The notes beneath the pieces are model-generated. The model made no database searches. It was not told the origin of the DNA and worked only from the letters and a program-made list of their open reading frames with translations. Of a stretch of 64,000 bases of DNA, positions 1 to 64,000 are shown one piece after another; positions within the stretch are counted from its first letter, which is position 1, and every line of letters begins with the position of its first letter. This DNA comes from Candidatus Woesearchaeota archaeon (GTDB lineage Archaea; Nanobdellota; Nanobdellia; Woesearchaeales; GW2011-AR4). Both the position numbers and the translations under genes were made by a program. The DNA is taken from contig JACPJQ010000005.1 in the NCBI GenBank assembly GCA_016187465.1, positions 163,183-227,182 on the forward strand, read 5' to 3'.

Positions 1-1325
1 TTTTTGACAATATTAGTTGGAACATCCAGAACAAAAATATTTTTATCAATCAATTGTATTTTTTTAGTGCCTTCGACCAATGCTCCTCCTTCTTCAACTC
101 TAGGTTTGGTAAACCCCTCTTGGGCTGCGATTTTTAATACATTATCAGCATTAACACCAAGTTTGCTTTCTGCATTCTTAAATTCTGCACCAGTCAACTC
201 GAGAATTTTGCCTTCCTTTGTTGTGTAAGTTACTTTTTCTATATCATACTGGTCGTTTACTTTTTTAAAATTGGTAGTTATTTTAGTTTTATCCTCTAAT
301 GTCAGGACATCGACTCTTGTAGGATTTGGGGTATTAACATTTGAAATAGTAGACACCATAACACTTTTATCCTGATTTAAAGTTGTAGTAACTTCTCTTG
401 TTGGTTGGACATTATTTGGGTATAAATCTTTAAATCGACTATTAGAAATAATCTCCCTAACGCCTCCATTAATTGGATATTTTGTAAAAGTGTCTTCATA
501 TGTTTTGCCATAGTTTGTCCAATCAACTTTTTCTAGAAGATTTTTATCAATAAGTTTCGTCGTTGGGTCGCCACTTGTAGATTCTCGAGTTATCTTAATA
601 TTATTATCTTCTGGAACAACTGTGATAAGTGCTCCATTTTTTGTGAAAGCAGTTAATTCACTTCCTTTTGTTCCTGCTGTACCAGTGCCTCCGCTATCTG
701 CGTTATTTACAACACGGCAAGCATCACCTTTGCAAACCCAAGAATTTTTTGGAGGTAGCTCTTTTGGAAAATCATTATTTCTATTAGGTTGGCAATCTTT
801 TGACTTTTCCTTGCAATAAAGGTTGTTCTTGCCGTTATTTGTCGTCATACTAACAGTATTAAACCCACTCACCATCTCCATCCCAGTAACATCTCCAGTA
901 ATTTGATTTGGAGTTAATTGCTTATTTTCTTCCTCATCACCAGCCTCGCTTTCAGGCAGTCCGGTAAATGTTCTGTCGAATTTGATTGTTCCGTCTGCAT
1001 CTACAACAAGCAAGCCATTCTGCTCCTCTGGATTTTGTATTTTAATCCATATAGGAATGTAAGAGCTGAAGCTGTCAAGATAGAAAACATATCCGTTTCT
1101 TATCTGATACCATCCCTCATTTAACTGGCTTAATTCCTTGATGCTGTCAATGTAGATAATCTGCAGATTGAACTCCTGATTATTGATTGCTGTTTCTTTA
1201 ACAACATTTCCAGTTATTGAGTTTTCATAATAAACGCTTGCAGCCAATATCGAAGACAGCAGCGCTATGATTACAATAAAGCTTACTATTCCTTTTGGAA
1301 TTTTGTTGATTTGCTTATTTTTCAT
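1..1325 (-). CDS. Secreted/membrane-anchored hypothetical protein (N-terminus in window, C-terminus beyond the left edge)
   Basis: Absent from the ORF track because there is no stop in the window. I checked every minus-strand codon in the frame of the ATG at 1325-1323 and found no stop down to position 3 (441 codons). It begins MKNKQINKIPKGIVSFIVIIALLSSILAASVYYENSITGNVV, a basic N-terminus plus one hydrophobic helix. The plus-strand ORFs at 4-228, 622-819 and 918-1124 are antisense shadows. Confidence 0.75.
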   Translation of the reverse strand, partial: MKNKQINKIPKGIVSFIVIIALLSSILAASVYYENSITGNVVKETAINNQEFNLQIIYIDSIKELSQLNEGWYQIRNGYVFYLDSFSSYIPIWIKIQNPEEQNGLLVVDADGTIKFDRTFTGLPESEAGDEEENKQLTPNQITGDVTGMEMVSGFNTVSMTTNNGKNNLYCKEKSKDCQPNRNNDFPKELPPKNSWVCKGDACRVVNNADSGGTGTAGTKGSELTAFTKNGALITVVPEDNNIKITRESTSGDPTTKLIDKNLLEKVDWTNYGKTYEDTFTKYPINGGVREIISNSRFKDLYPNNVQPTREVTTTLNQDKSVMVSTISNVNTPNPTRVDVLTLEDKTKITTNFKKVNDQYDIEKVTYTTKEGKILELTGAEFKNAESKLGVNADNVLKIAAQEGFTKPRVEEGGALVEGTKKIQLIDKNIFVLDVPTNIVK

Positions 1326-1605
1326 TGTTATGCGAAAGTATTATATAATAGGTAAATACTTTAGTATAATATCTGCTAATGGTACAGTACCTTGAGTGCT
1401 TGTCATTGGCGGGTTTTTCTAAATACTTCATTGATTTCATTTTTAATGTCAGGATTTTTTATATCTGATTGAGTGTTTCATTTTTTTTTGGTTTATATTT
1501 TTATTTTAGTTATCATGTTTTTTGCTGATGTTCAATTGTTGATGAATTTGTTCTATGGAAAGGTTTAAATAACCAGTCGTGCTTGGTATGTAAAGAGGCG
1601 CTAAA

Positions 1606-1863
1606 ATGCCGTCATTGCAGTTATCCAAGGTATCGGAAGAAAGCATGAGGGAGTTTCCCGAAGTAGACTGGTCTATGGTGGCTGAAGAAGCTATAAAAGC
1701 CAGGGCATTTGAACTTAAACTTTCCAGGTCAAAGGAACTGCAGAGGGCGTTACTTGAGGCATTGGCATCTAAAAGCAAGTTTACAGAAAAGGATGCTTTA
1801 GAGTTTGGAAGGAAAGTTAATGAGGGTATTTCTAGGGAACTTAAGGAGAAGGGCTTATTATAA
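1606..1863 (+). CDS. Putative antitoxin partner of the downstream PIN protein
   Basis: 85-aa charged helical ORF ending 12 nt before the PIN gene. The assignment rests on position and size only. Confidence 0.5.
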   Translation: MPSLQLSKVSEESMREFPEVDWSMVAEEAIKARAFELKLSRSKELQRALLEALASKSKFTEKDALEFGRKVNEGISRELKEKGLL

Positions 1864-1875
1864 ATAGACTCAAAA

Positions 1876-2292
1876 ATGAGGTTAGTGATAGATGCGAATC
1901 GGCTTTTTTCAGTGATAATAGGCAAAAGATTGGATTCGGCTGCAATGAATATATTTTTCTCAAATGATGCTGAACTGTATGCGCCGTTTAGAATTTTGGC
2001 AGAGCTGGAGAACAATAGGGAAGAGATAAGACTGAAATCAGGATTTTCACATGAAGATTTTGATAATTTTGTCAGCGTTATAAAATTAAGGATTAAATTC
2101 TTACCTTTGGAAGAGTTTATAGATGGGATATCTGAGGCTAAAATAATCTCTCCGCATTCAAAAGACATCGAGTATTTTGCTTTGGCGCTAAAATTAGACT
2201 GCAGCATATGGTCTGACGAAAATCTGCTTAAAGGGCAATCAGAAGTTAAGATTTTATTTACCAAAGAGCTTTTCAGGATTTTATTCCCGTAA
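1876..2292 (+). CDS. PIN-domain nuclease (VapC-like toxin)
   Basis: 138 aa. The N-terminus MRLVIDANRLF carries the first conserved Asp, with later acidic positions (DIEYFALALKL, SIWSDE). Size and two-gene layout are typical of PIN toxins. Confidence 0.65.
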   Translation: MRLVIDANRLFSVIIGKRLDSAAMNIFFSNDAELYAPFRILAELENNREEIRLKSGFSHEDFDNFVSVIKLRIKFLPLEEFIDGISEAKIISPHSKDIEYFALALKLDCSIWSDENLLKGQSEVKILFTKELFRILFP

Positions 2293-2329
2293 TGCAAAGT
2301 TTTTGTTCTTTTGCCCATTTTCTTATTTC

Positions 2330-5300
2330 TCACTTTTGCTTAACCTCGTTAAAGTTTGAAGTTTCGGTTGTTGGAGCGGTTGTCGTTTTTTTGTCTTCCA
2401 AGTCAAGCCTTGAGCAGTAATCCTGCCTTATGGTAAATCCTTCGTCTATTATGTTCTTGACGTTGCCCACAACTACACCTAGCTGATTGGCGAATCTGGC
2501 AGCTTCACATAGTGTCCACAAACTTAATCTGGATTCAGCATTTGTATTTGAGCATGTCCCATAGCAACCAACAGATATGGCAACACCAAGGGCGGCAAAT
2601 GGATTTGACAAAGATTCCTTTATGATTCCTAGGAAATGGTCGAGAACTGCTGTCCATGGAAAGACTGCAAATAGTTCCGTGTATATGTATTTACAAGTTG
2701 AATACGCCTTTAAGTCTTCACAAGTTGTAATTGGAATGCCGTCCTTGCTCACTGCATTTTCCAGGCAATCGGCATAAAGGCACTTAATCTGCCTGTATTT
2801 GTCCAAGCCGTAGATTATGCCGGGGATGCACTCGAATAAAGTTGCAACTATGAGATTATGCTGCGGGTCCATGTACTCACTTACCGGTCTTGGTTTGCCT
2901 CCGCTGTCAACAGATACTTCGTTGATATAATCATAAGTACCGGACTTGCCATCTGTTTTTGATCCAAGGTACTGTCCTGGACTGACTAAATATCCTGCTT
3001 GTCCAAGAGATTTAGTTGGATCATTTATCCAATTTTTTACAGCGTCTCCCCACAAAAATGACTGTTTGCAGGTTACAATGTCGCAAAATGTGTTCAATAT
3101 TTTAGCATTAGTCTGCGCAGCCACTCTTGCATGAGTTTGTGTCTGACAGCCTGCTATTGCAGTTGGCGTTATTGTAAAATAACCTAAGAATGTTTTTTGC
3201 GCAGTAACATCCCATATGCCCAGTATATATGCAACATTATAGAGAACTCCGACAATATTGTATATTGTATGAATAATCTGGCAAATCTTTTTCGCTATGT
3301 TGACGAGCTTGTTCAGGCTGCCGATTAATTTCCAGATTCCCTTGGCGTCATCCTTGGCATCATCAATTTTTTTCTGGACGTCAGCTCCAAGCTCGCCCAA
3401 CGGCAGATTGTAAAACCCGATGTTTATTCTTACGTTCTCTATCTCGGGATTTTTGGTTATGGAATTAGAGCTTCCCACTTTTGAGAAAATCTGAAGCGAG
3501 CAGCTTAAGCTTGCATTGTCAATCCTGAAATCATCTTTCCTGAGAGTTAATTTAATGACAGGGGAAGTGCTTCCGGTTTCTGTGTTGAAAGTGCCGATGC
3601 TGTCAGTGATTGATGTATCACCGGAGCAGCTTGCCTGGCCTATAAACACAGTTGAAACCTGTTTTGATGTTGATTTTGGCTGTAAACTGACGTGGCAGTA
3701 CACCCTTTGGTTTATCAGCGGTCCAAGGCTCCTGTCTATTGTCTTAGGCGAGCAGCTCACAACATTTGACCAGAAATCAGGAACAGTTGCATTTTCTAAT
3801 CCAAATGTCTGCAGCTGCTTTGCTGTTGTTATCTTGTTGCCGGCATTGTCGCTGAAATTAAAATTAACAGTGCCGCTAAACTGAAGATTTATTGAATCTG
3901 TAAGCCATGTGCATACGTGCTCGTCAGCTTGCTGTCTTTGGCACGAGCCTGCAACGCTAGAAGCGCCGTCAATGAACTTTGAAAAGTCAGCAACAGCAAA
4001 AACGTCATTGTCCTCTGTTACATTGGCAACAACTGCAATCTTGTCTCCAATCTTGAATAATCCGGAAAATGCAGGAATTATGCCGCCTACAGGGCTCATG
4101 TTCAGGCTTCTCAGGAATGGAGGTGAAGTGTCTACAACCACCTGAATGTCGGTGCCTATTCTCACAAAGTTTCCGAAAACATCAGTTGTGTCAGACTGTA
4201 TTGACATTTGATTTGAGGCGCCAAAGTTAACATTGTCCCAAACGCACGTCCAGCTTAAGTCCTTGCTGCATCTTGCCGCCCTGACTGCAGAATTGCCTAC
4301 ATGAAGTAGAACCTCGTTTGGATTCAATCCCGTAGCCTCATCAAAAACCGCAGTTATGGTGTTGCCAGTCGATGTTCCAAAAACCTGGATTTCAGTTGAA
4401 GTGGCAGTGGACAACGAAGTTACAACAGGCCCTTCATCATCAATAATCAGAAACTTGCTGATGGAAGCGCTTCCCCTGTTTCCTGAAGAATCAGAGGCAT
4501 TGACAAAAATAGTTTTCACTCCCTGCGTCTTGGGATTTAATTCAATCTGCCATCTGCAGGTGCTTACTCCGTCTAAGGAAGCAGCGCATGATGCCATAAC
4601 ATTCTTTAAGCCCTGGTCAGGGTTCAAGTCCGACAAATCTGCAGTCACAGAACTCAAGTCAAGGTCATTTCCTGATATGTCAACAACAACTTCAGCAGCA
4701 ACCCTGTTCGAAGAAAATGAGCCAATGCTTATATTGCTTCTCAAGATTTTAAACGTATCCGCCAATACAAGGGGCCTTGTAGTGTCTACATCGAAAGTCA
4801 CAGAAGTCTCTTCTGACGCTTGGCCAAATTTGTCGGTAGCTGTTGCAAAGACGGAGTTCATTCCGTCATTAAATATATTGGAATCAATAGTTATGGCCGA
4901 CACAATGCTGCAGTCATCTGCTGCCGGCTCGGCCTTTTGCCTGAAAACTCCGTCCAATGTGTAAAATTCAATGCTTTTTATCCCGACGCATTTGTCGCTG
5001 CATGAAGGGTCATTGCAGGCAAAATCAGTTGCAATGTAATCAACAATAACTTTCTCGTTTGACGAGAATTTTTCTTGAGGCGTGCTTAAAGTTATTTCAG
5101 GCTCTTTATTGTCAATTGTTATGCTACCGGATTTTGAATCATCAATAATGCCGTCATCATTAAAAAGATTGATTGTAAAAGGCAATGTCCTCGCATCAAA
5201 AGATTCAGTTCCGTTGTCTGGGAATCTCAGAGTGCAGTCATAGCCCCCGCTTGCAGATGCCGTACAGGTGTCAAACTGGATTCCCGGGTCACGCCCCAGC

Positions 5301-5515
5301 CTGACTTGGTTTGGAGTTATTGCATCATCGCTTATTAATGCATGTGCATTAAAAATCAAAAAGTCTGTCTCTTTTGCATAGCCCCCGATGCCGTCTCCTC
5401 CGCTGGCTGTGGCGCTGTCTATTGCAGCATATACACTTGTCACATAAAATGGAAGTGTCAGCACTAATGCTATCAAAAATGATGCAACAAAATGCAGGTA
5501 TTTTTCTCTGTTCAT
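2330..5515 (-). CDS. Giant secreted surface protein (1061 aa) with a Cys-rich, partly hydrophobic C-terminal domain
   Basis: Long uninterrupted ORF. Sec-type signal MNREKYLHFVASFLIALVLTLPFYVTSVYA/A, then about 650 aa of Thr/Ser/Asp/Val-rich beta-type sequence. The C-terminal ~350 aa has hydrophobic stretches (IVGVLYNVAYILGIW, ELFAVFPWTAVLDHFLGII) and many Cys. All plus-strand ORFs inside are shadows. Confidence 0.8.
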   Translation of the reverse strand: MNREKYLHFVASFLIALVLTLPFYVTSVYAAIDSATASGGDGIGGYAKETDFLIFNAHALISDDAITPNQVRLGRDPGIQFDTCTASASGGYDCTLRFPDNGTESFDARTLPFTINLFNDDGIIDDSKSGSITIDNKEPEITLSTPQEKFSSNEKVIVDYIATDFACNDPSCSDKCVGIKSIEFYTLDGVFRQKAEPAADDCSIVSAITIDSNIFNDGMNSVFATATDKFGQASEETSVTFDVDTTRPLVLADTFKILRSNISIGSFSSNRVAAEVVVDISGNDLDLSSVTADLSDLNPDQGLKNVMASCAASLDGVSTCRWQIELNPKTQGVKTIFVNASDSSGNRGSASISKFLIIDDEGPVVTSLSTATSTEIQVFGTSTGNTITAVFDEATGLNPNEVLLHVGNSAVRAARCSKDLSWTCVWDNVNFGASNQMSIQSDTTDVFGNFVRIGTDIQVVVDTSPPFLRSLNMSPVGGIIPAFSGLFKIGDKIAVVANVTEDNDVFAVADFSKFIDGASSVAGSCQRQQADEHVCTWLTDSINLQFSGTVNFNFSDNAGNKITTAKQLQTFGLENATVPDFWSNVVSCSPKTIDRSLGPLINQRVYCHVSLQPKSTSKQVSTVFIGQASCSGDTSITDSIGTFNTETGSTSPVIKLTLRKDDFRIDNASLSCSLQIFSKVGSSNSITKNPEIENVRINIGFYNLPLGELGADVQKKIDDAKDDAKGIWKLIGSLNKLVNIAKKICQIIHTIYNIVGVLYNVAYILGIWDVTAQKTFLGYFTITPTAIAGCQTQTHARVAAQTNAKILNTFCDIVTCKQSFLWGDAVKNWINDPTKSLGQAGYLVSPGQYLGSKTDGKSGTYDYINEVSVDSGGKPRPVSEYMDPQHNLIVATLFECIPGIIYGLDKYRQIKCLYADCLENAVSKDGIPITTCEDLKAYSTCKYIYTELFAVFPWTAVLDHFLGIIKESLSNPFAALGVAISVGCYGTCSNTNAESRLSLWTLCEAARFANQLGVVVGNVKNIIDEGFTIRQDYCSRLDLEDKKTTTAPTTETSNFNEVKQK

Positions 5516-5656
5516 TTTTCTTTAACTGCGATTAGCCTGTCAATTGTATACTGTCTTAGTGTAATTTGGTCTGAAGATGTCTTTCTGTAGCACTTAATGT
5601 CGTAAAATTCTGAAAAGTTTCTTTTCACAATCACTGCTGTTTTTGTGGTATTCATT

Positions 5657-7792
5657 TTAGCTGAACGTAGGCTGCAGCGCCATTTGGTATGTTTTTGAGT
5701 AGTAATCAATTTTGCCGATTTGGTTGGAATCCTGAATAACCCTTTGTTGCTCCGGAACATTTGCAATGTCAATGCTTACAACATAAAACACAACTGTATC
5801 GGACTTTTCAAGGTCTTCCGGGCTTATTGTAAAGTTCAGTTTTAGGCCTCCTTCGGGAAATTGCTCATCTCCTGATGCTTGTCTTTCGCCAAAATCTATT
5901 CTGGGAGTTTTTTGGCATTCCTTTCCGCCAAAAATTCCCTTTGCAAAGCAGATTTCCTTTTCAGGAATGACAATCTTTTGATTGAGGATCAGATTGCCCT
6001 CGGCAGTGTAAGTGCCAGGCGCAATCTCAGTCTCTTCAGCCTTTCCCTCATAATGCACAATAGAAGAAAATTCCAGCTCTGTGCCGTCGCTTACTCTTGT
6101 CAGTGTTATTGTAGCGGCTTCCTTGCTGTTTAAGTCAACTGCGTTGCTGGTAAACCTCCATCCCTGAGGTGTTTTGACAACATTTTTCTTTTTGACAACT
6201 GCCTTTTTTGTGTAAATCGGGTTTAGGCTAACCCTCAATGACGCATCAGCTTCTGCTTTAGCGTCAAATTCAACAGCTTTTCCTATATATTCCTCTCCAA
6301 GTATATTTGCAACACCCCCCACTGCAACAGGAAAGTTTTCATTTAGAATGCCGTCTCCGTTAGTTGATCCTATAAAACAGCTTTCCCCTGTGACTGTATA
6401 GAGAACCTGCGCGTCTTCAACAGGCTTTTTGTTAGCTGCATTGGCTACATTAACGCTTATGTTTCCGCTTGTCCTTGCATCGCAAAGCAATGACCTTTCG
6501 CTTAATGAAGCCCTTTCCAGTGGTGTAAAGTCGCCCGGCATTGGCTTGTTGTTTCTTATGTTCCCTTCTAAAAAGAAATTAAAGCTGTAGCCCTGCCCGT
6601 TTAATGCGTATGGATCCTGCACTTCGACCAAAACAGGGAACGACAGATCGTAAGTGAACCTGTAGGTTTGTATGCCAAAAAATGAGATAAGGCTGTTTGC
6701 AGAGCTCGGCTCACATTTGTTGCCGTTGCAGTTCATGTCAAAATACGCAGGCCAGAAGTCAAGGTATGTAAAGTAAGCTGCCAGGTTTTTGAAAGATTCA
6801 TTTGCTGCAGGTATTATTGTGGAATCATACAATCTTTGCTTTAGCTCTGATTTGAAAGTGTTTCTCTCGTAATTATAAGTTTTGTCAACCTGGAATAACG
6901 GAATGTAAGCTGCTAGCATTCCAATTATCTTGTTTCTCACATCTGTTTTCTGCCAGCTTATTGTTGAGCCAAATTTGAACTGCATTTCAGACATTGGCGG
7001 CAATTTTTCTTTGTTAACCCCGGAAAAAGCAACCAGCAGATTCAGCACATGCTTCTCAAGGTAGTGGTGTTTTATTTCAAGGTTTGTTATTTTTGTAGCC
7101 AAATCATAGATTTTATCAAGATTTACAGGCACTCTGACAAGGAACTGGCTTAGCTTTGCATTCACATCCTGCTTTTCCGCGCTTATCGGATAGTCAACGA
7201 CAACCATAACATCGTCAGTGGCAATCATAACATCTGTTTTCAGCTCCCCAGTCTCTGTTATTTTAAAGCCCTGCTCCAAAAACGGCTCAAAATTGTCTAT
7301 GCAATCCTTAAACTTTGAATTGATGTATCTTTCCAATTGCTTCTCTATTGAGTTGCCTGCCTGCCTCAGCTCGGGTCTTTTGGATGCAAATGTGCAGTCG
7401 CCTCTGCAGTTGTTCGCAGATTTCAGATACCACCAATAGGGAATTTTCAAGTCAGAGTCTTTTGCAAAGGAAACAGCGTCTGTTTCAGTCGGGTTTTGTG
7501 CCATCAAAAATTGCTCTGTGCTCAAAGCTTTGTTTGTCAGGCTGATGTAGCCGCCCTGTTTCCCTATGATTTTGAGCCCCTCAACTCCCAAAGAATAAGC
7601 GCAGTCATTTGCATACTTCCTTACAGGATCAAACTCCACAGGGATTTGCTCTTCAACAATTTTTATTTCAGGCTCAATGTCATTCTGGACTTTTTTGGTT
7701 GTGTAAAAAAACAAGATTCCCCCCATTAAGATGATTAAGCCCGCTATCATGAAGATTGTTGTTTGTGATTTTTTGTTTGATTTATCTTTCAT
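5657..7792 (-). CDS. Surface protein (711 aa) with pilin-like N-terminal anchor; its N-domain is paralogous to 11128-11898
   Basis: N-terminus MKDKSNKKSQTTIFMIAGLIILMGGILFFY (basic, then a hydrophobic helix). Blocks shared with the 256-aa protein: C....G......G..GGY, VDYPI, F..RVPV.LD.IYD.A..I. Confidence 0.8.
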   Translation of the reverse strand: MKDKSNKKSQTTIFMIAGLIILMGGILFFYTTKKVQNDIEPEIKIVEEQIPVEFDPVRKYANDCAYSLGVEGLKIIGKQGGYISLTNKALSTEQFLMAQNPTETDAVSFAKDSDLKIPYWWYLKSANNCRGDCTFASKRPELRQAGNSIEKQLERYINSKFKDCIDNFEPFLEQGFKITETGELKTDVMIATDDVMVVVDYPISAEKQDVNAKLSQFLVRVPVNLDKIYDLATKITNLEIKHHYLEKHVLNLLVAFSGVNKEKLPPMSEMQFKFGSTISWQKTDVRNKIIGMLAAYIPLFQVDKTYNYERNTFKSELKQRLYDSTIIPAANESFKNLAAYFTYLDFWPAYFDMNCNGNKCEPSSANSLISFFGIQTYRFTYDLSFPVLVEVQDPYALNGQGYSFNFFLEGNIRNNKPMPGDFTPLERASLSERSLLCDARTSGNISVNVANAANKKPVEDAQVLYTVTGESCFIGSTNGDGILNENFPVAVGGVANILGEEYIGKAVEFDAKAEADASLRVSLNPIYTKKAVVKKKNVVKTPQGWRFTSNAVDLNSKEAATITLTRVSDGTELEFSSIVHYEGKAEETEIAPGTYTAEGNLILNQKIVIPEKEICFAKGIFGGKECQKTPRIDFGERQASGDEQFPEGGLKLNFTISPEDLEKSDTVVFYVVSIDIANVPEQQRVIQDSNQIGKIDYYSKTYQMALQPTFS

Positions 7793-7919
7793 TTTTGGCT
7801 TTCGTATTGTTTTTAGCTAATTTGAAATTAATTTTATCATTTATTTTGTTTTTTATTGATTGGGTTTTTGATTATTGCATTTTGATAACGTTTTATTGAA
7901 ATTTTTGTTTGATGGGTTT

Positions 7920-8093
7920 TTAATTTCTTTTGTCCAGCTCCTGCAGCTCTTTTTGTATCAGTTCCAGATCATACATCTTCTGCTCCATAAGTTCCCTGGC
8001 CAGCATTGATTTTTTCTTGCCTAATTTCTTAGAAACTCTTTCGAGCAGGTCGTTGATTTCCTTAGATACGGTAATCCTAATTTGTATACTCAT
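7920..8093 (-). CDS. Small ribbon-helix-helix (CopG/Arc-like) DNA-binding protein, 57 aa
   Basis: Below the 60-aa cut-off of the ORF track. My translation is MSIQIRITVSKEINDLLERVSKKLGKKKSMLARELMEQKMYDLELIQKELQELDKRN*, which has a strand-helix-helix pattern. A 15-bp perfect palindrome lies 14 nt upstream. Confidence 0.5.
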   Translation of the reverse strand: MSIQIRITVSKEINDLLERVSKKLGKKKSMLARELMEQKMYDLELIQKELQELDKRN

Positions 8094-8329
8094 TTTTATC
8101 CTAATATATACTTTAAGTATACTATTTTTAGTATTAATATTTAAAGGTTTCTATAATAAAATCAGTAAATTTATACTAAATTCAGCATAAATTAGGGATA
8201 TAATAGAATATTATATACATTATTAAGTATAAATTAAGTATTAATAAAGAATTTATAAAGTATATCTAATTTTAGCATGGTGATAAAAAACAATAATCTT
8301 TAAATAGAATCTGTGTTAAATAATTGCCG

Positions 8330-9535
8330 ATGGTTCAAAAGAGTCTGATAGATTATGTCAAAAGCCTTATCCAGAAAGGATATGATGCCGCTGCCATAAA
8401 AAATTTCTTGCTGAAGTACGGCTATTCAGGCAAAGAGATTGATGACGCAATAAATTCAAGCTACAAGCTGACAGTAAAGCACGAAATTCATTTGTCACGA
8501 ACAACAACTTTGGTTGTCATATTTATTGTTGCTTCGCTGATTGGAGTTGTGTCATTCTTTTACTACAGCCCTTCAAAGTCCGCAAAATTGCTTGACTTGA
8601 ACTTAGAGCCGATAACGACAACTGCAGAGCCCGGACAACAAATTGTTTTTCTAAAAGAGCTCTCCAACTTGGGCTCGGCAAAAAGGTACGATGTGGTAAT
8701 CAGGCAGGAAATCATAGACACTAAAACTAATAAAATCATAACTCAAAAAACCGAGACTCGGGCAATAGAGACATTTGGCTCAACCCAGACAAAAATTTTG
8801 ATTCCGCAGGATGCAAAAGCAGGCGATTATATCTTAAGGGCAATTGTGGAGTATGATGATAAGAAAGCAGTTGCTACACTTCCTGTAAAGATTGTCACAT
8901 TCGCAAAAGCAGAGACGTGCTTTGACAGCATGAAAAACCAGAATGAGGAAGGAGTTGACTGTGGAGGAGCGTGCAAGCCTTGCGAAAACCAAGCCATAGA
9001 ATGCAACGACAATGACCCTTGCACAGATGACATAGAAGAGAATGGTGTTTGTGCGAACAAGCCAATAGTGCCTTGCTGCGGCAACAGCGTTTGCGAGGAG
9101 CTGGAAAATTGCGATGCGGACTGCAAAAAACAAGAGCCATTGCCTTTGTTTTCAAGCGGAACCCTTGATGACATAAAAGAGCTTGCAAAAGTCAATCCGG
9201 GCAAGGCTTTGCAGCAATGTAGCCAAATAGAAGTGCCTGACTTGAAGGATGCGTGCATTGGTAGCATAGGTGAAGCGCAGCTCGACAAAGATTACTGCAC
9301 TAGGATAAGCAATGCGAGAGTAAAGGATTTGTGCTATTCTAATATAGCCAAGAACGTCAATGACAACACGCTTTGCCAATATATATCAACAGACAGCAGG
9401 AAAGACTCCTGCTACATGACATTTGTTCTGGACAACAAGGATTACTCTGTATGCAACAAAATATCAAACAAGCAGCTCAGGCAGTCCTGTGAGTCACTGA
9501 AGCAGCTGAACGAGATAAGCCAGCAGAATCAGTGA
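8330..9535 (+). CDS. Single-pass membrane protein with Cys-rich extracellular domain
   Basis: The track ORF starts at TTG 8324; the ATG at 8330 gives MVQKSLIDYVKSLIQKGYD. One TM helix (TTLVVIFIVASLIGVVSFFYY). It has a GVDCGGACKPC motif and many Cys in repeated D.CY......LC units in the C-terminal half. Confidence 0.75.
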   Translation: MVQKSLIDYVKSLIQKGYDAAAIKNFLLKYGYSGKEIDDAINSSYKLTVKHEIHLSRTTTLVVIFIVASLIGVVSFFYYSPSKSAKLLDLNLEPITTTAEPGQQIVFLKELSNLGSAKRYDVVIRQEIIDTKTNKIITQKTETRAIETFGSTQTKILIPQDAKAGDYILRAIVEYDDKKAVATLPVKIVTFAKAETCFDSMKNQNEEGVDCGGACKPCENQAIECNDNDPCTDDIEENGVCANKPIVPCCGNSVCEELENCDADCKKQEPLPLFSSGTLDDIKELAKVNPGKALQQCSQIEVPDLKDACIGSIGEAQLDKDYCTRISNARVKDLCYSNIAKNVNDNTLCQYISTDSRKDSCYMTFVLDNKDYSVCNKISNKQLRQSCESLKQLNEISQQNQ

Positions 9536-9580
9536 TAAGAATAGCAATTAAGTATTATGCACTAGTTTAGACAATTTAAA

Positions 9581-11131
9581 TTATTTTTTTAATTTGCTGA
9601 GTCTCGTGTTGATTTGCCGCTCCAGACTTTTTTGAAACCGATCTCCTTTCAAAAGATAGCTTTCTGTGCTCGATGATATGCCATTAAGTTCATATCCTTT
9701 CGCACCTTGTTTATATGCGGCCATGATATGTAGAATTCTTTCCGGCATCGGTATATCAATATATCTTTGATTAAACTGTCCCAGGTATTTAGTTGCAATT
9801 TCTATAGATTTATATGAATCTAGAGTATCTTGGGCTTTAAATCCCAAACTTTCTGCTGTACTTGGCTTGATTTGCATGATCCCACAACTTTGTTCACCTA
9901 TTCCATAGCACCCAGTACCTTCTTTAAATCTTGATTCAACAGCGCCAACTATAAGCGGTGTTATCGGTGGAAGATTATTTTTAGTGGATTGTTCAGAGAT
10001 ATATTGTAGCATATTATCATTAATATTTGCCATTACGGCCTTAACATCAGATTCACCTGTAAATCTAGCAATATCTTTAAGTGGGGCATAATCTGGATTG
10101 TTTACTCTTTGGAAAATTTCTTTTGCCGTAGGGCCGTTTGGGGTCGATATTGGTGTTGAATCTGTAAGCCTAGATATTATTCGGACATTTGAAGCCTGGG
10201 CATTTGACGCTCCATCATTGTAAAACAGCACAGCTTCTCCACTTTTCAAGGCATTCAGTAACTTGATATTTTGTGGTTCTGTTCCTATATATTTTTCATT
10301 AGGGTAATCTGATTCGTAAATATCTTTTCTCTTAGCAAAATTTTCAGAGCCTTGGTAACCCGCTTCCTTAAACACATCAGATACTGATTTATCAGTACTT
10401 GAAACAATAAAATTCTTAACAGGTATCAGTTTATGACCCTCAGCACTTTCTATGAACGATAATTTTACAGACCTTCTTTCTGCTGTAAGCTTGATACCGT
10501 CAAAATCCAACCTGCCGCCTTTTGCCAAATAAATTTCACTATCTTTCAAATTCACTATCATGTCTCCCAATTTGTAATTGCCATCTTCAAAGTATATATT
10601 AGCATTCGGAAATGTTGTAACTCCCAGTTTTCCTATTGCTGTTAGGATATTTTGGCCAAGATTGTAGAAGAATCTGGTATTTGCGCCGATATTTTGGTTG
10701 TTAACTGTACAAGATGGAACGCAAGTGCTGCTTGTCGTGCCTTCAATCCGGTTTCCGTTGTATACGACTCCATTCGCATTTGCTATTTGAACCTCGTTTA
10801 AATTCCCATTTTTGATTGTAAATCCGCTGCTTTGCGTGTACGAGCCTTCCCCTTTGAATTTTGCGCTGTTAGGCAGTTCAACAGTGCCGCCGTTGATTGC
10901 GATTGTGCCGCTAAAATCTTTTGTGAGGGTGGCAGATGTTCCTGATGACAATGTTAAAATATTTGATGATTGGTCATAAATAAAACCTGTTCCAGAAACC
11001 AGTACCCCAAGGTTATTGTTGAGCCAATTGACCTGCTCTTGGATTGAATTTGCATCATTATATGAATTACTTTGTGCATAAACTAAACCAATTAATACAA
11101 TACCCAAAAAAATAAATTTCATTTTTCTCAT
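9581..11131 (-). CDS. Secreted protein with C-terminal lytic transglycosylase (SLT/GH23-like) domain
   Basis: Sec signal MRKMKFIFLGIVLIGLVYA/Q. The C-terminus carries the three SLT signatures in order: VESRF (catalytic Glu-Ser), GIMQIKPSTAESLG (GLMQ-type) and AAYKQGAKGY (AYNxG-type). Its start overlaps the upstream gene stop by 4 nt. Confidence 0.8.
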   Translation of the reverse strand: MRKMKFIFLGIVLIGLVYAQSNSYNDANSIQEQVNWLNNNLGVLVSGTGFIYDQSSNILTLSSGTSATLTKDFSGTIAINGGTVELPNSAKFKGEGSYTQSSGFTIKNGNLNEVQIANANGVVYNGNRIEGTTSSTCVPSCTVNNQNIGANTRFFYNLGQNILTAIGKLGVTTFPNANIYFEDGNYKLGDMIVNLKDSEIYLAKGGRLDFDGIKLTAERRSVKLSFIESAEGHKLIPVKNFIVSSTDKSVSDVFKEAGYQGSENFAKRKDIYESDYPNEKYIGTEPQNIKLLNALKSGEAVLFYNDGASNAQASNVRIISRLTDSTPISTPNGPTAKEIFQRVNNPDYAPLKDIARFTGESDVKAVMANINDNMLQYISEQSTKNNLPPITPLIVGAVESRFKEGTGCYGIGEQSCGIMQIKPSTAESLGFKAQDTLDSYKSIEIATKYLGQFNQRYIDIPMPERILHIMAAYKQGAKGYELNGISSSTESYLLKGDRFQKSLERQINTRLSKLKK

Positions 11132-11898
11132 TTTGTCATTGCAAAGCTGAATATGTAATCATTCTCGTCAATTTTTGTCACGTTGTCAAATATTGTCAAA
11201 ATCATTGAATCCTCATGCGAAACTACGTCTATGAAAACATTGTTCTCTGAAGCCAGATCAATCAGGCAGTCAGCGCACAAAGCCCCGTTATTCTTTATCT
11301 TTCCTTCAACTATTTCTGAAGCGATGTCATAAATTGTGTCGAGCCTTACAGGCACCTCTGTCCTGAATTTCAAGAATTGGGCTTTTGCATCTCCTTTGTA
11401 GATATTGATAGGGTAATCGATATGGATAAAGACAGCATCCTTGCCGATAGTTGAACTGACAGATTCTATCGCTCCTTCAACATTTGCTCCTTGGAAATCC
11501 TGCAGATTATTAACACATGCAGGCAGTTGCTCCATGACATAATCTGAAATCTGTGATTCAACAGTCTCTCGTGTTGGCATATAGTTGGCACTCCTAAAGA
11601 CATAGTAAGGGACACCGTCATAGAAATAAACCAATTTCGGCTCAGGCACCTTGTAATAGCCGCCATACAAGCCCGTGTATACGATAGCTCTCTTTCCTAT
11701 TTCATCAACGCAAAAGTCAATATTTGACTTAAGCGGCAGCAGGGAAGATGGCAAGCCAGAGCTGGTGGTTATTTCTGCCTCTTTTTTTATATCGGTCTTT
11801 GTCTTATCTGCAGACAGGTAACTCATAAAAGAGATAGCGATCAGTACAACGAGTCCAAGTACGAGAAACAAAGTTACTTGTGTTTTTTTATTCAACAT
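11128..11898 (-). CDS. Membrane-anchored extracellular protein (256 aa), paralog of the N-domain of 5657-7792
   Basis: N-terminus MLNKKTQVTLFLVLGLVVLIAISFMSY. Conserved blocks are shared with the 711-aa protein (see finding). Confidence 0.75.
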   Translation of the reverse strand: MLNKKTQVTLFLVLGLVVLIAISFMSYLSADKTKTDIKKEAEITTSSGLPSSLLPLKSNIDFCVDEIGKRAIVYTGLYGGYYKVPEPKLVYFYDGVPYYVFRSANYMPTRETVESQISDYVMEQLPACVNNLQDFQGANVEGAIESVSSTIGKDAVFIHIDYPINIYKGDAKAQFLKFRTEVPVRLDTIYDIASEIVEGKIKNNGALCADCLIDLASENNVFIDVVSHEDSMILTIFDNVTKIDENDYIFSFAMTK

Positions 11899-12500
11899 CT
11901 TTTTTGTCTATTGCATGCCGTCCTTAATGCTATTAATAAATCTTTTGGGGGCATTTGTTTTAGGGTGTTCCATTATAAAATTTTTATATAAACTATATAA
12001 ACCAAAACCGTGAAAATCGTAACGAAAAGCGCAACATTTAAATATAACTTGGTAATAGTGACGGATATAAAATGGCAAATAGCATAAAGTGGATGGACGT
12101 GTGTATTCTAAAGCTGATTAGGCCTATCCACGCAACAGCTGCAACAAAAGCTGTGATGTGCTGATTGCCAATTTTAACCTTACTTTTTTTCTAAAACAAG
12201 AATGGAGGTGTTAAAATTGGTGCAAAAGACTAAACTAAGCAATGCGGAACGGGAAGATTTTGAGGATTTCCTCAAAAACCTGTCAGATGTAGATTTCAAC
12301 AACCGCAATGAAGAATCGAAATATAAGTGAAAATATGGGCAAACATAAAAGTTTAAATATGCATTGGCTTAACAGCCGTGTCATGATTAGGCAAGATTAT
12401 TATAGATGCTATTGTTGTTGCTAGTTCTTATAATCGTATTAGATAACTTAATATTTATCACCTATTTCATTCAAAAATCAATAAACAAAATCACTTTCAA

Positions 12501-12645
12501 GCGAGGATAGCCAAGCGGCTAAGGCGAGCGTTTTAATCGCTTAATGCGATTTAACTCGATGCTGCAAAGCAGCATTACGATCCGCAAGGAGATGACTTGT
12601 TGCGCAAAGCCCGCTTATTCGCCGGTTCGAGTCCGGCTCCTCGCT
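12501..12645 (+). tRNA. tRNA, proposed tRNA-Cys(GCA) interrupted by two introns (12531-12560 and 12568-12609)
   Basis: 7-bp acceptor stem GCGAGGA/TCCTCGC, D arm GCC-AAGCGGCTAA-GGC, T arm GCCGG-TTCGAGT-CCGGC, followed by a T-run. Splicing the two BHB-compatible introns gives a 73-nt tRNA with anticodon arm AGCGG-CTGCAAC-CCGCT and discriminator U73. That this is a tRNA is near certain; the isotype and intron map come from my manual fold. Confidence 0.7.
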
Positions 12646-12706
12646 TTTTTTATTTAAGACTAGGCAATAAAAACAATTAAAAACCCATTAAACAATTTCT
12701 TATAAA

Positions 12707-14104
12707 ATGCCATTAAAACTTTACAACACGCTGACCAGAAAAAAAGAAAATTTCAAGCCCATTAAAAATAAGATTGTTAATTTGTACTCATGCGGACCCA
12801 CGGTTTATGACTATGCTCACATAGGCAACTTCAGGGCATATGTTTGCGTTGATGTTCTAAAGCGCTATCTGAAATACAAGGGCTTCAAAGTGAAGCACAT
12901 AACAAATATTACAGACGTCGACGACAAAACTATAAAGGGCGCAAAACAGGAAGGAATTTCACTGAAGGAGTTTACAGAAAAATATGAGAAAGCTTTCTTT
13001 GACGATATTTCAATATTAAACATAGAGAAGGCTGACACCTACCCAAAAGCGACTGAACATATCAAAGAGATGGTGGGCATTGTAAAAAAATTATTGAACA
13101 AAAAGATAGCCTATAAAAGCGAAGACGGAAGCGTCTATTTTGACATATCCAAATTTAGGGACTATGGAAGATTATCGCATATTAAAATAGAAGAACTGAA
13201 AGAAGGCGCCAGAGTCAGGCATGACAGCTATGAAAAGGAAGAAGGGAGGGATTTTGCCCTGTGGAAAGCCTATGACAAAGAAGATGGTGATGTGCTCTGG
13301 GAGACAGAAATTGGACGTGGAAGGCCAGGCTGGCATCTTGAGTGCTCTGCAATGTCGATGAAATACCTTGGCAGCCATTTTGACATCCACGCCGGCGGAG
13401 TTGACTTAGTTTTTCCTCACCATGAGAATGAGATTGCGCAAAGCGAGGCATTTACCCGAAAAAAATTCGTCAATTACTGGTTCCACAACGAGCATTTGCT
13501 TGTTGACGGCCGCAAAATGTCCAAGTCATTGGGAAATTTTTATACATTGAGAGATTTGTTGATGAAAAAGTATTCTCCCAAAGCGATAAGGTATCTTTTA
13601 TTGTCAGCGCATTACAGGATGCAACTTAATTTTACAGAAGAAAGCATCAAAGCAGCTGAAAATTCAATCCAAAGATTGGAAGATTTTATTATTAAATTAA
13701 AAGAGATAAAAAACAATGCTGAAAACAAAAACATTGACAGGATAATTCAAAAAACAAAAAAACAATTTGACGACGCGATGGACGACGACTTAAACATAAG
13801 CGTGGCATTGGCACATATTTTTGAATTTGTTAAGGAAATAAACACCTCTATGATGGAAAACAAAATCGGAAAAAACAATTCCAAAAAAATAATTGATTTC
13901 ATGCATGACATTGACAAAATTCTTGGAATTCTTAAGGAAAAAGAAGAAAAATTAAGCCCTGAAATAAAAAGATTGATTGACGAAAGAGAAAAGGCAAGAA
14001 AGGAAAAAGATTTTGCAAGAGCAGACAAAATAAGGGAAGAATTAAAGCAAAAAGGAATAATTCTCGAGGATACAAAGGAAGGGGTTAGGTGGAAGAAGTG
14101 TTAA
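12707..14104 (+). CDS. cysS: Cysteinyl-tRNA synthetase
   Basis: 465 aa. HIGH-type motif [14 protein letters not shown] motif RKMSKSLGN, and the CysRS-typical [10 protein letters not shown]. Confidence 0.97.
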
Positions 14105-14121
14105 ATAAAAATAATTCAGCT

Positions 14122-14628
14122 TTAATGCTGTGTTTTGGAAGGTGGATACATACTTCTTAAGCGAGGGTCAGGTTCAAACACGTTTACAAATACGCCCTCT
14201 AAATCTTGGGGAGTAATACTCTTAGGTTTTTGGATAACATAAGTAAAAATATCTCTATATTGCATATGTAAGAACTCATTTCTTCTGTCTGTATCAAAAA
14301 ATTCATCTGCAGTTAATCTTTCTCTTCCAATTATTGCTTCTATCCCCTTATCCACTAAATATAATTTGCCGCTTCTTTCCCCTATAATAAATTTTCCAAG
14401 ACTCATCATTTCATGCAACTTTAATTCTCCTCTATCTAACCTATTTTGTATAAACAGGGCTTCTTGTAGGGTATATTCCTCCGAAATTTTTGCATATACT
14501 TTTTTATCTGCCAATAATTTAAGTGCTTGAGGGAATGTGTCATTCAGTCTTAGCAACTTGCTTGCAGGATGCCTATAACTTGAAGGATTTTTACTCTTTT
14601 CTGTTAATTGGAAGGCATAAAAACCCAT
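14122..14628 (-). CDS. Hypothetical protein (168 aa); the frame continues upstream through an in-frame TAG to an ATG at 14847
   Basis: ORF from the track with no recognisable motifs. The same frame is open from 14847 apart from one TAG at 14724-14722 (see finding). Confidence 0.6.
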   Translation of the reverse strand: MGFYAFQLTEKSKNPSSYRHPASKLLRLNDTFPQALKLLADKKVYAKISEEYTLQEALFIQNRLDRGELKLHEMMSLGKFIIGERSGKLYLVDKGIEAIIGRERLTADEFFDTDRRNEFLHMQYRDIFTYVIQKPKSITPQDLEGVFVNVFEPDPRLRSMYPPSKTQH

Positions 14629-14912
14629 ATCTGCCTCATCGAAGTCAAAAAATGAGCTTAAAGCTGATATAGAATACTCCAGACTTGTTAGTGGACTATC
14701 ACTTTCGGGTTTAGTTTTCTGCTACCTTTTATTACCAGTTTCCTGTCTTCTCCATTCATGCCTTCCATTAAATGTATGATGCCTCCTGCTGGAGCGCAAT
14801 TCAATAATCGAACGCCTTGGATCATAAATGTCTATACTTCCATTCATTTTATCACCTTATAACAATTTTAAAATTATATAAACTTTTCACTACTATTATT
14901 TAAATATTTTCC

Positions 14913-17333
14913 TCAAAACTCAGCCTCAATCTCAATATCTTTCTCAGGATGCTTGCCTCTCGTCGGCTCAAAAATTATCTGCTCCGCACTTGTGGCTGCC
15001 TTTATATCTGATTCCACTTCATCAAAGTCAATTTCCTCAATTTTGGCTTTTATCGTCAATTTCTTAACTGGCGCCTTGAGAGACAATTGCTTTTCAGATT
15101 TCTGCTTTCTCACGAATTCAACGACCTTAACAACAAAATCCCCTATCCTTTCAGCATGCTCGTCCTCCATGTTTACTTCAGGCCATTTTGAAATATGAAC
15201 ACTCTTGACATTTTCATGATTCCTGAAGTAAAGCTGGTATAACTCTTCTGTAATGAACGGCATTATCGGCGCCATCAGCTTTATTATTGTCAGTAAGGTG
15301 TTGTACAAGCCGAATTGCGCGGAAACTCTTGCATCTGAGCCTCTTTTGTCAGCATTGTAAAGCCTGTCTTTTATTATCTCAAGATAATTATCGCAAAAAG
15401 TGTGCCAGAAGAATGTTTCTGTTGCAAGCTTTGTGTGGGAGTATTCATAATTCATGAAATTTTCCGTGCTTTCTTTCATAACTTTGCTGAGCTTTGACAG
15501 AATCCACCTGTCCATCATATTTATTTTGCTTGGGCGTTCTCCTTTGTAATCAGAAAGGTGCATGAAGGCAAACTTGCTCGCATTCCATATCTTAGTTGTG
15601 AATTTGTTTCCAGTCACCAAATCTTTTTCCTGAAAAGGCAAATCATCTCCCAGCCTGCTTCCAGCCGCCCAGAATCTCAATGAATCAGCAGAGTATTTGC
15701 CAATCATCTCCCTGGGGTCGATAACATTTCCCTTGCTCTTGCTCATCTTCTTGCCTTTCGGATCCAAAGCCCAGCCGGAGATCATTACATTTTTCCAAGG
15801 AATGTTTTTGTGGTGAAAATAGCTTTTAACAACAGTGTTGAAAAGCCAGAAGGTTATTATGTCATGAGCCTGCGGCCTTAAGCCCATAGGATGTAATTTT
15901 TCTTGGAGGGTTTTATTCTTAAACAGTTCAATTGCAATGTCCGGTGTCAAAGATGAAGTTGCCCATGTATCCAGCACATCTTTTTCACCAATAAACTCGT
16001 TTGAGCCGCATTTGCATTTTTTCAATGGCTTGTCAACCAAAGGATCGACAGGCAATTGCTTTTCTTCTGCTACAATTATTGCATTGCATTTCTTGCAGTA
16101 CCATACCGGAATTGGAATGCCAAAATGTCTTTGTCTTGAGATGTTCCAGTCCCATTTCAAGCCATGAATCCAGTTCTCGTATCTTGCGCGCATATGCTCA
16201 GGATACCATTTAATCTTTCTGCCGTATTTTATGAAATCATCTTTCAGGTCAAGATACTTAATGAACCATTGGTCCATTGCAACAAACTCGATTACAGTTC
16301 CGCATCTTTCATGAGTGTTTACTACCTGCCCGATTTGCTCTTCTTTTACCACAGCCTCTGCTTTCTCCCAGTCATTGACGACTGCCTTTCTTGCCTCTTC
16401 GCTGTTCATGCCCTTGTATTTTCCGGCTTTTTCATTCAAGCGCCCGTCCCTGTTCATTATGTGCTTAACTTTTAAATCAGGGTGCTTTGCGACAAATTCT
16501 ATGTCATTCATGTCGCCATAAGGGCACCAATAAACCGCACCTGTACCAAAATCCATTTTTGTCATATCATCGGCAATTATTGGAACTTTCTCGTTGCTTA
16601 CTGGAATTGTTGCAGTCTTTCCAATCAGATGATTGAATCTCTTGTCATCAGGATGAACGCTTATTGCAATGCACGCCATCATAAGTTCGGGTCTTGTAGT
16701 TGCAAATACAGTGCTTTCATTGCCGTCTACTTGTGCTTTAATGTAATACAATGTGGACATTCTTTCCAAGTCTTTCAATTCCACCTGCGCTATTGCAGTT
16801 GCGCAGTTTGGGCAAGCCATTGAAGGCGCAAATTTCCTATAAATCCTTCCCATCTTGTAAAGCTCCAGAAAAGAGCGCTGTGATATTTTTTGGGAATGGT
16901 TGTTGATTGTTGAATAGAAAATATTGAAATCTGCGCTTGTGCCTATTCGCTTCCAGTCATAGACAAAATCATTCCTTATTTCTTCCACCGTGGTATAACA
17001 TAGTTTTACAAACTCCTGCCGCTGCATAAACTGCCCTTTGACATTCTTCATCTTTTCAATCATTCTCTCGGTGGCTAACCCATTATCATCAACGCCAAAA
17101 GGATAGAAAACATTTTTGCCCAGCATTCTCTGGAATCTAGCGACAAAGTCCTGCTGCGCATAGGAAAAAGAGTGCCCGAGGTGCATTTTTCCGCTTACAG
17201 TTGGTGGCGGGGTGTCAATTGAGTAAATCTCTGCCTTGCTTTCGGGATTAAAGGCATAGACTTTTTCCTTCTCCCAGAACTCAAGCCATTTGGGCTCTGA
17301 AACCTTGGCGTCATAATTCTTTGGAAGTTCCAT
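14913..17333 (-). CDS. valS: Valyl-tRNA synthetase
   Basis: 806 aa class I synthetase with TPPPTVSGKMHLGH and KMSKSKGN. The length and the N-terminal YDAKVSEPKWLEFWEKEKVY are typical of archaeal ValRS. Internal plus-strand ORFs are shadows. Confidence 0.93.
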   Translation of the reverse strand: MELPKNYDAKVSEPKWLEFWEKEKVYAFNPESKAEIYSIDTPPPTVSGKMHLGHSFSYAQQDFVARFQRMLGKNVFYPFGVDDNGLATERMIEKMKNVKGQFMQRQEFVKLCYTTVEEIRNDFVYDWKRIGTSADFNIFYSTINNHSQKISQRSFLELYKMGRIYRKFAPSMACPNCATAIAQVELKDLERMSTLYYIKAQVDGNESTVFATTRPELMMACIAISVHPDDKRFNHLIGKTATIPVSNEKVPIIADDMTKMDFGTGAVYWCPYGDMNDIEFVAKHPDLKVKHIMNRDGRLNEKAGKYKGMNSEEARKAVVNDWEKAEAVVKEEQIGQVVNTHERCGTVIEFVAMDQWFIKYLDLKDDFIKYGRKIKWYPEHMRARYENWIHGLKWDWNISRQRHFGIPIPVWYCKKCNAIIVAEEKQLPVDPLVDKPLKKCKCGSNEFIGEKDVLDTWATSSLTPDIAIELFKNKTLQEKLHPMGLRPQAHDIITFWLFNTVVKSYFHHKNIPWKNVMISGWALDPKGKKMSKSKGNVIDPREMIGKYSADSLRFWAAGSRLGDDLPFQEKDLVTGNKFTTKIWNASKFAFMHLSDYKGERPSKINMMDRWILSKLSKVMKESTENFMNYEYSHTKLATETFFWHTFCDNYLEIIKDRLYNADKRGSDARVSAQFGLYNTLLTIIKLMAPIMPFITEELYQLYFRNHENVKSVHISKWPEVNMEDEHAERIGDFVVKVVEFVRKQKSEKQLSLKAPVKKLTIKAKIEEIDFDEVESDIKAATSAEQIIFEPTRGKHPEKDIEIEAEF

Positions 17334-17375
17334 TTCAAGCAGTAGTTTTTATTTAGTATTTAAAAGTTTAATTAT

Positions 17376-17717
17376 TCAAGAAACATCTTTTTGCCTAAAC
17401 TGCAGACTCAGCTCGTTCCATCCAATCATCCCATCTTCAAGCACTTTAGTCCTGTAGCCCATGGATTCAAGGATTAAAGATGCTGGCTGTGCTGTTATTC
17501 CTGCATTGCATATTGTTATTATTTCCTTGGCTTTTGGAAGCACACTTAACTTCTGCCTTACTTTTTCATAATTTCCCTGTTTTATGTCGGAATAAACATC
17601 AATATTTATGCTCCCCGGGACCGTGCTTGCGCTGAATTTGCCATCATCTCTTATGTCGAGCATTAATACATCATTTTTCCCGCTTTTGGCAAGTTCTTCC
17701 GCAGTTATAAACTTCAT
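17376..17717 (-). CDS. Rhodanese-domain sulfurtransferase
   Basis: 113 aa single rhodanese domain with active-site loop ITICNAGITAQ. Confidence 0.85.
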   Translation of the reverse strand: MKFITAEELAKSGKNDVLMLDIRDDGKFSASTVPGSINIDVYSDIKQGNYEKVRQKLSVLPKAKEIITICNAGITAQPASLILESMGYRTKVLEDGMIGWNELSLQFRQKDVS

Positions 17718-17718
17718 T

Positions 17719-18939
17719 TCATTTAACCTGCCCTTTCAGCCATTCAACCTCTTCCGGCTCCAATTCAAGCTGATTTATTATATTGTTTCTCATCTCTTTA
17801 TTTTTGAACATGATGGGGATATAAGGCATTGTGCTTTTAAGGATTTCTTTTTTTGAAGAATGGGTTTTTGCTGCAATCTTCTCTGCAATATCTTTCTTTT
17901 TTGCTGCCTTCTGGTTTGCCCACCAAAGCTTCAATATCCTCCCGGTTGGCTTGTACCCAACAAGAGCTTTGTATTTCTCTTTTTTAGCAGACGCAATTCC
18001 TGCCGTAATCAATGCATTTATGTAAACCAAAAATCTGTAATGCTGCCATCTTTTAATTCTTCGGTTAAAGACATCAGCTTTGCTCAGCATTTCATATGCT
18101 TTTGCAAGCTCCTCTGGATTTGTATATTCTTTTGGCAGGTTTTCATCAATCCAAAGCAGCTGCTCGTTCAATTCTTCCTCAACATTGTCAAATGCAGATA
18201 TTGCAATTTTCAGATCAGTTGTCTTGAATATCTTATTTAATGCCGCCATTATATTGTCGGTTTTGTTTCTTTCAGAAAGCTCTTCCAGGCTTTCTTCTGC
18301 AAGCTCTTTTTTCTCATGCGCCAATGCCTGCAAATCATTTATTGCCGCCCTTGCATCGCCTCCCGACCTTCTTGAAAGAGCCTTCAGAACATCATCCTGA
18401 TATTTTATTTTTTCGTGCTCGCAGATTCCTTTTAATATTTTAAAAATTGACAAATGATCAAGCTGCTTGAATTCAATCAAGCTGGATTTGCTTCTCAAAG
18501 AGCTGAATTTGTTGTCAAATGGATTTGTGGATGTAAGGATTAATGGATATGGAGAATCTTCAATAAGCTTCAGCAATGCTTGTATGCCTCCTCTGTCTTC
18601 ACGGCCGCTCAATCCGTCAACCTCATCAACAAGAATTATTTTTCCTCTTGCAAAAAGGCTTTGCTGCTTTATTGCGTTTCCAATCTTCTGATTTATTTGC
18701 TCTGCATTTCTGAAATCGCTCGCATTGACTTCAATAACTTCCAGTCCAAGCTCGTTTGCTATTGCATAGGCAGAGCATGTTTTTCCAACTCCAGAAGTGC
18801 CATAAATCAGCGCAGAATTCTTTTTTTCCTTTGCAAAATTAACTATGAAATTCTTTAATTTTTTTATATTTTCATCCTGCCCGAATATTTCCTTCGTTGT
18901 TTTTGGCACATATCTGTTGATTAGTGGCTGCATGGCCAT
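17719..18939 (-). CDS. rfcL: Replication factor C large subunit
   Basis: Walker A GTSGVGKTCSAYAIA and Walker B ILVDEVDGL, with the N-terminal LINRYVPKTTKEIFGQ typical of RFC. The track start at 19011 adds 24 non-conserved residues. The ATG at 18939 (MAMQPLINRY) sits about 20 nt downstream of a TATA-like TTAATAAAATA. Confidence 0.9.
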   Translation of the reverse strand: MAMQPLINRYVPKTTKEIFGQDENIKKLKNFIVNFAKEKKNSALIYGTSGVGKTCSAYAIANELGLEVIEVNASDFRNAEQINQKIGNAIKQQSLFARGKIILVDEVDGLSGREDRGGIQALLKLIEDSPYPLILTSTNPFDNKFSSLRSKSSLIEFKQLDHLSIFKILKGICEHEKIKYQDDVLKALSRRSGGDARAAINDLQALAHEKKELAEESLEELSERNKTDNIMAALNKIFKTTDLKIAISAFDNVEEELNEQLLWIDENLPKEYTNPEELAKAYEMLSKADVFNRRIKRWQHYRFLVYINALITAGIASAKKEKYKALVGYKPTGRILKLWWANQKAAKKKDIAEKIAAKTHSSKKEILKSTMPYIPIMFKNKEMRNNIINQLELEPEEVEWLKGQVK

Positions 18940-19058
18940 GAGAGAAGCTTCATATTTTATTAAGTTATTGAATTTCAAACTGGCTTGCGGAAATCTGTTA
19001 TCACTATACAATTCTCACAATCAAAAGTTTTAAATACAAATAATAGGTATGCACAGTT

Positions 19059-20510
19059 ATGGGGGCGACTAATTCAAGATTTTTTTTTGTTTTGCTGTCA
19101 GTAGGAGCGGCAATCGGCCTCGGCAGCATATGGCTTTACCCTTTTTTTTCGTTTAAGATTACGGGCTTGTTTTTCATTCCTTATTCCATAGCTTTGGTAT
19201 TGCTGGGAATGCCTTTGCTAATGCTTGAATTTTCAATAGGGAGATACTTCAACAAAAATGTTGTGGATTTGTTTGCCTCGATAAGAAAATGGTTCAGCGG
19301 CATTGGATGGCTTATGATTTTTAATGTCTTTATTGTAATGAGCTTCTATGCTGTTGTGCTTTCATGGCATATAATATATTTTTTTGTCTCATTCGGGCTG
19401 CAGTGGAAAAATGGCGCTGAAGCGTACTTCTTCAACAATGTGCTGCAAGCATCTGAAGGATTTAAAGGATTCCTGCAATTTTCACTGCCGGTTTTTATTG
19501 CGCTGATGATGGCATGGATTGGCATATTCTTCTTCATTAGAAAAGGGTATGGAAGCATTAAAAAGGCGTTTTTGGCAACAATCCCTATATTCGCTTTTTT
19601 AGTTATTTTATTTTTTGTGTATTCCTTAACTCTGGACAACGCCTTATTTGGCGTTTATTCTTTCTTAAAGCCAAGATTTAATCAGCTGCTTAAGTTAGAC
19701 ATATGGTTTGATTCATTCTCTCTTGCAGTGCTTTATTTAGGATTGTCTTTCGGGATTATGCATGCTTTGGGGGGGAAGAGCGAAGGAAATTTCATAGTCG
19801 GAAATTCACTGATTGTTGTAATTTTAAAAGTTTTGGTTAGCATTGCATTCAGCTTTATTTTATTCGGGATACTTGGATTTTTAAGCATGGAGAAAGGTAT
19901 TGATTTGGACAAGCTTGTTTTTTCTGATTTTGGCTCTGAATTCACAATTTTGGCGCAGGCATTTCCTTTATTTTACAGGCCGGCATTGCTCAGTCTTCTG
20001 TTTTTCATATTTTTATCGCTTTTCTTTTTGCTGGGAGCCGCATCTTTGGCTAGTTCCATGTCGCATGTAATTGTCCATAAATTCAAAACAAAGCATGTAA
20101 ATGCAGCGATTATAGTAACTGGCTTTGGGTTTTTATTTGGGCTTCTGTTCATAATAAAGCCAGGTTATTACATAATGGACATTGTGAGCCACTTTGTTTA
20201 TTATAATATCGTTCTTTGTATTTTGCTTGAGGTGATTGCTGTCGGCTGGTTTTTTGAAATTGAGAGAATAGCTGAATATATCAACCAGTACTCTATATTA
20301 AAGATAGGAGGTATATGGGCATTTATTGTTAAATACTTCGCGCCGTTAATTTTATTTGCGCTGCTGTTTTTGCAGATAAAGAGTGACTTTGCAGCCCCGT
20401 ATAAAGGCTATCCATTATGGGCCTTGCTTGTTTTCGGAGTTGGCACTGTTGTTGTTCCGCTTATTGTTGCATTTCTAATGCCGCAAAAGATTCTTGACAG
20501 AAAAAAGTAA
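19059..20510 (+). CDS. Neurotransmitter:sodium symporter (NSS/SNF) family transporter
   Basis: 483 aa polytopic protein. The N-terminal FVLLSVGAAIGLGSIWLYPF and GMPLLMLEFSIGRY resemble the NSS TM1/TM2 signature. Confidence 0.8.
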   Translation: MGATNSRFFFVLLSVGAAIGLGSIWLYPFFSFKITGLFFIPYSIALVLLGMPLLMLEFSIGRYFNKNVVDLFASIRKWFSGIGWLMIFNVFIVMSFYAVVLSWHIIYFFVSFGLQWKNGAEAYFFNNVLQASEGFKGFLQFSLPVFIALMMAWIGIFFFIRKGYGSIKKAFLATIPIFAFLVILFFVYSLTLDNALFGVYSFLKPRFNQLLKLDIWFDSFSLAVLYLGLSFGIMHALGGKSEGNFIVGNSLIVVILKVLVSIAFSFILFGILGFLSMEKGIDLDKLVFSDFGSEFTILAQAFPLFYRPALLSLLFFIFLSLFFLLGAASLASSMSHVIVHKFKTKHVNAAIIVTGFGFLFGLLFIIKPGYYIMDIVSHFVYYNIVLCILLEVIAVGWFFEIERIAEYINQYSILKIGGIWAFIVKYFAPLILFALLFLQIKSDFAAPYKGYPLWALLVFGVGTVVVPLIVAFLMPQKILDRKK

Positions 20511-20548
20511 CCAAAACCTTTTTATTCGGGTTTTTAATACCCCAATAC

Positions 20549-21472
20549 ATGGTTGACTGGTTTTCAATTGGTCTCATAGTTATAGGTCTTGCCCTATTTG
20601 AAGTGATAATAAGCATAGACAATGCAATTATTAATGCCGAAGTCCTCGGCACAATGTCCAAAAAAGCAAGAAGATGGTTTCTGCTGTGGGGCATTTTAAT
20701 TGCAGTTTTCTTGGTTAGGGGGCTATTGCCTTGGACGATTTTATGGATAAGCAATCCATCGCTTGGATTTTTAGGCTCCTTCACGGCTTCTTTCAGCTCC
20801 GACCCAAATGTCGCAAAGGTTATAGAGGAGTCTGCACCCACATTGTTGATTGGAGGCGGCACATTTCTCATATTCCTGTTCTTTCACTGGCTTTTTTTGG
20901 AGCCAAAGCACTACGGGCTGATTGGGGAAAAGTTTATTGAGAGGCAGGGAGTCTGGTTCTTTGCAGTTGTTTCTGTTTTGCTTGTTGCGATTGTATGGTT
21001 CTCAATCAAAATAAATCCATTAATGGCATTGGGCGCAGTGATAGGCTCAAGCGCATTTTTTATCACGCATGGGTTCAAGGAAAATGCTGAGCAGGCTGAA
21101 AAGAGAATGCTTGAAGGCAGCACTCACATGTCCGATATCAGCAAAATATTTTATCTTGAGGTCATTGACACCACATTTTCTATTGACGGTATTTTGGGGG
21201 CATTTGCGTTTACTTTTGTCCTGCCCATAATATTGGTGGGGAATGGCATAGGGGCAATTGTCGTAAGGCAGCTCACAGTAATGAACATTGAAAATGTCAA
21301 AAAATACAAGTACTTGAAGAATGGCGCAATGTATTCCATATTTGCATTAGGCATAGTGATGACGGGCCATAGCTTTGGAATGCACATACCGGAATGGCTT
21401 TCTCCTGTTGTGACTTTCATGATAATAGGGTTTTTCTTCTGGAAGTCATACAAAGATCTCAAAAAACAATAA
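20549..21472 (+). CDS. TerC-like integral membrane protein (DUF475 type)
   Basis: 307 aa polytopic protein. It carries the motif FEVIISIDNAIINAEVL, with a second half-repeat EVIDTTFSIDGILGAFAF. Confidence 0.75.
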   Translation: MVDWFSIGLIVIGLALFEVIISIDNAIINAEVLGTMSKKARRWFLLWGILIAVFLVRGLLPWTILWISNPSLGFLGSFTASFSSDPNVAKVIEESAPTLLIGGGTFLIFLFFHWLFLEPKHYGLIGEKFIERQGVWFFAVVSVLLVAIVWFSIKINPLMALGAVIGSSAFFITHGFKENAEQAEKRMLEGSTHMSDISKIFYLEVIDTTFSIDGILGAFAFTFVLPIILVGNGIGAIVVRQLTVMNIENVKKYKYLKNGAMYSIFALGIVMTGHSFGMHIPEWLSPVVTFMIIGFFFWKSYKDLKKQ

Positions 21473-21704
21473 AATTAAAAAGAAATTAGCCAAATCTCAA
21501 TAAAAAGGTTAATCAGATTAACATACATTCAATACGGTCAAACATTAATAAAAATTCAATAACGAAAAATCCATTCACGATTAAATTAAAAAAAGATGAA
21601 TAAATAGGCGAGGCGGAGAGGCTGTTAGCAAAATGCAGAAAGAAGTAATATAGGCTGCCTTTGCCGCCGAACACAAGAATATGCGAGCAAAGCGAGTGGA
21701 TTGA

Positions 21705-21944
21705 AAAATTGAAAATAAAATAATAAAGCGAGAAGGAATTAAAACCAAATTAATTGAAGGAGAATTATGCATCGGCTTAGCAGCTACAGCTAAATTTATA
21801 GAGGTTTCCAGAATGACCGCTTCTAGATTGTATAAAAGAGGGATTTATGAAAGATGTTATATAGACCCAATGAATGACCGTTTATACATACCCATAGAAG
21901 TTGTCGAAAAGCTAAGACCAGACAATAGAATGGTGAAAATTTAA
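21705..21944 (+). pseudogene. Excisionase/MerR-like HTH gene, apparently frameshifted right after its start codon
   Basis: The open frame encodes ..ELCIGLAATAKFIEVSRMTASRLYKRGIYERCYIDPMNDRLYIPIEVVEKLRPDNRMVKI* (HTH plus wing), but has no ATG/GTG/TTG before the helix-turn-helix. A GGAG at 21759-62 followed by ATG at 21767 lies in the neighbouring frame and terminates after 8 codons. Confidence 0.45.
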
Positions 21945-21953
21945 AGTTATAAA

Positions 21954-23492
21954 ATGGAAAAACCAAAATTAACAATTGATGAGATGGCTGTTTTCTGCAA
22001 GAGGAAGGGGTTTGTTTACCCAAGCGGCGAGATATACGGCGGAATATCTGGATTCTATGATTTTGGCCATCTGGGAGTTGAGCTGAAGAATAACATAAAG
22101 AAGGAGTGGTGGAACACGTTTGTCCAGCAAAGGGATGATATTGTCGGCATAGACGGCAGCATAATCACCCATCCGATGGTATGGGAAGCATCCGGTCATG
22201 TGGACGGCTTCACAGATGTTATTGTTGACTGCAGGAAATGCGGCTCAAGGTTCAGGGGCGACCAGCTGATTGAAGACAAGCACAAGGTTTCCACAGCAGG
22301 CATTTCATTGGAGGATATAAAAAGCAGCTTGAAAAAAGACAAGATAAAATGCCAGAAGTGCGGCTCTGAGCTTGGAGATCCAAAAAACTTTAATCTGATG
22401 TTCGCAATAAATATAGGCCCGGTACAGACATCAAGCTCTGTGGCATTTCTAAGGCCTGAGACAGCGCAGCTTATCTTCTCGAATTTCCGCCTTGTGCAGG
22501 AAAATGCAAGGCTCAAGCTGCCTTTCGGCATTGCCCAAATCGGAAAATCTTTCAGGAATGAGATTTCTCCCAGGGATTTCCTGTTCAGGATGAGGGAATT
22601 CGAGCAGATGGAGATAGAATATTTTGTTCATCCTGAAAAGCAGTCAGAATGCAGCTTTGTTGATGAAGTGCTGGATTATGAAATGAATGTTTATTCTGCA
22701 GACATGCAAAAAAACAACAAGAAGATGGAAAGAATGATGATAAAAGACTGCCTCAGCAAAAAAATCATAAAAACAAGATGGCATGCCTACTGGCTTGCGG
22801 TGATGCACAAATGGTTTGTAGAGCTTGGTGCTGATCCAAGTCATTTCAGGATAAGGCAGCATGTAAAAGATGAGTTAAGCCATTATGCCCTTGACACGTG
22901 GGATCTGGAATATGAGTTTCCATTTGGATGGAAAGAGCTGCAAGGCCTTTCAAACAGGACAGATTTTGACTTGAAGCAGCACATGGAGCACTCAAAAAGC
23001 GACTTGAGCATTTTTGACGAGGAAACAAAGAAAAAAATTCTGCCTCATGTCATCTGCGAGCCGTCTCAGGGCGTTGAAAGGGCTTTTTTGGTTTTTATGT
23101 TTGACGCTTACCACTATGACAAGTCAAGGGAAAATGTTGTTTTGAAACTTCATCCGAAGCTTGCTCCCATCAAGCTTGGTGTTTTTCCCTTGGTGTCAAA
23201 CAAAGCAGACATTGTGGCAAAAGCAAGAAATGTTTACAATGATTTAAGAAGAGAATGGACATGCACATTTGACATTTCAGGCTCAATCGGAAGAAGATAT
23301 GCAAGAGGGGACGAAACTGGAATATACGCATGCATTACGATTGACTTTGAAACCTTGGATGATGAAAGCGTCACAGTCCGCTCAAGGGACACCACAGAGC
23401 AGGTAAGGGTCAAGATAAAGGATTTAAAGGAAGTTCTCAGGAAGTTCATGGAAGGCGAGAAATTGGGAAAGCTTGGAAAGAGTGTGGAATAA
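21954..23492 (+). CDS. glyS: Glycyl-tRNA synthetase, archaeal/eukaryal dimeric type
   Basis: 512 aa. The N-terminal CKRKGFVYPSGEIYGGISGFYDFGHLGVELKNNIKKEWW, class II motifs (FRNEISPRDFLFRMREFEQME) and a C-terminal anticodon-binding domain are typical of this family. Confidence 0.95.
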   Translation: MEKPKLTIDEMAVFCKRKGFVYPSGEIYGGISGFYDFGHLGVELKNNIKKEWWNTFVQQRDDIVGIDGSIITHPMVWEASGHVDGFTDVIVDCRKCGSRFRGDQLIEDKHKVSTAGISLEDIKSSLKKDKIKCQKCGSELGDPKNFNLMFAINIGPVQTSSSVAFLRPETAQLIFSNFRLVQENARLKLPFGIAQIGKSFRNEISPRDFLFRMREFEQMEIEYFVHPEKQSECSFVDEVLDYEMNVYSADMQKNNKKMERMMIKDCLSKKIIKTRWHAYWLAVMHKWFVELGADPSHFRIRQHVKDELSHYALDTWDLEYEFPFGWKELQGLSNRTDFDLKQHMEHSKSDLSIFDEETKKKILPHVICEPSQGVERAFLVFMFDAYHYDKSRENVVLKLHPKLAPIKLGVFPLVSNKADIVAKARNVYNDLRREWTCTFDISGSIGRRYARGDETGIYACITIDFETLDDESVTVRSRDTTEQVRVKIKDLKEVLRKFMEGEKLGKLGKSVE

Positions 23493-23499
23493 GGCTGAT

Positions 23500-24132
23500 T
23501 TACATTATTTTAGCAGAAGCATCGCCTTTAAAATCAAGCGCGGAGTCATTTGCTACTAATGCCTGTAATGAAGCTGGTGCTAATGGTTCTTTTGAATTTA
23601 TAAGGCTTAGTATACTTTCTTTAGCATTTTCGTGGGATTTCTTAACAGACTGTTCTACCGTATTGCCTTTAAGCAACGATTTTACTATTATATTGGAACA
23701 TTCCATTATTGGTCTGGCTATTTTATCTTTTAAAGGCGTTGCCTCATATTTGTGGTCTCTTGCAATCCAAAATGGATTTTTGTATCCGATAAAAGAATAG
23801 CCCCCATTTTCTATGGCTGCAGGCCCCAGCTTAACCAAGCAGTTGCATGCAATAGCATAGGTTACAATTTCCTTGAATACATCAGCAGAATCTACGTTTA
23901 TGAATTCTTGCTCCTGATTATTGAAAAGGGAAGTATCACTTCCATGGCCATTAAAAAATATAAAACTAGGCTTCTTGTTTTTTATCCTGCTTCTTAAATT
24001 AGTTTCAGAAACATTAATTCCTTCAATTCTTGCTACTTTAAAACCTTTATTTTCAGCTTCTTTAATCAATTCTTCGCTGAAAGCAAAAAGATAAGAAGTT
24101 GCAATATCGTGATTAGTTCTTATTACTATCAT
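23500..24132 (-). CDS. Small clan-CD-like (caspase/gingipain-fold) His-Cys protein, 210 aa
   Basis: Strand-loop pattern with FIFFNGHGS (His63) and TYAIACNC (Cys96/98) 33 residues apart, as in clan CD cysteine peptidases. The assignment rests on the motif only. Confidence 0.6.
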   Translation of the reverse strand: MIVIRTNHDIATSYLFAFSEELIKEAENKGFKVARIEGINVSETNLRSRIKNKKPSFIFFNGHGSDTSLFNNQEQEFINVDSADVFKEIVTYAIACNCLVKLGPAAIENGGYSFIGYKNPFWIARDHKYEATPLKDKIARPIMECSNIIVKSLLKGNTVEQSVKKSHENAKESILSLINSKEPLAPASLQALVANDSALDFKGDASAKIM

Positions 24133-24134
24133 TT

Positions 24135-24347
24135 TTATTGAGTATTCAAAATCCCAGGCATTTTTCTGATAAATGCAAGCTGCATGTCAATTGTAGCCTT
24201 TCCTATTTCAGTGCCCTGCTCCACCTGCTCTATCAGTTCATTTCTGGTGTAATCCCCAAAATTGCCCACAGAAAAGCTTATATCAGGGGGCATAGCCAAA
24301 AGCCTTGCTTTTACCAGATTTTTTAGATAATTTACGTCTATTTCCAT
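24135..24347 (-). CDS. Hypothetical small protein (70 aa)
   Basis: Track ORF. Its stop is 2 nt from the start of the 210-aa gene, suggesting one operon. Confidence 0.5.
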   Translation of the reverse strand: MEIDVNYLKNLVKARLLAMPPDISFSVGNFGDYTRNELIEQVEQGTEIGKATIDMQLAFIRKMPGILNTQ

Positions 24348-24357
24348 TTATGAACAC

Positions 24358-24558
24358 CTACAATAGACTTATTTGTTTTAGATGTGTTAATATAACTTGT
24401 GATTTGGGCGTATTACTCATGATTTCACTATATGCTGCGCTCCATGAAACCGGCTGACTGTCAACTAAAGCGATTATCTCATTTCTTAAGGGTAAAGGTA
24501 CGCTTGCGAACAATTGTAAGAATTTTGCCTTTAAAACCTCGTATTCCTCTTTGTCCAT
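24358..24558 (-). CDS. Hypothetical small protein (66 aa)
   Basis: Track ORF, 10 nt upstream of the 70-aa gene on the same strand. Confidence 0.5.
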   Translation of the reverse strand: MDKEEYEVLKAKFLQLFASVPLPLRNEIIALVDSQPVSWSAAYSEIMSNTPKSQVILTHLKQISLL

Positions 24559-24645
24559 TAATTAAGCCTCCAAAAGATATATGGTTAGGGTATATTTAAA
24601 GTTTTTGATGAATTATTTTTCTATATTGTAAATAATAACTAAATT

Positions 24646-25014
24646 TCATTTTTTTGTTTGCGCATTCTCTTTTTCAATATCTTTTATAGTTTTTAGAGCT
24701 ATTTGAATTCCTGCTAGAAAAGAAATTTCAGCTAATTCTTTTCTTGACATTTCTTTAAATTCTTCTTTTTGATCCTTCCATAATTTTGGAAATATTTCCT
24801 CCATAGCATAGCTCATGACCATATCCGGCATCGCCTGCATGGCTTTTTCTGTCGGAATGGCAACATGGATTTTTTCAATTTCCTCATCAGAAACTTCTTC
24901 CTTCAAACCCAAAAAGCAGTCATAACAAGCGTGCTTTTGCGCTACCATATCTACTGGGCATGGTATTTCCTTACCACAAAAATTACAATTGACCTTAACT
25001 TCGTTTGACTCCAT
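24646..25014 (-). CDS. Zinc-ribbon hypothetical protein (122 aa)
   Basis: N-terminal CNFCGKEIPCPVDMVAQKHACYDC (CxxC...CxxC), followed by an acidic helical tail. Confidence 0.6.
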   Translation of the reverse strand: MESNEVKVNCNFCGKEIPCPVDMVAQKHACYDCFLGLKEEVSDEEIEKIHVAIPTEKAMQAMPDMVMSYAMEEIFPKLWKDQKEEFKEMSRKELAEISFLAGIQIALKTIKDIEKENAQTKK

Positions 25015-25022
25015 TTTAATAC

Positions 25023-25142
25023 ATTATCTCAAGCTCTCTTCAATTATCTTCTTTTCTTCTTCAGTTATTCCGTACAATTGATAGACTAATTCATCAATTT
25101 CATTGTCTGTTTTTTGGATTTTGTTTGATTTTTCTGCAATTA
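25023..25142 (-). pseudogene. Remnant of the C-terminus of a restriction-modification methyltransferase/type IIG enzyme
   Basis: A 39-codon frame with no start, bounded upstream by TAG, reads VIAEKSNKIQKTDNEIDELVYQLYGITEEEKKIIEESLR*. The I..LVY.LYGLTEEE..II tail is the characteristic C-terminal end of many N6-adenine methyltransferase/RM fusion proteins. Confidence 0.45.
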
Positions 25143-25171
25143 CCTAATTAATTTTGGTTCTTAAATATAAG

Positions 25172-27064
25172 TTAATTATAATCTCTTGTGTGAAATTTGT
25201 TCAATCTTTCCTGTATATATCTGCTCAAATTTTTATCACAACAATAAACATAACATCCTTTTTGGCCCCTAGTCATTAAAGTCCTATAAGTATTTTTTAT
25301 AATTTCATCTGCAATCTTATTTGCTTTATCTGGGTTTTCTTTTGCTATTCTTTTAATCCCTTTTAGTGATTGGTCTGTTTTTGCACGTTTAGTATAATCT
25401 GTAATGATTTTGCCTTGTTCATATCTCATATCCTCACCAAAGATTACTCCAACATATTCAAACTCAAGACCTTGACAGGTATGAATACAACCTACTTCTT
25501 TGATAGATCTGGGGTCAATGGCCCAAGTAAGAGTATTTGCAAGATTCCAGCTAGCCTTGAAGTTTGTCCCTGGAATAGAAATATCGAACATATCAGGCCT
25601 ATTTTTACTCTCGCCTATCCAATTCCAGCAATATCCTGCAACTAATCGAGACTTATTGTTAGTCTTGTTTTTATCTTCAATAAATTTTCTTAATTCTTCT
25701 GGATCATCAATGACTCGGACATCATAGCGCATATCAAATCCATCAAAGTTTGCGGTTTCTCTTATTCCTAGCACGTCATCAAGCCATGCGAGATACCCAT
25801 CAGATCCGTTGCATCTGAATTGGGATTCTATTTTGACTACATCGACTTCTGCATGCTCATTTTTTACAAATTTTTGAATTTCTTCCACTCTCCCTATATC
25901 ATGGATATCTACTCTTTGGTTTTCATCAATGAAGAATATTGACGCCTTGGCAGCATGAATTATTTCTTTAATTTGATTCTCCCCCTTATTCTTAAACATC
26001 CCTGATTTCTCGTTCAATCTATGGGCCTCATCAGCTATTAATGCACCGAATTCGTTGTTTTTGGAATTAACATAACTTCCTGAACCTTTAAAGAGGTTAT
26101 CAATTCTTGTTTTTTTGAGGTTCCCACTTAATTTGAAGGAGTATACATTTCTTGGAGTTGAGTTTTTTGTAACATACTGGCAAACTAAGTCTTCATTGGT
26201 TAATTGTACTAGAAGATTCATCGCAATTACTGTCTTTCCAGTTCCAGGCCCACCTTCAACAATCAAAACTCTCTTCTTCCCGTCACTGTGTGATTTTCTT
26301 GCGATGCTTAATGCCTTCTCGTATACAACCTTCTGATCATCTATTAATGTGAACTCAGGATTCCCGTTTAACATATTGGACAAGGAATCCTGGAGAGATT
26401 TTGAGGGTTTTATCTTTCCATTTTCGATAATGTAGAGGGTCTCTTTGTTATCTCCATACTTGACGTATCTTTTAATAAAGTCCCTTAATTTTGATATATC
26501 TCCTTTCATGAATATTGGGGCTTTTGAAACATAATACTGATAGCTGCTGTCAACGAGGGGTTCTGGATTTTTTCTTTCGTAGTTGTGTAAGTATGCGCAA
26601 GGGTACAATTCTATCTTTTTGATCTGAACTGATTCATTGTAGTCCTCTATTAAAGAAGAATAACTCCATGCTTGGTAGGAGGGGTGGTTTGTTTGTACCT
26701 GGCGGCCCTGCATCATAGTTTTAACTTGAGCTTCCTGCCCCTCTACTTTCTGAACTTCCTGCCACTGCTTTAGTTCAATGATGATGAGAACATTCTTTTG
26801 GAATTTATCTTTCCCGGAAAGGAGGAAATCAATTTTGCAAGTGGTATAGGGAATCTTAAACTCAATAGAAACTCCAGATGTTTGTGGAATACTGATGTCA
26901 TTCAAGGCTATATACATAAAACTCATTGAATTGTTCCATGACCTTTTCATTGACTCATGAGGACGACCAATAAGAGCAAGGTATTTTTCCTCTATCTTTT
27001 TGTTGATATCACCTGCTTCAACATCATTCAAAAAATCCTGCTTGGTGGACTCATAGATTATCAT
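25172..27064 (-). CDS. DUF2075-family (Schlafen-helicase-like) P-loop NTPase with N-terminal nuclease-like region
   Basis: 630 aa. Walker A VEGGPGTGKTVIA, Walker B ALIADEAHRL, C-terminal CIHTCQGLEFEYVGVIFGED. The N-terminal KIDFLLSG...VLIIIELKQW resembles a PD-(D/E)xK core. Confidence 0.88.
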   Translation of the reverse strand: MIIYESTKQDFLNDVEAGDINKKIEEKYLALIGRPHESMKRSWNNSMSFMYIALNDISIPQTSGVSIEFKIPYTTCKIDFLLSGKDKFQKNVLIIIELKQWQEVQKVEGQEAQVKTMMQGRQVQTNHPSYQAWSYSSLIEDYNESVQIKKIELYPCAYLHNYERKNPEPLVDSSYQYYVSKAPIFMKGDISKLRDFIKRYVKYGDNKETLYIIENGKIKPSKSLQDSLSNMLNGNPEFTLIDDQKVVYEKALSIARKSHSDGKKRVLIVEGGPGTGKTVIAMNLLVQLTNEDLVCQYVTKNSTPRNVYSFKLSGNLKKTRIDNLFKGSGSYVNSKNNEFGALIADEAHRLNEKSGMFKNKGENQIKEIIHAAKASIFFIDENQRVDIHDIGRVEEIQKFVKNEHAEVDVVKIESQFRCNGSDGYLAWLDDVLGIRETANFDGFDMRYDVRVIDDPEELRKFIEDKNKTNNKSRLVAGYCWNWIGESKNRPDMFDISIPGTNFKASWNLANTLTWAIDPRSIKEVGCIHTCQGLEFEYVGVIFGEDMRYEQGKIITDYTKRAKTDQSLKGIKRIAKENPDKANKIADEIIKNTYRTLMTRGQKGCYVYCCDKNLSRYIQERLNKFHTRDYN

Positions 27065-27417
27065 AATTCACCATATTTCTTATTGGATCCTTTGGATTTC
27101 TCAATAGGGTACTTTTCGGTGTTTTTCTTTAGTTTCTTATCTAATTCCTCACTTAAGTCAATATCATATTTTTGAGCAAGTCTTAAAACAAAATAAAATA
27201 TATCACTTAACTCTTCGGAAATTCCATCTTTATTTGTTCTGATTATACTTTCAGATTCTTCATTAGATTTAAACCTGAAATGTTCCAATAATTCAGAAGA
27301 TTCAGTAATAATCCCTATTGCCAAATCTTTTGGATTATGAAAGTTATCCCAATCTCTATCTTCACAGAATTTCTTAACTTTATTTTTCAAATTGTCTATT
27401 GTGGTTTTTGAGTCCAT
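27061..27417 (-). CDS. MazG-like nucleotide pyrophosphohydrolase
   Basis: 118 aa all-alpha protein. Motifs RDWDNFHNPKDLAIGIITESSELLEHF and EELSDIFYFVLRLAQKYDIDL (EExxE/D metal-binding helices). Its stop overlaps the DUF2075 start by 4 nt. Confidence 0.88.
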   Translation of the reverse strand: MDSKTTIDNLKNKVKKFCEDRDWDNFHNPKDLAIGIITESSELLEHFRFKSNEESESIIRTNKDGISEELSDIFYFVLRLAQKYDIDLSEELDKKLKKNTEKYPIEKSKGSNKKYGEL

Positions 27418-27427
27418 CTATGGTAAT

Positions 27428-27550
27428 TTATTGATGTTTCTTAATAAATTTTACTTGATTTTCAGACTTATGATCCAATTCTTCTTTGGTATAACTAGAG
27501 AATTCTTTAACTAATTTAGATATATCTTCTTTAGACTTTCCCCCATCCAT
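27428..27550 (-). CDS. Possible 40-aa ORF
   Basis: My translation is MDGGKSKEDISKLVKEFSSYTKEELDHKSENQVKFIKKHQ*. It is supported only by position between two same-strand genes. Confidence 0.25.
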   Translation of the reverse strand: MDGGKSKEDISKLVKEFSSYTKEELDHKSENQVKFIKKHQ

Positions 27551-27595
27551 AGCCAGAAGTCAAGCATAACCCTATAAAAACATTTCTTATTGAGT

Positions 27596-27778
27596 TTAAC
27601 CAGCATCAGAATTTGGCAATTTTCCTTTAAATCTTTTTTGCTCTTGATAATAATGTTTTCTGCATAAATAGATCCAACCACGATTCTTATATTTTCCTCC
27701 TAAAAGGCTTGGGAAAACTTCCCTGTAAGCCTTGTTTTTACAAGTGCCATTGTAATCACATTTGGGAATTTTCATCAT
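27596..27778 (-). CDS. Small Cys/His-rich hypothetical protein (60 aa)
   Basis: Track ORF with C..(5)..C ... C..H spacing (KCDYNGTCKNK ... LCRKH). Confidence 0.4.
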   Translation of the reverse strand: MMKIPKCDYNGTCKNKAYREVFPSLLGGKYKNRGWIYLCRKHYYQEQKRFKGKLPNSDAG

Positions 27779-27935
27779 TTTTGTTTGCAGTTATTTTATA
27801 TTTAAAACTTACTGACCACTGGACATCCTTGGCTAAAATATTTAAACCTCAAAAAACTGCCAAAAGCGAAAAGTGGGGGCTATATAGCAAAAACGCAAAA
27901 ACAAAATCTTTAAATATAAGGGGTGCTTGAAAAAC

Positions 27936-27951
27936 CTACTACATGTAGTAT
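27936..27951. promoter_or_regulatory. NrdR-box-like palindrome 1 (TACTACATGTAGTA)
   Basis: A 14-bp perfect palindrome at 27937-27950. It matches 11 of 16 positions of the NrdR consensus acaCwAtATaTwGtgt as I remember it. Confidence 0.45.
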
Positions 27952-27967
27952 ATCGACGCTACCTTAC

Positions 27968-27983
27968 CCACTACATATTGTGT
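27968..27983. promoter_or_regulatory. NrdR-box-like site 2 (ccaCTACATATTGtgt)
   Basis: Matches 14 of 16 positions of the NrdR consensus. Its centre is 32 bp from the centre of box 1, and it lies about 160 bp upstream of nrdJ. Confidence 0.5.
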
Positions 27984-28144
27984 TTTCGTTCCAGTAGTAA
28001 AAAGCGCGAAAATCATCAGTTTAATGTATAAATTGGGAGGCTTCGCGATATGGCAGAAAAGCGAAGCCGAGCACTAAAACTTGCCGAAGGCGTATTGAGA
28101 TATTAATTTAGAGGTAAGAAGTTATAAAATAAAGAGGTTTGAAA

Positions 28145-31135
28145 ATGCAGCAAAAGATTTCTAAGATAAGGAAGAGGGATGGAAGAATAGCAGATTTTGA
28201 CAAAGCAAAGATAACAAATGCTATCTTTAGGGCAGCCCACTCTGTAGGAGGCTCTGACAGGAAGATAGCGGAAGAGTTAAGCGACAAAGTTGTTGAGCAG
28301 CTCCTGAAATCCAACAAGGAAATTCCAAGTGTTGAGGAAATCCAGGACGCAGTTGAGCAGGTTCTTATAGAAAACGGCCATGCAAAGACAGCAAAGGCCT
28401 ACATCCTTTACAGGGCAAAGAGGGCAGAGTTAAGGCAGGCATTGGCAGAAGCGTCAAAAGGCGATGATTCTGAAAAGACAGTCCTGCTGCACATGTTTGC
28501 CCACAAAAGCAAGTTATCATCAAAAATCGGGTATGACAGGCTTGAGTCATACAAAAATCTTTTATTTCATCTTAAAGACATGCAAAAGTCAGGAGAACTG
28601 CCAACGCATCCGGATTATCTAAACAACACAGAGCTTGCAATCAATATTTACCAAAAGAAGTACTACCTAAAAGACCTTAACAACAAGATGATAGAGAAAA
28701 TGCCCGAAGACTTGTTCGCAAGATTGTCAGCATTCATAGCAGCTGTTGAATCTCCTGAAAAGCAGAATGAGTATGCTGAAAGGTTTTACAGGCTATTCTA
28801 TGACGGCCACTTCCTGCCGGGAGGGAGAGTAATAGCGGGGGCAGGGGACTTGTACAGACTGAAAACGCTGGCGAACTGCTTTGTCTCTTTAATAAGCGAA
28901 GACAATATCGAAAGCATATACAATTCAGCTTATGAATGCGCAAGAACATATTCATATGGAGGCGGCATAGGAGTTGACATCTCTGTTTTAAGGCCAAAGG
29001 ACAGCATTGTGCACAATGCAGCTGACTCTTCAACAGGCAGCGTATCATTCATGGAATTATTCTCATTGACCACGGGCTTGATAGGCCAATCAGGAAGAAG
29101 AGGGGCATTGATGCTGACAATTGATGTGAAGCATCCTGACAGCCCTGTTTTTGTTAATGTAAAAAAAATTCCCAACTGGGTCACGAGCCAGATAGTTGAG
29201 CAGTGCAAGTGGTCAGGCCAGTTCAACGAATCGCAATTAAAGGAAATCCAAAGGCAGGTAAGGGAGAACACTCAAGTAAGGTTTGCCAACATAAGCTTGA
29301 AAGTCTCTGATGAGTTCATGCAGGCTGTCGAAGAGCACAAAACTTACGGCTCTGAAAAAATACTTGTTTATGAAAAGGACAAATCCATTTCAAGCTTGGG
29401 GGTTCCGCAAACAGGCACTGTGCATTATTCTTTTGGAATTCCATCAAAGCCTATTGAGAAATACAGTTTGTTAGCTTCCTTTGACAATGCAGACGAGCTC
29501 AACAGGTTCCTCTCAAATAAGGGGGCAGAACAAATAAAAGAGATTGACTTAAGAAACCAAAGCTACAGGGATATGTTTGGCGACATTGTATTAAAGCAAA
29601 GTGATGATGAAAAAGAGTTGGCAATCAGATATGCAGGCGATTTCATGCTTTATTTTAATTCGCCTGAAACAGGGGAAATCAAAAGATTAGTGAAAGCCCA
29701 TGAATTATGGAACTCGTTCATTGACGGAAATTACAAGACAGCAGAGCCTGGATTGATATTCTGGACGACAATGGGCAAGTATTCACCTTCAAATTATGTA
29801 GGCAGGCAGATATCAAGCACAAATCCTTGTGCCGAGGTCCCACTTGAAGATGGAGGGGCGTGCAACCTAGGCTCAATCAATTTATCACGATTTGTTATTA
29901 ACGGCTACACTCATGATGCAAGGATTGACTGGAACGGCATAAAGGAAGCAACAATGCTGGCTATAAGATTCCTTGATAATGTGGTTACATGGAATGAAAC
30001 CTTAAACCCACTGGAAAAGCAGAGAAAGGCAGCTTATGAGACAAGAAGGCTCGGATTGGGGATAATGGGCATTGCCGACATGCTCAACCAGCTAGGTATT
30101 GGATATGATAGCGATGGAGCCTTGGAGATACTGGAAAAGGTTGCAAAGCTGTTTGCAAATTCCGCTTACCAAGCGTCTGCATTGCTTGCAGAAGAAAAAG
30201 GCTCTTCGCCGATTTTTGAGTATGAATCTTACAGCAGAGGGGCTTTTTTCAGGGAAGCGCTTGACGACGAAACAAAAGACATGATAAGAAACAAAGGCTT
30301 GAGGAATATTGCATTGCTTTCAATTGCCCCTACAGGCACAATCTCGAGCATTGTGCTTGGCTATTCACTAGGCAGCAAAAATTTCATAGGAGTAAGTGGG
30401 GGGGTAGAGCCGATATTTGCTTTGTACTATACGAGGCGCTCTGAAAGCTTCGGCAACCAGATGTTCAAGGTATTCCACTCAACAGTCGATGCCTACATCC
30501 AAAAATACAAGCTGCAAGACAAAGTGCAGAACACAAGGGATGTAGAGGACTTGAAACAAGTGCTGCCTGCGCATTTCTTCAGGACATCCCATTTCATAGA
30601 GCCAAGCAAGAGGGTGCTTATCCAAAGCTTGTGGCAGAGGTATATTGACCACAGCATTTCCTCAACAGTGAATTTGCCGCAGGATATTGAGCCTGAAGTT
30701 ATTTCAAGCATTTACTTTGACGCGTGGCGCAAAGGTATAAAAGGAATAACAGTTTATAGGGAAGGCTCCCGTTACCCGATTTTAAGCACAGAAGGCAAAA
30801 TTTCAGATTTTGACCTTGTAAAGACGAAGAAATTCATGATGCAGCTTAATGGCGAGGTTGTTGAGAAAAGCGGAGACGACATTATAATGCTGCCAAACAA
30901 CAAGCTTACAACTGTGTATCATGCATTGAAATACAAGATGCTTCACAAGGAAGGAGAATATTACAAGCTCGGCATGATTGTTACAACTGTAGCAAATGAA
31001 AGCAGCAAGACTGTGCTTGCAACGGAGCTTGAGCTAAGCGATTGCCCTGCATGCAAGCAAAAAACTTTGAAAATGGAAGGAGGGTGCAGCGCCTGCGTCA
31101 ATGAGGAATGCGGGTTTGGTGAATGCAGCACTTAA
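28145..31135 (+). CDS. nrdJ: Class II (adenosylcobalamin-dependent) ribonucleotide reductase with N-terminal ATP-cone and C-terminal Cys-rich zinc finger
   Basis: ATP-cone (KIRKRDGRIADFDKAKITNAI...EEIQDAVEQVLIENGHAKTAKAYILYRAKR). Active-site STNPCAEVPLEDGGACNLGSINLS. Also IKGITVYREGS and a C-terminal CPACKQKTLKMEGGCSACVNEECGFGEC. The track start at TTG 28139 is replaced by ATG 28145, which lies 7 nt after AAAGAGG. Confidence 0.95.
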   Translation: MQQKISKIRKRDGRIADFDKAKITNAIFRAAHSVGGSDRKIAEELSDKVVEQLLKSNKEIPSVEEIQDAVEQVLIENGHAKTAKAYILYRAKRAELRQALAEASKGDDSEKTVLLHMFAHKSKLSSKIGYDRLESYKNLLFHLKDMQKSGELPTHPDYLNNTELAINIYQKKYYLKDLNNKMIEKMPEDLFARLSAFIAAVESPEKQNEYAERFYRLFYDGHFLPGGRVIAGAGDLYRLKTLANCFVSLISEDNIESIYNSAYECARTYSYGGGIGVDISVLRPKDSIVHNAADSSTGSVSFMELFSLTTGLIGQSGRRGALMLTIDVKHPDSPVFVNVKKIPNWVTSQIVEQCKWSGQFNESQLKEIQRQVRENTQVRFANISLKVSDEFMQAVEEHKTYGSEKILVYEKDKSISSLGVPQTGTVHYSFGIPSKPIEKYSLLASFDNADELNRFLSNKGAEQIKEIDLRNQSYRDMFGDIVLKQSDDEKELAIRYAGDFMLYFNSPETGEIKRLVKAHELWNSFIDGNYKTAEPGLIFWTTMGKYSPSNYVGRQISSTNPCAEVPLEDGGACNLGSINLSRFVINGYTHDARIDWNGIKEATMLAIRFLDNVVTWNETLNPLEKQRKAAYETRRLGLGIMGIADMLNQLGIGYDSDGALEILEKVAKLFANSAYQASALLAEEKGSSPIFEYESYSRGAFFREALDDETKDMIRNKGLRNIALLSIAPTGTISSIVLGYSLGSKNFIGVSGGVEPIFALYYTRRSESFGNQMFKVFHSTVDAYIQKYKLQDKVQNTRDVEDLKQVLPAHFFRTSHFIEPSKRVLIQSLWQRYIDHSISSTVNLPQDIEPEVISSIYFDAWRKGIKGITVYREGSRYPILSTEGKISDFDLVKTKKFMMQLNGEVVEKSGDDIIMLPNNKLTTVYHALKYKMLHKEGEYYKLGMIVTTVANESSKTVLATELELSDCPACKQKTLKMEGGCSACVNEECGFGECST

Positions 31136-31139
31136 CAAA

Positions 31140-31256
31140 ATGGAAGCTCAAAAACAACGACCAAAGCCAAAAAATTGTCCTGAGTGCGGCACAGCCCTAA
31201 AAGAGAAGGACGGCTGTTTTGATTGCCCGAAATGCGGTTGGGGCATCTGCATGTAA
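31140..31256 (+). CDS. Stand-alone 38-aa zinc-finger peptide homologous to the nrdJ C-terminal finger
   Basis: My translation is MEAQKQRPKPKNCPECGTALKEKDGCFDCPKCGWGICM*. It starts 4 nt after the nrdJ stop. Its Cys pattern CP.C....L....GC..C...CG.G.C aligns with the last 28 residues of nrdJ. Confidence 0.5.
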   Translation: MEAQKQRPKPKNCPECGTALKEKDGCFDCPKCGWGICM

Positions 31257-31361
31257 TTTCTTTTTTTTGTTTAATCTCTAAAAAAAGGTGGTTTAATGTT
31301 GGATATGATAACCATAGGCATATTTATGAAAAGTATACGATTAAAAAATTTTAAATAAAAA

Positions 31362-31973
31362 ATGGCATTGACAAAATTAAGAAATACAATCAAAGTAAGG
31401 GGGGATGACAGCAGGGAGAACCTTGGGCTAGTGCATGTCGTCACAGGAGACGGGAAGGGCAAAACAACATCTTCTCTTGGATTAGCTATGCGCGCAATGG
31501 GCAACAACTTGAGAGTTTACATGATTCAATTCCTGAAAAGCGGAGTTACTGGCGAGATTTATTCCGCAAAGAAGCTTGGCTTTATTATAGAGCAGTTTGG
31601 TGTTGATGCCCTAAAGGAGAAACAGAAGCACTTGCAGGAATTTTCAGACAAGACAGGAGCTTTTGTCTTCAACCCTGACATAAAGGAAAAGGAAGCCGCA
31701 ATTCAGGGCTGGGAGCATGCCAAAAAAATCATCAAAAGCGGAGAATATGATGTTGTCATCTTGGACGAAATAAACTGCGTGCTTGAGAAAGGGCTTGTGC
31801 CGTTGCAGGAAGTTCTTGGGATTGTAAAAGAGCATGGAAAGGTTGAGCTGATTTTCACAGGAAGAGATGCCCCGAAAGAGCTGATGGAAGCTGCAGATTA
31901 TGTTAATATAATTAATTTCGTCAAGCATCCATGGCAGAAAGGGATTGTTGCTAGAAAGGGGATTGAGTATTGA
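31362..31973 (+). CDS. cobO: Cob(I)alamin adenosyltransferase, CobA/CobO/BtuR type
   Basis: 203 aa. P-loop VVTGDGKGKTTSSLGLAMRA, then DVVILDEINCVLEKGL and FTGRDAPKELMEAADYV....KHPWQKGIVARKGIEY. Confidence 0.9.
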   Translation: MALTKLRNTIKVRGDDSRENLGLVHVVTGDGKGKTTSSLGLAMRAMGNNLRVYMIQFLKSGVTGEIYSAKKLGFIIEQFGVDALKEKQKHLQEFSDKTGAFVFNPDIKEKEAAIQGWEHAKKIIKSGEYDVVILDEINCVLEKGLVPLQEVLGIVKEHGKVELIFTGRDAPKELMEAADYVNIINFVKHPWQKGIVARKGIEY

Positions 31974-31974
31974 A

Positions 31975-32649
31975 ATGTCTAAAGGAGTAGATGCAGAAAA
32001 GGAACTTATTAAGGAAACAACAGCTTACTTAAAAAATCATAAACCGTCTAAATATGATATCCAACTAAAAAAAGAATGGGAAAAAATAACTAAGCATGTC
32101 TGTAAACCATGTTGGGAATTAAAATATTGTCCTTATGGACCTCTTGTAGAACAATTTCCTCTTCTTGGACCTACAAGAGAGGAAGCCATAGAACATAATA
32201 AATTTTTAAAAGAACAATTGGCTAATAAGGGATACGCGGGTTGGAGAAAAATTTTATTTGAAAAAGAAGTTAAGGAATTTAATCACAATAAGTATCCTAA
32301 AAAACATCCTAAAGAACTGATTGAAAAATGCTGTTCAGTTTTTGGTCATATTTGTCCTGTTTTTTTTATAAATGAACCATTTACCGAGACTACTGAAACT
32401 AGAAGTATCTCCAGATATATTCCAAGAGAAGTTATGTTAAAAGTTGTTAGACGTGATAATCACACTTGTCAAGAATGCGGTAAAAATTTGTTAGATAATG
32501 AGCTAGAATTTCACCATAAGATTCCAGTAGCAAAAGGTGGTAGTACCAACGAAAATAATATAACTTTATTTTGTCGTGATTGCAATAGGAAAACAAGTTC
32601 AAAATTACCTAAAAATTTCCTTGATAAAGAAGCTTATTCAAGATTTTAA
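31975..32649 (+). CDS. HNH endonuclease-domain protein with Cys-rich N-terminal region
   Basis: C-terminal RRDNHTCQECGKNL....LEFHHKIPVAKGGSTNENNITLFCRDCNRK (HNH). I chose the ATG at 31975 (MSKGVDAEK) over the track start at 31945, which overlaps cobO. Confidence 0.8.
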   Translation: MSKGVDAEKELIKETTAYLKNHKPSKYDIQLKKEWEKITKHVCKPCWELKYCPYGPLVEQFPLLGPTREEAIEHNKFLKEQLANKGYAGWRKILFEKEVKEFNHNKYPKKHPKELIEKCCSVFGHICPVFFINEPFTETTETRSISRYIPREVMLKVVRRDNHTCQECGKNLLDNELEFHHKIPVAKGGSTNENNITLFCRDCNRKTSSKLPKNFLDKEAYSRF

Positions 32650-32689
32650 ACCAGCTGCCCAATTATCCTCGCCATCTTGAAATCTTTGT
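32646..32689. repeat. Direct repeat copy 1: a duplicated fragment of the 3' end of the PCD gene
   Basis: 41 of 44 nt are identical to 33273-33316, including an exact 28-mer ATTATCCTCGCCATCTTGAAATCTTTGT at 32662-32689. On the minus strand it would encode ..KDFKMARIIGQLV*. Confidence 0.85.
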
Positions 32690-32707
32690 ATTTTAAATTC
32701 TGCCAAA

Positions 32708-32944
32708 TTACGCATGCTTAAGCTCTATAGCTATTGGTAACTGAAATTTTTTTATTGTTTTTAATTTGTCAAATCTTTTAGAGAAATTTAGAATAGAGAA
32801 ACCTATAACTTTTCCTGTTTTAGCTTCTACTCTCTCAAGCATGTCATTATCCAGTTCTTTAAAAAAACCTTTTACAGGTTTGCCTACAGTTATCTCCAAA
32901 AAATCCCCTTCCTTGTCAAACCATATATTCAGCTTTTTGTCCAT
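32708..32944 (-). CDS. DUF2283 (YuzE-like) small protein, putative antitoxin
   Basis: 78 aa: MDKKLNIWFDKEGDFLEITVG...TGKVIGFSILNFS, the typical DUF2283 pattern. Overlaps the upstream partner by 16 nt. Confidence 0.7.
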   Translation of the reverse strand: MDKKLNIWFDKEGDFLEITVGKPVKGFFKELDNDMLERVEAKTGKVIGFSILNFSKRFDKLKTIKKFQLPIAIELKHA

Positions 32945-33234
32945 ATAATTTCACCTTTCTTGATTCTGTCTGTAAAGTAAGCGGATATTATAAAACTTTT
33001 GCTATTGTTTACAACAACTGCCAGATACTTACTTGTTACAGGTGTTTTTTGGTAATGTTTGTAGTATATTATCACGTTTTCGTCTGACACACTTCTTTTT
33101 ATTAATTCTGGCTTAGCTAAGGTTTCTTCTATTTTAGTTTCTTGATTCGGCATCTCTAACCGATTCAAAATATGACTTTTTCTATCTTCGCTCAATGATA
33201 TTTTTCTTTTAAATAAGTCGGTAAAAGTCTGCAT
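32929..33234 (-). CDS. Small protein paired with DUF2283, putative toxin (DUF4258-like)
   Basis: 101 aa, paralog of 51859-52071 (shared ETL..P..I.RS..D.NV...YK...KY..VV....FII..Y.TDRIK.GE). The family name is tentative. Confidence 0.55.
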   Translation of the reverse strand: MQTFTDLFKRKISLSEDRKSHILNRLEMPNQETKIEETLAKPELIKRSVSDENVIIYYKHYQKTPVTSKYLAVVVNNSKSFIISAYFTDRIKKGEIIWTKS

Positions 33235-33272
33235 GTAAAAGTCTGGTTTTGATAGTTATAAATAATTATCGG

Positions 33273-33316
33273 TTAAACCATCTGCTCGATTATCCTCGCC
33301 ATCTTGAAATCTTTGT
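33273..33316. repeat. Direct repeat copy 2 (the genuine 3' end of the PCD gene)
   Basis: See copy 1; the exact 28-mer is at 33289-33316. Confidence 0.85.
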
Positions 33317-33551
33317 GGGTCACTCCGCCTTCGTCATGCGTTGTCAAAGTTATTGTCACTTTATTGTTTCTTATCATGATTTCAGGATAATGATATTGAT
33401 GCAAGGATTCCTCTCCAACCTTTTGCACGAATTCCATTGCTTCCTTGAAATCCTTAAAGCTGAACTCTTTCGTTATTTCATGGCCTACAAGGTCCCAGTC
33501 TTTCAGCTCTTCCAGCCTGTCGTGAATTTCTTTGATGGATAAATGCTCCAT
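33273..33551 (-). CDS. Pterin-4a-carbinolamine dehydratase (PCD/DCoH)
   Basis: 92 aa from ATG 33551: MEHLSIKEIHDRLEELKDWDLVG..ITKEFSFKDFKEAMEFVQKVGEESLHQYHYPEIMIRNNKVTITLTTHDEGGVTHKDFKMARIIE. The 147-aa track version adds a hydrophobic, non-conserved leader. Confidence 0.85.
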   Translation of the reverse strand: MEHLSIKEIHDRLEELKDWDLVGHEITKEFSFKDFKEAMEFVQKVGEESLHQYHYPEIMIRNNKVTITLTTHDEGGVTHKDFKMARIIEQMV

Positions 33552-33646
33552 AATCTGTATTAATTGTTTGAGTTTATATAAAGTTTTTGATAGGGGTAAA
33601 TTAAAAACGATATGTTTATATATAATTAGATTATACCTAAGAATGG

Positions 33647-33880
33647 GTGATGAAAATGGAGCAATTTGAAGCCGTAACAAAGAAATGGGGAAACTCGTTA
33701 GGTATAACAATACCATCAGAGATAATTAAAGAAGAGAATATTAAGCCAAAAGATAAGATTACAGTATTAGTTTTTAAAGATTACAGTAAAAAACTCAAAA
33801 AAATGTTTGGAACTTTGAAACTAAAAAAACCAACACAAAGGGTCATGGAAGAGATTGATGAAGGCTACGACGAGCACTAA
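33647..33880 (+). CDS. vapB: AbrB/SpoVT-type antitoxin (VapB-like)
   Basis: 77 aa. KKWGNSLGITIPSEIIKEENIKPKDKITVLV is a swapped-hairpin AbrB-like motif. Overlaps the PIN gene. Confidence 0.75.
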   Translation: MMKMEQFEAVTKKWGNSLGITIPSEIIKEENIKPKDKITVLVFKDYSKKLKKMFGTLKLKKPTQRVMEEIDEGYDEH

Positions 33881-34328
33881 GTATGAAATGTTGGCGACGG
33901 AAAGGACTCCAAGTCATAGCACTGGATATCCAAAAGAGATATCAATAGAAGTTGAGTCAAATAAAAAAGTTTTTTTCTGCGACACCTATGCACTAATAGA
34001 GTTAATTGGCGGAAATAAGGATTATAAGGAGTACTCAAACCACATTCTAGTAACCTCAGATTTTAATCTAATGGAGTTATATTATTCGCTTCTGAAAGAT
34101 TACGGAAAAGAAGCCGCAGAACGTTATTTTGAAGAATGGGAAGAATTTGGAGTTGAGATCCCAAGATACATAATAAAGAAGTGTATGGAAATAAAGCTTG
34201 CAAACAAAAAAGAAAAGCTTAGTTATGTCGATTGTATAGGTTATGCATATGCTTTGGAAACTAACATATTTTTCCTAACTGGCGATTCAAAATTTAAGAA
34301 TAAAATAGGAGTTGAATTTGTGAAATAA
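33855..34328 (+). CDS. vapC: PIN-domain nuclease (VapC-like toxin)
   Basis: VFFCDTYALIEL, LSYVDCIGYAYA and FFLTGDSKF supply the conserved acidic positions. The true start may be an internal Met. Confidence 0.72.
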   Translation: MMKATTSTKYEMLATERTPSHSTGYPKEISIEVESNKKVFFCDTYALIELIGGNKDYKEYSNHILVTSDFNLMELYYSLLKDYGKEAAERYFEEWEEFGVEIPRYIIKKCMEIKLANKKEKLSYVDCIGYAYALETNIFFLTGDSKFKNKIGVEFVK

Positions 34329-34329
34329 A

Positions 34330-36084
34330 ATGCCCAGACTAAATCTGTCAAAAAACGCATTGCTGATACTTGAGCAGCGCTACTTAAAAAGAGACAAAAA
34401 AGGCAAAGTGATTGAAAAGCCAGAAGAGTTGTTCAGGAGAGTAGCTAAAAATTTAGCCCAATCAGATGCAAATTATAAGCATAGCAAAAACAATGTTAAA
34501 AGGACAGAACAGGAATTCTACAATTTGATGGCTTCTTTGGATTTTCTGCCGAATTCTCCGACTTTACTAAATGCAGGAAGAAAACTGCAGCAGCTGGCAG
34601 CATGTTTTGTGCTCCCTATTGAAGATGACATAAGCTCAATATTCAAGACGCTGCATGACTCTGCACTGATTCACAGGACAGGGGCAGGCACTGGCTTCAA
34701 TTTCTCAAAGCTAAGGCCGAAAGGCGACATTATAGAAAGCGCTGGATTCACCTCAGGTCCCGTGTCATTCATGAAGATTTTTGACGCGGCGACAGAGCAG
34801 ATAAAGCTTGGCGGAAATTTAAGAGGGGCCAACATGGGCATTTTAAATATTGACCATCCTGACATTGAAGAGTTTATAAGAGTCAAGAGCAGGGAAAATG
34901 TATTGACAAATTTCAATGTTTCAGTTGCGATAACTGGCAATTTCATGGAAGCTGTGAACAATAACAAAGATTACAGTCTGGTAAGCCCGCGCACAAAAAA
35001 AAATGTGAAAAAAGAAAGCGCAAGAAGGATATTCGGGCTGATTTGCGAGCAGGCATGGCTGAATGGTGACCCCGGAGTCATATTTATAGATAGGATTAAT
35101 GAATTCAATCCGACTCCAAAGCTTGGAGTGATAGAATCTACAGACAGTTGCGGCGAGCAGCCATTATTGCCTTATGAGTCGTGCAATCTTGGAAGCGTTA
35201 ACTTATCAAATATGGTTAAAAATAAAAGGATAGATTTTGAGAAATTAAAAAAGACAATCCACACAGCAATCCATTTTCTTGATAATGTGATTGATATGTG
35301 CAGCTATCCTTTGGAAGAAAACAGAAAAATTGTTGATAAAAACAGGAAGATTGGACTTGGAATAATGGGGTTCGCGGATATGTTGGTTAAGCTGGACATT
35401 GCTTATGATTCTGAAGAGGGCTTGAAAAAAGCGGAAGAGGTTATGAAATTCATTTCAAAGGAAGCTGATAAAGCATCAGCAGAACTTGTAGAAAAAAGAG
35501 GCGCATTTCCTTCTTGGGCAATAAGCATTTACAACGACAAAAGTAAAGGAGAGAGGCTAAGGAATGCAACAAGAACAACAATTGCTCCAACCGGCACAAT
35601 CAGCATAATTGCAGATGTATCAAGCGGCATAGAGCCTTTGTTTGCATTAAGCTATTCCAGAAGAACTTTGGAGGGCAAAACACTGGTTTATTTTGACAAG
35701 AACCTGAAGAGGGCATTGATGGAGAACAGGTTGTATAATGATGAGATTATAGAAAGAATAACAAGAGAAGGCTCGATAAAGAACATCGAAGAAATACCTG
35801 AAGAAATAAGAAAGATATTCGTTGTAGGCTCCGACATAGCGCCTGAGTGGCATGTGAGAATGCAGGCCGCCTTCCAGAAATACGTCGATAATGGAATATC
35901 AAAAACAGTAACATTGCCCAAAGACGCAACTGTCGAGGACGTTGAAAAGATATTTTTGATGGCTTTCGAGCTTGGCTGCAAGGGAATTTCTGTATACAGG
36001 TACGGCTCCAGGGAAGGCCAGGTGATTTACTTAAGCTCCAGAAGGGATGAGCAGATTACCTTGAGCAATTTTCTGAAGAAGTAA
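34330..36084 (+). CDS. nrdJ: Class II (B12-dependent) ribonucleotide reductase, short form without ATP-cone or C-terminal zinc finger
   Basis: 584 aa. NALLILEQRYLKRD, AACFVLPIEDD, TDSCGEQPLLPYESCNLGSVNLS, APTGTISIIADVSSGIEP, CKGISVYRYGS. The protein ends 22 residues after the last motif. Confidence 0.93.
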   Translation: MPRLNLSKNALLILEQRYLKRDKKGKVIEKPEELFRRVAKNLAQSDANYKHSKNNVKRTEQEFYNLMASLDFLPNSPTLLNAGRKLQQLAACFVLPIEDDISSIFKTLHDSALIHRTGAGTGFNFSKLRPKGDIIESAGFTSGPVSFMKIFDAATEQIKLGGNLRGANMGILNIDHPDIEEFIRVKSRENVLTNFNVSVAITGNFMEAVNNNKDYSLVSPRTKKNVKKESARRIFGLICEQAWLNGDPGVIFIDRINEFNPTPKLGVIESTDSCGEQPLLPYESCNLGSVNLSNMVKNKRIDFEKLKKTIHTAIHFLDNVIDMCSYPLEENRKIVDKNRKIGLGIMGFADMLVKLDIAYDSEEGLKKAEEVMKFISKEADKASAELVEKRGAFPSWAISIYNDKSKGERLRNATRTTIAPTGTISIIADVSSGIEPLFALSYSRRTLEGKTLVYFDKNLKRALMENRLYNDEIIERITREGSIKNIEEIPEEIRKIFVVGSDIAPEWHVRMQAAFQKYVDNGISKTVTLPKDATVEDVEKIFLMAFELGCKGISVYRYGSREGQVIYLSSRRDEQITLSNFLKK

Positions 36085-36208
36085 ATTTTTATTTTTAAAG
36101 ATTTAATGATAGAAGATTGCAATGCGCTAGGAAAGAAGCAAGTGAGGTAACAAAAACATTAATTTCATATTCAAAAAAACAACACAAATCAGACAATGAA
36201 AAAATAAA

Positions 36209-36727
36209 ATGGCAGTTATAAAGTCAAAAAAATTCGTCATAAGACCGTACAAAAAAGGTGACGAGATATTACTACAAAGAAACATTAATGATAAGGCTGT
36301 CTGCAAGTATACGCTTAGGATTCCTTATCCGTATACAATAAAAGAAGCTAAAGATTGGATAAGCCGGTGCATTAAATCAAAAAATGGTAAAAATAAAAAA
36401 GAAATCCATTTTGCAATTGATGTTAATGGCGAAGTTATCGGCGGTATGGGCTTCATCAAGATAGAAAAACACAAGGCGGAAATCGGGTATTGGCTTGGTA
36501 AAAAATACTGGAACAGGGGGATTATGACCGAAGCGGTGAAATTGATGGTGAATTTTGGGTTCAAAAAACTGAAACTCGTAAGGATCTATGCTCAAATTTT
36601 CAGCAAAAACAGGCGTTCAGCAAGAGTATTGGAAAAAAATGGCTTCAGGTTTGAAGGCTTGTTGAGAAAAGAGATTTATAAAAATAACAAGTTATCCGAC
36701 GCTATACTGTACGCAAAAATAAAATGA
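36209..36727 (+). CDS. GNAT N-acetyltransferase (RimJ/RimL-like)
   Basis: 172 aa. FVIRPYKKGD, IGYWLGKKYWNRGIMTEAVKLMVNFGF, SARVLEKNGFRFEG. Confidence 0.85.
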   Translation: MAVIKSKKFVIRPYKKGDEILLQRNINDKAVCKYTLRIPYPYTIKEAKDWISRCIKSKNGKNKKEIHFAIDVNGEVIGGMGFIKIEKHKAEIGYWLGKKYWNRGIMTEAVKLMVNFGFKKLKLVRIYAQIFSKNRRSARVLEKNGFRFEGLLRKEIYKNNKLSDAILYAKIK

Positions 36728-37281
36728 ACTTCTTCATAATTCACGGAGTTTATGCAAATCCGGAAGCGAACTGGTTTCCATGGCTTAAGAAAGAATTGGA
36801 AAATAAAGGTTTTGAGGTTATTGTTCCAAAATTCCCAACACCCCTAGACCAATCTTTAGAAAGCTGGATGCGGACTATTGCAAAATATGAGGGTAGAATA
36901 AACAAAGAGACCGTTTTAATAGGCCACAGCCTGGGCGCGACATTTATACTGAACTACCTTGAAAATACGGGCAAAAAAATAAACGCAGCTTGCTTGATTG
37001 CGCCATTCCATAAACTATTAGGAAGTCCATACGACAAATTGAACAAGACATTTATAGACAAGCAGTTTGACTGGGAAAAAATCAAAAGCAGTTGCAGTAA
37101 ATTTTTCATTTTTGCATCAGATAACGACAAGTACATTCCTTTCGATATTACAAAAGAATTAATTAAAAAATTAAATGCAAAATTCAGTCTTGTTCCGAAT
37201 GGCGGCCATCTCAACAAAGAATCAGGCTACGACAAGCTTCCCATTCTGCTGGAAACAATAAAAACTGAATTAGGATTTTAA
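36724..37281 (+). CDS. Alpha/beta serine hydrolase, YdeN/RBBP9-like
   Basis: 185 aa. FIIHGVYANPEANWFPWLKKELE and the nucleophile elbow IGHSLGA. 4-nt overlap with the GNAT gene. Confidence 0.8.
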   Translation: MNFFIIHGVYANPEANWFPWLKKELENKGFEVIVPKFPTPLDQSLESWMRTIAKYEGRINKETVLIGHSLGATFILNYLENTGKKINAACLIAPFHKLLGSPYDKLNKTFIDKQFDWEKIKSSCSKFFIFASDNDKYIPFDITKELIKKLNAKFSLVPNGGHLNKESGYDKLPILLETIKTELGF

Positions 37282-38540
37282 GTGTGCATTTTATGCTCTT
37301 TTGTGTAATAAACCAAAAATAGGCTTAACACCAAAAGAGTGCTTCCTATTAAGATATAGGCAATAGGCGCGCTCAGGAATTCTGCAAGCCACCCTATTAT
37401 GAAGTTTCCCAAAGAAGTCAATCCAAACCCGAGGAAAAGCGTGCTCAGGACCCTTCCGCGATATACGTCATCTGTCATAAGCTGCAAAATAGTATTGTTG
37501 GTTGCATTAAACGTTGAGAACGAAAAACCAAGCATGACAAGCAGGATTATAAAAATAAAAAGATAATTTGAAAGATAAATTGCCGCTATCCCGAAAAACA
37601 CCAGCAAAAAACCAAAACTAATAAACGAAAATATCATTGCTTTCTTTACTTTTTCCTTTGAGCGCACTCCAGAGAATAAGGATCCAACAAGAGCGCCTAT
37701 GCCTGCAATTGAAAACATATAGCCATAGCCTTTTGCGCCGATATGAAAGTAATCCTTTGCAAAAACCGGAAGCAAAGTTGTGTACGGCAGCCCAACTGCA
37801 ACCATGAGGAAAGAAAATAAAGCCACAGTAAAGATTATTTTATGGTTAAACACATAAACAGCGCCTTCCTTAATGCTTTGGGTTAAAGATTTTTTATGGT
37901 CTTTCATCTGTCTTGGAATTTTCATAATGTAAAGAGCCCATATGACAGCCAGAAAACTGACGGCATTAAGCAGCAATGCATATTTAATCCCTAAAGTCCC
38001 TACAATAAGCCCGCCAAGTGCAGGCCCCAAAACCAGCGTAAGCGTGAGTGAAGCCCCGTTTAAAGCTACCGCATTTACAAGTGCTTCTCTTGGAACTAAC
38101 TCAGATATTAGAGACTGTCTTATCGGCAGGTTAAAAGAGTTTGCAATGCCCTGCAATATTCCTATTGATATAAGGGGGTATACTGTTAATTTTCCAGAAA
38201 AAGCCAAAAATGCCAACACAAATGACAGAAGCATTGCAGTACTCTGAGAGTATAGCATAAGTTTTCTTCGCTCGTATTTATCAGCCAAAGCCCCGGCTAT
38301 CAAAGTGAAGAAAAGGATAGGCAATGACCTTGCCAGATTAAAAAGTCCAAGATAAAAAGGCGAGTTAGTCATTTCATAAACCAGCCAATTCAAAGCAACA
38401 ATCTCAAGAAAGTCCCCTGTGCTTGATATGACAGCGCCAGTCCAGAGCAATCTAAAGTTTCTGTACTTCAAAGAAGAAAACATAGCTTTGAATTTATTTT
38501 CTTTTTTCTCGATGGCGGCATTCATAACTAATGCAATCAA
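37278..38540 (-). CDS. MFS transporter
   Basis: 420 aa with about 12 hydrophobic segments. It has the MFS-type loop GALADKYERRKLM after TM2. Confidence 0.85.
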   Translation of the reverse strand: MIALVMNAAIEKKENKFKAMFSSLKYRNFRLLWTGAVISSTGDFLEIVALNWLVYEMTNSPFYLGLFNLARSLPILFFTLIAGALADKYERRKLMLYSQSTAMLLSFVLAFLAFSGKLTVYPLISIGILQGIANSFNLPIRQSLISELVPREALVNAVALNGASLTLTLVLGPALGGLIVGTLGIKYALLLNAVSFLAVIWALYIMKIPRQMKDHKKSLTQSIKEGAVYVFNHKIIFTVALFSFLMVAVGLPYTTLLPVFAKDYFHIGAKGYGYMFSIAGIGALVGSLFSGVRSKEKVKKAMIFSFISFGFLLVFFGIAAIYLSNYLFIFIILLVMLGFSFSTFNATNNTILQLMTDDVYRGRVLSTLFLGFGLTSLGNFIIGWLAEFLSAPIAYILIGSTLLVLSLFLVYYTKEHKMHT

Positions 38541-38613
38541 TGGTTAATTTAAATAAGTTGCTGAATAAAAAATAAGTAAATTTAAAAATATTCGAAATTG
38601 GGTGCTTGGCTGA

Positions 38614-39114
38614 ATGGACATTTTTGCACATAGCTTGTGGAGTTATGCAGTTTTCCACAAAAAGAAGTATGTTTGGCTGGCAATTTTGTTTGGAGTATTG
38701 CCGGATTTTCTTTCTTTTGGCATTCTGTTCATTATGAATTTGATTAATGGAAGCCTGAGGAGTGGACCTCCTTCACTAAGTTCGCTGCCTGACTGGCTTT
38801 TTGCTGCCTACAACATGACCCACAGCTTTGTGATATTTTTGCTGGTATTGTTCATTACATATCTGCTAACCAAAAAATGGTTTTGGCCTTTGACGGCTTG
38901 GGCGCTCCACATACTGATTGACATACCGACTCATTCATTCAGGTTTTTTCCCACCCCATTTTTATGGCCAATAACTGGCTACAAGTTTGACGGAATAAGC
39001 TGGGCAACTCCTTGGTTTATGATTTTGAATTACTCTGCCTTGATGATTGTGTTTATTTTGATTGCACATAACAGTGCTCAGGCGAATAAGGCAACAAAGT
39101 TTAAAAAACATTAG
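38614..39114 (+). CDS. Integral membrane protein, function unknown
   Basis: 166 aa with 4-5 hydrophobic segments and His-rich ends (MDIFAHSLW, HILIDIPTHSF). Confidence 0.65.
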   Translation: MDIFAHSLWSYAVFHKKKYVWLAILFGVLPDFLSFGILFIMNLINGSLRSGPPSLSSLPDWLFAAYNMTHSFVIFLLVLFITYLLTKKWFWPLTAWALHILIDIPTHSFRFFPTPFLWPITGYKFDGISWATPWFMILNYSALMIVFILIAHNSAQANKATKFKKH

Positions 39115-39128
39115 AGGATTCTTATTTT

Positions 39129-39827
39129 ATGGACGAAATAGATAAATTGAGGGACGAATATGCCAGTAAAAAGGCAAAGATAGAGGAAAGGCTTGACCAA
39201 TTCCAGAAATTCTTTAACGAGCCTTATTCATGGTTTTACAGGGAAGGCAATTTGATTCTTCTTCCCGTTGAAAGGAAAGATGACGAGAGAATATTTGAGG
39301 AGTTGTGCTTCTGCATTTTTACTGCAAACACAAGCGCTGAGATGGGGGCAAGGGCAGTCGATGCTGTCAGGAGCGTCCTGACTGATGGCAGCGCAGAGGA
39401 AATGACAAGAAGGCTTGAAGGTGTTTATCGCTTCAACAACGTAAGGCCGGCTCACATAGTCCACACAAGAAACTACTTGAAAGATTCATTTAATTTCCAA
39501 TTAAAGAGCAAGATAAAATCCTTTAAAGACAAAAATGAGTTGAGGGATTTTTTTGCATTGAAGAAGGATATTAAAGGACTTGGAATGAAAGAAGCATCTC
39601 ATTTCCTGAGGAACATTGGATTTAAGGGGTATGCGATTCTTGACAAGCACATAATAAATTCAATGTGTGAATTTGGTATTTTAAAATCCAATGACAAGCC
39701 GAAAAAACCAAAAGAATACCTTGAGATTGAGAAAAAATTCATAGATTTCTCAAAACAAGTTGGAATTGACATGGATGAATTGGATTTGCTGCTCTGGAGC
39801 AGAAAAAACGGAAGGATTTTGAAATGA
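39129..39827 (+). CDS. ogg: 8-oxoguanine DNA glycosylase/AP lyase, archaeal Ogg2 type (HhH-GPD)
   Basis: 232 aa. ELCFCIFTANTSAEMGARAV and IKGLGMKEASHFLRNIGFKGYAILDKHI (HhH, catalytic Lys and Asp). Confidence 0.85.
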   Translation: MDEIDKLRDEYASKKAKIEERLDQFQKFFNEPYSWFYREGNLILLPVERKDDERIFEELCFCIFTANTSAEMGARAVDAVRSVLTDGSAEEMTRRLEGVYRFNNVRPAHIVHTRNYLKDSFNFQLKSKIKSFKDKNELRDFFALKKDIKGLGMKEASHFLRNIGFKGYAILDKHIINSMCEFGILKSNDKPKKPKEYLEIEKKFIDFSKQVGIDMDELDLLLWSRKNGRILK

Positions 39828-40963
39828 ATATTAGAAAGGCAAAATTAGCAGACGCACAAACCATCAGTAAAATTATGTGCGACACAATTAAATATTCCAA
39901 CAGCAAAGATTACACTCCAAATCAAATAAAAGTTTGGTTAAATACTAATAATGTTGCAAAAGTTAAGGAACGGATTAAAAATCCCGATAAGGTAACTTTT
40001 ATTATCCTTGATGATAATAAAATTGTTGGAACATCAACCCTGAACTTAAAGGAAAGAGAATTAGGTTCTCTATACGTTAAACATAGGGTTCACAGCAAAG
40101 GCATTGGGACAAAATTGCTAGAATTTGTCGAGAATTTTGCTGAAAAGAAAAAATTCGAGAAATTGATGTTAGGTTCTACGTTGACATCACTTGGCTTTTA
40201 TAAAAATAGGGGTTATAAAATTATAAATAAGAAGCATAATGTAGTTATTGATGGTATAAAAATACCAACAATTGTAATGTCAAAAAAAATTATACAAAAT
40301 ATGCCGAAAATAAAAAACATTGGCAAAATAATAACTTTATTAAAAAAAGAAGTCAAGGATTTTGAAAATCCTGTTGTCTCAAAAATAGGCGAGATACAGA
40401 AAGACCCATTTAAGGTCTTGATTTCTTGTATATTGAGTCTAAGAACACAGGATAAAACAACAGGGCATGTTGCCTTAAAACTTTTTGAAGCAGCTGATAA
40501 TCCCAAAAAACTGGCTGATATGCCCCTAAAAAGAATACAAAAGATCATAAAGCCGGTAAACTACTATATTACTAAATCCAATCGAATAAAAGAAATATCA
40601 AAAACTTTGATTAAAAAGTACAAAGGAAAAGTGCCAGACGCATTTGAAGAATTGATGAAATTGAAGGGTGTCGGCAAGAAAACTGCTGCAATAACAATGG
40701 TGTACGGCCATCAAAAAGCAGATTATATACCAACTGACACACATGTCCATGTTATCAGTAACCGGTTAGGCTGGGTAAAAACCAAAAATGCCGAGCAGAC
40801 AATGGATGAGTTAATGAAAGTCGTGCCGAAAAAATACTGGCATGATTTAAATGATTTGATGGTATTGCATGGGCAGAATGTTTGCATTACCCTGTCTCCA
40901 TTTTGCTCCAAATGCGGGATAAATCAGTATTGCCCGAGAATTGGAGTGACCAGAAGCCGCTGA
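39824..40963 (+). CDS. nth: GNAT acetyltransferase fused to endonuclease III (Nth)
   Basis: Residues 1 to ~160 are GNAT (LYVKHRVHSKGIGTKLLEFVENFA, FYKNRGY). The rest is EndoIII: FKVLISCILSLRTQDKTT, LMKLKGVGKKTAAITMVYG, IPTDTHVHVISNRLGWV, and the Fe-S ligands CITLSPFCSKCGINQYC. ATGA overlap with ogg. Confidence 0.85.
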   Translation: MNIRKAKLADAQTISKIMCDTIKYSNSKDYTPNQIKVWLNTNNVAKVKERIKNPDKVTFIILDDNKIVGTSTLNLKERELGSLYVKHRVHSKGIGTKLLEFVENFAEKKKFEKLMLGSTLTSLGFYKNRGYKIINKKHNVVIDGIKIPTIVMSKKIIQNMPKIKNIGKIITLLKKEVKDFENPVVSKIGEIQKDPFKVLISCILSLRTQDKTTGHVALKLFEAADNPKKLADMPLKRIQKIIKPVNYYITKSNRIKEISKTLIKKYKGKVPDAFEELMKLKGVGKKTAAITMVYGHQKADYIPTDTHVHVISNRLGWVKTKNAEQTMDELMKVVPKKYWHDLNDLMVLHGQNVCITLSPFCSKCGINQYCPRIGVTRSR

Positions 40964-41005
40964 TTTTTAGAAAATTATATATACCAATATAAAAAAGAAA
41001 ATACC

Positions 41006-42019
41006 ATGCCTAAAAGTTTTAAAATAGCCTTTTTTGAGCTTGAGCCCTGGGAAAAAGAACATTTTATAAAAAACTTAAAAAATTGTGAGATGCAGTTTAT
41101 TGATGAGTATTTAAATGAGAGCAACGCAATCCAAATAAAAGATGCCGATGCAATCGGAATTTTTGTCTATTCTGTTGTCAATAAAGAAGTATTGGACAAT
41201 CTTCCAAATCTTAAATTAATTGCTACTTTATCAACCGGCTTCGACCATATTGATTTAGTTGAATGCAGAAAAAGAGGGATGACTGTTTGCAACGTGCCTC
41301 ATTACGGCGAAAACACAGTTGCAGAGCATACTTTTGCTTTAATCCTGAATTTGACTAGGAAGATCCATAAGGCCTATGAGAGAACCACAAAAGGCGATTT
41401 CTCCCTTGATGGACTGAGAGGAATTGATTTGCAGGGCAAGACTCTCGGAGTTGTGGGAACCGGAAGCATCGGCCAGCATGTAATAAGAATTGCAAAAGGC
41501 TTTGAGATGAATGTTATCGCTTTTGACAAGTATAAAATGCTGAAATTGGCAAGAAATCTTGGGTTCAGATACGTGACATTTGATAATTTGTTAAAAAATT
41601 CAGATATTGTAACGGTTCACGTGCCTTACGACAAATCGACCCACCACCTTATCAGCGATAATTCTATTTCAAAGATGAAAAAAGGCGTTTTGATAATAAA
41701 CACTGCAAGGGGCGGCATAATTGACACAGCTGCGCTGCTTGAGGCTGTAAAATCCGGCAAAATTGCAGGGGCCGGGCTTGATGTTCTTGAGGAGGAATGC
41801 TTTATCAAGGAGGAAAAGCAGATATTGTCTCAGCATTTTCTTAAGGAATGCGACTTAAAAACAGTCCTTCAAAACCATATGCTACTGAAGCAGGAAAATG
41901 TCATAATAACCCCCCATAACGCTTTTAACAGCTGGGAAGCCCTGCACAGGATTCTTGATACAACAATCCTGAACATCATCTCGTTCTTGAAGAAAAAACC
42001 GGTTAATATAGTAAGATAA
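41006..42019 (+). CDS. D-isomer-specific 2-hydroxyacid dehydrogenase
   Basis: 337 aa. NAD fold GKTLGVVGTGSIGQHVIRIAKGFEMNVIAFD, then INTARGGIIDTAAL and ITPHNAF. Confidence 0.9.
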   Translation: MPKSFKIAFFELEPWEKEHFIKNLKNCEMQFIDEYLNESNAIQIKDADAIGIFVYSVVNKEVLDNLPNLKLIATLSTGFDHIDLVECRKRGMTVCNVPHYGENTVAEHTFALILNLTRKIHKAYERTTKGDFSLDGLRGIDLQGKTLGVVGTGSIGQHVIRIAKGFEMNVIAFDKYKMLKLARNLGFRYVTFDNLLKNSDIVTVHVPYDKSTHHLISDNSISKMKKGVLIINTARGGIIDTAALLEAVKSGKIAGAGLDVLEEECFIKEEKQILSQHFLKECDLKTVLQNHMLLKQENVIITPHNAFNSWEALHRILDTTILNIISFLKKKPVNIVR

Positions 42020-43288
42020 TTAAATCCCAACTCCCTGGAAAATCACTTGGTAAAGTAAATAAGCATTAAAACCTAAAATTACAATTGAAAAAATAACTGC
42101 AAATACATTTGTGATTTTTTTATTTACCAGTTCTTTCATAATATCCTTATTTGAAGTGTAAATAATCAATGGTATTAAAGGCAGTGGAATAAGCAAGCTT
42201 AATGCGACTTGGCTTAAAACAAGTATTCTTAACGGTTCTATGCCAAGTATAACTGCAATAGTGACTGGTATGATATTAATGAATCTTGTTATGACCCTTC
42301 TTAGCCATAGTGGTATTCTAAATCCTGTTAAGCCGTCCATAACTGATTGCCCTGCTAATGTGCCTGTGACTGAAGAAGAGACTCCGGAAGAAAGCAGTGC
42401 CAATGCAAATACAAATGCGGCAAAATTTCCAAATAAAGGTATTAAAGTTTTATATGCCTGGTCGAGAGTCGCCACAGGTATTCCGGCTTTGTGAAAAGCA
42501 GCTGCTGACATAATTATAATCGCTGCATTAATTAAACCAGCAATAGTCAAAGAAACTACATTGTCTATTAAATGATATTTTAAAGTTTTCAGTTTGCTTC
42601 CGAAATTTGCATTAATTATCTTATTTTTAATGAGCCACGAATGGACAAACAAAGCATGCGGCATGACTGTTGCTCCTATGATGCCAACTGCAATCAAAGC
42701 GCTCTCTTTTGTCAGTATAGGCTTCACAGAATGCAAAAGAATTGACGACATATCCGGCTTTGTGATAAAAAGCTCATACACATAGCCCAAGCCGATTATA
42801 GATACAAATATAATAAATGACTGCTCCAAAGTCCTGAATCTTTTTTGAGTTAGTAACAGGATAAGCAGAACATCAGCAACTGCAATGTAAGTGCCCCACA
42901 GCAACGGAATCCCGAAAAGCAAATTCAAAGCAACAACAATTCCGAGAAATTCCGCCAAGTCAGTAGCCAAAATAACTATTTCGGCCAAAATCCAGTACGA
43001 AAGCACAAGCCATTTCTTTTTTAGCTTTTCCTTTACCAGTTCTGGCAAAGAATAGCCTGCAATTCCCAGCTTTCCAGATAAATATTGGAAAAGCATTGCC
43101 ATTCCGGAAGCCAGCCATACAACCCAAAGCAAGTCATAATTGAAAGAGGCTCCTCCGCTGATGTCAGTTCCCCAGTTACCTGGATCCATATAAGCAGTAC
43201 TTACAATTAATCCAGAGCCCATAAACGCCAAAAGTTTTCTGTCAGAAAATATTTTAAAATAATTCATAAATTTTTGAAAGATAGCCAT
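42020..43288 (-). CDS. mntH: NRAMP-family divalent metal (Mn/Fe) transporter
   Basis: 422 aa. AYMDPGNWGTDISGGASFNYDLLWVV (DPGN motif) and GATVMPHALFVHS. Confidence 0.9.
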   Translation of the reverse strand: MAIFQKFMNYFKIFSDRKLLAFMGSGLIVSTAYMDPGNWGTDISGGASFNYDLLWVVWLASGMAMLFQYLSGKLGIAGYSLPELVKEKLKKKWLVLSYWILAEIVILATDLAEFLGIVVALNLLFGIPLLWGTYIAVADVLLILLLTQKRFRTLEQSFIIFVSIIGLGYVYELFITKPDMSSILLHSVKPILTKESALIAVGIIGATVMPHALFVHSWLIKNKIINANFGSKLKTLKYHLIDNVVSLTIAGLINAAIIIMSAAAFHKAGIPVATLDQAYKTLIPLFGNFAAFVFALALLSSGVSSSVTGTLAGQSVMDGLTGFRIPLWLRRVITRFINIIPVTIAVILGIEPLRILVLSQVALSLLIPLPLIPLIIYTSNKDIMKELVNKKITNVFAVIFSIVILGFNAYLLYQVIFQGVGI

Positions 43289-43297
43289 TTTATTCCT

Positions 43298-44512
43298 TCA
43301 ACCCAAAACCAAGAATCCTGTAGCATACATTATCAAAAGTCCAGCTAAAAAGCCAAGGACATTTGCTATCGTAAAAAGAGAGAGCCATCTTCCTTTTGCC
43401 ATGTAATGCATTATGTCATATGCAACATCAAAAATTGCGCCTGCCCCAATTGAAAGAAACAATACAGCCAATACAGGAGAATACGCAAATCCCCCTACGA
43501 CTGCGCCGATTATTGTAGGCGCTCCCGCCAGTAATCCCATTATAATGAGATGAAAATAGAAATTGCCCACTTGCCTTACGAATCTGGTCAATGGGGCAAC
43601 TATTGCAACTCCCTCAGTAACATTGTGAATCATAAATCCAATCACAAGCAGGCTTCCTAATGCAACCTCCCCAACTGCGTATGCGCTTCCTATTGCAAGC
43701 CCTTCGCCTAGATTATGCAATCCTATCCCAAGTGCAATCAAATAACCAAAAATTAAAGCTTGAAAATGTTCGCCTTTAATTTGCCTGTGGTGCTCTGACT
43801 TGTAGCTTATCGCAGATAGCGTGAGTACAGCAAGAGTAAAGCCGATTAGTATAATTCCGGTTCCGTTATACGCGCTTGGTATTATTTCCAAAAGATCAAA
43901 TGACTCTGCAAGAGCATCAAACCCAAGGAATATAAGCAATCCGACAGTCAAAGCAAGCAAAAAGCCGTACCATCTTTCCTTTAGCATTCTCAAAAACGGA
44001 AGCCAGAGCAATCCAAGCAGGACTGGAATAACACCCACATAAATTCCAAGCAGCGCAAATGTTTTTAGGTAAAAACTGTTAAATACGGGTGTTATAGAAG
44101 CAACTTCAATTTCTTTTTCAAAAACAACGCCATTTCTTGAGATTAGTTTTATTACTTCCGCATCCCCTTCAAGCCAAGGATAGTCAATACCAATCAGTCC
44201 CTTGTCAAGCGGATTAAGGGTATTGCTTGGAAACATTGCAAATTTCCAGTATGCATCGTTTACAAGAACCTGCGCAATTGTAACCGGCTCAGGCCCGTCA
44301 TTGAAAACTTCAACGCTTATATGCTCAGGGGAAAAAACAACCCTTTGGATAAATACCTTTTCAATAGGAACTATGTTTGACTTGAATACGCCAAGCGGCC
44401 CGAATTTGACAAAAATCAATAATAAAATTCCAACCAGTATAAGAGGCAGCAATGCCTTTGTCCAGAATTTTATCCTGCCGGCACTTTGGGCAATGGGATT
44501 TTTATCTTCCAT
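43298..44512 (-). CDS. ZIP-family metal transporter with N-terminal extra domain
   Basis: C-terminal GIGLHNLGEGLAIGSAY and GFMIHNVTEGVAIVAPL (ZIP TM4/5 signatures). I chose the ATG at 44512 (MEDKNPIAQ) because it abuts the upstream stop at 44514; the track start at 44575 overlaps that gene. Confidence 0.82.
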   Translation of the reverse strand: MEDKNPIAQSAGRIKFWTKALLPLILVGILLLIFVKFGPLGVFKSNIVPIEKVFIQRVVFSPEHISVEVFNDGPEPVTIAQVLVNDAYWKFAMFPSNTLNPLDKGLIGIDYPWLEGDAEVIKLISRNGVVFEKEIEVASITPVFNSFYLKTFALLGIYVGVIPVLLGLLWLPFLRMLKERWYGFLLALTVGLLIFLGFDALAESFDLLEIIPSAYNGTGIILIGFTLAVLTLSAISYKSEHHRQIKGEHFQALIFGYLIALGIGLHNLGEGLAIGSAYAVGEVALGSLLVIGFMIHNVTEGVAIVAPLTRFVRQVGNFYFHLIIMGLLAGAPTIIGAVVGGFAYSPVLAVLFLSIGAGAIFDVAYDIMHYMAKGRWLSLFTIANVLGFLAGLLIMYATGFLVLG

Positions 44513-44513
44513 T

Positions 44514-45665
44514 TTAATCTGCCACCTCGAAGAATCCCATCCAGCCGAGCTCTGTGAATTCAGATACATGGGCATGGAACATGTACATTCCGGGATATTT
44601 GAACCTTACATCAAGAATGCTTCTTTCCCCCTGCGCCAATGAAATTATGTCCGTATAAGTATGTGGTTTCTGGTTTGTCCCAGTCCCATACTCATCAAAG
44701 AAAGTTGCATGAAGATGGAATGAATTTATAGGGTCGAATTCTACAATATTAATCAAGTAGATTCTTATTAATTCATCTTTCTTTACTTTAATTGGATTCA
44801 ATGTGTAGTAAAATGCTTTTGTATTGACTGCGTAAACTTCATTTTCCCCGTCCAGGTTTGTGTCAAAAGCATTCATCACCATAACAAGCTCCTTATTGGG
44901 CTTTGGCCTTGTATCGTTTTTAGGGTCTACAATGTAAGCACCATACAGGCCTTTGGAGATATGCTGTTTTAGCGGAACAGAATGGCAATGGAATAAATGA
45001 ACACCAAAAGGATCGGCATCAAATTCATAAGTGAAATTCTGCCCGGGATAAACAAAATCTTCAGGCATAGAGCCATCCATGCTCGAAGGATGAAATCCGT
45101 GAAAATGCATCGTATGGGGTTTAGTTCCTTTATTTTCAAAATGAATTCTGATCCTATCTCCTTCTGTCGCCCTTATTGTTGGTGCCGGAACCTGCCCGTT
45201 ATATGTCCATGCTGGAAAGAAAACTCCAGGAGCAATTTCAATTTCCTTGTCTTCCGCATAAATCCAGTATTCCCTTAGCAAACTCCCGTCAGCGCGTTTT
45301 GTTTCTCTGTAATATTTGCTTCTTTCATTTGCTGGAAGATGGTTATAATTCCATGTTGAAAGGTATTCTATTGGGTCAAAATCATTTGAAGGGTAGCTTC
45401 CAACAATTCCGACTTTTTCCTGTGCTGTCCTCTGGGCATCCCTGTGAGATGATTGGAGTTTCTTAAATGATTCCATGCATTCCGGATCTGTTGCAGATGG
45501 TTGCGTGCAATGGCTTGCAGCTTCCTTCATTTTATCAAACTCTGTCTCGGCTTTTACGTCTTTTGCTGAAATCTTGAAGATTGCAAACCCAAAAATTAGA
45601 ATTAAAGCTACAGCTAATGGAATCTTAGCATGCTGCATTATTCCGGTTAATCTTGATTTTTCCAT
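44514..45665 (-). CDS. Multicopper oxidase family protein (two-domain, NirK/laccase-like), membrane-anchored
   Basis: Copper ligand motifs HTMHFHGFH, HLFHCHSVPLKQHISKGLYG and MFHAHVSEFTELGWMG. N-terminal TM helix IPLAVALILIFGFAIF. I chose the start at 45665 (MEKSRL) to avoid overlap with the regulator gene. Confidence 0.82.
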   Translation of the reverse strand: MEKSRLTGIMQHAKIPLAVALILIFGFAIFKISAKDVKAETEFDKMKEAASHCTQPSATDPECMESFKKLQSSHRDAQRTAQEKVGIVGSYPSNDFDPIEYLSTWNYNHLPANERSKYYRETKRADGSLLREYWIYAEDKEIEIAPGVFFPAWTYNGQVPAPTIRATEGDRIRIHFENKGTKPHTMHFHGFHPSSMDGSMPEDFVYPGQNFTYEFDADPFGVHLFHCHSVPLKQHISKGLYGAYIVDPKNDTRPKPNKELVMVMNAFDTNLDGENEVYAVNTKAFYYTLNPIKVKKDELIRIYLINIVEFDPINSFHLHATFFDEYGTGTNQKPHTYTDIISLAQGERSILDVRFKYPGMYMFHAHVSEFTELGWMGFFEVAD

Positions 45666-45675
45666 TTTGGCAGAA

Positions 45676-46074
45676 TTAAAGCGGTATTGGCTTTCCGTGA
45701 GGGTCTGTTTTCGGGTTGCCAAGCAGTTTTCTTATTTTGGCTATTGATTCATCGCTGAAAGCATGCTCCAGCCTGTGAGCTTCCTGGTGTATATTCTTTG
45801 AGTTTATCTTTAACGTGTTTTTCAAGAACAGCTCTATCAATCGGTGCTTTGATGTCAGTTTTTTAGCCATTCTCCGCCCTTTCGCTGTAAACATCAGTCT
45901 TGAGTATTTCTTGTGCGTTACAAGGCCGTCTTTATTGAGTTCCCTAATCATTTCAGACACACTAGGCTTTGAAACATTAAGGTAATGCGCCAAATCGATG
46001 GATTTCATGTACCTTTTTTCTTCTTCCAGGATATATAACCCCCTCAGGTAGTCTTCTTTATTAGGAGTGAACAT
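45676..46074 (-). CDS. DtxR/MntR-family metal-dependent transcriptional repressor
   Basis: 132 aa. EDYLRGLYILEEEKRYMKSIDLAHYLNVSKPSVSEMIRELNKDGLV (wHTH), and HRLIELFL....HQEAHRLEHAFSDE (metal site). Confidence 0.9.
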   Translation of the reverse strand: MFTPNKEDYLRGLYILEEEKRYMKSIDLAHYLNVSKPSVSEMIRELNKDGLVTHKKYSRLMFTAKGRRMAKKLTSKHRLIELFLKNTLKINSKNIHQEAHRLEHAFSDESIAKIRKLLGNPKTDPHGKPIPL

Positions 46075-46080
46075 AGAAAG

Positions 46081-46099
46081 TTAGGTTAGCCTAACTTAT
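46081..46099. promoter_or_regulatory. DtxR/IdeR-type operator (iron box) overlapping the repressor promoter
   Basis: TTAGGTTAGCCTAACTTAT matches 16 of 19 positions of the IdeR/DtxR consensus TTAGGTTAGGCTAACCTAA. It is part of the 20-bp inverted repeat AAGTTAGG-TTAG-CCTAACTT (46078-46097), lies 7 nt upstream of the ATG and abuts a TATATATAA box. Confidence 0.65.
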
Positions 46100-46278
46100 A
46101 TATAAGCGTTTCTGTTTAAGCCTGTTATTGATATTGATTGATTAAAAATTCCAATCACAGCAAGCTGTGGGGATTTTTAAGCCTCAAATTGAGTTGCTGA
46201 TATCGCAGCAAGCTGCGGAGTATGAACTCAATTTGAGCAATCAAAAATGTTATAAATACCAAAACCTGCCTGATTAAA

Positions 46279-47772
46279 ATGAAGCACGGAGTAAACTGGT
46301 TTGAGTGGAGCAAGGAATCTTTTGAAAAAGCTGAGAAGAGTGATAAACCTATCTTGCTTGATTTAACAGCGGTGTGGTGCCATTGGTGCCATGTAATGGA
46401 CTCTACATCCTATTCAAATTATGAAGTAATTGAGATAATCAACCAGGATTTCGTGCCAATTAAGGTATATATTGATAAAAGGCCAGATATAAGGGACAGG
46501 TACAACATGGGAGGCTTTCCTTCAACAGTTTTTCTGACGCCTGAAGGCGATATCATAGCGGGCGAAACTTTTGTGCCGCCCGAAAGGCTCAAGCTTCTGC
46601 TTGAAGCTGTTAAAAGTGGTTATAAAAATAAGAAATTGGAATTCAAAAAAAAGGTTATCGGTGTAAACGAAAATGTGCATAAGAGGGAAGATATTAAAAC
46701 AAAAGTAAATGAGGACATCGTCAAAAAAGTTCTGCTGTTGATGGAAGATAATTTTGATAATGCCTATGGCGGATTTGGCATACAGCCAAAATTTCCTGTT
46801 CCAGAAGTCATTGATTTGCTATTTCTTCAATATCTAAAAACCGCTAATGAAAGATATCTTGATATTGCATTAAAAACTCTCGATGGAATGCACGAAGGTT
46901 TATACGACAAAATAGACTTTGGATTTTTTCGCTACTCTGTCACGCAAGACTGGAAAATGCCGCATTATGAAAAAATGCTGGATACAAATGCTGGCTTGCT
47001 TAGAAACTATGCGACTGCATTCTATATAACAAAAAATGATAAATATAGAAGAGTAGCAAGTGAGATTATAAGTTACATAAATAATTCCTTATCTAATCAG
47101 AAAAAAGGCGGCTTTTACGGCTCACAGGATGCTGACGAGGAATTCTACAATTTAAAATTTGAAGAAAGGAAAACAAGAAAACAACCATATGTTGATAAAA
47201 CACTTTATGTTGATTGGAATGCAATGATGATATCTTCCTATATAAAATACGGAACAATATTGAATGACAGCAAAGCAATTGAATTTGCAATAAAAACAAT
47301 TGAGTTTATTTTAGAAAAATGCTATGATAAGGATAAAGGGTTGTGCCATTTTTTTGATGGAACGCCAAATGCAGACGGGTTACTGGCAGATAATATGTAT
47401 TTTTTAAACTCCTTGGTTGATGCATACTTTACAGCCAGGAGTAAAAAACATCTTGAGAGGATAAGAGAAATTGCAGAGTTTATTTTAAAAAATTTTTACG
47501 ATAATAAAAATCACGGTTTTTTTGATAGGATGTTAAAGAAAGAGGATGTTGGCATATTGAAGTACGGGAAAAAGGCATTTTTGGAAAATTCCTTTTGTGC
47601 GATTGTTTTTTTGAGGTTGTATTCTTTGACTAAGGAAGCTAAGCATAAGCAAGCTGCGGAAAGTACATTGTTATATTTTTTTGATAGTTATTTGAATTTC
47701 GGCTATTTTGCAGCTACGTATGCAGTTGCTGTGGACATGCTGGTAAACAATGGTATAAAGATTAAACCGTAA
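46279..47772 (+). CDS. Thioredoxin-domain protein of the DUF255/YyaL family
   Basis: 497 aa. KPILLDLTAVWCHWCHVMD (CxxC in a thioredoxin fold), followed by an alpha-toroid-like region. Confidence 0.85.
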   Translation: MKHGVNWFEWSKESFEKAEKSDKPILLDLTAVWCHWCHVMDSTSYSNYEVIEIINQDFVPIKVYIDKRPDIRDRYNMGGFPSTVFLTPEGDIIAGETFVPPERLKLLLEAVKSGYKNKKLEFKKKVIGVNENVHKREDIKTKVNEDIVKKVLLLMEDNFDNAYGGFGIQPKFPVPEVIDLLFLQYLKTANERYLDIALKTLDGMHEGLYDKIDFGFFRYSVTQDWKMPHYEKMLDTNAGLLRNYATAFYITKNDKYRRVASEIISYINNSLSNQKKGGFYGSQDADEEFYNLKFEERKTRKQPYVDKTLYVDWNAMMISSYIKYGTILNDSKAIEFAIKTIEFILEKCYDKDKGLCHFFDGTPNADGLLADNMYFLNSLVDAYFTARSKKHLERIREIAEFILKNFYDNKNHGFFDRMLKKEDVGILKYGKKAFLENSFCAIVFLRLYSLTKEAKHKQAAESTLLYFFDSYLNFGYFAATYAVAVDMLVNNGIKIKP

Positions 47773-47834
47773 GAAGTGCAGTAATTAATAAATTAGCCAA
47801 AAACTTAATAAATAGCTTCCAAATCACATTATGT

Positions 47835-49337
47835 ATGGGCAATTCAGCTATTTCTGTAAAGGCATTGAAAATTGAGTTAAGCAAAATCAAAGATAACGCT
47901 TTGCTGGTTGGCTTTTTCAAGGACAGATTAATCCTCAACGCGGAATTAAAAGGATTGGACAGGAAATTTGGAGGCATTATTGATTCGTGCATTAAGGATA
48001 ATAGTTTTAAGGGTGAAAGGGGGGAATTGAAGGGAATTTATACAGATAAGAGTATAAAAAACATTGTTTTAGTCGGATTGGGGGAGGAAGACAAGTACAG
48101 CCTTGAGGCTTTGTCAGCAATAATTGCAGATTCCTCAAAAAGATTGAGGGACAATGGAACTGAAAGCTTTAGTATTTTTATTGATTCTTTTAAGAATAGT
48201 AAATTTCAAGACAAAGAGCTGGTTGAAAAAATAACTTTAAGCATATTGACTGGATTGTACAAGTTTATAGAATACAAAACAAAAGACAAGGACAAAATAA
48301 AGTACATAAAGCAGGCAACATTGATAACAGGCTCTGGCAATGATTTTGAAAAAGAGATAAAATATGCATCTGTAGTTGCAGAAGCAGTGAACAAAACAAG
48401 AGATTTGATAAACACTCCGCCAAATGTCGCTACTCCAGAATATGTGGCACAATATGCAAAAGAGCTTGCCAGTAAAACAGGACTGAAATGCATAGTATTC
48501 GACGAAAACCAGATTAAAAAAATGAAGATGGGCTGCTTTATTGGGGTTGCAGGCGGAAGCGCCCTCAAGCCAAGGCTTGTCGTGCTTGAGTATTATGGAA
48601 CTGACAAAAAGCAGAAGCCTGTTGCAATAGTCGGCAAGGGCATAACTTTTGACAGCGGAGGCTTAAACCTTAAGCCCTATCCGTACATTCTGAATATGAA
48701 AGACGACAAAGGAGGGGCTGTTGCATCAATCCATATAATTGAAGCATGCGCAAGGCTGAAGCTGCCTGTTAATTTGATAGTCATAACTCCGCTTTGCGAG
48801 AATATGCCAAGCGGAACTTCCTACAGGCCTGATGATGTGCTGACAGCTTACAACGGCATGACTGTTGAAATAAAGAACACGGATGCAGAGGGAAGGATGG
48901 TCTTGTGCGATGCCCTTGCCTATGCTGCTGAAAAAAAGCCTCAGGCAGTAATAGACATTGCAACTTTGACAGGTGCAAGCCTGGTTGTTTTGGGCTATGT
49001 TGGCACCCCTTATGTATGTACTAATGAAGGATTAAGGAAAAAAATTAACAACTCTTCTGCAAAAAGCCTTGAAAAACTGTGGGAGATGCCGCTATGGCAG
49101 GAATATGAGGAAAGCCTGAAAAGCGATGTTGCTGATGTGAAGCACATTGGCGATGAAGGGGAAGCCGGAGTTATCACAGCCGCAATGTTCCTGAAATATT
49201 TTGTAGGCGAGATTCCATGGGCCCATATTGACATCGGCACAACAGTCTGGAGCAAGGTTGACAAAGGCATGCTTACGAAAGGCGCGACTGGGGCGACTGT
49301 AAGATTGATGATTGAAATGCTGAGGGAGTGGAAATAG
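47835..49337 (+). CDS. pepA: Leucyl aminopeptidase (M17)
   Basis: 500 aa. VGKGITFDSGGLNLKP and NTDAEGRMVLCDAL. Confidence 0.92.
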   Translation: MGNSAISVKALKIELSKIKDNALLVGFFKDRLILNAELKGLDRKFGGIIDSCIKDNSFKGERGELKGIYTDKSIKNIVLVGLGEEDKYSLEALSAIIADSSKRLRDNGTESFSIFIDSFKNSKFQDKELVEKITLSILTGLYKFIEYKTKDKDKIKYIKQATLITGSGNDFEKEIKYASVVAEAVNKTRDLINTPPNVATPEYVAQYAKELASKTGLKCIVFDENQIKKMKMGCFIGVAGGSALKPRLVVLEYYGTDKKQKPVAIVGKGITFDSGGLNLKPYPYILNMKDDKGGAVASIHIIEACARLKLPVNLIVITPLCENMPSGTSYRPDDVLTAYNGMTVEIKNTDAEGRMVLCDALAYAAEKKPQAVIDIATLTGASLVVLGYVGTPYVCTNEGLRKKINNSSAKSLEKLWEMPLWQEYEESLKSDVADVKHIGDEGEAGVITAAMFLKYFVGEIPWAHIDIGTTVWSKVDKGMLTKGATGATVRLMIEMLREWK

Positions 49338-49373
49338 GCATATTTTTAAAATCCATACAAATTCTAAACACTT

Positions 49374-50309
49374 ATGTACGATGTGATTATTATCGGGGCA
49401 GGCGCTGCCGGCATGACGGCTGCAATTTATACCTGTAGAAAGAAACTGAATACCCTTATTATAAGCATAGACGTAGGGGGCCAGACTAATCTTACCAGCC
49501 ACATTGAGAATTACCCCGGCACAGGCCCTATGCACGGTATCGAGCTTATGCGGAGATTTCAGGATGAAGCAATTGGCTTTGGAGCAGAGCTTGTGATGGG
49601 AAAAGCCAACAAGGTTGACAAAACAGAAAACGGGTTTAAAGTGGGATTGGCGAATAACGAAGCTTATGAATGCAAAGCCCTCATTCTTGCGTATGGCAAA
49701 GTCCCGAAAAGCCTTGGCATTGAAGGCGAGGAAAAATTCATGGGAAGGGGCGTGAGCACTTGCGTGACTTGTGATTTGCCTCTATTCAAAAATAGAGATG
49801 TTGCGGTGATTGGTGGAGGTAACTCTGCTGTTGAAGGTGCCTTAGAGTCAGCAACCATAGCAAAAAAAGTTTATTTGATCCATAGAAGAGAAACTTTCAG
49901 GGCTGACGAGATAACAGTTGAAAAGCTGAAAAACAGCCCAAATGTAGAGCTTGTGCTTAACAGTATACCTGCTAAAGTGATTGGTGACAAAAATGTTGAT
50001 GGGATTGCAGTTGAAAATGTAGTGACAAAAGAAAAAAAGGAGCTGAAGGTTGATGGCGTGTTTATAGAGATTGGATATGTTGTTGACACCTCATTCGTCC
50101 AGCATCTTGTAAAGGTGAATGAAAAAAAGGAGATAATTGTTGATGAAAGGGGCAACACTTCATGCCCCGGAATTTTTTCATGCGGCGACATAACTCCTGT
50201 TCCGTTCAAGCAAACCGTGATAGCAGCAGGAGATGGCGCAAAAGCAGCGCTGGAATGCTACAAATGGCTTACCGGCGGAAAAGGAGCTGTATTGGACTGG
50301 ACTCATTAA
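49374..50309 (+). CDS. trxB: Thioredoxin reductase
   Basis: 311 aa. YDVIIIGAGAAGMTAAIY, redox-active CVTCD, VIGGGNSAVEGA. Confidence 0.92.
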   Translation: MYDVIIIGAGAAGMTAAIYTCRKKLNTLIISIDVGGQTNLTSHIENYPGTGPMHGIELMRRFQDEAIGFGAELVMGKANKVDKTENGFKVGLANNEAYECKALILAYGKVPKSLGIEGEEKFMGRGVSTCVTCDLPLFKNRDVAVIGGGNSAVEGALESATIAKKVYLIHRRETFRADEITVEKLKNSPNVELVLNSIPAKVIGDKNVDGIAVENVVTKEKKELKVDGVFIEIGYVVDTSFVQHLVKVNEKKEIIVDERGNTSCPGIFSCGDITPVPFKQTVIAAGDGAKAALECYKWLTGGKGAVLDWTH

Positions 50310-50310
50310 A

Positions 50311-51039
50311 ATGCCCCAAAACCAGCAAATCCAAGAGCGCATTCTAAAAATATTAAAAATAACAGATGAAACGCCGTTAGTCAAATCGTTTAGGGTGGAG
50401 TTGCCAAAAGAAGTCAACATAAATTTCTATCCTGGCCAGTTCTTTATGGTCTCCTTTGTTGATGATTCTGAAATAAGAACAGCCAGAGCATATTCGATTG
50501 CATCATCGCCATTAAACAAAAACTATTTGGAAATTGCCTTGAATAAAGTCGGTCCGTTCACGACAAAACTGTTTGGCATGAAAGAAGGTGATCTTTTGAA
50601 ATTCAAAGGGCCTTATGGAAAATTCTATTTTAGTGAAGAAATTAAAAATAACTTGGTTTTGATTGCAGGCGGCACAGGCATAACTCCCCTTATGGGGATC
50701 ATGAGATATTGCAATGATGCAAATTTAAGCAACAGAATCAAATTGATTTACAGCGTCAAAACTCCACATGATATAATTTACAGGGACGAATTGAAGAAAA
50801 TAAAAAATGAAAATAAGAATTTTAACTATGTGGTTACTATAACAAGATCAAATGCGGAGCACAGTTGGAAAGGTAAAATAGGAAGAATCAACTTGGATCT
50901 ATTAAAAGAAAATATGGAAGATGTTAAGAATAGCCTTTGTTATCTATGCGGCTCCAAAGAATTCGTGCACAGCATTATAGAAATGCTTGAGAGTTTCGGT
51001 ATTAAGAAAGAGCAGATCAAGACGGATATTTGGGGATAA
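50311..51039 (+). CDS. FNR-like FAD/NAD(P)-binding oxidoreductase
   Basis: RAYSIASSP (RxYS FAD motif) and LIAGGTGITPLMGIMRY. I chose the ATG at 50311 (MPQNQQIQ), 2 nt after the trxB stop, over the overlapping track start at 50233. Confidence 0.8.
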   Translation: MPQNQQIQERILKILKITDETPLVKSFRVELPKEVNINFYPGQFFMVSFVDDSEIRTARAYSIASSPLNKNYLEIALNKVGPFTTKLFGMKEGDLLKFKGPYGKFYFSEEIKNNLVLIAGGTGITPLMGIMRYCNDANLSNRIKLIYSVKTPHDIIYRDELKKIKNENKNFNYVVTITRSNAEHSWKGKIGRINLDLLKENMEDVKNSLCYLCGSKEFVHSIIEMLESFGIKKEQIKTDIWG

Positions 51040-51096
51040 AAATAGAAAAGTTTAAATATAATACTTCATATAACTTTATTATATAGGTGATATAAC

Positions 51097-51300
51097 ATGG
51101 AAGTATTGACAAAATTAAGGAAGGTAGGTGGATCTGTTATGGCTCGTATCCCAAAAGAGGTGTTGGAGCATGAGTCTTTGCATCCGGGGGAAACTGTTAA
51201 AATAGAAGTAAAAAAAGTGAAAATAAGCGGATTTGGCATATTTAAGGGTATGAGGTCCTTTACAAAAAAAGATGAGTTTAAGGGACAGCTTGAAGAATGA
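51097..51300 (+). CDS. vapB: AbrB/SpoVT-type antitoxin (VapB-like)
   Basis: 67 aa. LRKVGGSVMARIPKEVLEHESLHPGETVKIEV. 4-nt overlap with the PIN gene. Confidence 0.78.
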   Translation: MEVLTKLRKVGGSVMARIPKEVLEHESLHPGETVKIEVKKVKISGFGIFKGMRSFTKKDEFKGQLEE

Positions 51301-51680
51301 AGTACGTTATCGACGCTTATGCTTGGGTAGAATATTTTATCGAAAGTGATAAAGGAAAAAGAGTTAAAGAGATTGTAGAATATGAGGAAAATGAAATTTT
51401 TACTTCTTTAATAACAATTGCAGAAGTTAGCAGTATAGGAACACGAGAAAAAAGAGATGTAGAGCTTGGAAATAAAACCATAACAAATTTATCAAATATT
51501 TACGGAATTAGCATGGAATTTGCAAAAGAAGCTGGAATTTTGCATGCAGAGATAAGAAAAAAAATTAAGGATTTTGGGTTAGCTGACACATTTGTTTTGA
51601 TTACAGCACGTAAATTGGACGCAAAGATTGTTACTGGCGATCCGCATTTTAAAGGGTTTAAAGATGCTATATTAATTTAA
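51297..51680 (+). CDS. vapC: PIN-domain nuclease (VapC)
   Basis: 127 aa. MKYVIDAYAWVEYF, SLITIAEV, GLADTFVLITA, IVTGDPHF. Confidence 0.82.
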   Translation: MKYVIDAYAWVEYFIESDKGKRVKEIVEYEENEIFTSLITIAEVSSIGTREKRDVELGNKTITNLSNIYGISMEFAKEAGILHAEIRKKIKDFGLADTFVLITARKLDAKIVTGDPHFKGFKDAILI

Positions 51681-51858
51681 GCTGGTTTTGGTTGATAGAT
51701 TGGGTGTTTAAATTCTACAAAATTTTGGGTAAATTTTAAATAGTACACACATAATAAAAATACATAAACTACATTTTGAGGTTATTTCATCATTAGGCAG
51801 AAGGATTAGGGTAACAAAAGGATATTGGAATAAGATTATAGAAACAAAGCATGGGATA

Positions 51859-52071
51859 ATGAAAGGCAGGGAAGATCTGGTTAAGGAAACATTAGTAAAT
51901 CCAAATCAAATAAGAAGGAGCAGAAAAGATTCAAATGTTTATTTGCATTATAAACGTGTTAATGGAAAATATAATTGTGTTGTAGCAAAACATTTAAATG
52001 GCGAAGGTTTTATAATTACGACTTATATAACAGATAGGATTAAGGCGGGTGAAGCATATGAAACCAATTAA
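51859..52071 (+). CDS. Second copy of the DUF2283-associated putative toxin; canonical-start version is N-terminally short
   Basis: 70 aa from the first ATG. Homology to the 101-aa paralog continues about 25 codons upstream (GRRIRVTKGYWNKIIETKHGI), where no ATG/GTG/TTG exists. Confidence 0.5.
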   Translation: MKGREDLVKETLVNPNQIRRSRKDSNVYLHYKRVNGKYNCVVAKHLNGEGFIITTYITDRIKAGEAYETN

Positions 52072-52279
52072 GATTTTTTTTGACAAAACAGGGAACACTT
52101 TAAATGTATGGTTTGACGACCCTTCGAAAGAAGCTGTATCTGAAGAAACGTCCGAAGAAGTAATTTTAGTTAAAGACAAGAAAGGCAAAGTTATAGGATT
52201 TGAAGTTCTTAATTACCTGTCATCGACTGATTTGAAAGACTTAAAAAAATTGCCTGTGGAGACGGAGATTTTAGCATGA
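52058..52279 (+). CDS. DUF2283 (YuzE-like) small protein, putative antitoxin
   Basis: MKPIKIFFDKTGNTLNVWFDD....KGKVIGFEVLNY. The track uses GTG 52049; ATG 52058 is more likely. Confidence 0.7.
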   Translation: MKPIKIFFDKTGNTLNVWFDDPSKEAVSEETSEEVILVKDKKGKVIGFEVLNYLSSTDLKDLKKLPVETEILA

Positions 52280-52294
52280 TTTTGCGGTGTTTAA

Positions 52295-53179
52295 CTAAGC
52301 TGGATTTGGTTGTGATGTTGGAGTCACTGCTGTAGCTGTCTTTCTGAACCAGCCACCAACCGCAGAGCCTAAATCATATATCGCAGTTGAAACCTTATTA
52401 TAAACCTTGCCTGCATAACTTGAAATGCCGCTGGTGATGTAAAGCGGATTTGCAAATTTAGGAATGTAAGTTAGAGGATTAAGTAATTTTGCATAGTTCA
52501 AGTTTTCTTTTGATAAGAATATTCTATACAATACGTTTGCCACCCCAATTGCAGGGAACAGGTATGGAGCTAAATATGGCAATGCATATGTTGCACCGAC
52601 TGCCGTAGACAACATTGCAGCTAAGGGTATTGTCCTCATTAAGCCCTTCAAATAATTTTTTTTGAAATCCTCGCCAATGCCCTTAAAGGTTTTATTCTTA
52701 ATTAGGTAATCTATTGGATAATAAAGCGCTGTTATTGCCGGGGATAAAGCGCCAAGGAACAAGCCTCCGACAATAAAGGGGCTTACTGGAACAGAATAGC
52801 CGAGAATGTTTGCAACAACATTTTCCAAGCCCAGTGCCTTTGGAAGCTGTTTGGCTGCTTCAACTCCAAGCAAAATCGGCGGTGTTATTAATGCGCCAAC
52901 TATTGACTCATCTCTGAAATGCCTGCTTGTAAATTGTTTTTTTGATTCATCTTTCTCAGCCATCAGCCTTTTTTCTATCATTCCGCCGTATGGAAATGAT
53001 AAAGCAGTGATGAAGCCGTCCAATCCAAACAAAGCAGCAAAAGCGCCTATTGCAGCAGTGCCTATTGCTGAGTTTATCAAACCCCTGCTCGCTTGATTAG
53101 TTTCTGTAATTACACTATCTAATGTAGTCTTCTCTCTCTCCTTTTCTTGAGGTTTCTGCTCTTCTAGATTATCTGCCAT
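52295..53179 (-). CDS. Polytopic membrane protein (294 aa), paralog of 53314-54183
   Basis: Acidic N-terminus, then Gly/Ala-rich hydrophobic segments. It shares the block YP.DYLIKN.TFKG.G...K.NY with its neighbour. Confidence 0.75.
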   Translation of the reverse strand: MADNLEEQKPQEKEREKTTLDSVITETNQASRGLINSAIGTAAIGAFAALFGLDGFITALSFPYGGMIEKRLMAEKDESKKQFTSRHFRDESIVGALITPPILLGVEAAKQLPKALGLENVVANILGYSVPVSPFIVGGLFLGALSPAITALYYPIDYLIKNKTFKGIGEDFKKNYLKGLMRTIPLAAMLSTAVGATYALPYLAPYLFPAIGVANVLYRIFLSKENLNYAKLLNPLTYIPKFANPLYITSGISSYAGKVYNKVSTAIYDLGSAVGGWFRKTATAVTPTSQPNPA

Positions 53180-53312
53180 TTTCTTCCTCTAACAATTTTT
53201 TAACAGCATATTCAACAAAATGACTTTTATTCCTGAATTTCCCGCTTCCAATAGTCTTCAGAATATCCAAGACTGATTCTTCGTCCATTGTGATGCTAAG
53301 TTTGTGCTTCAT
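53169..53312 (-). CDS. Ribbon-helix-helix small protein (47 aa), copy 1
   Basis: Below the track cut-off. My translation is MKHKLSITMDEESVLDILKTIGSGKFRNKSHFVEYAVKKLLEEENGR*. Its stop overlaps the ATG of the 294-aa gene. Confidence 0.6.
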   Translation of the reverse strand: MKHKLSITMDEESVLDILKTIGSGKFRNKSHFVEYAVKKLLEEENGR

Positions 53313-53313
53313 T

Positions 53314-54183
53314 TTAACGCGCTCCTTGCGCCGCTGCCTGTGCGTTTGTTGGAGTTTCAGTTTTTGTCGGCGCTGATTTGTAGAAACCGCTGCCTATTTC
53401 GTAGAGTGCTTTTAATGGATTGTAAACTAATTTGTTGACCGCTTCATAAGCGAGCCTTCCAGCTACTCTGGGCGCTGCAACATAGTAAGGAGTCTTGTCT
53501 CTTTTCTCATCTTCCTGTAACTCACCTTTTTTAGGGGCTCCAAATAAATCAAACAAATAGGTTAATCCTGCTGCTATCGGAACATTCAAAATCGTAGGTG
53601 CGAAAAATACATTTAATAGACTGATTGGTAAAAGATAAGTCCATGCTTTCTTTAAAGTAGGCCAATAATTTTCCTTTATGTATTTTCCAAGACCCTTAAA
53701 AGTTCTGTTTTTTATTAGATAATCCGCGGCTTGATAGAATCCTACATAGGCTGGATAAGCAAAACCGCCCCACACCGCAGCTTTGCCCAAATAACCTAGA
53801 GCACTATCCAACGGAACTTTATGAGCGAGCTTGAACATATAATGAAGAGGTGCTGCAAGTGCCGTACCCATAATAGCTGACTCTAAAACATTTCCAGCCA
53901 TATACTTCTTACTCTTCTTAAGATTAATTGTGGCATCAGCTGCAACTTGGGCTCCTGCCATGATTGCTGTGTCTCTTGCTAAGATTGGATTCCCAAATGA
54001 TTGGGCGGTTAATGCCTGAGCTGTTGGAATTCCTACAGCCAAGCCAAGTTTTATCAAATTCCCAGCTGCATGAATTGTTTCATTCACCACACTCTCCAAA
54101 GCCCCAACTGGCTTTTTCTCTTCCTTTTTCTCTTCATGCGGAGCAGTCTTTGCCGCCTGCTCTAAAGGTGAAGCTTCAGCCAT
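53314..54183 (-). CDS. Polytopic membrane protein (289 aa from ATG 54183), paralog of 52295-53179
   Basis: MAEASPLEQAAKTAPHEEKKEEKK, then Gly/Ala-rich hydrophobic segments, with DYLIKNRTFKGLGKYIKENYWP. The track start at 54195 is a TTG. Confidence 0.75.
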   Translation of the reverse strand: MAEASPLEQAAKTAPHEEKKEEKKPVGALESVVNETIHAAGNLIKLGLAVGIPTAQALTAQSFGNPILARDTAIMAGAQVAADATINLKKSKKYMAGNVLESAIMGTALAAPLHYMFKLAHKVPLDSALGYLGKAAVWGGFAYPAYVGFYQAADYLIKNRTFKGLGKYIKENYWPTLKKAWTYLLPISLLNVFFAPTILNVPIAAGLTYLFDLFGAPKKGELQEDEKRDKTPYYVAAPRVAGRLAYEAVNKLVYNPLKALYEIGSGFYKSAPTKTETPTNAQAAAQGAR

Positions 54184-54316
54184 CTTGCTCCTCAAGGAGT
54201 TTCTTGACAGCGTACTCTACGACATGGCTTTTGTTGCGAAACTTGCCGCTAGAAAGAGCTCTCATTATTTCGTGCACTAAGTTTTCGTCTAGAGTCACAC
54301 TTAATTTGTGCTTCAT
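54176..54316 (-). CDS. Ribbon-helix-helix small protein (46 aa), copy 2
   Basis: My translation is MKHKLSVTLDENLVHEIMRALSSGKFRNKSHVVEYAVKKLLEEQDG*. Its stop overlaps the downstream ATG (ATGGCTGA). Confidence 0.6.
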   Translation of the reverse strand: MKHKLSVTLDENLVHEIMRALSSGKFRNKSHVVEYAVKKLLEEQDG

Positions 54317-54481
54317 TTACATTGCCCCAACGCGTTGTTTTATGAGTACTACTTAGTAGTATTTTATACTCCAGTATATAAAGCTTTCCATTTGTAATTA
54401 TTTTAAAGTGGTAACATGAAAGAGAAAGATTTAAATATAAGTGATGATAATAGATTACTATTACATGTAATGTGATGATAA

Positions 54482-55003
54482 ATGATTATTTCAAACAGCT
54501 CGCCGCTAATACTTTTGGCAAAGATAAACAAGCTGAATTTGCTGGAAAAGATGTATAATAAGATAGCAATACCCTACGAGGTTTATAACGAGGTTGTTAT
54601 TAAAGGAAAAAATGAAAATTATAGCGATGCTGCGCTTGTTGAAAAGGATATAAATGAATTTATTTTTGTTAAAGACTTGAATTCAGAAAGTAAGAAGGAG
54701 GCTGAAAAATTAAAGAAAATTTTAGGCTCAGGCGAAAGCGAAGCCATTGCATTATGTGTGCAGGAAAAAGCCAGGTTGCTGCTTATAGATAACTTGGAGC
54801 CTAGAAAAATTGCGCAGATAAAGTCTATAAAATGCAGAAGCACTCCGGGAATATTGCTTGAAGCCCTCAAGAATAAAACAACAACATTCAGCGAATATGA
54901 ATCAGCAATCAAGGAATTGTCAAAATACGCATGGCTGTCTGGCGACATAGTTGCGCATTTTTTAGATGCGGGTTATAAAATCAAGCAAGGTGAAATAAAA
55001 TGA
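54482..55003 (+). CDS. PIN-like DUF3368 protein (toxin candidate)
   Basis: 173 aa. IISNSSPLILLAKINKLNLLEKMYNKIAIPYEVYNEV and GSGESEAIAL are typical of DUF3368. Confidence 0.72.
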   Translation: MIISNSSPLILLAKINKLNLLEKMYNKIAIPYEVYNEVVIKGKNENYSDAALVEKDINEFIFVKDLNSESKKEAEKLKKILGSGESEAIALCVQEKARLLLIDNLEPRKIAQIKSIKCRSTPGILLEALKNKTTTFSEYESAIKELSKYAWLSGDIVAHFLDAGYKIKQGEIK

Positions 55004-55305
55004 AATTGGGTAGAGTAAGTATAACAGTTCCGAGGGAGATATTGGAAAAATCTGATAGGATTGCACAAGAAAAGCTGGAAGACAGGTCAACTGTGATGAG
55101 GGAACTATTGGCTTTAGGGCTGGAGCGTTACATGACACAAGAGGCTTTGAAGCAATACAGTGAAGGTAAGATTTCGATGGAGAAGGCTTCGGAAATGGCT
55201 AACGTGTCTATCTGGAAATTTTTGGATGTGCTTAAGGAAAGAAAAATCCCCATAAGATACGACTTGGAGGACATAAAAAAGGAAATAGGGGAGATTATTG
55301 GATAA
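55000..55305 (+). CDS. UPF0175-family antitoxin with N-terminal RHH-like segment
   Basis: 101 aa. GKISMEKASEMANVSIWKFLDVLKERKIPIRY is the UPF0175 signature. 4-nt overlap with the DUF3368 gene. Confidence 0.75.
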   Translation: MKLGRVSITVPREILEKSDRIAQEKLEDRSTVMRELLALGLERYMTQEALKQYSEGKISMEKASEMANVSIWKFLDVLKERKIPIRYDLEDIKKEIGEIIG

Positions 55306-55331
55306 AAAAGAAATGCAAAAGGTAGAACAAC

Positions 55332-55628
55332 ATGGGAATGTTTGATAGTGTAATAGCGGATTTTAAGTGCCCTTATTGCGAATATGGATTAACAAAAGAA
55401 GAGATTGAGAGCACAATTGAAGAAAAAGATGAAACTTGGCAGACTAAAGCTACGCTTAAACTGCTGGACATATACAAAATTGGAGACGAGCCAAAATTTG
55501 GAAAGGTAAAGATAAATGAAGGTTGGATGGAGATCCATCATGTTTGCCCAAAATGCAATAAGTTTGTACAAGCGGAAATAGAAATGAAAAATGGCAGATT
55601 AAGTAATAATTTTAGATACATAAAATAA
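55332..55628 (+). CDS. Zinc-ribbon hypothetical protein (98 aa)
   Basis: CPYC near the N-terminus and CPKC near the C-terminus. Confidence 0.55.
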   Translation: MGMFDSVIADFKCPYCEYGLTKEEIESTIEEKDETWQTKATLKLLDIYKIGDEPKFGKVKINEGWMEIHHVCPKCNKFVQAEIEMKNGRLSNNFRYIK

Positions 55629-55888
55629 GGCACGGCATAAATCAATCGAACATGTAAATATCAATTCTAAAATATTTTGTAAACAATAATCATATTAACC
55701 AATTACTCTTTTATACCAAAAAATATATATACCAATTAGTAAACTAATAAGTAAACACAAAGCTTAAATATCACTTCTATACAATTTGGAATATTAAATT
55801 AAAAAATATATACCAAAAAGTATAAATATGATAAATCGAAATGTTTTTATATTATAGGTATATATTCCGATTGGTATAGGGAGTTAGC

Positions 55889-57025
55889 TTGGCCAGAAAA
55901 GAGGCAGTCATTAGAAGAGGTTATTACCTTGATTTGCTAGATAAAAATACGAATTCTTTCAAGAAAGGCTCTGCAAAGCATATCGCTATTCTTGGCTCAA
56001 GGAAATCCGGCAAGACATCAATTGTTAGGGAGCATGTAAAAAATGTCAAAGACATAATTCCGGTTTATATTGACCTTGGGAAAATAAGCTTAAACCCAGA
56101 AAATTTTTCAGTTGAATTCATTGGCAATGTCATTTTCCATTTCCTGAAAAGGCCCTTAAAAGAATATAAAAATTTTTTATTGCTTGAGCATCTGCTTAAA
56201 ATTGAAATAAGCAAAAACGCTTCTTCTCTTATAAAAACTGTTGAGAATGAATTATTGAAAATCAAGCCTGACCAAAGATTGCTTGTTGAAAGCGCTTTCA
56301 GGTTTGCAGAAGAGTTGGGCAAGGAAAATAACAAAAGATTCCTTATTGTTCTGGACAATTTTGAGAATATTCTCGATTTAAACAACTTCTCGCAGATTAA
56401 AGATGTTATTTCAATTATCAATTTCGATGCTGAAAATGTAAGCTACATTGCAGCAAGCTCTGCCGTAAAGCAAATGCTTGCCTTGAAAAAATTTGAATGC
56501 TATGAAATAAAGAATCTTGACAAGAATGAAGCGGCAGAACTGGTAAGATCAATTATAGAAAAAGCCGAGCAAAAAACGATTGATGAAATATTCCTGTTAA
56601 GCAGCGGTAATCCGTTTGTCACAATATCAATATCCAAAAAATATAATGAAACTAAAGATGTTAAAAAAGCGTTTCTTATAGAGCTTCTGCAAAAAAATAA
56701 CTCAATCTATGATTATTGCAGTGATTCATTTAATTACTATTATAACAGGGCCCGGGGCCAGACTCTTCTCAAAACAATCCTGAAAGTTATTGCAAACAAA
56801 GAGCTAAGGCTGAGCGAGATTGCAAAGCGCATTTACAGAAGCGCTCCAGTTACAAAAAGCATTATTGAAAGGCTGATGGAAGTTGACATAATCTACAAGA
56901 AAGACAATAAGTTCTATTTCAGCGATAATACATTGCGCCTTTGGCTGAAATTAACTTCTCACGGTTACGAGTTTGATGAGCTTCCTGATGATAAAATACT
57001 TGATGAGGTTATAAAAGAATTATGA
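55889..57025 (+). CDS. Arch_ATPase/DUF234-type P-loop NTPase with C-terminal winged HTH
   Basis: 378 aa, TTG start after GGGAG. Walker A AILGSRKSGKTSIV, Walker B RFLIVLDNFENI. C-terminal LRLSEIAKRIYRSAPVTKSIIERLMEVDIIYKKDNKFYF. Confidence 0.82.
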   Translation: MARKEAVIRRGYYLDLLDKNTNSFKKGSAKHIAILGSRKSGKTSIVREHVKNVKDIIPVYIDLGKISLNPENFSVEFIGNVIFHFLKRPLKEYKNFLLLEHLLKIEISKNASSLIKTVENELLKIKPDQRLLVESAFRFAEELGKENNKRFLIVLDNFENILDLNNFSQIKDVISIINFDAENVSYIAASSAVKQMLALKKFECYEIKNLDKNEAAELVRSIIEKAEQKTIDEIFLLSSGNPFVTISISKKYNETKDVKKAFLIELLQKNNSIYDYCSDSFNYYYNRARGQTLLKTILKVIANKELRLSEIAKRIYRSAPVTKSIIERLMEVDIIYKKDNKFYFSDNTLRLWLKLTSHGYEFDELPDDKILDEVIKEL

Positions 57026-59598
57026 GCAAGAATAAGTTAACTTGGATTATTGTATTGTTTTTGATAAGTGTATTAACATTGCCAATAGCTTATGCGCAGG
57101 AATTTAAGGGGAGTAAATTATTTTTTGTCTTAATCAATGCAGCGATTATTTTTATTGTATTGTTTTTATTGCAGTCATTTTTAGTCCCTGGAAAAACCGA
57201 CAAGGAAAAGACTTCTGTCTGGGTGATAATGATACTTGCGTCCCTGCTGCTTGGATACTTCTTTGGGCAGAATGGATTCCTGTGGGAAGGGCCGTTAAAG
57301 TGGATATTCAACATTTTTGTATTGGTAAATTCAATGATAATAGCAGCAGTGTTGTATTTTGTGCTTGGATTGTTAAAAATACAGAATCTGCAGTCTACAG
57401 AAGGAAAAACTGGCTACGGCATTTTGATATTCTTATTTTCAGTGATGATTGCGATTAACATAGCCCCTGATAAGTTCATATGGAATGAAGAATTTGTAAG
57501 AAGCTCGTTTGCATTCTTGTTTTCACCAGAAAGAGGCATTCTAAATCCAAAGAGCGGACTGCTGGTTTTTGTAACCAGCTTTATTTTGATAGCTTTCTTC
57601 TTCAATCAATTCTTGTTGAAACAAGGAGACAAAAAACTGAATTACGCATTAGCTCTTGTATTCGCAGTTAATCTTGCAATGCCTCCTGTAAATCCAATTA
57701 AAGATGTGGTCCAAATGGGAGAAATTATATTTATCTTGATTGTATGGGAGACTCTAAAAACCACTGTTCCTCAAGACAAGCCATGGGCTGCTTTCCTGCT
57801 TTCAATTTTATTAGTAGGATGGGCATCAGCTGCGCTTACAATAAACACTCCGGAAAACAGGGGCGCTGTTGCACAAATGATATGCCACACTGGATTTGTC
57901 AACTGCAAAGAATTAGCTGGCACGGCTGCTGCAAACGGCGGGTTTTTGGGAATGTCAAAAATGACCTTGATATTGATACTTATCGCATTAGCTATCTTCT
58001 GGCCATTTGGGGGCGAAAAAGGCAAGAAATTAAGCGGATGGGGAATCGGCATAGGATTGGTTGGCTTGATTCTGCTTTACATGTGGAGTTCAGGAGTCGG
58101 AGTTATAGGAAAGATTGGATTGGGGATTGCGCTACTCGTAGCAATTATCGCAGCGATTTTGTATTTCATGGGCAGATGTGAAACCATAAAAAGAATTTTG
58201 ACTTTGGGCGTAGCTGGGGCTAAAGAAAGAATAAATGCCATAATTAAAAATGCTAAGTTTTTGAGAGAATCCCCTGAAGGCAGAGAACCACAAGTTTTCA
58301 GAGAAAATAGAATATTATTCCACATGCTTGCAAACTTTACAACAAGGTCAGAAATAACTTACAGGTATTGGGGTTTTGTTGAGCAGGCAAAAAGAGTAGG
58401 AACTCAAGTACTAAATAAAATGGGCGTATTCACATACGATCAAAAAACCCTTAGACAAGACATAATCAAAGCGAGGAGTGGTGGTGTTACAAGTCAAGGT
58501 GCACACTTAGACGGTTGGAATAAATTAAACATAGAAGTAGTTGATTTAGTAAATTCGTATTTTGAACTGACATTCTGGGTTTATGTATCTGCCTTGTTTA
58601 ACTTTAAGGATAAAACTGCTGGAAATTTTAAATCTGAAATTAATGAATACAATAGGAGTATATCAACGTCTGCCCTCAATATTGAACAAAAAATAGAAAC
58701 TTCAAGAACAAATTATAACCTAATGACTAATGCTTTTGGTGGACATCATGTGCTAAATGCTTACAAAGGTATAATATTGAATATGACTAATGTAACTGGT
58801 GACGTGCTTGAGCATTATCAAAAATTTGCAAGATCAAGTGCAGAATTTGAAGGTAATCCGCGAGGTAGGGATATTGGCTTTTATGGTCCAAGTTTCAAAG
58901 CAGAAGGTCGAAGAGACCCTCAAACTGGAATAATTTTGCCAATTCATGAAGTAAATCAGTTTGGAGAGTACATACAAGACATTACAGATCAAAGAGATAA
59001 ATTTGGTAATTTACCAGATCCTAGAGATTATAAAAAGCCAAGGAAAGTAAAGCCAGAAGACATTATAGATTATCCAGATTACACTACTCTTATGGCAAAT
59101 GTAGAGTTAGATTGGAAGGGTTTAGCAGAAGACATAAGATACGGGTTATGGCATCCAGAAAGTAGAACTTTTCAGATGTATAAACAAGCTTTGGGTAAAG
59201 CTATTTACCCTGAATGGGCTGATGAGCAAATACCCATCCTGGGACCAACTGGCAGGATAGAAAGTTCCCCAAGTACAGGAGATGAAGCATTTGATATGCG
59301 TGCTTTAGCAAATCCCGGCTTACACCCTTATTGGGGAAGAAAAACATTTGATGCAGAATCACCCCCAAGTAAAAATGATCCATTTCATAATCCATTCCCG
59401 GGAGTTTCCTCATTAGGTCTTGCGAAATATTTAGAAGAACGTGTAGGGCTTGATATGAAAGACAAGGCAAAAGCACAAGAGTTTATGAATAAATATCATA
59501 GAGATTCAGCAGCTCCAAAAAAGGTAACTGTTAAAGGGGAAGTAAAAGTAAAAATAGGCACTCGCCTAGGATTAACACAAAAAGAAACCCAAGGGTGA
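57022..59598 (+). CDS. 858-aa polytopic membrane protein with large C-terminal soluble domain, no recognisable family
   Basis: ATGA overlap with the NTPase gene. Signal-like MSKNKLTWIIVLFLISVLTLPIAYA/QEF, at least 10 hydrophobic segments up to about residue 420, then about 430 hydrophilic residues with no motif I recognise. Confidence 0.8.
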   Translation: MSKNKLTWIIVLFLISVLTLPIAYAQEFKGSKLFFVLINAAIIFIVLFLLQSFLVPGKTDKEKTSVWVIMILASLLLGYFFGQNGFLWEGPLKWIFNIFVLVNSMIIAAVLYFVLGLLKIQNLQSTEGKTGYGILIFLFSVMIAINIAPDKFIWNEEFVRSSFAFLFSPERGILNPKSGLLVFVTSFILIAFFFNQFLLKQGDKKLNYALALVFAVNLAMPPVNPIKDVVQMGEIIFILIVWETLKTTVPQDKPWAAFLLSILLVGWASAALTINTPENRGAVAQMICHTGFVNCKELAGTAAANGGFLGMSKMTLILILIALAIFWPFGGEKGKKLSGWGIGIGLVGLILLYMWSSGVGVIGKIGLGIALLVAIIAAILYFMGRCETIKRILTLGVAGAKERINAIIKNAKFLRESPEGREPQVFRENRILFHMLANFTTRSEITYRYWGFVEQAKRVGTQVLNKMGVFTYDQKTLRQDIIKARSGGVTSQGAHLDGWNKLNIEVVDLVNSYFELTFWVYVSALFNFKDKTAGNFKSEINEYNRSISTSALNIEQKIETSRTNYNLMTNAFGGHHVLNAYKGIILNMTNVTGDVLEHYQKFARSSAEFEGNPRGRDIGFYGPSFKAEGRRDPQTGIILPIHEVNQFGEYIQDITDQRDKFGNLPDPRDYKKPRKVKPEDIIDYPDYTTLMANVELDWKGLAEDIRYGLWHPESRTFQMYKQALGKAIYPEWADEQIPILGPTGRIESSPSTGDEAFDMRALANPGLHPYWGRKTFDAESPPSKNDPFHNPFPGVSSLGLAKYLEERVGLDMKDKAKAQEFMNKYHRDSAAPKKVTVKGEVKVKIGTRLGLTQKETQG

Positions 59599-61388
59599 AG
59601 AAAATAGCAGAACAAACTAATACAGTAACAGAAAAAAACCCTGAAAAGGGCACAGGGCAATTAAGCAAAATAGGTAGGGCATTAAATATTTTTAATATAA
59701 TTACTCCTCTTACAGATTCGATTGAGAGGATAGTTGAAATAAAAGAAAAATATCAAGTTATGCTATACGAACCTGAATTTTTATTCAAGTACAGAAAAGA
59801 TTTAGTAGTATTTTTAATTGCTTTTAGATTGTATAATGATTATAGGTTGTCAAAGCCAATAAAACTAGGTGAGGTCAAAAATAATATCGAAAAAATAAGA
59901 TTGTATGATATAGAATTAGCTGAAAATATTGAAAGGATATTTCCCCTTGTTGAAAAAGAAACTAGAATTTTTTCAGATTTGCTTGATGCTCTTAGAAATG
60001 GAAAGGAATATTTTGTTTCTTACATATCAACACACTTAACAGAATTAATTGCAAAAGCAAAATCGATTAATGACGAAAAATTATCAAAGCAATTTGTTAT
60101 TTTGTTTTCTTCAATAAGTGGTCATGAGGTTGAGTACCTAATAAGGTATAGAAATGATTGTGATAATTGGCCAAATTATGCTATAGCAAACAGTATAGAC
60201 TTTTTCATAAGAAGGGTTAATTTGTTCTTAAAAGGTGGATTAGATAATAACATACAATTTATGGGGTTATATAAAGACTTTGGAGATGTAGAATTAACAC
60301 AAAAAATACTAAGCGATAACGCAGTGAGAAACTTATGGCGTTATATTGAGCAAATGAGGTACATAAATACCTTAATTGGTTTATGTAAGGAATCAGAAGT
60401 GAGTGGAAAATGGGAAGGATTTTTCGGGAATGATGGATTCTGGGGCAGGGAAGGGGACGCAAAAGGAAAAAATTTTGATAATTATGCTGATGAATTCGGA
60501 AAAAAGTATGGAAATTCTGATTTTGCAGAATATTTAAAATTACAAAAATTACAAATTGGCGAAAACCCAGAAGCATGGGGTGGAGAATGGAAAGATAATG
60601 TTTTAGTAAAAGACGGAGTCTTACCACAATTATTGAGAAAACTTCAACATCCCTCATATCAAAGACAAAAGAGTATATTTCCAGCTTCTTTAGCGTTACA
60701 TAGGATTTTGAAAGAGAGAGAAGATGAACTAAAAGCAAAAAGAGACAAATTTGTAGATGGACTTATTAAGCTATTGCAAGAAGCAGAAGGCATTGGTATT
60801 GCGAGAGAAAAACTCATTAAAAAATTATCTAGGTTGTTAAAGAAGAAAAAGATAGTCTTGCTTAAAGAATTAAATAAAGATATGGCGGAATTTGTAAGCA
60901 AAATTAAACTCCAATTTGTTGATTATGCCACTCTTTCAGAAGAGCAAGACAAAATTCTCGACAAGATGACTGCTTATTATATAGGAAATGTAACAGGCAG
61001 GCTTGTTGCTGCTGCAAAAAAACAACTTGCTTATGAACAACAGCAACTTTCTACAGGTCAATTTTTAAGAAAAGGGGACATTCGCGGACTTGCATTCATA
61101 GATGTAGCTGATAAATTAGCTAAAGATTTAAAAGCTAAAAAACTACAATATGAAAGATTTGAGCATGTAAGCGATGAAGATTTTGCATATCTTCAAAACT
61201 CGATTTCAAAACTTAGAGGAATAGTAAAAGAAATCGGTGGCATTTATGATTATACGAGATTTAAACTTGGACAGAGGTATATAATAAAATTTGAAGATTT
61301 TGAAGTATTACAATTTGATTATAATAGGATAAAAAACATACATTTTGAATTCGGATATGTTAAGAAAATGATTGACAGATTAATTTAA
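59595..61388 (+). CDS. 597-aa soluble ORFan, predicted largely helical
   Basis: GTG start overlapping the upstream stop (GTGA). Lys/Glu/Leu-rich with no P-loop or metal motif seen. Confidence 0.75.
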   Translation: MKKIAEQTNTVTEKNPEKGTGQLSKIGRALNIFNIITPLTDSIERIVEIKEKYQVMLYEPEFLFKYRKDLVVFLIAFRLYNDYRLSKPIKLGEVKNNIEKIRLYDIELAENIERIFPLVEKETRIFSDLLDALRNGKEYFVSYISTHLTELIAKAKSINDEKLSKQFVILFSSISGHEVEYLIRYRNDCDNWPNYAIANSIDFFIRRVNLFLKGGLDNNIQFMGLYKDFGDVELTQKILSDNAVRNLWRYIEQMRYINTLIGLCKESEVSGKWEGFFGNDGFWGREGDAKGKNFDNYADEFGKKYGNSDFAEYLKLQKLQIGENPEAWGGEWKDNVLVKDGVLPQLLRKLQHPSYQRQKSIFPASLALHRILKEREDELKAKRDKFVDGLIKLLQEAEGIGIAREKLIKKLSRLLKKKKIVLLKELNKDMAEFVSKIKLQFVDYATLSEEQDKILDKMTAYYIGNVTGRLVAAAKKQLAYEQQQLSTGQFLRKGDIRGLAFIDVADKLAKDLKAKKLQYERFEHVSDEDFAYLQNSISKLRGIVKEIGGIYDYTRFKLGQRYIIKFEDFEVLQFDYNRIKNIHFEFGYVKKMIDRLI

Positions 61389-61404
61389 TTTGAGGTGAGA
61401 GGAG

Positions 61405-63669
61405 ATGGTTGAGCCAAATCAACAACAGCAAACTGAAGAACCTAAATTTCAATTGTTTAAGCCTTCAGAATGGCCTGGATTTGCATGGAATTGGTTTTGG
61501 AGACTTCCTGGCATAAGAAGATTTAGAGTTGGCAGAGCAAAAGTTGGTGAGAGATATCCACAAATATTGTATGATCTACGTAAAACATGGTTCCCAAAAA
61601 ATAAGTCTTGGTTTGAGACTAAGCTGGAAACAATTGAAGAATTTTGGAAGGTAATGGGAAACTTCTATGGAGATGGGAATGACGAAACTGATGAGTCTAG
61701 CTTACTTGGTAACCCAGATGGAATTGTAAGGTTTTATCAAGATTTGGGTGTCTACTCAGATATAGAGAGAGTTAGAATTGAAGCTAATTGGTTCCAAGTT
61801 GGAACTGGTTATGCGCTAGAAAATATTACAACGAATCTGCCCAACGACCCAAATTTTTGGGCTAGATTTGGATGGAACAAAAGAGAAAATATAATTGAAG
61901 TGATAAACAACCCTGAACGCTTAAAAAGTTTACTAATTGAAAGGGTAAGACTATCCCATGGAACTGTCCACCACGAAGGAAAAAAGGAATATGAAGAAGA
62001 ACTTTATTGTTTTGGATTTCCAAACGCCGAACAATTAGCAAATAGAATTAATAAGTATAATGATAACATGGAGAGAATAATGCTGGACCTAGGCATCGAC
62101 GCAGATTTAAGAGGTGCGAAAACTAGAGCAGCAGGTGTACTTCAGCATTTAATAAATAAAATTGCTGAAATAGAAAAGGAAACTTTCGTTTATCTATCTG
62201 GGGAAGAAGGGAAAAGTGGATTAAGTGGTAAAATTACCACATACCAACAAAAGTGGGAAGATTTGGTAAATAAGTTAAGTCCAGAATCTAAAAAAATTGG
62301 AGTTATAAGATTTTCACATACTTATAGAATAATAAAACAATATAATACATTAGAGATTGAGGAAAGGATAACAATAAGAAATAGGATAGTGATGGACGAA
62401 GAAGGAAACGCTATAAGAGAATCCACTAAAAAAAGAAAAGTGACGATGAAATTAAAACAGGATAAGGACATCTATAAAGAAGAAGAGGATGAATTAAACG
62501 AAAAGATTAAGGAATTAAAAAAAGATTTAAACCAAAATCGAATACCTATAGAACAGATAGAACGGTATAATTTAAGAATGAAGATGTATGAACAAAGGTT
62601 AGATGATATAAAGAATATAATCAATAAGGCTGATATAATACGCCAAACTATACCAAAAGTAAATCGAAATGATTTTTGGCAAAGATCTGAAGAATTAGGA
62701 TTTGGCTTAGACGAGAATGGTTATCCACTTGAAATAGATCCAAAGACTGGAGAAGTGTTAATTGATGGATGGTGGAGTGAAATAGCTCAAAATGAATGGC
62801 AACTTAAAACAATAGCAAGTAAGCCTGGAGGTTTAGAATATTTAAAAAAACATTTAGATGGTTTTGAAGCAAGAATCGGTGGGCCTCGTGGTAAACCAGA
62901 AGTTGAGATTGTAAACAATGGTTCAAGACTTATAAGGTATCTAAAAGATGAACGATTTTATGGATATGTAGATTTATTAGAATTGGGACATATAATTTTT
63001 AGTGACTGGGATTCTTTCAGAGATGATTTAAGGGATGGAAGATTCCATCCACACTCAAAAAGTGCAGGAGATTATGTAATAGAAGCTATGGGTAATTTTG
63101 ACGAACAACTTGGAGCGCCTTACTTTAAGGGTTGGTATTTAGCCAGGAGTAAAGGCATTGGTGGAATAAGAAGAAGGGGGGTTATACCTTTAGGTACTAC
63201 TGGTATATACGCAAACGTTGCAGATAAGAATGTGTTGACAAAGGCTAGACCCGACAAGGAATTCTTAGGTATAAATTTTAATAAAGTGCCTAAAGAAGAA
63301 AGAGCTATAACACGAAACTACAAAATGAGAATGCCAGATGGTAGTTTTATTGAAGGGGAAAGAAAACCAACTAAGTACAATCCAGCATTCGATAGACGTG
63401 CCGAAAATTTGGATTATGTGTACTGGGGAAGAATGTACTGGTATGAGTGGATTAGTGCTGTGGGCAGATGGTCAGAAAACCCATTTCCACACATAACAAC
63501 AAGAGGAATTGCATTATATATTGCGCATCTTGTAGCTACAGATGTCTGGAATTATAAAGACGCCGAAGATGCTTTAGAAGGTCATAAATTTGATTATGGC
63601 GTTAGAGGCCAAGGGGAGTATGGTTATGTGAACCCATTAAGCGGTAAAGGCATTTTACAAGAAAACTGA
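61405..63669 (+). CDS. 754-aa ORFan with Trp/Arg-rich N-terminus and central charged coiled-coil-like segment
   Basis: ATG preceded by GAGGTGAGAGGAG. N-terminal WPGFAWNWFWRLPGIRRFRVGR, central KEEEDELNEKIKELKKDLNQNRIPIEQIERYNLRMKMYEQRLDD. No recognisable catalytic motif. Confidence 0.78.
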   Translation: MVEPNQQQQTEEPKFQLFKPSEWPGFAWNWFWRLPGIRRFRVGRAKVGERYPQILYDLRKTWFPKNKSWFETKLETIEEFWKVMGNFYGDGNDETDESSLLGNPDGIVRFYQDLGVYSDIERVRIEANWFQVGTGYALENITTNLPNDPNFWARFGWNKRENIIEVINNPERLKSLLIERVRLSHGTVHHEGKKEYEEELYCFGFPNAEQLANRINKYNDNMERIMLDLGIDADLRGAKTRAAGVLQHLINKIAEIEKETFVYLSGEEGKSGLSGKITTYQQKWEDLVNKLSPESKKIGVIRFSHTYRIIKQYNTLEIEERITIRNRIVMDEEGNAIRESTKKRKVTMKLKQDKDIYKEEEDELNEKIKELKKDLNQNRIPIEQIERYNLRMKMYEQRLDDIKNIINKADIIRQTIPKVNRNDFWQRSEELGFGLDENGYPLEIDPKTGEVLIDGWWSEIAQNEWQLKTIASKPGGLEYLKKHLDGFEARIGGPRGKPEVEIVNNGSRLIRYLKDERFYGYVDLLELGHIIFSDWDSFRDDLRDGRFHPHSKSAGDYVIEAMGNFDEQLGAPYFKGWYLARSKGIGGIRRRGVIPLGTTGIYANVADKNVLTKARPDKEFLGINFNKVPKEERAITRNYKMRMPDGSFIEGERKPTKYNPAFDRRAENLDYVYWGRMYWYEWISAVGRWSENPFPHITTRGIALYIAHLVATDVWNYKDAEDALEGHKFDYGVRGQGEYGYVNPLSGKGILQEN

Positions 63670-63820
63670 TTTTTGCATTTGAAGATTACTCCCAAAAACC
63701 CCCACTCCCAACCCCTGCCCTTGCTGAAATGATAACATCCTAACTTTGATGTCTGGCATCATTAAACTTAAAGACAAGCGATAATTATTTAAAAAACGGT
63801 CATATTATTGCTAATTTATC

Positions 63821-64000
63821 ATGAAAGAAGAAGTAAGGAGATGGATGAAGCAGGCTCAGGAAGATTATGAAACTGCAAAATTTAATTTTGATGGAAAGAA
63901 ATATAAGTCCGCAGCTTTTTGGTGCCAACAATCTGCAGAAAAAGCGTTTAAAGCATTGCTAATAAAGAAAACAAATGAATTCCCTAGGATTCATGATTTG
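63821..64000 (+). CDS. HEPN-domain protein (N-terminal part; continues beyond the right edge)
   Basis: MKEEVRRWMKQAQEDYETAKFNFDGKKYKSAAFWCQQSAEKAFKALLIKK is the typical first two helices of HEPN proteins from HEPN/nucleotidyltransferase TA pairs. Confidence 0.65.
   Translation, partial: MKEEVRRWMKQAQEDYETAKFNFDGKKYKSAAFWCQQSAEKAFKALLIKKTNEFPRIHDL

Follow-up and report, generated by a model that had tools for sequence, protein, structure and literature searches.

A tRNA-Cys(GCA) gene with two predicted bulge-helix-bulge introns and a seven-nucleotide middle exon upstream of cysS in a Woesearchaeota archaeon

Introduction

Archaeal tRNA genes that carry several introns are typical of Thermoproteales, and a 2014 review gives a maximum of three introns per archaeal tRNA (PMC4033280). 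Introns at position 30/31 and pairs of canonical and non-canonical introns have been documented (PMC4090602). The tRNA-Cys gene described here resembles the multi-intron tRNAs of Thermoproteales (Sugahara et al. 2007/2008; PMC4090602, PMC4033280) in combining an intron at 37/38 with a non-canonical bulge-helix-bulge (BHB) intron at a position, 30/31, that is listed explicitly for that group, in being missed by standard scanners, and in the recurrence of related intron sequences among different tRNA genes. The main differences are the lineage, DPANN (Woesearchaeota) rather than Crenarchaeota, the sole EndA found, a single 200-aa subunit rather than an alpha2-beta2 pair, and the number of introns, which reaches four per gene in this genus as compared with the reviewed maximum of three.

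The preliminary description of this DNA placed multi-intron tRNAs mainly in Thermoproteales and some other archaea, a distribution that has to be widened to include DPANN (PMC5829648). Increased tRNA disruption and incomplete tRNA sets have been reported for DPANN genomes, a Woesearchaeota genome included, with single-subunit versions of EndA accompanying the disrupted tRNA genes (Kaneta et al. 2018, PMC5829648). That study covers the same superphylum at the level of genome statistics, whereas the present locus, its junctions and the gain and loss of its introns across a genus are not described there. Published work therefore already covers introns at 30/31, tRNAs with two introns and the disruption of tRNA genes in DPANN, and the locus, although well documented, is not surprising to a specialist.

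Introns at position 37/38 can also house box C/D sRNAs, as in euryarchaeal tRNA-Trp (Clouet d'Orval 2001) and in the 66-nt intron of N. equitans tRNA-Met (Randau 2012, PMC3491384). As in those introns, a K-turn-forming box motif lies beside sequence complementary to the gene's own anticodon arm in the 37/38 intron described here. In contrast to them, this intron is 42 nt long and has a single internal C'/D'-like K-turn, no terminal C/D pair, and 5 to 7 nt of complementarity.

A further comparison is offered by the leaderless polycysteine short ORFs of mycobacteria, which are cysteine-responsive attenuators (bioRxiv 10.1101/834739). A putative ORF at this locus is likewise very short, ends in a run of Cys codons, and immediately precedes cysteine-related genes on the same strand. 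Here, however, the host is an archaeon, the putative leader precedes tRNA-Cys and cysS rather than biosynthesis genes, and no terminator/antiterminator pair was identified.

Organization of the tRNA-Cys gene

In the 64-kb window, which is the whole stretch of DNA that was analyzed, direct reading of the sequence located all of the elements that the preliminary description had assigned to 12501-12645 at the coordinates that it gave (Table 1). The 7-bp acceptor stem (12501-07/12638-44) is followed by the D-arm, and the 3' portion comprises the variable loop TATTC (12616-20), the T-arm GCCGG-TTCGAGT-CCGGC (12621-37), and a T at the discriminator position (12645). Between G30 (12530) and C38 (12610) lie 79 nt in place of the 7 nt that are expected. 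Removal of two blocks from this region, introns 1 and 2, yields a 73-mer with U73 and the anticodon arm AGCGG-CUGCAAC-CCGCU, composed of a 7-nt loop and a 5-bp stem. This 73-mer is called tRNA-Cys(gca) by ARAGORN, and if only the block 12531-12560 is removed, the call is Cys(gca), with an intron of 42 nt at 37/38. The gene sequence lacks CCA. Transcription in archaea terminates at oligo-T, and the run of seven T residues at 12646-12652 is likely a transcription stop.

The genome (1.62 Mb in 8 contigs, 38% G+C, 93% complete) was searched by blastn for a second tRNA-Cys-like locus, and none was found; because 93% of the genome is covered, a second tRNA-Cys could still lie on the missing DNA. Judged from its sequence and conservation, the region 12501-12645 is very probably a functional tRNA-Cys(GCA) gene, apparently single-copy, in which two BHB introns interrupt one precursor.

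Table 1. Features of the tRNA-Cys/cysS locus (coordinates are those of the window)
Feature	Coordinates	Strand	Description and basis
Second small ORF	12202-12330	+	42 aa, MEVLKLVQKTKLSNAEREDFEDFLKNLSDVDFNNRNEESKYK; GGAGGTG upstream
Longer small ORF	12335-12424	+	MGKHKSLNMHWLNSRVMIRQDYYRCYCCC, then stop; contains the mini-ORF core 12383-12424
Mini-ORF	12383-12424	+	13 codons, MIRQDYYRCYCCC, then stop; 76 nt upstream of the tRNA; ends C-x-C-C-C
Exon 1	12501-12530	+	tRNA positions 1-30: acceptor 5' strand, D-arm, G26, A27-G30 of the anticodon stem; sequence, Rfam tRNA CM alignment, blastn of the spliced tRNA (matches 1-30)
Intron 1	12531-12560	+	30 nt, position 30/31; BHB with a 4-bp central helix and an inner hairpin
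Exon 2 (micro-exon)	12561-12567	+	7 nt, G31 C32 U33 G34 C35 A36 A37; bears the GCA anticodon
Intron 2	12568-12609	+	42 nt, canonical position 37/38; relaxed BHB
K-turn-like core in intron 2	12577-12598	+	ACGA, hairpin TCC-GCAA-GGA, bulge GAU, GA
Exon 3	12610-12645	+	C38, anticodon stem 3' strand, variable loop, T-arm, acceptor 3' strand, U73; sequence, CM alignment, blastn (match 38-73)
Seven-T run	12646-12652	+	immediately 3' of the discriminator; sequence
cysS	12707-14104	+	cysteine--tRNA ligase, 465 aa; TIGR00435, 544 bits

Comparison with orthologous loci

The locus was sought by blastn in 60 related genomes and was found in 31 of the 36 genomes of the same genus. The blastn match skips exactly 12531-12560 in six genomes and exactly 12568-12609 in two. 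Intron presence and absence were read in 29 same-genus loci (individual orthologous loci are denoted by L numbers). Intron 1 is absent in 12 of these, with AGCG contiguous with GCTGCAA, and intron 2 is absent in three (L026-L028), with GCTGCAA contiguous with CCCGCT; L021 has an intron 2 of only 15 nt, and the remaining same-genus loci hold both introns. Outside the genus, further families of this order contain 73-nt tRNA-Cys genes without introns (L049, L050, L051) and a one-intron tRNA-Cys gene (L046), each upstream of cysS. Two of the three intronless orthologues, L049 and L051, were aligned with the spliced product, and both align gap-free.

Comparison with these intronless relatives determines each junction to single-nucleotide precision. 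Either intron is missing exactly at the junctions first proposed, which fits the described positions and lengths (30/31, 30 nt; 37/38, 42 nt), whereas the ambiguity of register that had been suspected from the GCAAAGC repeat does not hold. The 7-nt middle exon stands as described: GCTGCAA is invariant across all orthologues and is joined to exon 1 or to exon 3 where relatives lack an intron. The proposed isotype (Cys, GCA, U73) is likewise borne out by the call for the 73-mer and by the orthologues, since in-silico splicing, possible for 12 of them, yields Cys(gca) in every case. Compensatory changes in the tRNA body of these 12 are observed at pairs 10-25 (GC/CG) and 50-64 (AT/TA). The anticodon loop itself differs between lineages, with A37 C38 in the present gene and G37 A38 in the neighbouring genus (L049) and in L050.

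Structure of intron 1

In intron 1, CGAG (12525-28) and CTCG (12555-58) form the central helix, which is flanked by the bulges CG|T and AT|G, and 12532-40 and 12546-54 form an inner helix with 8 of 9 positions paired. The central helix has four of four pairs in all 17 orthologues that bear intron 1, the bulges are conserved as CG|W and AT|G, and the inner helix varies from 4 to 10 bp with many compensatory changes. In L014, exon C25 is replaced by G and the intron G by C, such that CGAG/CTCG becomes GGAG/CTCC. Across the orthologues, 97.7% of cells are paired, as compared with 22-42% when the partner is slid, and compensatory changes are present in four pairs. The outer helix comprises only about 2 bp, and intron 1 is therefore of the relaxed HBh' style. 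The BHB geometry that had been attributed to both introns stands for intron 1 by virtue of its central helix, whereas intron 2 adopts it in a relaxed form only.

Structure of intron 2

The central helix of intron 2, CTGC (12562-65) with GCAA (12604-07), has 3 of 4 pairs and is flanked by the bulges AA|A and AG|C, and the inner helix (12569-74/12598-603) comprises 6 bp. The central helix is weak: among 24 orthologues, the position opposite C32 fails to pair in 23 and that opposite U33 in 8. Across the orthologues, pairing in the inner helix amounts to 92%, without double changes, and the outer helix is the anticodon stem, itself interrupted by intron 1. The minimum-energy fold of the precursor favours a local hairpin, GCUGC-AAA-GCAGC, over the intron-2 BHB; this fold reproduces the acceptor and T arms and not the BHBs, and is thus useless for placing junctions. 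In L018, a tandem duplication of exon 2 and the first half of intron 2 results in an 82-nt intron with a spare GCTGCAA.

The core of intron 2 is K-turn-like and shows the canonical arrangement of a stem, a 3-nt bulge and predicted tandem sheared G.A pairs. The consensus runs from YGA through a stem of 2-7 bp to RAU and GA, and the GA, RAU and GA elements are present without exception in all 24 orthologues. In the stem, each of the four pairs has changed on both sides among these orthologues, and the stem is 93.6% paired. The bare pattern matches at 458 sites genome-wide and is thus frequent by chance, so that support for the K-turn comes from its conservation and not from its single occurrence. 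A scan with this pattern was too unspecific for counting K-turn introns in the genome. K-turn-like box motifs were also seen in the introns of a tRNA-Tyr gene (G000 C3:377122-377244 (-); UGA...GAUGA) and a tRNA-Leu gene (C5:7497-7665 (-); GUGAUGA...UGUGA). A literature search for stand-alone K-turns in tRNA introns returned C/D-sRNA cases only. The conserved K-turn provides a concrete hypothesis for RNA-level experiments.

The K-turn might be a minimal half guide of the C'/D' type, on which L7Ae, Nop5 and fibrillarin would assemble, with GCAGC pairing with G31-C35 and C32 receiving a 2'-O-methyl group. In the local hairpin, which is the minimum-energy fold, C32 lies opposite G12572, the base five positions upstream of the D'-like box. 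The spacing GCAGC-N5-GA is free of indels in 24 of 24 orthologues, whereas the rest of the intron has indels, and GCAGC is invariant although its partner strand in the BHB varies. In addition, fibrillarin and Nop5 are encoded in the genome, and guide RNAs within the introns of tRNA-Trp and N. equitans tRNA-Met serve as precedent (PMC3491384). Against this, GCAGC can also be accounted for by its role as a strand of the inner BHB helix, guide and target are connected by a 3-nt loop, and there is one K-turn with no terminal C/D pair. Known C/D guides have roughly 10 bp of complementarity to their targets. The duplex here would have only 5 to 7 bp, well below that, and on this account we consider a guide function unlikely. 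In box C/D sRNAs, a terminal C/D motif is combined with an internal C'/D' motif, and the guides are about 10-12 nt long; intron 2, which measures 42 nt, has a single K-turn and only 5 to 7 nt complementary to positions 31-35, and is for this reason not classed as a C/D sRNA.

Processing of the precursor

One EndA gene was found in the genome. It encodes a 200-aa protein in which the N- and C-terminal domains (PF02778, PF01974) are united, and its best PDB matches, 3IEY_A and 1A79, are the catalytic subunit of N. equitans and the alpha4 enzyme of M. jannaschii. Single-subunit EndA is the class classically linked to strict BHB recognition, and its occurrence in this genome counts against the proposed splicing; DPANN versions are, however, reported to accompany disrupted tRNA genes (PMC5829648). 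Genes for RtcB, L7Ae, fibrillarin and Nop5 are also present. The N-terminal part of the RtcB match (G000 C4:157792-159170 (+)) contains 5 in-frame stops (2 TAG, 3 TAA).

In the proposed pathway, a single precursor would be transcribed, EndA would cleave each 3-nt bulge between its second and third bases, and RtcB would ligate the exons. CCA would be added after splicing, since none is encoded. The fold of intron 1 uses C25-G28, and A27 and G28 are also required by the anticodon stem enclosing intron 2, which makes the two folds mutually exclusive. The introns would thus be removed one after the other, and the 7-nt exon would always remain tethered on one side. L7Ae could bind the K-turn of intron 2, which might act as a folding aid, stabilize the excised intron, or serve as a minimal self-guide.

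Upstream open reading frames and cysS

Four of the last five codons of the mini-ORF upstream of the tRNA specify Cys. The mini-ORF is found in 26 of 29 genus loci, among which the stop codon differs and indels preserve the reading frame. The pN/pS ratio is 0.16 for the 13-codon core and 0.87 for the in-frame extension upstream of it, which indicates that only the last 13 codons of 12335-12424, starting from the inner ATG, are under purifying selection. In another family (L050), a different version, the 9-codon MMVNCICCC followed by a stop, is found in the same place. The mini-ORF block may overlap a TATA-like box (ATTATTATAG) or the tRNA promoter. Inspection of the spacer between the mini-ORF and the tRNA revealed no convincing hairpin pair or long T-run, and no alternative terminator/antiterminator or other device that would couple the ORF to a target was recognized there. 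A genome-wide search for Cys-rich ORF tails gave no second copy. The Cys-rich tails upstream of cysS in L039 and L054 were rejected as leader ORFs, as they are out-of-frame readings of a cysteine-synthase-like C-terminus.

A role of the putative mini-ORF as a cysteine-sensing leader, as in mycobacteria, is speculative and unlikely. Also unlikely is a three-part cysteine unit, in which the mini-ORF would sense charged tRNA-Cys, ribosome slowing at the terminal Cys codons would alter the expression or processing of tRNA-Cys and cysS, and the intron-2 K-turn would be a minimal self-targeting guide for methylation of C32. If true, an archaeon would have control of the leader-peptide type, descriptions of which have so far come from bacteria; like the K-turn, the mini-ORF with its Cys codons can be taken to RNA-level experiments as a concrete hypothesis. 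For the 42-aa ORF further upstream, the C-terminus seems conserved in relatives, where it is visible as conservation in an overlapping frame. Neither of the two small upstream ORFs has a Pfam or NCBIfam match.

The ATG of cysS at 12707 follows 61 nt after 12645, as the preliminary description had noted. Within the genus, tRNA-Cys and cysS are conserved neighbours, as they are in at least four further families that were sampled (L046, L049, L050, L051). The neighbouring proteins of 256 aa and 516 aa gave no Pfam or NCBIfam match. In the Protein Atlas, the CysRS clusters nearest to the cysS product are almost all bacterial.

Gene status and annotation

Standard tools do not recover the tRNA-Cys gene. 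ARAGORN with default settings and Rfam at the gathering threshold report no tRNA in the whole 64-kb window, and a local Rfam search with laxer filters places tRNA (RF00005) at exactly 12501-12645 with 41.4 bits, as compared with the gathering score of 29, and with a 75-nt insert in the anticodon loop; the whole-window Rfam search thus missed the gene because of its filters. When introns are allowed, ARAGORN reports tRNA-Stop(tta) with one 74-nt intron, i(38,74). A miscall of this kind had been foreseen from a hairpin that mimics a UUA anticodon loop. Among the orthologues, ARAGORN calls all single-intron genes Cys(gca) and three two-intron genes Stop, Arg(tct) and Gln(ttg), three differing isotypes that mark these calls as artefacts of the variable intron-1 sequence.

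The situation is similar genome-wide: 10 tRNAs exceed the Rfam cut-off, 18 are found by ARAGORN with introns, nearly all of them intron-bearing, and a scan for acceptor stems with T-arms gives about 20 candidates. Roughly half of the tRNA set is still hidden in this 93%-complete genome. Automatic annotation would leave the genome with no cysteine tRNA or with a false UAA suppressor, and stop-codon recoding could be wrongly suggested as a result. The same problem applies to most tRNAs of this genome, of which only the 10 pass the Rfam cut-off.

The interrupted gene could in principle be a decaying tRNA pseudogene filled with junk inserts, the real tRNA-Cys being encoded elsewhere or imported. 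The incompleteness of the genome (93%) and the failure of standard tools to detect most of its tRNAs make a hidden second copy conceivable. The pseudogene reading is nevertheless very improbable. Over some 30 species, the exons are conserved and their stems show compensatory changes while the introns diverge freely, the BHB helices are maintained by covariation, the locus is syntenic with an intact cysS, and no other tRNA-Cys-like sequence was found.

A suppressor-type tRNA with a UUA anticodon that reads UAA and has a single 74-nt intron is called by ARAGORN -i, and the corresponding intron, 12537-12610, looks weakly BHB-like by eye (TTTT/CAAA with 3 of 4 pairs, 3 inner pairs), but this reading has a negligible probability and is already contradicted by the comparative data, as it requires a 71-nt tRNA without position 26, the UUA sits within intron 1, which is absent in 12 orthologues and differs in sequence in others, three two-intron orthologues give three isotypes while every single-intron one gives Cys(gca), and the ORFs of the window read normally with UAA as stop.

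Additional introns in related genomes

Relatives of the two-intron tRNA-Cys(GCA) gene carry introns at further sites. An intron at 59/60 has a UUCG/CGAA helix that is paired at four of four positions in 13 of 16 carriers and at three of four in the other three, and further introns are observed at about position 8/9 and in the D-loop. In L005, L008, L010, L011, L012 and L016, the tRNA-Cys gene contains four BHB-type introns (about 8/9, 30/31, 37/38, 59/60), which is more than the maximum reviewed; these genes lie at about locus position 1440-1700, and that of L016 at about 500-800. With one tRNA gene, one to four introns at fixed sites, and about 30 species to compare, intron gain and loss can be studied in this genus as a clean natural experiment. 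The pattern can be used to test how BHB introns spread and how they are handled by an endonuclease of the single-subunit type.

In L002, L005, L008, L010-L012, L016, L017, L021, L024 and L026-L028, the acceptor 5' strand (GCGAGGG) occurs a second time, 6-60 nt upstream of the real one, often with a GCAAAG...CTTTGC hairpin between the two copies. A BHB intron was tried as an interpretation of the duplication and rejected, as no register gives complementary central helices. The duplicate may be a structured leader, a scar left by an insertion, or an intron of a new type.

Recurring intron families are found in different tRNA genes, at G000 C4:53886-54031 (-), C3:52480-52641 (+) and C3:192634-192827 (-), and in the T-loop introns of L011 and L016. 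One family has the form CAACCTTTT...AAAAGCTTGAC.AAAA and another the form GCATGCAATG.GGGA...CGGAACGATGG. Their recurrence suggests intron transposition, as in Thermoproteales.

Follow-up and report, generated by a model that had tools for sequence, protein, structure and literature searches.

What kind of system is encoded by the four same-strand genes g1-g2-g3-g4, which cover ~7.8 kb (positions 55889-63669, + strand) of a Woesearchaeota chromosome? The window, the whole stretch of DNA that was analysed, is 64,000 nucleotides long. An earlier note, made from the letters and an open reading frame list, had described the genes as a translationally coupled operon with the architecture of a dedicated machine rather than of metabolism, and had placed it in an accessory context.

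Layout of the locus and its promoter

The ORF list and the sequence of the window match all four coordinates and lengths claimed earlier exactly, and the ATGA and GTGA junctions and the 16-nt Shine-Dalgarno spacer are present at the positions given for them (Table 1). The 4-nt g1/g2 overlap was found again in every orthologous locus and for this reason is not due to chance. The genes form one conserved, overlapping operon, and the translational coupling, from which the earlier note presumed a fixed stoichiometry, is genuine, with the gene order held wherever it is visible. The earlier boundaries were too narrow, since the locus also takes in the promoter with its operators (55712-55879) and, in divergent orientation, the up genes (52295-54195). 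In 25 of the 29 loci with room for them, one to three up-family genes precede g1 in divergent orientation, and they occur nowhere else in those loci.

Table 1. Coordinates of the features of the locus within the window
Feature	Position	Strand	Description
up1	52295..53179	-	294-aa Mpv17/PMP22-like up-family paralog; divergent from operon; part of conserved locus
up2	53314..54195	-	293-aa up-family paralog; sub-threshold Mpv17/PMP22 match
Inserted cargo	54482..55628	+	PIN-like/UPF0175 toxin-antitoxin pair and 98-aa zinc-ribbon ORF; not part of the system
Distal operator boxes	55712..55743	+	two adjacent TATACCAAnnAGTATA copies, 1 mismatch each
Inverted operator-like box	55778..55793	-	2 mismatches; in conserved block behind second TATA-like element AAGCTTAAATAT
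Central operator box	55809..55824	+	perfect match TATACCAAAAAGTATA; TATAC core invariant in 12 loci
TATA-like promoter element	55844..55854	+	TTTTTATATTA; ~35-45 nt 5' of start codon; conserved alignment block
Proximal operator	55857..55879	+	GGTATATATTCCGATTGGTATAG; between TATA element and TTG start
g1	55889..57025	+	378 aa, TTG start; conserved core protein
g1/g2 junction	57022-57025	+	ATGA, read from sequence
g2	57022..59598	+	858 aa
g2 N-terminal part	57022..58176	+	signal-like peptide and 11 TM helices (predicted); conserved membrane anchor
g2 cytoplasmic domain (g2C)	58177..59598	+	predicted; long helical hairpins and alpha/beta region, shared module at end
g2 junction motif	58264..58371	+	PEGREPQVFRENR..L..N..TRSEI.YR; residues ~415-450; recombination breakpoints cluster here
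Recently exchanged cassette block	58270..63650	+	g2 cytoplasmic domain, g3 and g4; nucleotide identity to L023
g2/g3 junction	59595-59598	+	GTGA, read from sequence
g3	59595..61388	+	597 aa, GTG start; cassette member
g3/g4 spacer	61389..61404	+	16 nt, TTTGAGGTGAGAGGAG; Shine-Dalgarno-like GAGGTGA for g4
g4	61405..63669	+	754 aa, ATG at 61405
Oligo-T run	63670..63674	+	right behind g4 stop; candidate archaeal terminator

The promoters of all loci contain three to five palindromic boxes (TATACCAAnnAGTATA) that are specific to these loci. The boxes were matched 28 times in 3.2 kb of DNA upstream of g1 and once in 255 kb elsewhere, and the window has five of them inside 167 bp, with 0.62 expected in 64 kb. 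They are conserved even at g2-g4 identities of just 20-30%. The most conserved block of the promoter alignment is the proximal operator, which would overlap the expected transcription start, TTTTTATATTA being the probable archaeal TATA box. RNA structure was considered as the cause of the conservation of the proximal operator and rejected (-1.6 kcal/mol, no covariation). From the co-conservation of g1 and the boxes, we infer that g1 may bind them.

The flanking genes are as described in the earlier note: UPF0175 (E 2.5e-15) with a PIN-like partner on one side and HEPN (E 1.7e-18) on the other. The accessory context was not borne out. The locus is syntenic across the lineage, with a trxB-like gene upstream and proC/A/B, PAC2 and DUF192 downstream, also in divergent lineages, and the only variable genes near it are toxin-antitoxin genes. 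Only in this genome does the cargo lie between the up genes and the promoter; in most other loci the up genes are near g1. In the closest relative, L023, this intergenic spot is taken by two other PIN pairs. Such differing toxin-antitoxin cargo at one spot in close relatives, together with a weak match of g1 to the PADLOC model mad8 (E 3e-5, 21.7 bits), makes up a conflict-type context.

The order g1-g2-g3-g4 recurs in ~33 independent Woesearchaeota loci. Its conservation in metagenome assemblies held in all loci with room for the operon, which were 21 of 21 anchored on g1 and ~12 more anchored on g4. The four genes always co-occur, g1 was never seen apart from g2-g4, and the g3 slot was occupied in every operon. 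A pattern-limited scan found the locus in 16 GTDB species. The operon is specific to Woesearchaeota, which are tiny DPANN archaea, and represents a lineage-specific system; the family appears limited to part of this group.

The proteins and a module shared by g2 and g4

As stated earlier, g1 is the only classifiable product of the operon. Its Walker A GSRKSGKT (residues 36-43) and Walker B LIVLDNF (within LIVLDNFE, residues 152-159) were both found and are conserved among orthologs, and a C-terminal winged helix (~residues 288-347) gave matches of the MarR/TrmB/HTH_45 type. By these motifs, g1 is predicted to be a divergent AAA+/STAND-like P-loop NTPase with a winged helix. The label "Arch_ATPase-type" did not hold beyond a sub-threshold resemblance to PF01637 (20.3 bits, cut-off 33.2). 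Among 12 orthologs, matches to AAA_14 (12/12), AAA_16 (10/12), DUF815 (9/12) and ATPase_2 (6/12) were all below the curated cut-offs. The g1 protein is under strong purifying selection (dN/dS 0.047). It is 62-90% identical across most lineages, and 62-80% identical in loci where g2-g4 share just 21-57%.

The signal-like N-terminus (residues 1-26, LPIAYA|Q) and the minimum of 10 TM segments proposed for g2 were confirmed by a hydropathy scan, which found nine strong TM helices, and by an AlphaFold2 model that adds two weaker ones for a total of 11. Invariant polar residues (N39, Q51, N103) occur in this part, for which 13 of 30 operons have a gene of its own, split off exactly at the TM/cytoplasmic boundary. 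In the junction motif that follows, R442 is invariant and P423 nearly so. The K/R-rich loops of g2 are all on one side of the membrane and, by the positive-inside rule, g2C (pLDDT ~85-92 for residues 420-850) is therefore predicted to be cytoplasmic, and the extracellular loops to be short. No TM segment or signal peptide was found in g3 or g4, which are also predicted to be cytoplasmic. These locations weaken the suggestions of host contact or envelope remodelling made in the earlier note.

The g3 protein shows no relation to g2 or g4 and has a conserved Trp/Gly-rich centre, GFWG...KYGN.DFA...IGENPEGWGG.W. The g4 protein has at its N-terminus a conserved amphipathic Trp/Arg helix (residues ~20-45) and an alpha/beta domain, continues with a coiled coil of variable length (~330-420), and ends in a domain (residues ~505-754, nt 62917-63666) containing a module split by a ~100-aa insertion. 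The same module, of ~170 aa, is found at the C-terminus of g2 (residues ~668-845, nt 59023-59556). Profile comparison of the g2 and g4 families (hhalign probability 98.6%, E 1.3e-15) demonstrated that the two proteins carry what are, by sequence, paralogous C-terminal modules. A search with the module profile recovered 334 proteins among 1.84e9 representative proteins; the module was C-terminal in all of them and all named carriers were Woesearchaeota. This module is new. Homologous clusters numbered 17 for g3 and 21 for g4, and these genes are not strict ORFans as had been thought. The claim that g2-g4 lie outside any described family or fold stood, as neither the family searches (Pfam, NCBIfam, PADLOC, PHROGs, PDB sequences) nor the fold search (PDB/BFVD) produced a match for any of them. 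Likewise, no defence effector, nuclease, protease or toxin domain was recognised in the operon.

Exchange of the cassette

The locus is a mosaic of a conserved core (the boxes, g1 and the g2 TM domain) and a cassette (the g2 cytoplasmic domain, g3 and g4). Comparison of the window with L023 showed 69-83% nucleotide identity at 55.6-57.5 kb (promoter, g1 and the initial portion of the g2 TM domain), a jump at ~58270, and 93-100% identity, mostly 95-99%, in a block that stops at the g4 stop. Accordingly, dS was 2.4 in g1 and 0.05-0.12 in the block (0.05-0.11 in g3/g4). Between L037 and L044, dS was 0.78 in g1 and 0.93 in the TM gene and the cassette was saturated, with 25-27% amino-acid identity and a breakpoint ~65 codons into the cytoplasmic-domain gene. 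Between L032 and L036, dS was 1.33 in g1 versus 0.33 in g4. Over 435 locus pairs, the identities of cassette members correlated with each other (rho 0.68-0.71) and only weakly with that of g1 (rho 0.07-0.32). These comparisons of sequences demonstrated that recombination swaps the whole cassette at once, the junction being right behind the last predicted TM helix. Some organisms in which g1 is 90% identical hold cassette classes at ~20% identity, and two alleles, L037 and L043, coexist in one metagenome (Ga0209542). The recently exchanged cassette (dN/dS 0.18-0.32) is under purifying selection without sign of positive selection. The shared g2/g4 module and this mosaicism are the most informative features of the locus; both were absent from the first reading.

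The AT-richness from ~58.4 kb on, previously noticed by eye, was borne out by calculation (GC 0.339 at 58400-63669, 0.376 in the whole window) and is due to the recently exchanged cassette at 58.27-63.65 kb. GC3 was 0.22 in g3 and 0.25 in g4 versus 0.39 +/- 0.07 in 31 background ORFs, a modest argument for the side of the window/L023 breakpoint on which the imported DNA lies.

Possible functions and comparison with known systems

Our preferred reading is an intracellular system for recognition or conflict, tethered to the membrane and autoregulated. In this model g1, an ATP-binding winged-helix protein, would bind the boxes and autoregulate the operon, and occupancy of the proximal box would be repressive because this box overlaps the expected transcription start. 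The TM domain of g2 would serve as the membrane anchor of the complex, perhaps also as a channel; on this domain g2C, g3 and g4 would assemble, with the paralogous modules of g2 and g4 pairing and the amphipathic helix of g4 touching the membrane. The cassette could recognise a variable intracellular partner in a genetic conflict, be it immunity to viruses and mobile elements or exclusion/compatibility, and the membrane domain would probably provide the output. Such a role fits best because of the repeated cassette replacement, the deep allelic classes among close relatives and the TA-rich insertion hotspot. We tentatively propose, as the leading candidate, that the operon is a Woesearchaeota-specific, chromosomally fixed locus for a membrane-tethered cytoplasmic complex, with a conserved core, an exchangeable specificity cassette and a conflict-type role. 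The earlier proposal of a dedicated machine, not metabolism, fits these results, and nothing alike was described in the libraries or papers searched. By appearance, it is a recognition or conflict system that is lineage-specific and new to the literature searched.

Defence systems are typically mobile and patchily distributed. A core cellular function fits as well or better on account of the fixed synteny, the low dN/dS of g1 and the ~7.8 kb invested out of a probably small genome. The operon could then encode a housekeeping membrane-associated machine of Woesearchaeota whose soluble subunits change rapidly and in concert, with occasional recombination between lineages, an explanation we regard as rather unlikely. 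Examples would be membrane remodelling/division, lipid or membrane uptake, and DNA-to-membrane tethering with g1 as a box-binding, centromere-like ATPase. The locus being fixed between the trxB-like gene and proC/A/B, PAC2 and DUF192, the conservation of g1 and its invariable co-occurrence with g2-g4, and the purifying selection on the cassette all agree with such a machine. So do the scaffold-typical amphipathic helix and long coiled coil of g4 and the membrane-adjoining helical hairpins of g2, and the repeated boxes beside an ATPase/DNA-binding gene resemble partition sites such as those of SegAB and ParABS. However, replacement of whole cassettes with discontinuities in synonymous divergence, and ~20%-identity cassette classes despite a 90% identical g1, are unusual for an essential machine. 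Sequence and fold searches for similarity to FtsZ, ESCRT/Cdv, SMC, ParA, dynamin and BAR found none, and the family appears confined to part of Woesearchaeota.

A symbiosis or host-interaction apparatus at the site of host-cell contact, with a cassette that sets partner specificity, has a small probability. It would suit a lineage-specific, large, polymorphic locus with alleles coexisting in one metagenome, and g2 has a signal-like N-terminus and conserved polar TM residues, the latter of which could line a conduit. DPANN archaea are mostly host-dependent (PMC8204110, PMC9258230), which also speaks for it. The variable parts g2C, g3 and g4, however, lack signal peptides and are placed in the cytoplasm by prediction, the extracellular loops of g2 are short, and the searches showed no resemblance to an adhesin, pilin, S-layer protein or secretion ATPase. 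Still less probable is a relic or resident mobile element or replication module, in which g1 would be a Rep/Orc-like initiator and the boxes iterons or origin recognition boxes, accompanied by g2-g4 and the TA cargo. An AAA+-like ATPase with a winged helix does adjoin an AT-rich region with three to five repeated boxes, TA modules are next to the locus and lineages exchange parts of it by recombination. Nevertheless, g1 matched no Orc1/Cdc6 or Rep family (NCBIfam and Pfam yielded only sub-threshold generic P-loop matches), and no integrase, tRNA or terminal repeat was found at the locus. Cumulative GC skew has no inflection at 55.7 kb, 2.9 million viral contigs yielded no relatives, divergent lineages have the same flanking genes, and the proximal box, downstream of the TATA element but ahead of the start codon, is in a typical operator position. 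Finally, only the missing database annotation would suggest non-genes or an annotation or assembly artefact. The chance of this is negligible: dozens of homologs share conserved motifs, selection is purifying (dN/dS 0.05-0.32), codon usage is inside the background range and AlphaFold2 models are confident (pLDDT 76-77 overall, ~90 for g2C). The conservation data already refuted this reading.

The favoured recognition or conflict system resembles several known systems in part. Like PF01637 (Arch_ATPase, ATPase_2), AAA_14, AAA_16 and DUF815 proteins, g1 has an N-terminal P-loop, a similar length and a C-terminal winged helix, but it matches all these families under their curated cut-offs. Compared with PF01637-type NTPases, the canonical Walker B "DE" is D-N-F-E in g1, which puts the Glu three residues further on, g1 has neither a DUF234 nor a DUF4143 domain, and the family-specific motif NELLKIKPDQ has no counterpart. 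We take the PF01637/AAA_14-type NTPases to be COG1672/COG1373-type proteins; to our knowledge, the function of PF01637, AAA_14, AAA_16 and DUF815 is not established. The up genes are plausibly homologous to the Mpv17/PMP22 family (PF04117), small membrane proteins of peroxisomes and mitochondria. Sub-threshold matches recur in the motif region (8/21 up-family members, best E 2e-6; up2, 56% identical to its L004 ortholog, E 1.6e-5 and 25.3 bits, cut-off 27), and the L023 ortholog is flagged in precomputed annotation too. However, these matches score under or close to the gathering cut-off and span ~50 residues only, and the up proteins combine a long charged N-terminus with weak hydrophobic segments and Pro/Ala-rich tails.

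BrxR/CapW-type proteins are winged-helix autoregulators of defence or accessory operons. They and archaeal MarR/TrmB-type repressors share with g1 a wHTH protein heading the operon and palindromic operators over the promoter. Unlike BrxR/CapW, the wHTH of g1 is fused to a P-loop NTPase and has no WYL or ligand-binding domain, and the three to five putative operator boxes are spread over ~170 bp. NTPase-led defence operons (STAND/Avs-like, AAA+-associated, MADS) have in common with this locus a leading NTPase gene, large uncharacterised proteins including a membrane protein, a TA-rich neighbourhood, and variable, horizontally exchanged partners. Here, in contrast, nothing can be recognised as an effector domain and the locus keeps a fixed, syntenic place in the chromosome. 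Its NTPase carries a DNA-binding domain in the same chain, comes with an operator array of its own, and is the slowest-evolving component rather than the sensor. As for MADS, g1 weakly matches mad8, but the other MADS genes and other PADLOC models are missing.

In polymorphic toxin/CDI/Rhs-type and phage tail-fibre cassettes, a conserved N-terminal part and a junction motif precede a variable C-terminal domain that is replaced together with downstream genes. The operon is like them in its core-junction-cassette build, joint recombinational replacement and deep allelic classes within one community. It differs from polymorphic toxin/CDI/Rhs systems in that it has no toxin/immunity domain, its variable part is predicted to be cytoplasmic, and its conserved part is a polytopic membrane domain instead of a secretion/delivery domain. 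In addition, its cassettes, very large at ~1,800 aa, are all mutually homologous, with one architecture and module.

Conservation of the operon and its protein families

ORF calls and a direct reading of the junctions placed four genes on one strand where the earlier note had located them: g1, encoding a P-loop NTPase with a winged helix; g2, encoding a transmembrane (TM) protein; and g3 and g4, encoding two cytoplasmic proteins. g1 and g2 are joined by ATGA, g2 and g3 by GTGA, and g3 and g4 by the 16-nt spacer TTTGAGGTGAGAGGAG. An oligo-T run lies directly 3′ of the g4 stop codon.

Coordinates of the operon, its upstream elements and other features in the window and in related loci (L numbers)
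Feature	Molecule	Position	Strand	Description
g1	window	55889-57025	+	378 aa, TTG start
g2	window	57022-59598	+	858 aa
g3	window	59595-61388	+	597 aa, GTG start
g4	window	61405-63669	+	754 aa
Distal and central boxes	window			first in promoter order; match TATACCAAnnAGTATA
TATA-like element	window			second in promoter order; TTTTTATATTA
Proximal box	window			third in promoter order; GGTATATATTCCGATTGGTATAG
Box-like match	window	60182-60197	+	inside g3; TATAGCAAACAGTATA, 1 mismatch
up1 and up2	window	52295-54195	-	paralogs, divergent upstream of the operon
Toxin-antitoxin-type surroundings	window	51297-52279, 54482-55628, 63821-64000
Toxin-antitoxin-type surroundings	L023	1862-3157
Toxin-antitoxin-type surroundings	L005	2435-3054
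Ribonucleotide reductase large-subunit gene	window	28139-31135	+
Ribonucleotide reductase large-subunit gene	window	34330-36084	+
Schlafen group 3 / DUF2075-type helicase domain	window	25172-27064	-	630 aa, E 6e-104
Lytic transglycosylase SLT domain	window	9581-11131	-	516 aa, E 7e-12
Large ORF	window	2330-5515	-	1061 aa, no Pfam match at E<=1e-5
Large ORF	window	5657-7792	-	711 aa, no Pfam match at E<=1e-5
Distant g1 relative and following genes	L057	871-8192		g1 34-39% identity
Distant g1 relative and following genes	L061	7577-14350		g1 34-39% identity
Distant g1 relative and following genes	L063	9935-13802		g1 34-39% identity

Related loci were collected with g4 or g1 as the anchor and annotated with HMMs made from the alignments of this analysis. 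The four-gene arrangement that the earlier note had read in the window recurred in them: among loci with a g1 of at least 50% identity and enough downstream DNA, the order g1-g2-g3-g4 was found in 21/21 metagenome loci and about 12 others. In all of these, g1 overlaps the next gene by 4 nt, and the g3 slot holds an ORF followed by a g4 with the C-terminal module that it has in common with g2. The g2 gene is either fused or divided into separate genes for the TM part and the soluble domain (divided in 13/30 operons, including L005, L019, L020, L024 and others). These are distinct from the case of L023, the closest relative of the window, where an apparent split of g2 (689 + 168 aa, at about 6608-6632) was rejected as a gene fission because a run of N there marks an assembly gap. 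Homologs with a named source came without exception from 'Candidatus Woesearchaeota' or 'Nanoarchaeia'. The flanking trxB-like gene is 86% identical to its counterpart in a Woesearchaeota MAG; together, these two results make the organism a DPANN archaeon of the Woesearchaeota. The wider flanks (the trxB-like gene; proC/A/B, PAC2 and DUF192) were found again in several loci. The window itself is chromosomal DNA of an ordinary kind: it encodes aminoacyl-tRNA synthetases, an M17 peptidase and two ribonucleotide reductases. An operon that is real and lineage-specific is firmly supported.

Several observations concern the spread of such loci and the other genes of the window. The distant g1 relatives in L057, L061 and L063 are each followed by the overlapping start of a polytopic membrane protein and by large ORFs that our profiles did not match; a wider superfamily of operons made of g1, a membrane protein and large partners may exist. 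Six loci with the Woesearchaeota-type operon (L007, L010, L012, L016, L020 and L021) belong to GTDB representative MAGs titled 'uncultured Methanosarcinales archaeon', a title that is probably a placeholder or a wrong taxonomy. Two of these, L010 and L012, belong to the same MAG, which thereby has two different g4 copies. The 998-aa ribonucleotide reductase of the window has an ATP-cone, and its barrel domain was matched in two separate stretches; it may contain an intein or other insertion. The helicase-domain protein belongs to a family often linked to defence. The SLT protein, encoded in an archaeal genome, could be a bacterial-type murein hydrolase, enzymes that have been reported for some DPANN. 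The large ORFs of 1061 and 711 aa form a further block of uncharacterised proteins in the window.

The g1 protein is under very strong purifying selection (dN/dS 0.047). Its Walker A motif, G[SP]R[KR][SC]GKT, is conserved across orthologs, as is the Walker B Asp, which is followed by Asn (LDNFE) and an invariant Glu at +3, compared with the reference patterns GxxxxGK[ST] for Walker A and hhhhDE for Walker B. All family matches fell below threshold. Among 12 orthologs, P-loop matches were to AAA_14 (12/12), AAA_16 (10/12), DUF815 (9/12), ATPase_2 (6/12) and AAA_22 (4/12), and winged-helix matches were to HTH_45, Cmi2_C, MarR and TrmB. ATPase_2/Arch_ATPase (PF01637) matched the g1 of the window with 20.3 bits (E 5e-4), below the Pfam gathering threshold of 33.2 bits, and the 6/12 orthologs were reached at E<=0.1 (best 1.3e-5). 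The protein resembles winged-helix archaeal NTPases of the ATPase_2/AAA_14 type and scores below their thresholds. No Orc1/Cdc6 model appeared in the NCBIfam or Pfam output. Comparison with secretion and conjugation ATPases (T7SS EccC/FtsK, VirB4/HerA, type IV pilus/archaellum) gave matches of P-loop length only (FtsK_SpoIIIE, E 0.13; EccCb, E 0.3), and Pfam and NCBIfam scans detected no pilin, PilC or FlaJ-like protein.

The N-terminus of the g2 protein is signal-like and has an invariant LPIAYA|Q site; 11 TM helices with invariant polar residues follow, in agreement with the count of at least 10 in the earlier note. Its soluble domain of about 470 aa (g2C) lies on the same side of the membrane as every K/R-rich loop and is therefore predicted to be cytoplasmic by the positive-inside rule. 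A search of g3 and g4 for TM segments and signal peptides detected neither, and g4 begins with a conserved amphipathic helix of Trp/Arg type, after which come an alpha/beta domain, a coiled coil that differs in length by hundreds of residues among homologs, and a C-terminal domain that is highly conserved. A set of proteins anchored to the membrane and predicted to be cytoplasmic is firmly supported.

The earlier note had considered the operon the best candidate for an undescribed system, and HMM searches placed g2-g4 in no known family, just as structure prediction and Foldseek for g2 and g4 revealed no known fold. The g2-g4 proteins had no family match in Pfam, NCBIfam, PADLOC or PHROGs; in PADLOC-DB v2, g2 had no match and g3 and g4 had coiled-coil-level matches only (E 7e-4 to 0.02). 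Profiles of g1, g2, g3, g4 and the family of the upstream up genes found only coiled-coil or P-loop noise among PDB sequences, with no relative of g1 or of the up family. The AlphaFold2 models of g4 (pLDDT 77, pTM 0.69) and g2 (pLDDT 76 overall, about 90 in the soluble domain) are of usable quality. At E<=1e-3, Foldseek had no match for g4 in PDB or for g2 in PDB or BFVD; the best E values were 0.54, 0.42 and 0.17, respectively, with TM-scores of at most 0.13 on the query.

Comparison of the proteins with one another showed that g2 and g4 have homologous C-terminal parts (hhalign probability 98.6%, E 1.3e-15, 156 columns). This module includes two common motifs, R..(D/E)W...D.R.G..HP.S(R/K)...Y and AFD.(R/E)A...YWG(R/K)..Y...NP.P..S..G, and in g4 an insertion of about 100 aa parts its two halves. 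A profile of the module retrieved only 334 representatives from a set of 1.84 billion proteins (288 at E<=1e-10), and its position was C-terminal in every carrier. No known domain is fused to it in the 10 longest or most divergent carriers, and Pfam and NCBIfam scans of 10 long carriers showed no toxin/immunity or Rhs-type motif. That the module common to the two subunits is new is firmly supported. Kinship of g3 to g2 or g4 was also tested and was rejected (hhalign probability <2%).

DNA upstream of g1

About 250 bp before g1 are conserved as DNA in 12/12 aligned loci, even where the g2-g4 proteins are only 20-30% identical. This region contains palindromic operator-like repeats (boxes), the proximal one lying between the TATA-like element and the g1 start codon. 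The window has 5 boxes within 167 bp, compared with 0.62 expected in the whole 64 kb, and across loci 28 matches with at most one mismatch were counted in 3.2 kb of DNA upstream of g1 versus 1 in 255 kb elsewhere. A structured RNA was rejected as the cause of this conservation because RNAalifold detected neither structure nor covariation in the conserved upstream DNA; the conservation is therefore that of protein-binding DNA. Judging from these patterns, a putative operator array dedicated to the operon is firmly supported, and g1, the winged-helix protein conserved together with the boxes, is the obvious candidate to bind them. The sole operator-like match outside the promoter, inside g3, is probably due to chance; the site falls in the part of the operon that is exchanged.

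Divergently oriented up genes, named up1 and up2 in the window, encode proteins of 260-330 aa. One to three paralogs are found upstream in 25/29 loci with room for them and nowhere else in those loci; loci with such copies upstream of g1 include L002, L004, L005, L008, L011, L013 and L023-L059. Sub-threshold matches of this family to Mpv17/PMP22 (PF04117), known mainly from eukaryotic organelles, were repeatedly obtained: up2 scored 25.3 bits (gathering threshold 27 bits), and 8/21 members matched at E<=0.01 (best 2.2e-6). The up genes differ strongly among loci, and their variation is nearly independent of that in g1 and in the downstream genes; co-variation with g2C, g3 and g4, tested as a hint of interaction, was weak (rho 0.22).

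The up genes of the window are separated from the promoter by an insertion that consists of a PIN-like/UPF0175 pair and a zinc-ribbon ORF. L023 has two different PIN pairs at the same spot, which is therefore an insertion hotspot for small modules; even close relatives carry different cargo between the up genes and g1. Toxin-antitoxin-type genes ring the locus: PIN, a possible DUF4258 (sub-threshold)/DUF2283 pair, PIN-like/UPF0175 and HEPN.

A conserved core and an exchangeable cassette

Conservation is far higher in g1 than in its partners: in a comparison of 11 loci, g1 was 62-80% identical to that of the window in most of them, and their g2-g4 proteins were 21-57% identical. The comparison with L023 located a discontinuity. 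At the nucleotide level, the two are 69-83% identical over the promoter, g1 and the first part of g2, and 93-100% (mostly 95-99%) identical from about 58.27 kb to the g4 stop, after which identity collapses; dS is 2.4 in g1, 0.12 in the C-terminal part of g2, 0.05 in g3 and 0.11 in g4. The left edge of this block coincides with the point, at about 58.4 kb, from which the earlier note had judged the DNA by eye to be more AT-rich. Computation confirmed that impression, with GC3 of 0.22 and 0.25 in g3 and g4 and 0.39 in the window background. In other genomes the GC3 of g3 and g4 agrees with that of their own flanks, and the values in the window are nearer to those of L023; this shift favours import of g2C, g3 and g4, here called the cassette, into the lineage of the window.

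Another pair of loci showed the opposite pattern. L037 and L044 have a common core (g1 90% identical in amino acids, dS 0.78; TM gene 85%, dS 0.93) that continues into the soluble-domain gene for 65 codons (dS 0.41); beyond codon 65 the cassettes are 25-27% identical and synonymous sites are saturated. Between L032 and L036 the cassette is again younger than g1 (dS 0.33-0.88 versus 1.33), and L013 and L037 have g1 and the up genes in common and differ in the TM domain. In all 435 pairwise comparisons among 30 non-redundant operons, the identity of the cassette can hardly be predicted from that of g1 (rho 0.07-0.32), and g2C, g3 and g4 predict one another (rho 0.68-0.71). Saturation of g1 identity under constraint was rejected as the explanation of this discordance because dS shows true discontinuities. 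The breakpoints fall at about g2 residues 416-455 in two pairs, clustering at a conserved motif just past the last TM helix (residues about 415-450, with R442 invariant). In many operons, g2 is divided into two genes at this same boundary. Purifying selection also acts on the cassette (dN/dS 0.18-0.32). These comparisons firmly support the reading of the locus as a conserved core (boxes, g1 and the TM domain of g2) joined to an exchangeable cassette that is inherited as a unit.

Possible functions and comparison with known systems

In the mechanism that we propose, g1 would bind the boxes and autoregulate the operon, g2C, g3 and g4 would form one complex on the g2 anchor, and the cassette would be the part that determines specificity. 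A function in conflict or recognition is favoured, tentatively and as a whole at somewhat less than an even chance, because whole cassettes have been replaced recurrently, very divergent alleles sit on near-identical cores, and toxin-antitoxin modules are drawn to the site. A housekeeping membrane machine, the main rival and in our judgment rather unlikely, would account for the fixed synteny of the locus, for g1 being so extremely conserved and for the purifying selection; the replacement of cassettes is what speaks for conflict or recognition instead. An apparatus for host contact is considered improbable; that the variable parts are predicted to lie in the cytoplasm speaks against it. A replication or mobile-element module is the least probable of these. 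Rep or Orc homology was looked for and not found, and the cumulative GC skew, although a weak indicator in archaea, climbs steadily between about 28 kb and 64 kb without turning at 55.7 kb; for these two reasons replication is given a low probability. As for a mobile element, an IMG/VR scan with the g4 profile found no relatives on viral contigs, the locus has no adjoining integrase in L001-L006 (L001 has one about 9 kb off, beyond the pro genes), and tRNA and Rfam scans of the 64-kb window gave no match.

The conflict or recognition function may be stated more specifically, in a form that is doubtful at present: a new class of system for immunity or self/non-self discrimination in archaea. 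A conserved regulator, ATP-dependent and with a winged helix, and an anchor or pore in the membrane would be combined with a modular cassette of about 1,800 aa for recognition inside the cell, made of new folds that include the g2/g4 module. Balancing selection would maintain ancient alleles of the cassette, and Woesearchaeota lineages would exchange them through a dedicated junction motif.

The DPANN archaea, an abundant and uncultured group, have mostly hypothetical genes; to our knowledge, their dealings with hosts and viruses are largely unknown. The locus offers a concrete and bounded handle, namely an operon with a defined promoter/operator, a probable regulator and a family-defining new module. 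The conserved core, with its cassette swapped at one fixed junction, gives a clear evolutionary signature of one part of a complex being pressed to change partners. Predictions such as g1-box binding, g2C-g3-g4 assembly and cassette-dependent phenotypes are testable by heterologous expression without culture. If conflict or recognition is the true function, a new kind of system and new folds would be added to archaeal immunity or compatibility biology; if housekeeping is, the locus would be a lineage-specific membrane machine in a genome-reduced archaeon.

The locus is not described in the literature that we searched on archaeal PF01637, protein families of Woesearchaeota, MADS and cassette recombination in DPANN. 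With PADLOC-DB v2, neither the component models nor a complete component set of a known anti-phage defence system was detected; g1 weakly matched mad8, with no further MADS gene. Pfam and NCBIfam showed no toxin/immunity domain, Rhs/YD, filamentous haemagglutinin or PT-VENN in g2-g4. The organisation of the operon resembles NTPase-led defence operons, and the logic of its cassette resembles polymorphic toxin or tail-fibre loci, but none of the defining domains of either is present. The conserved N-terminus, junction motif, and exchanged C-terminus and downstream genes of polymorphic toxin, CDI and Rhs systems are also found here, as an analogy of organisation and not as membership. In the immunity reading, the locus would be functionally comparable to tail-fibre/Rhs cassettes or NLR-type sensors and evolutionarily unrelated to them; its protein families, folds and organisation are outside every known kind of system.
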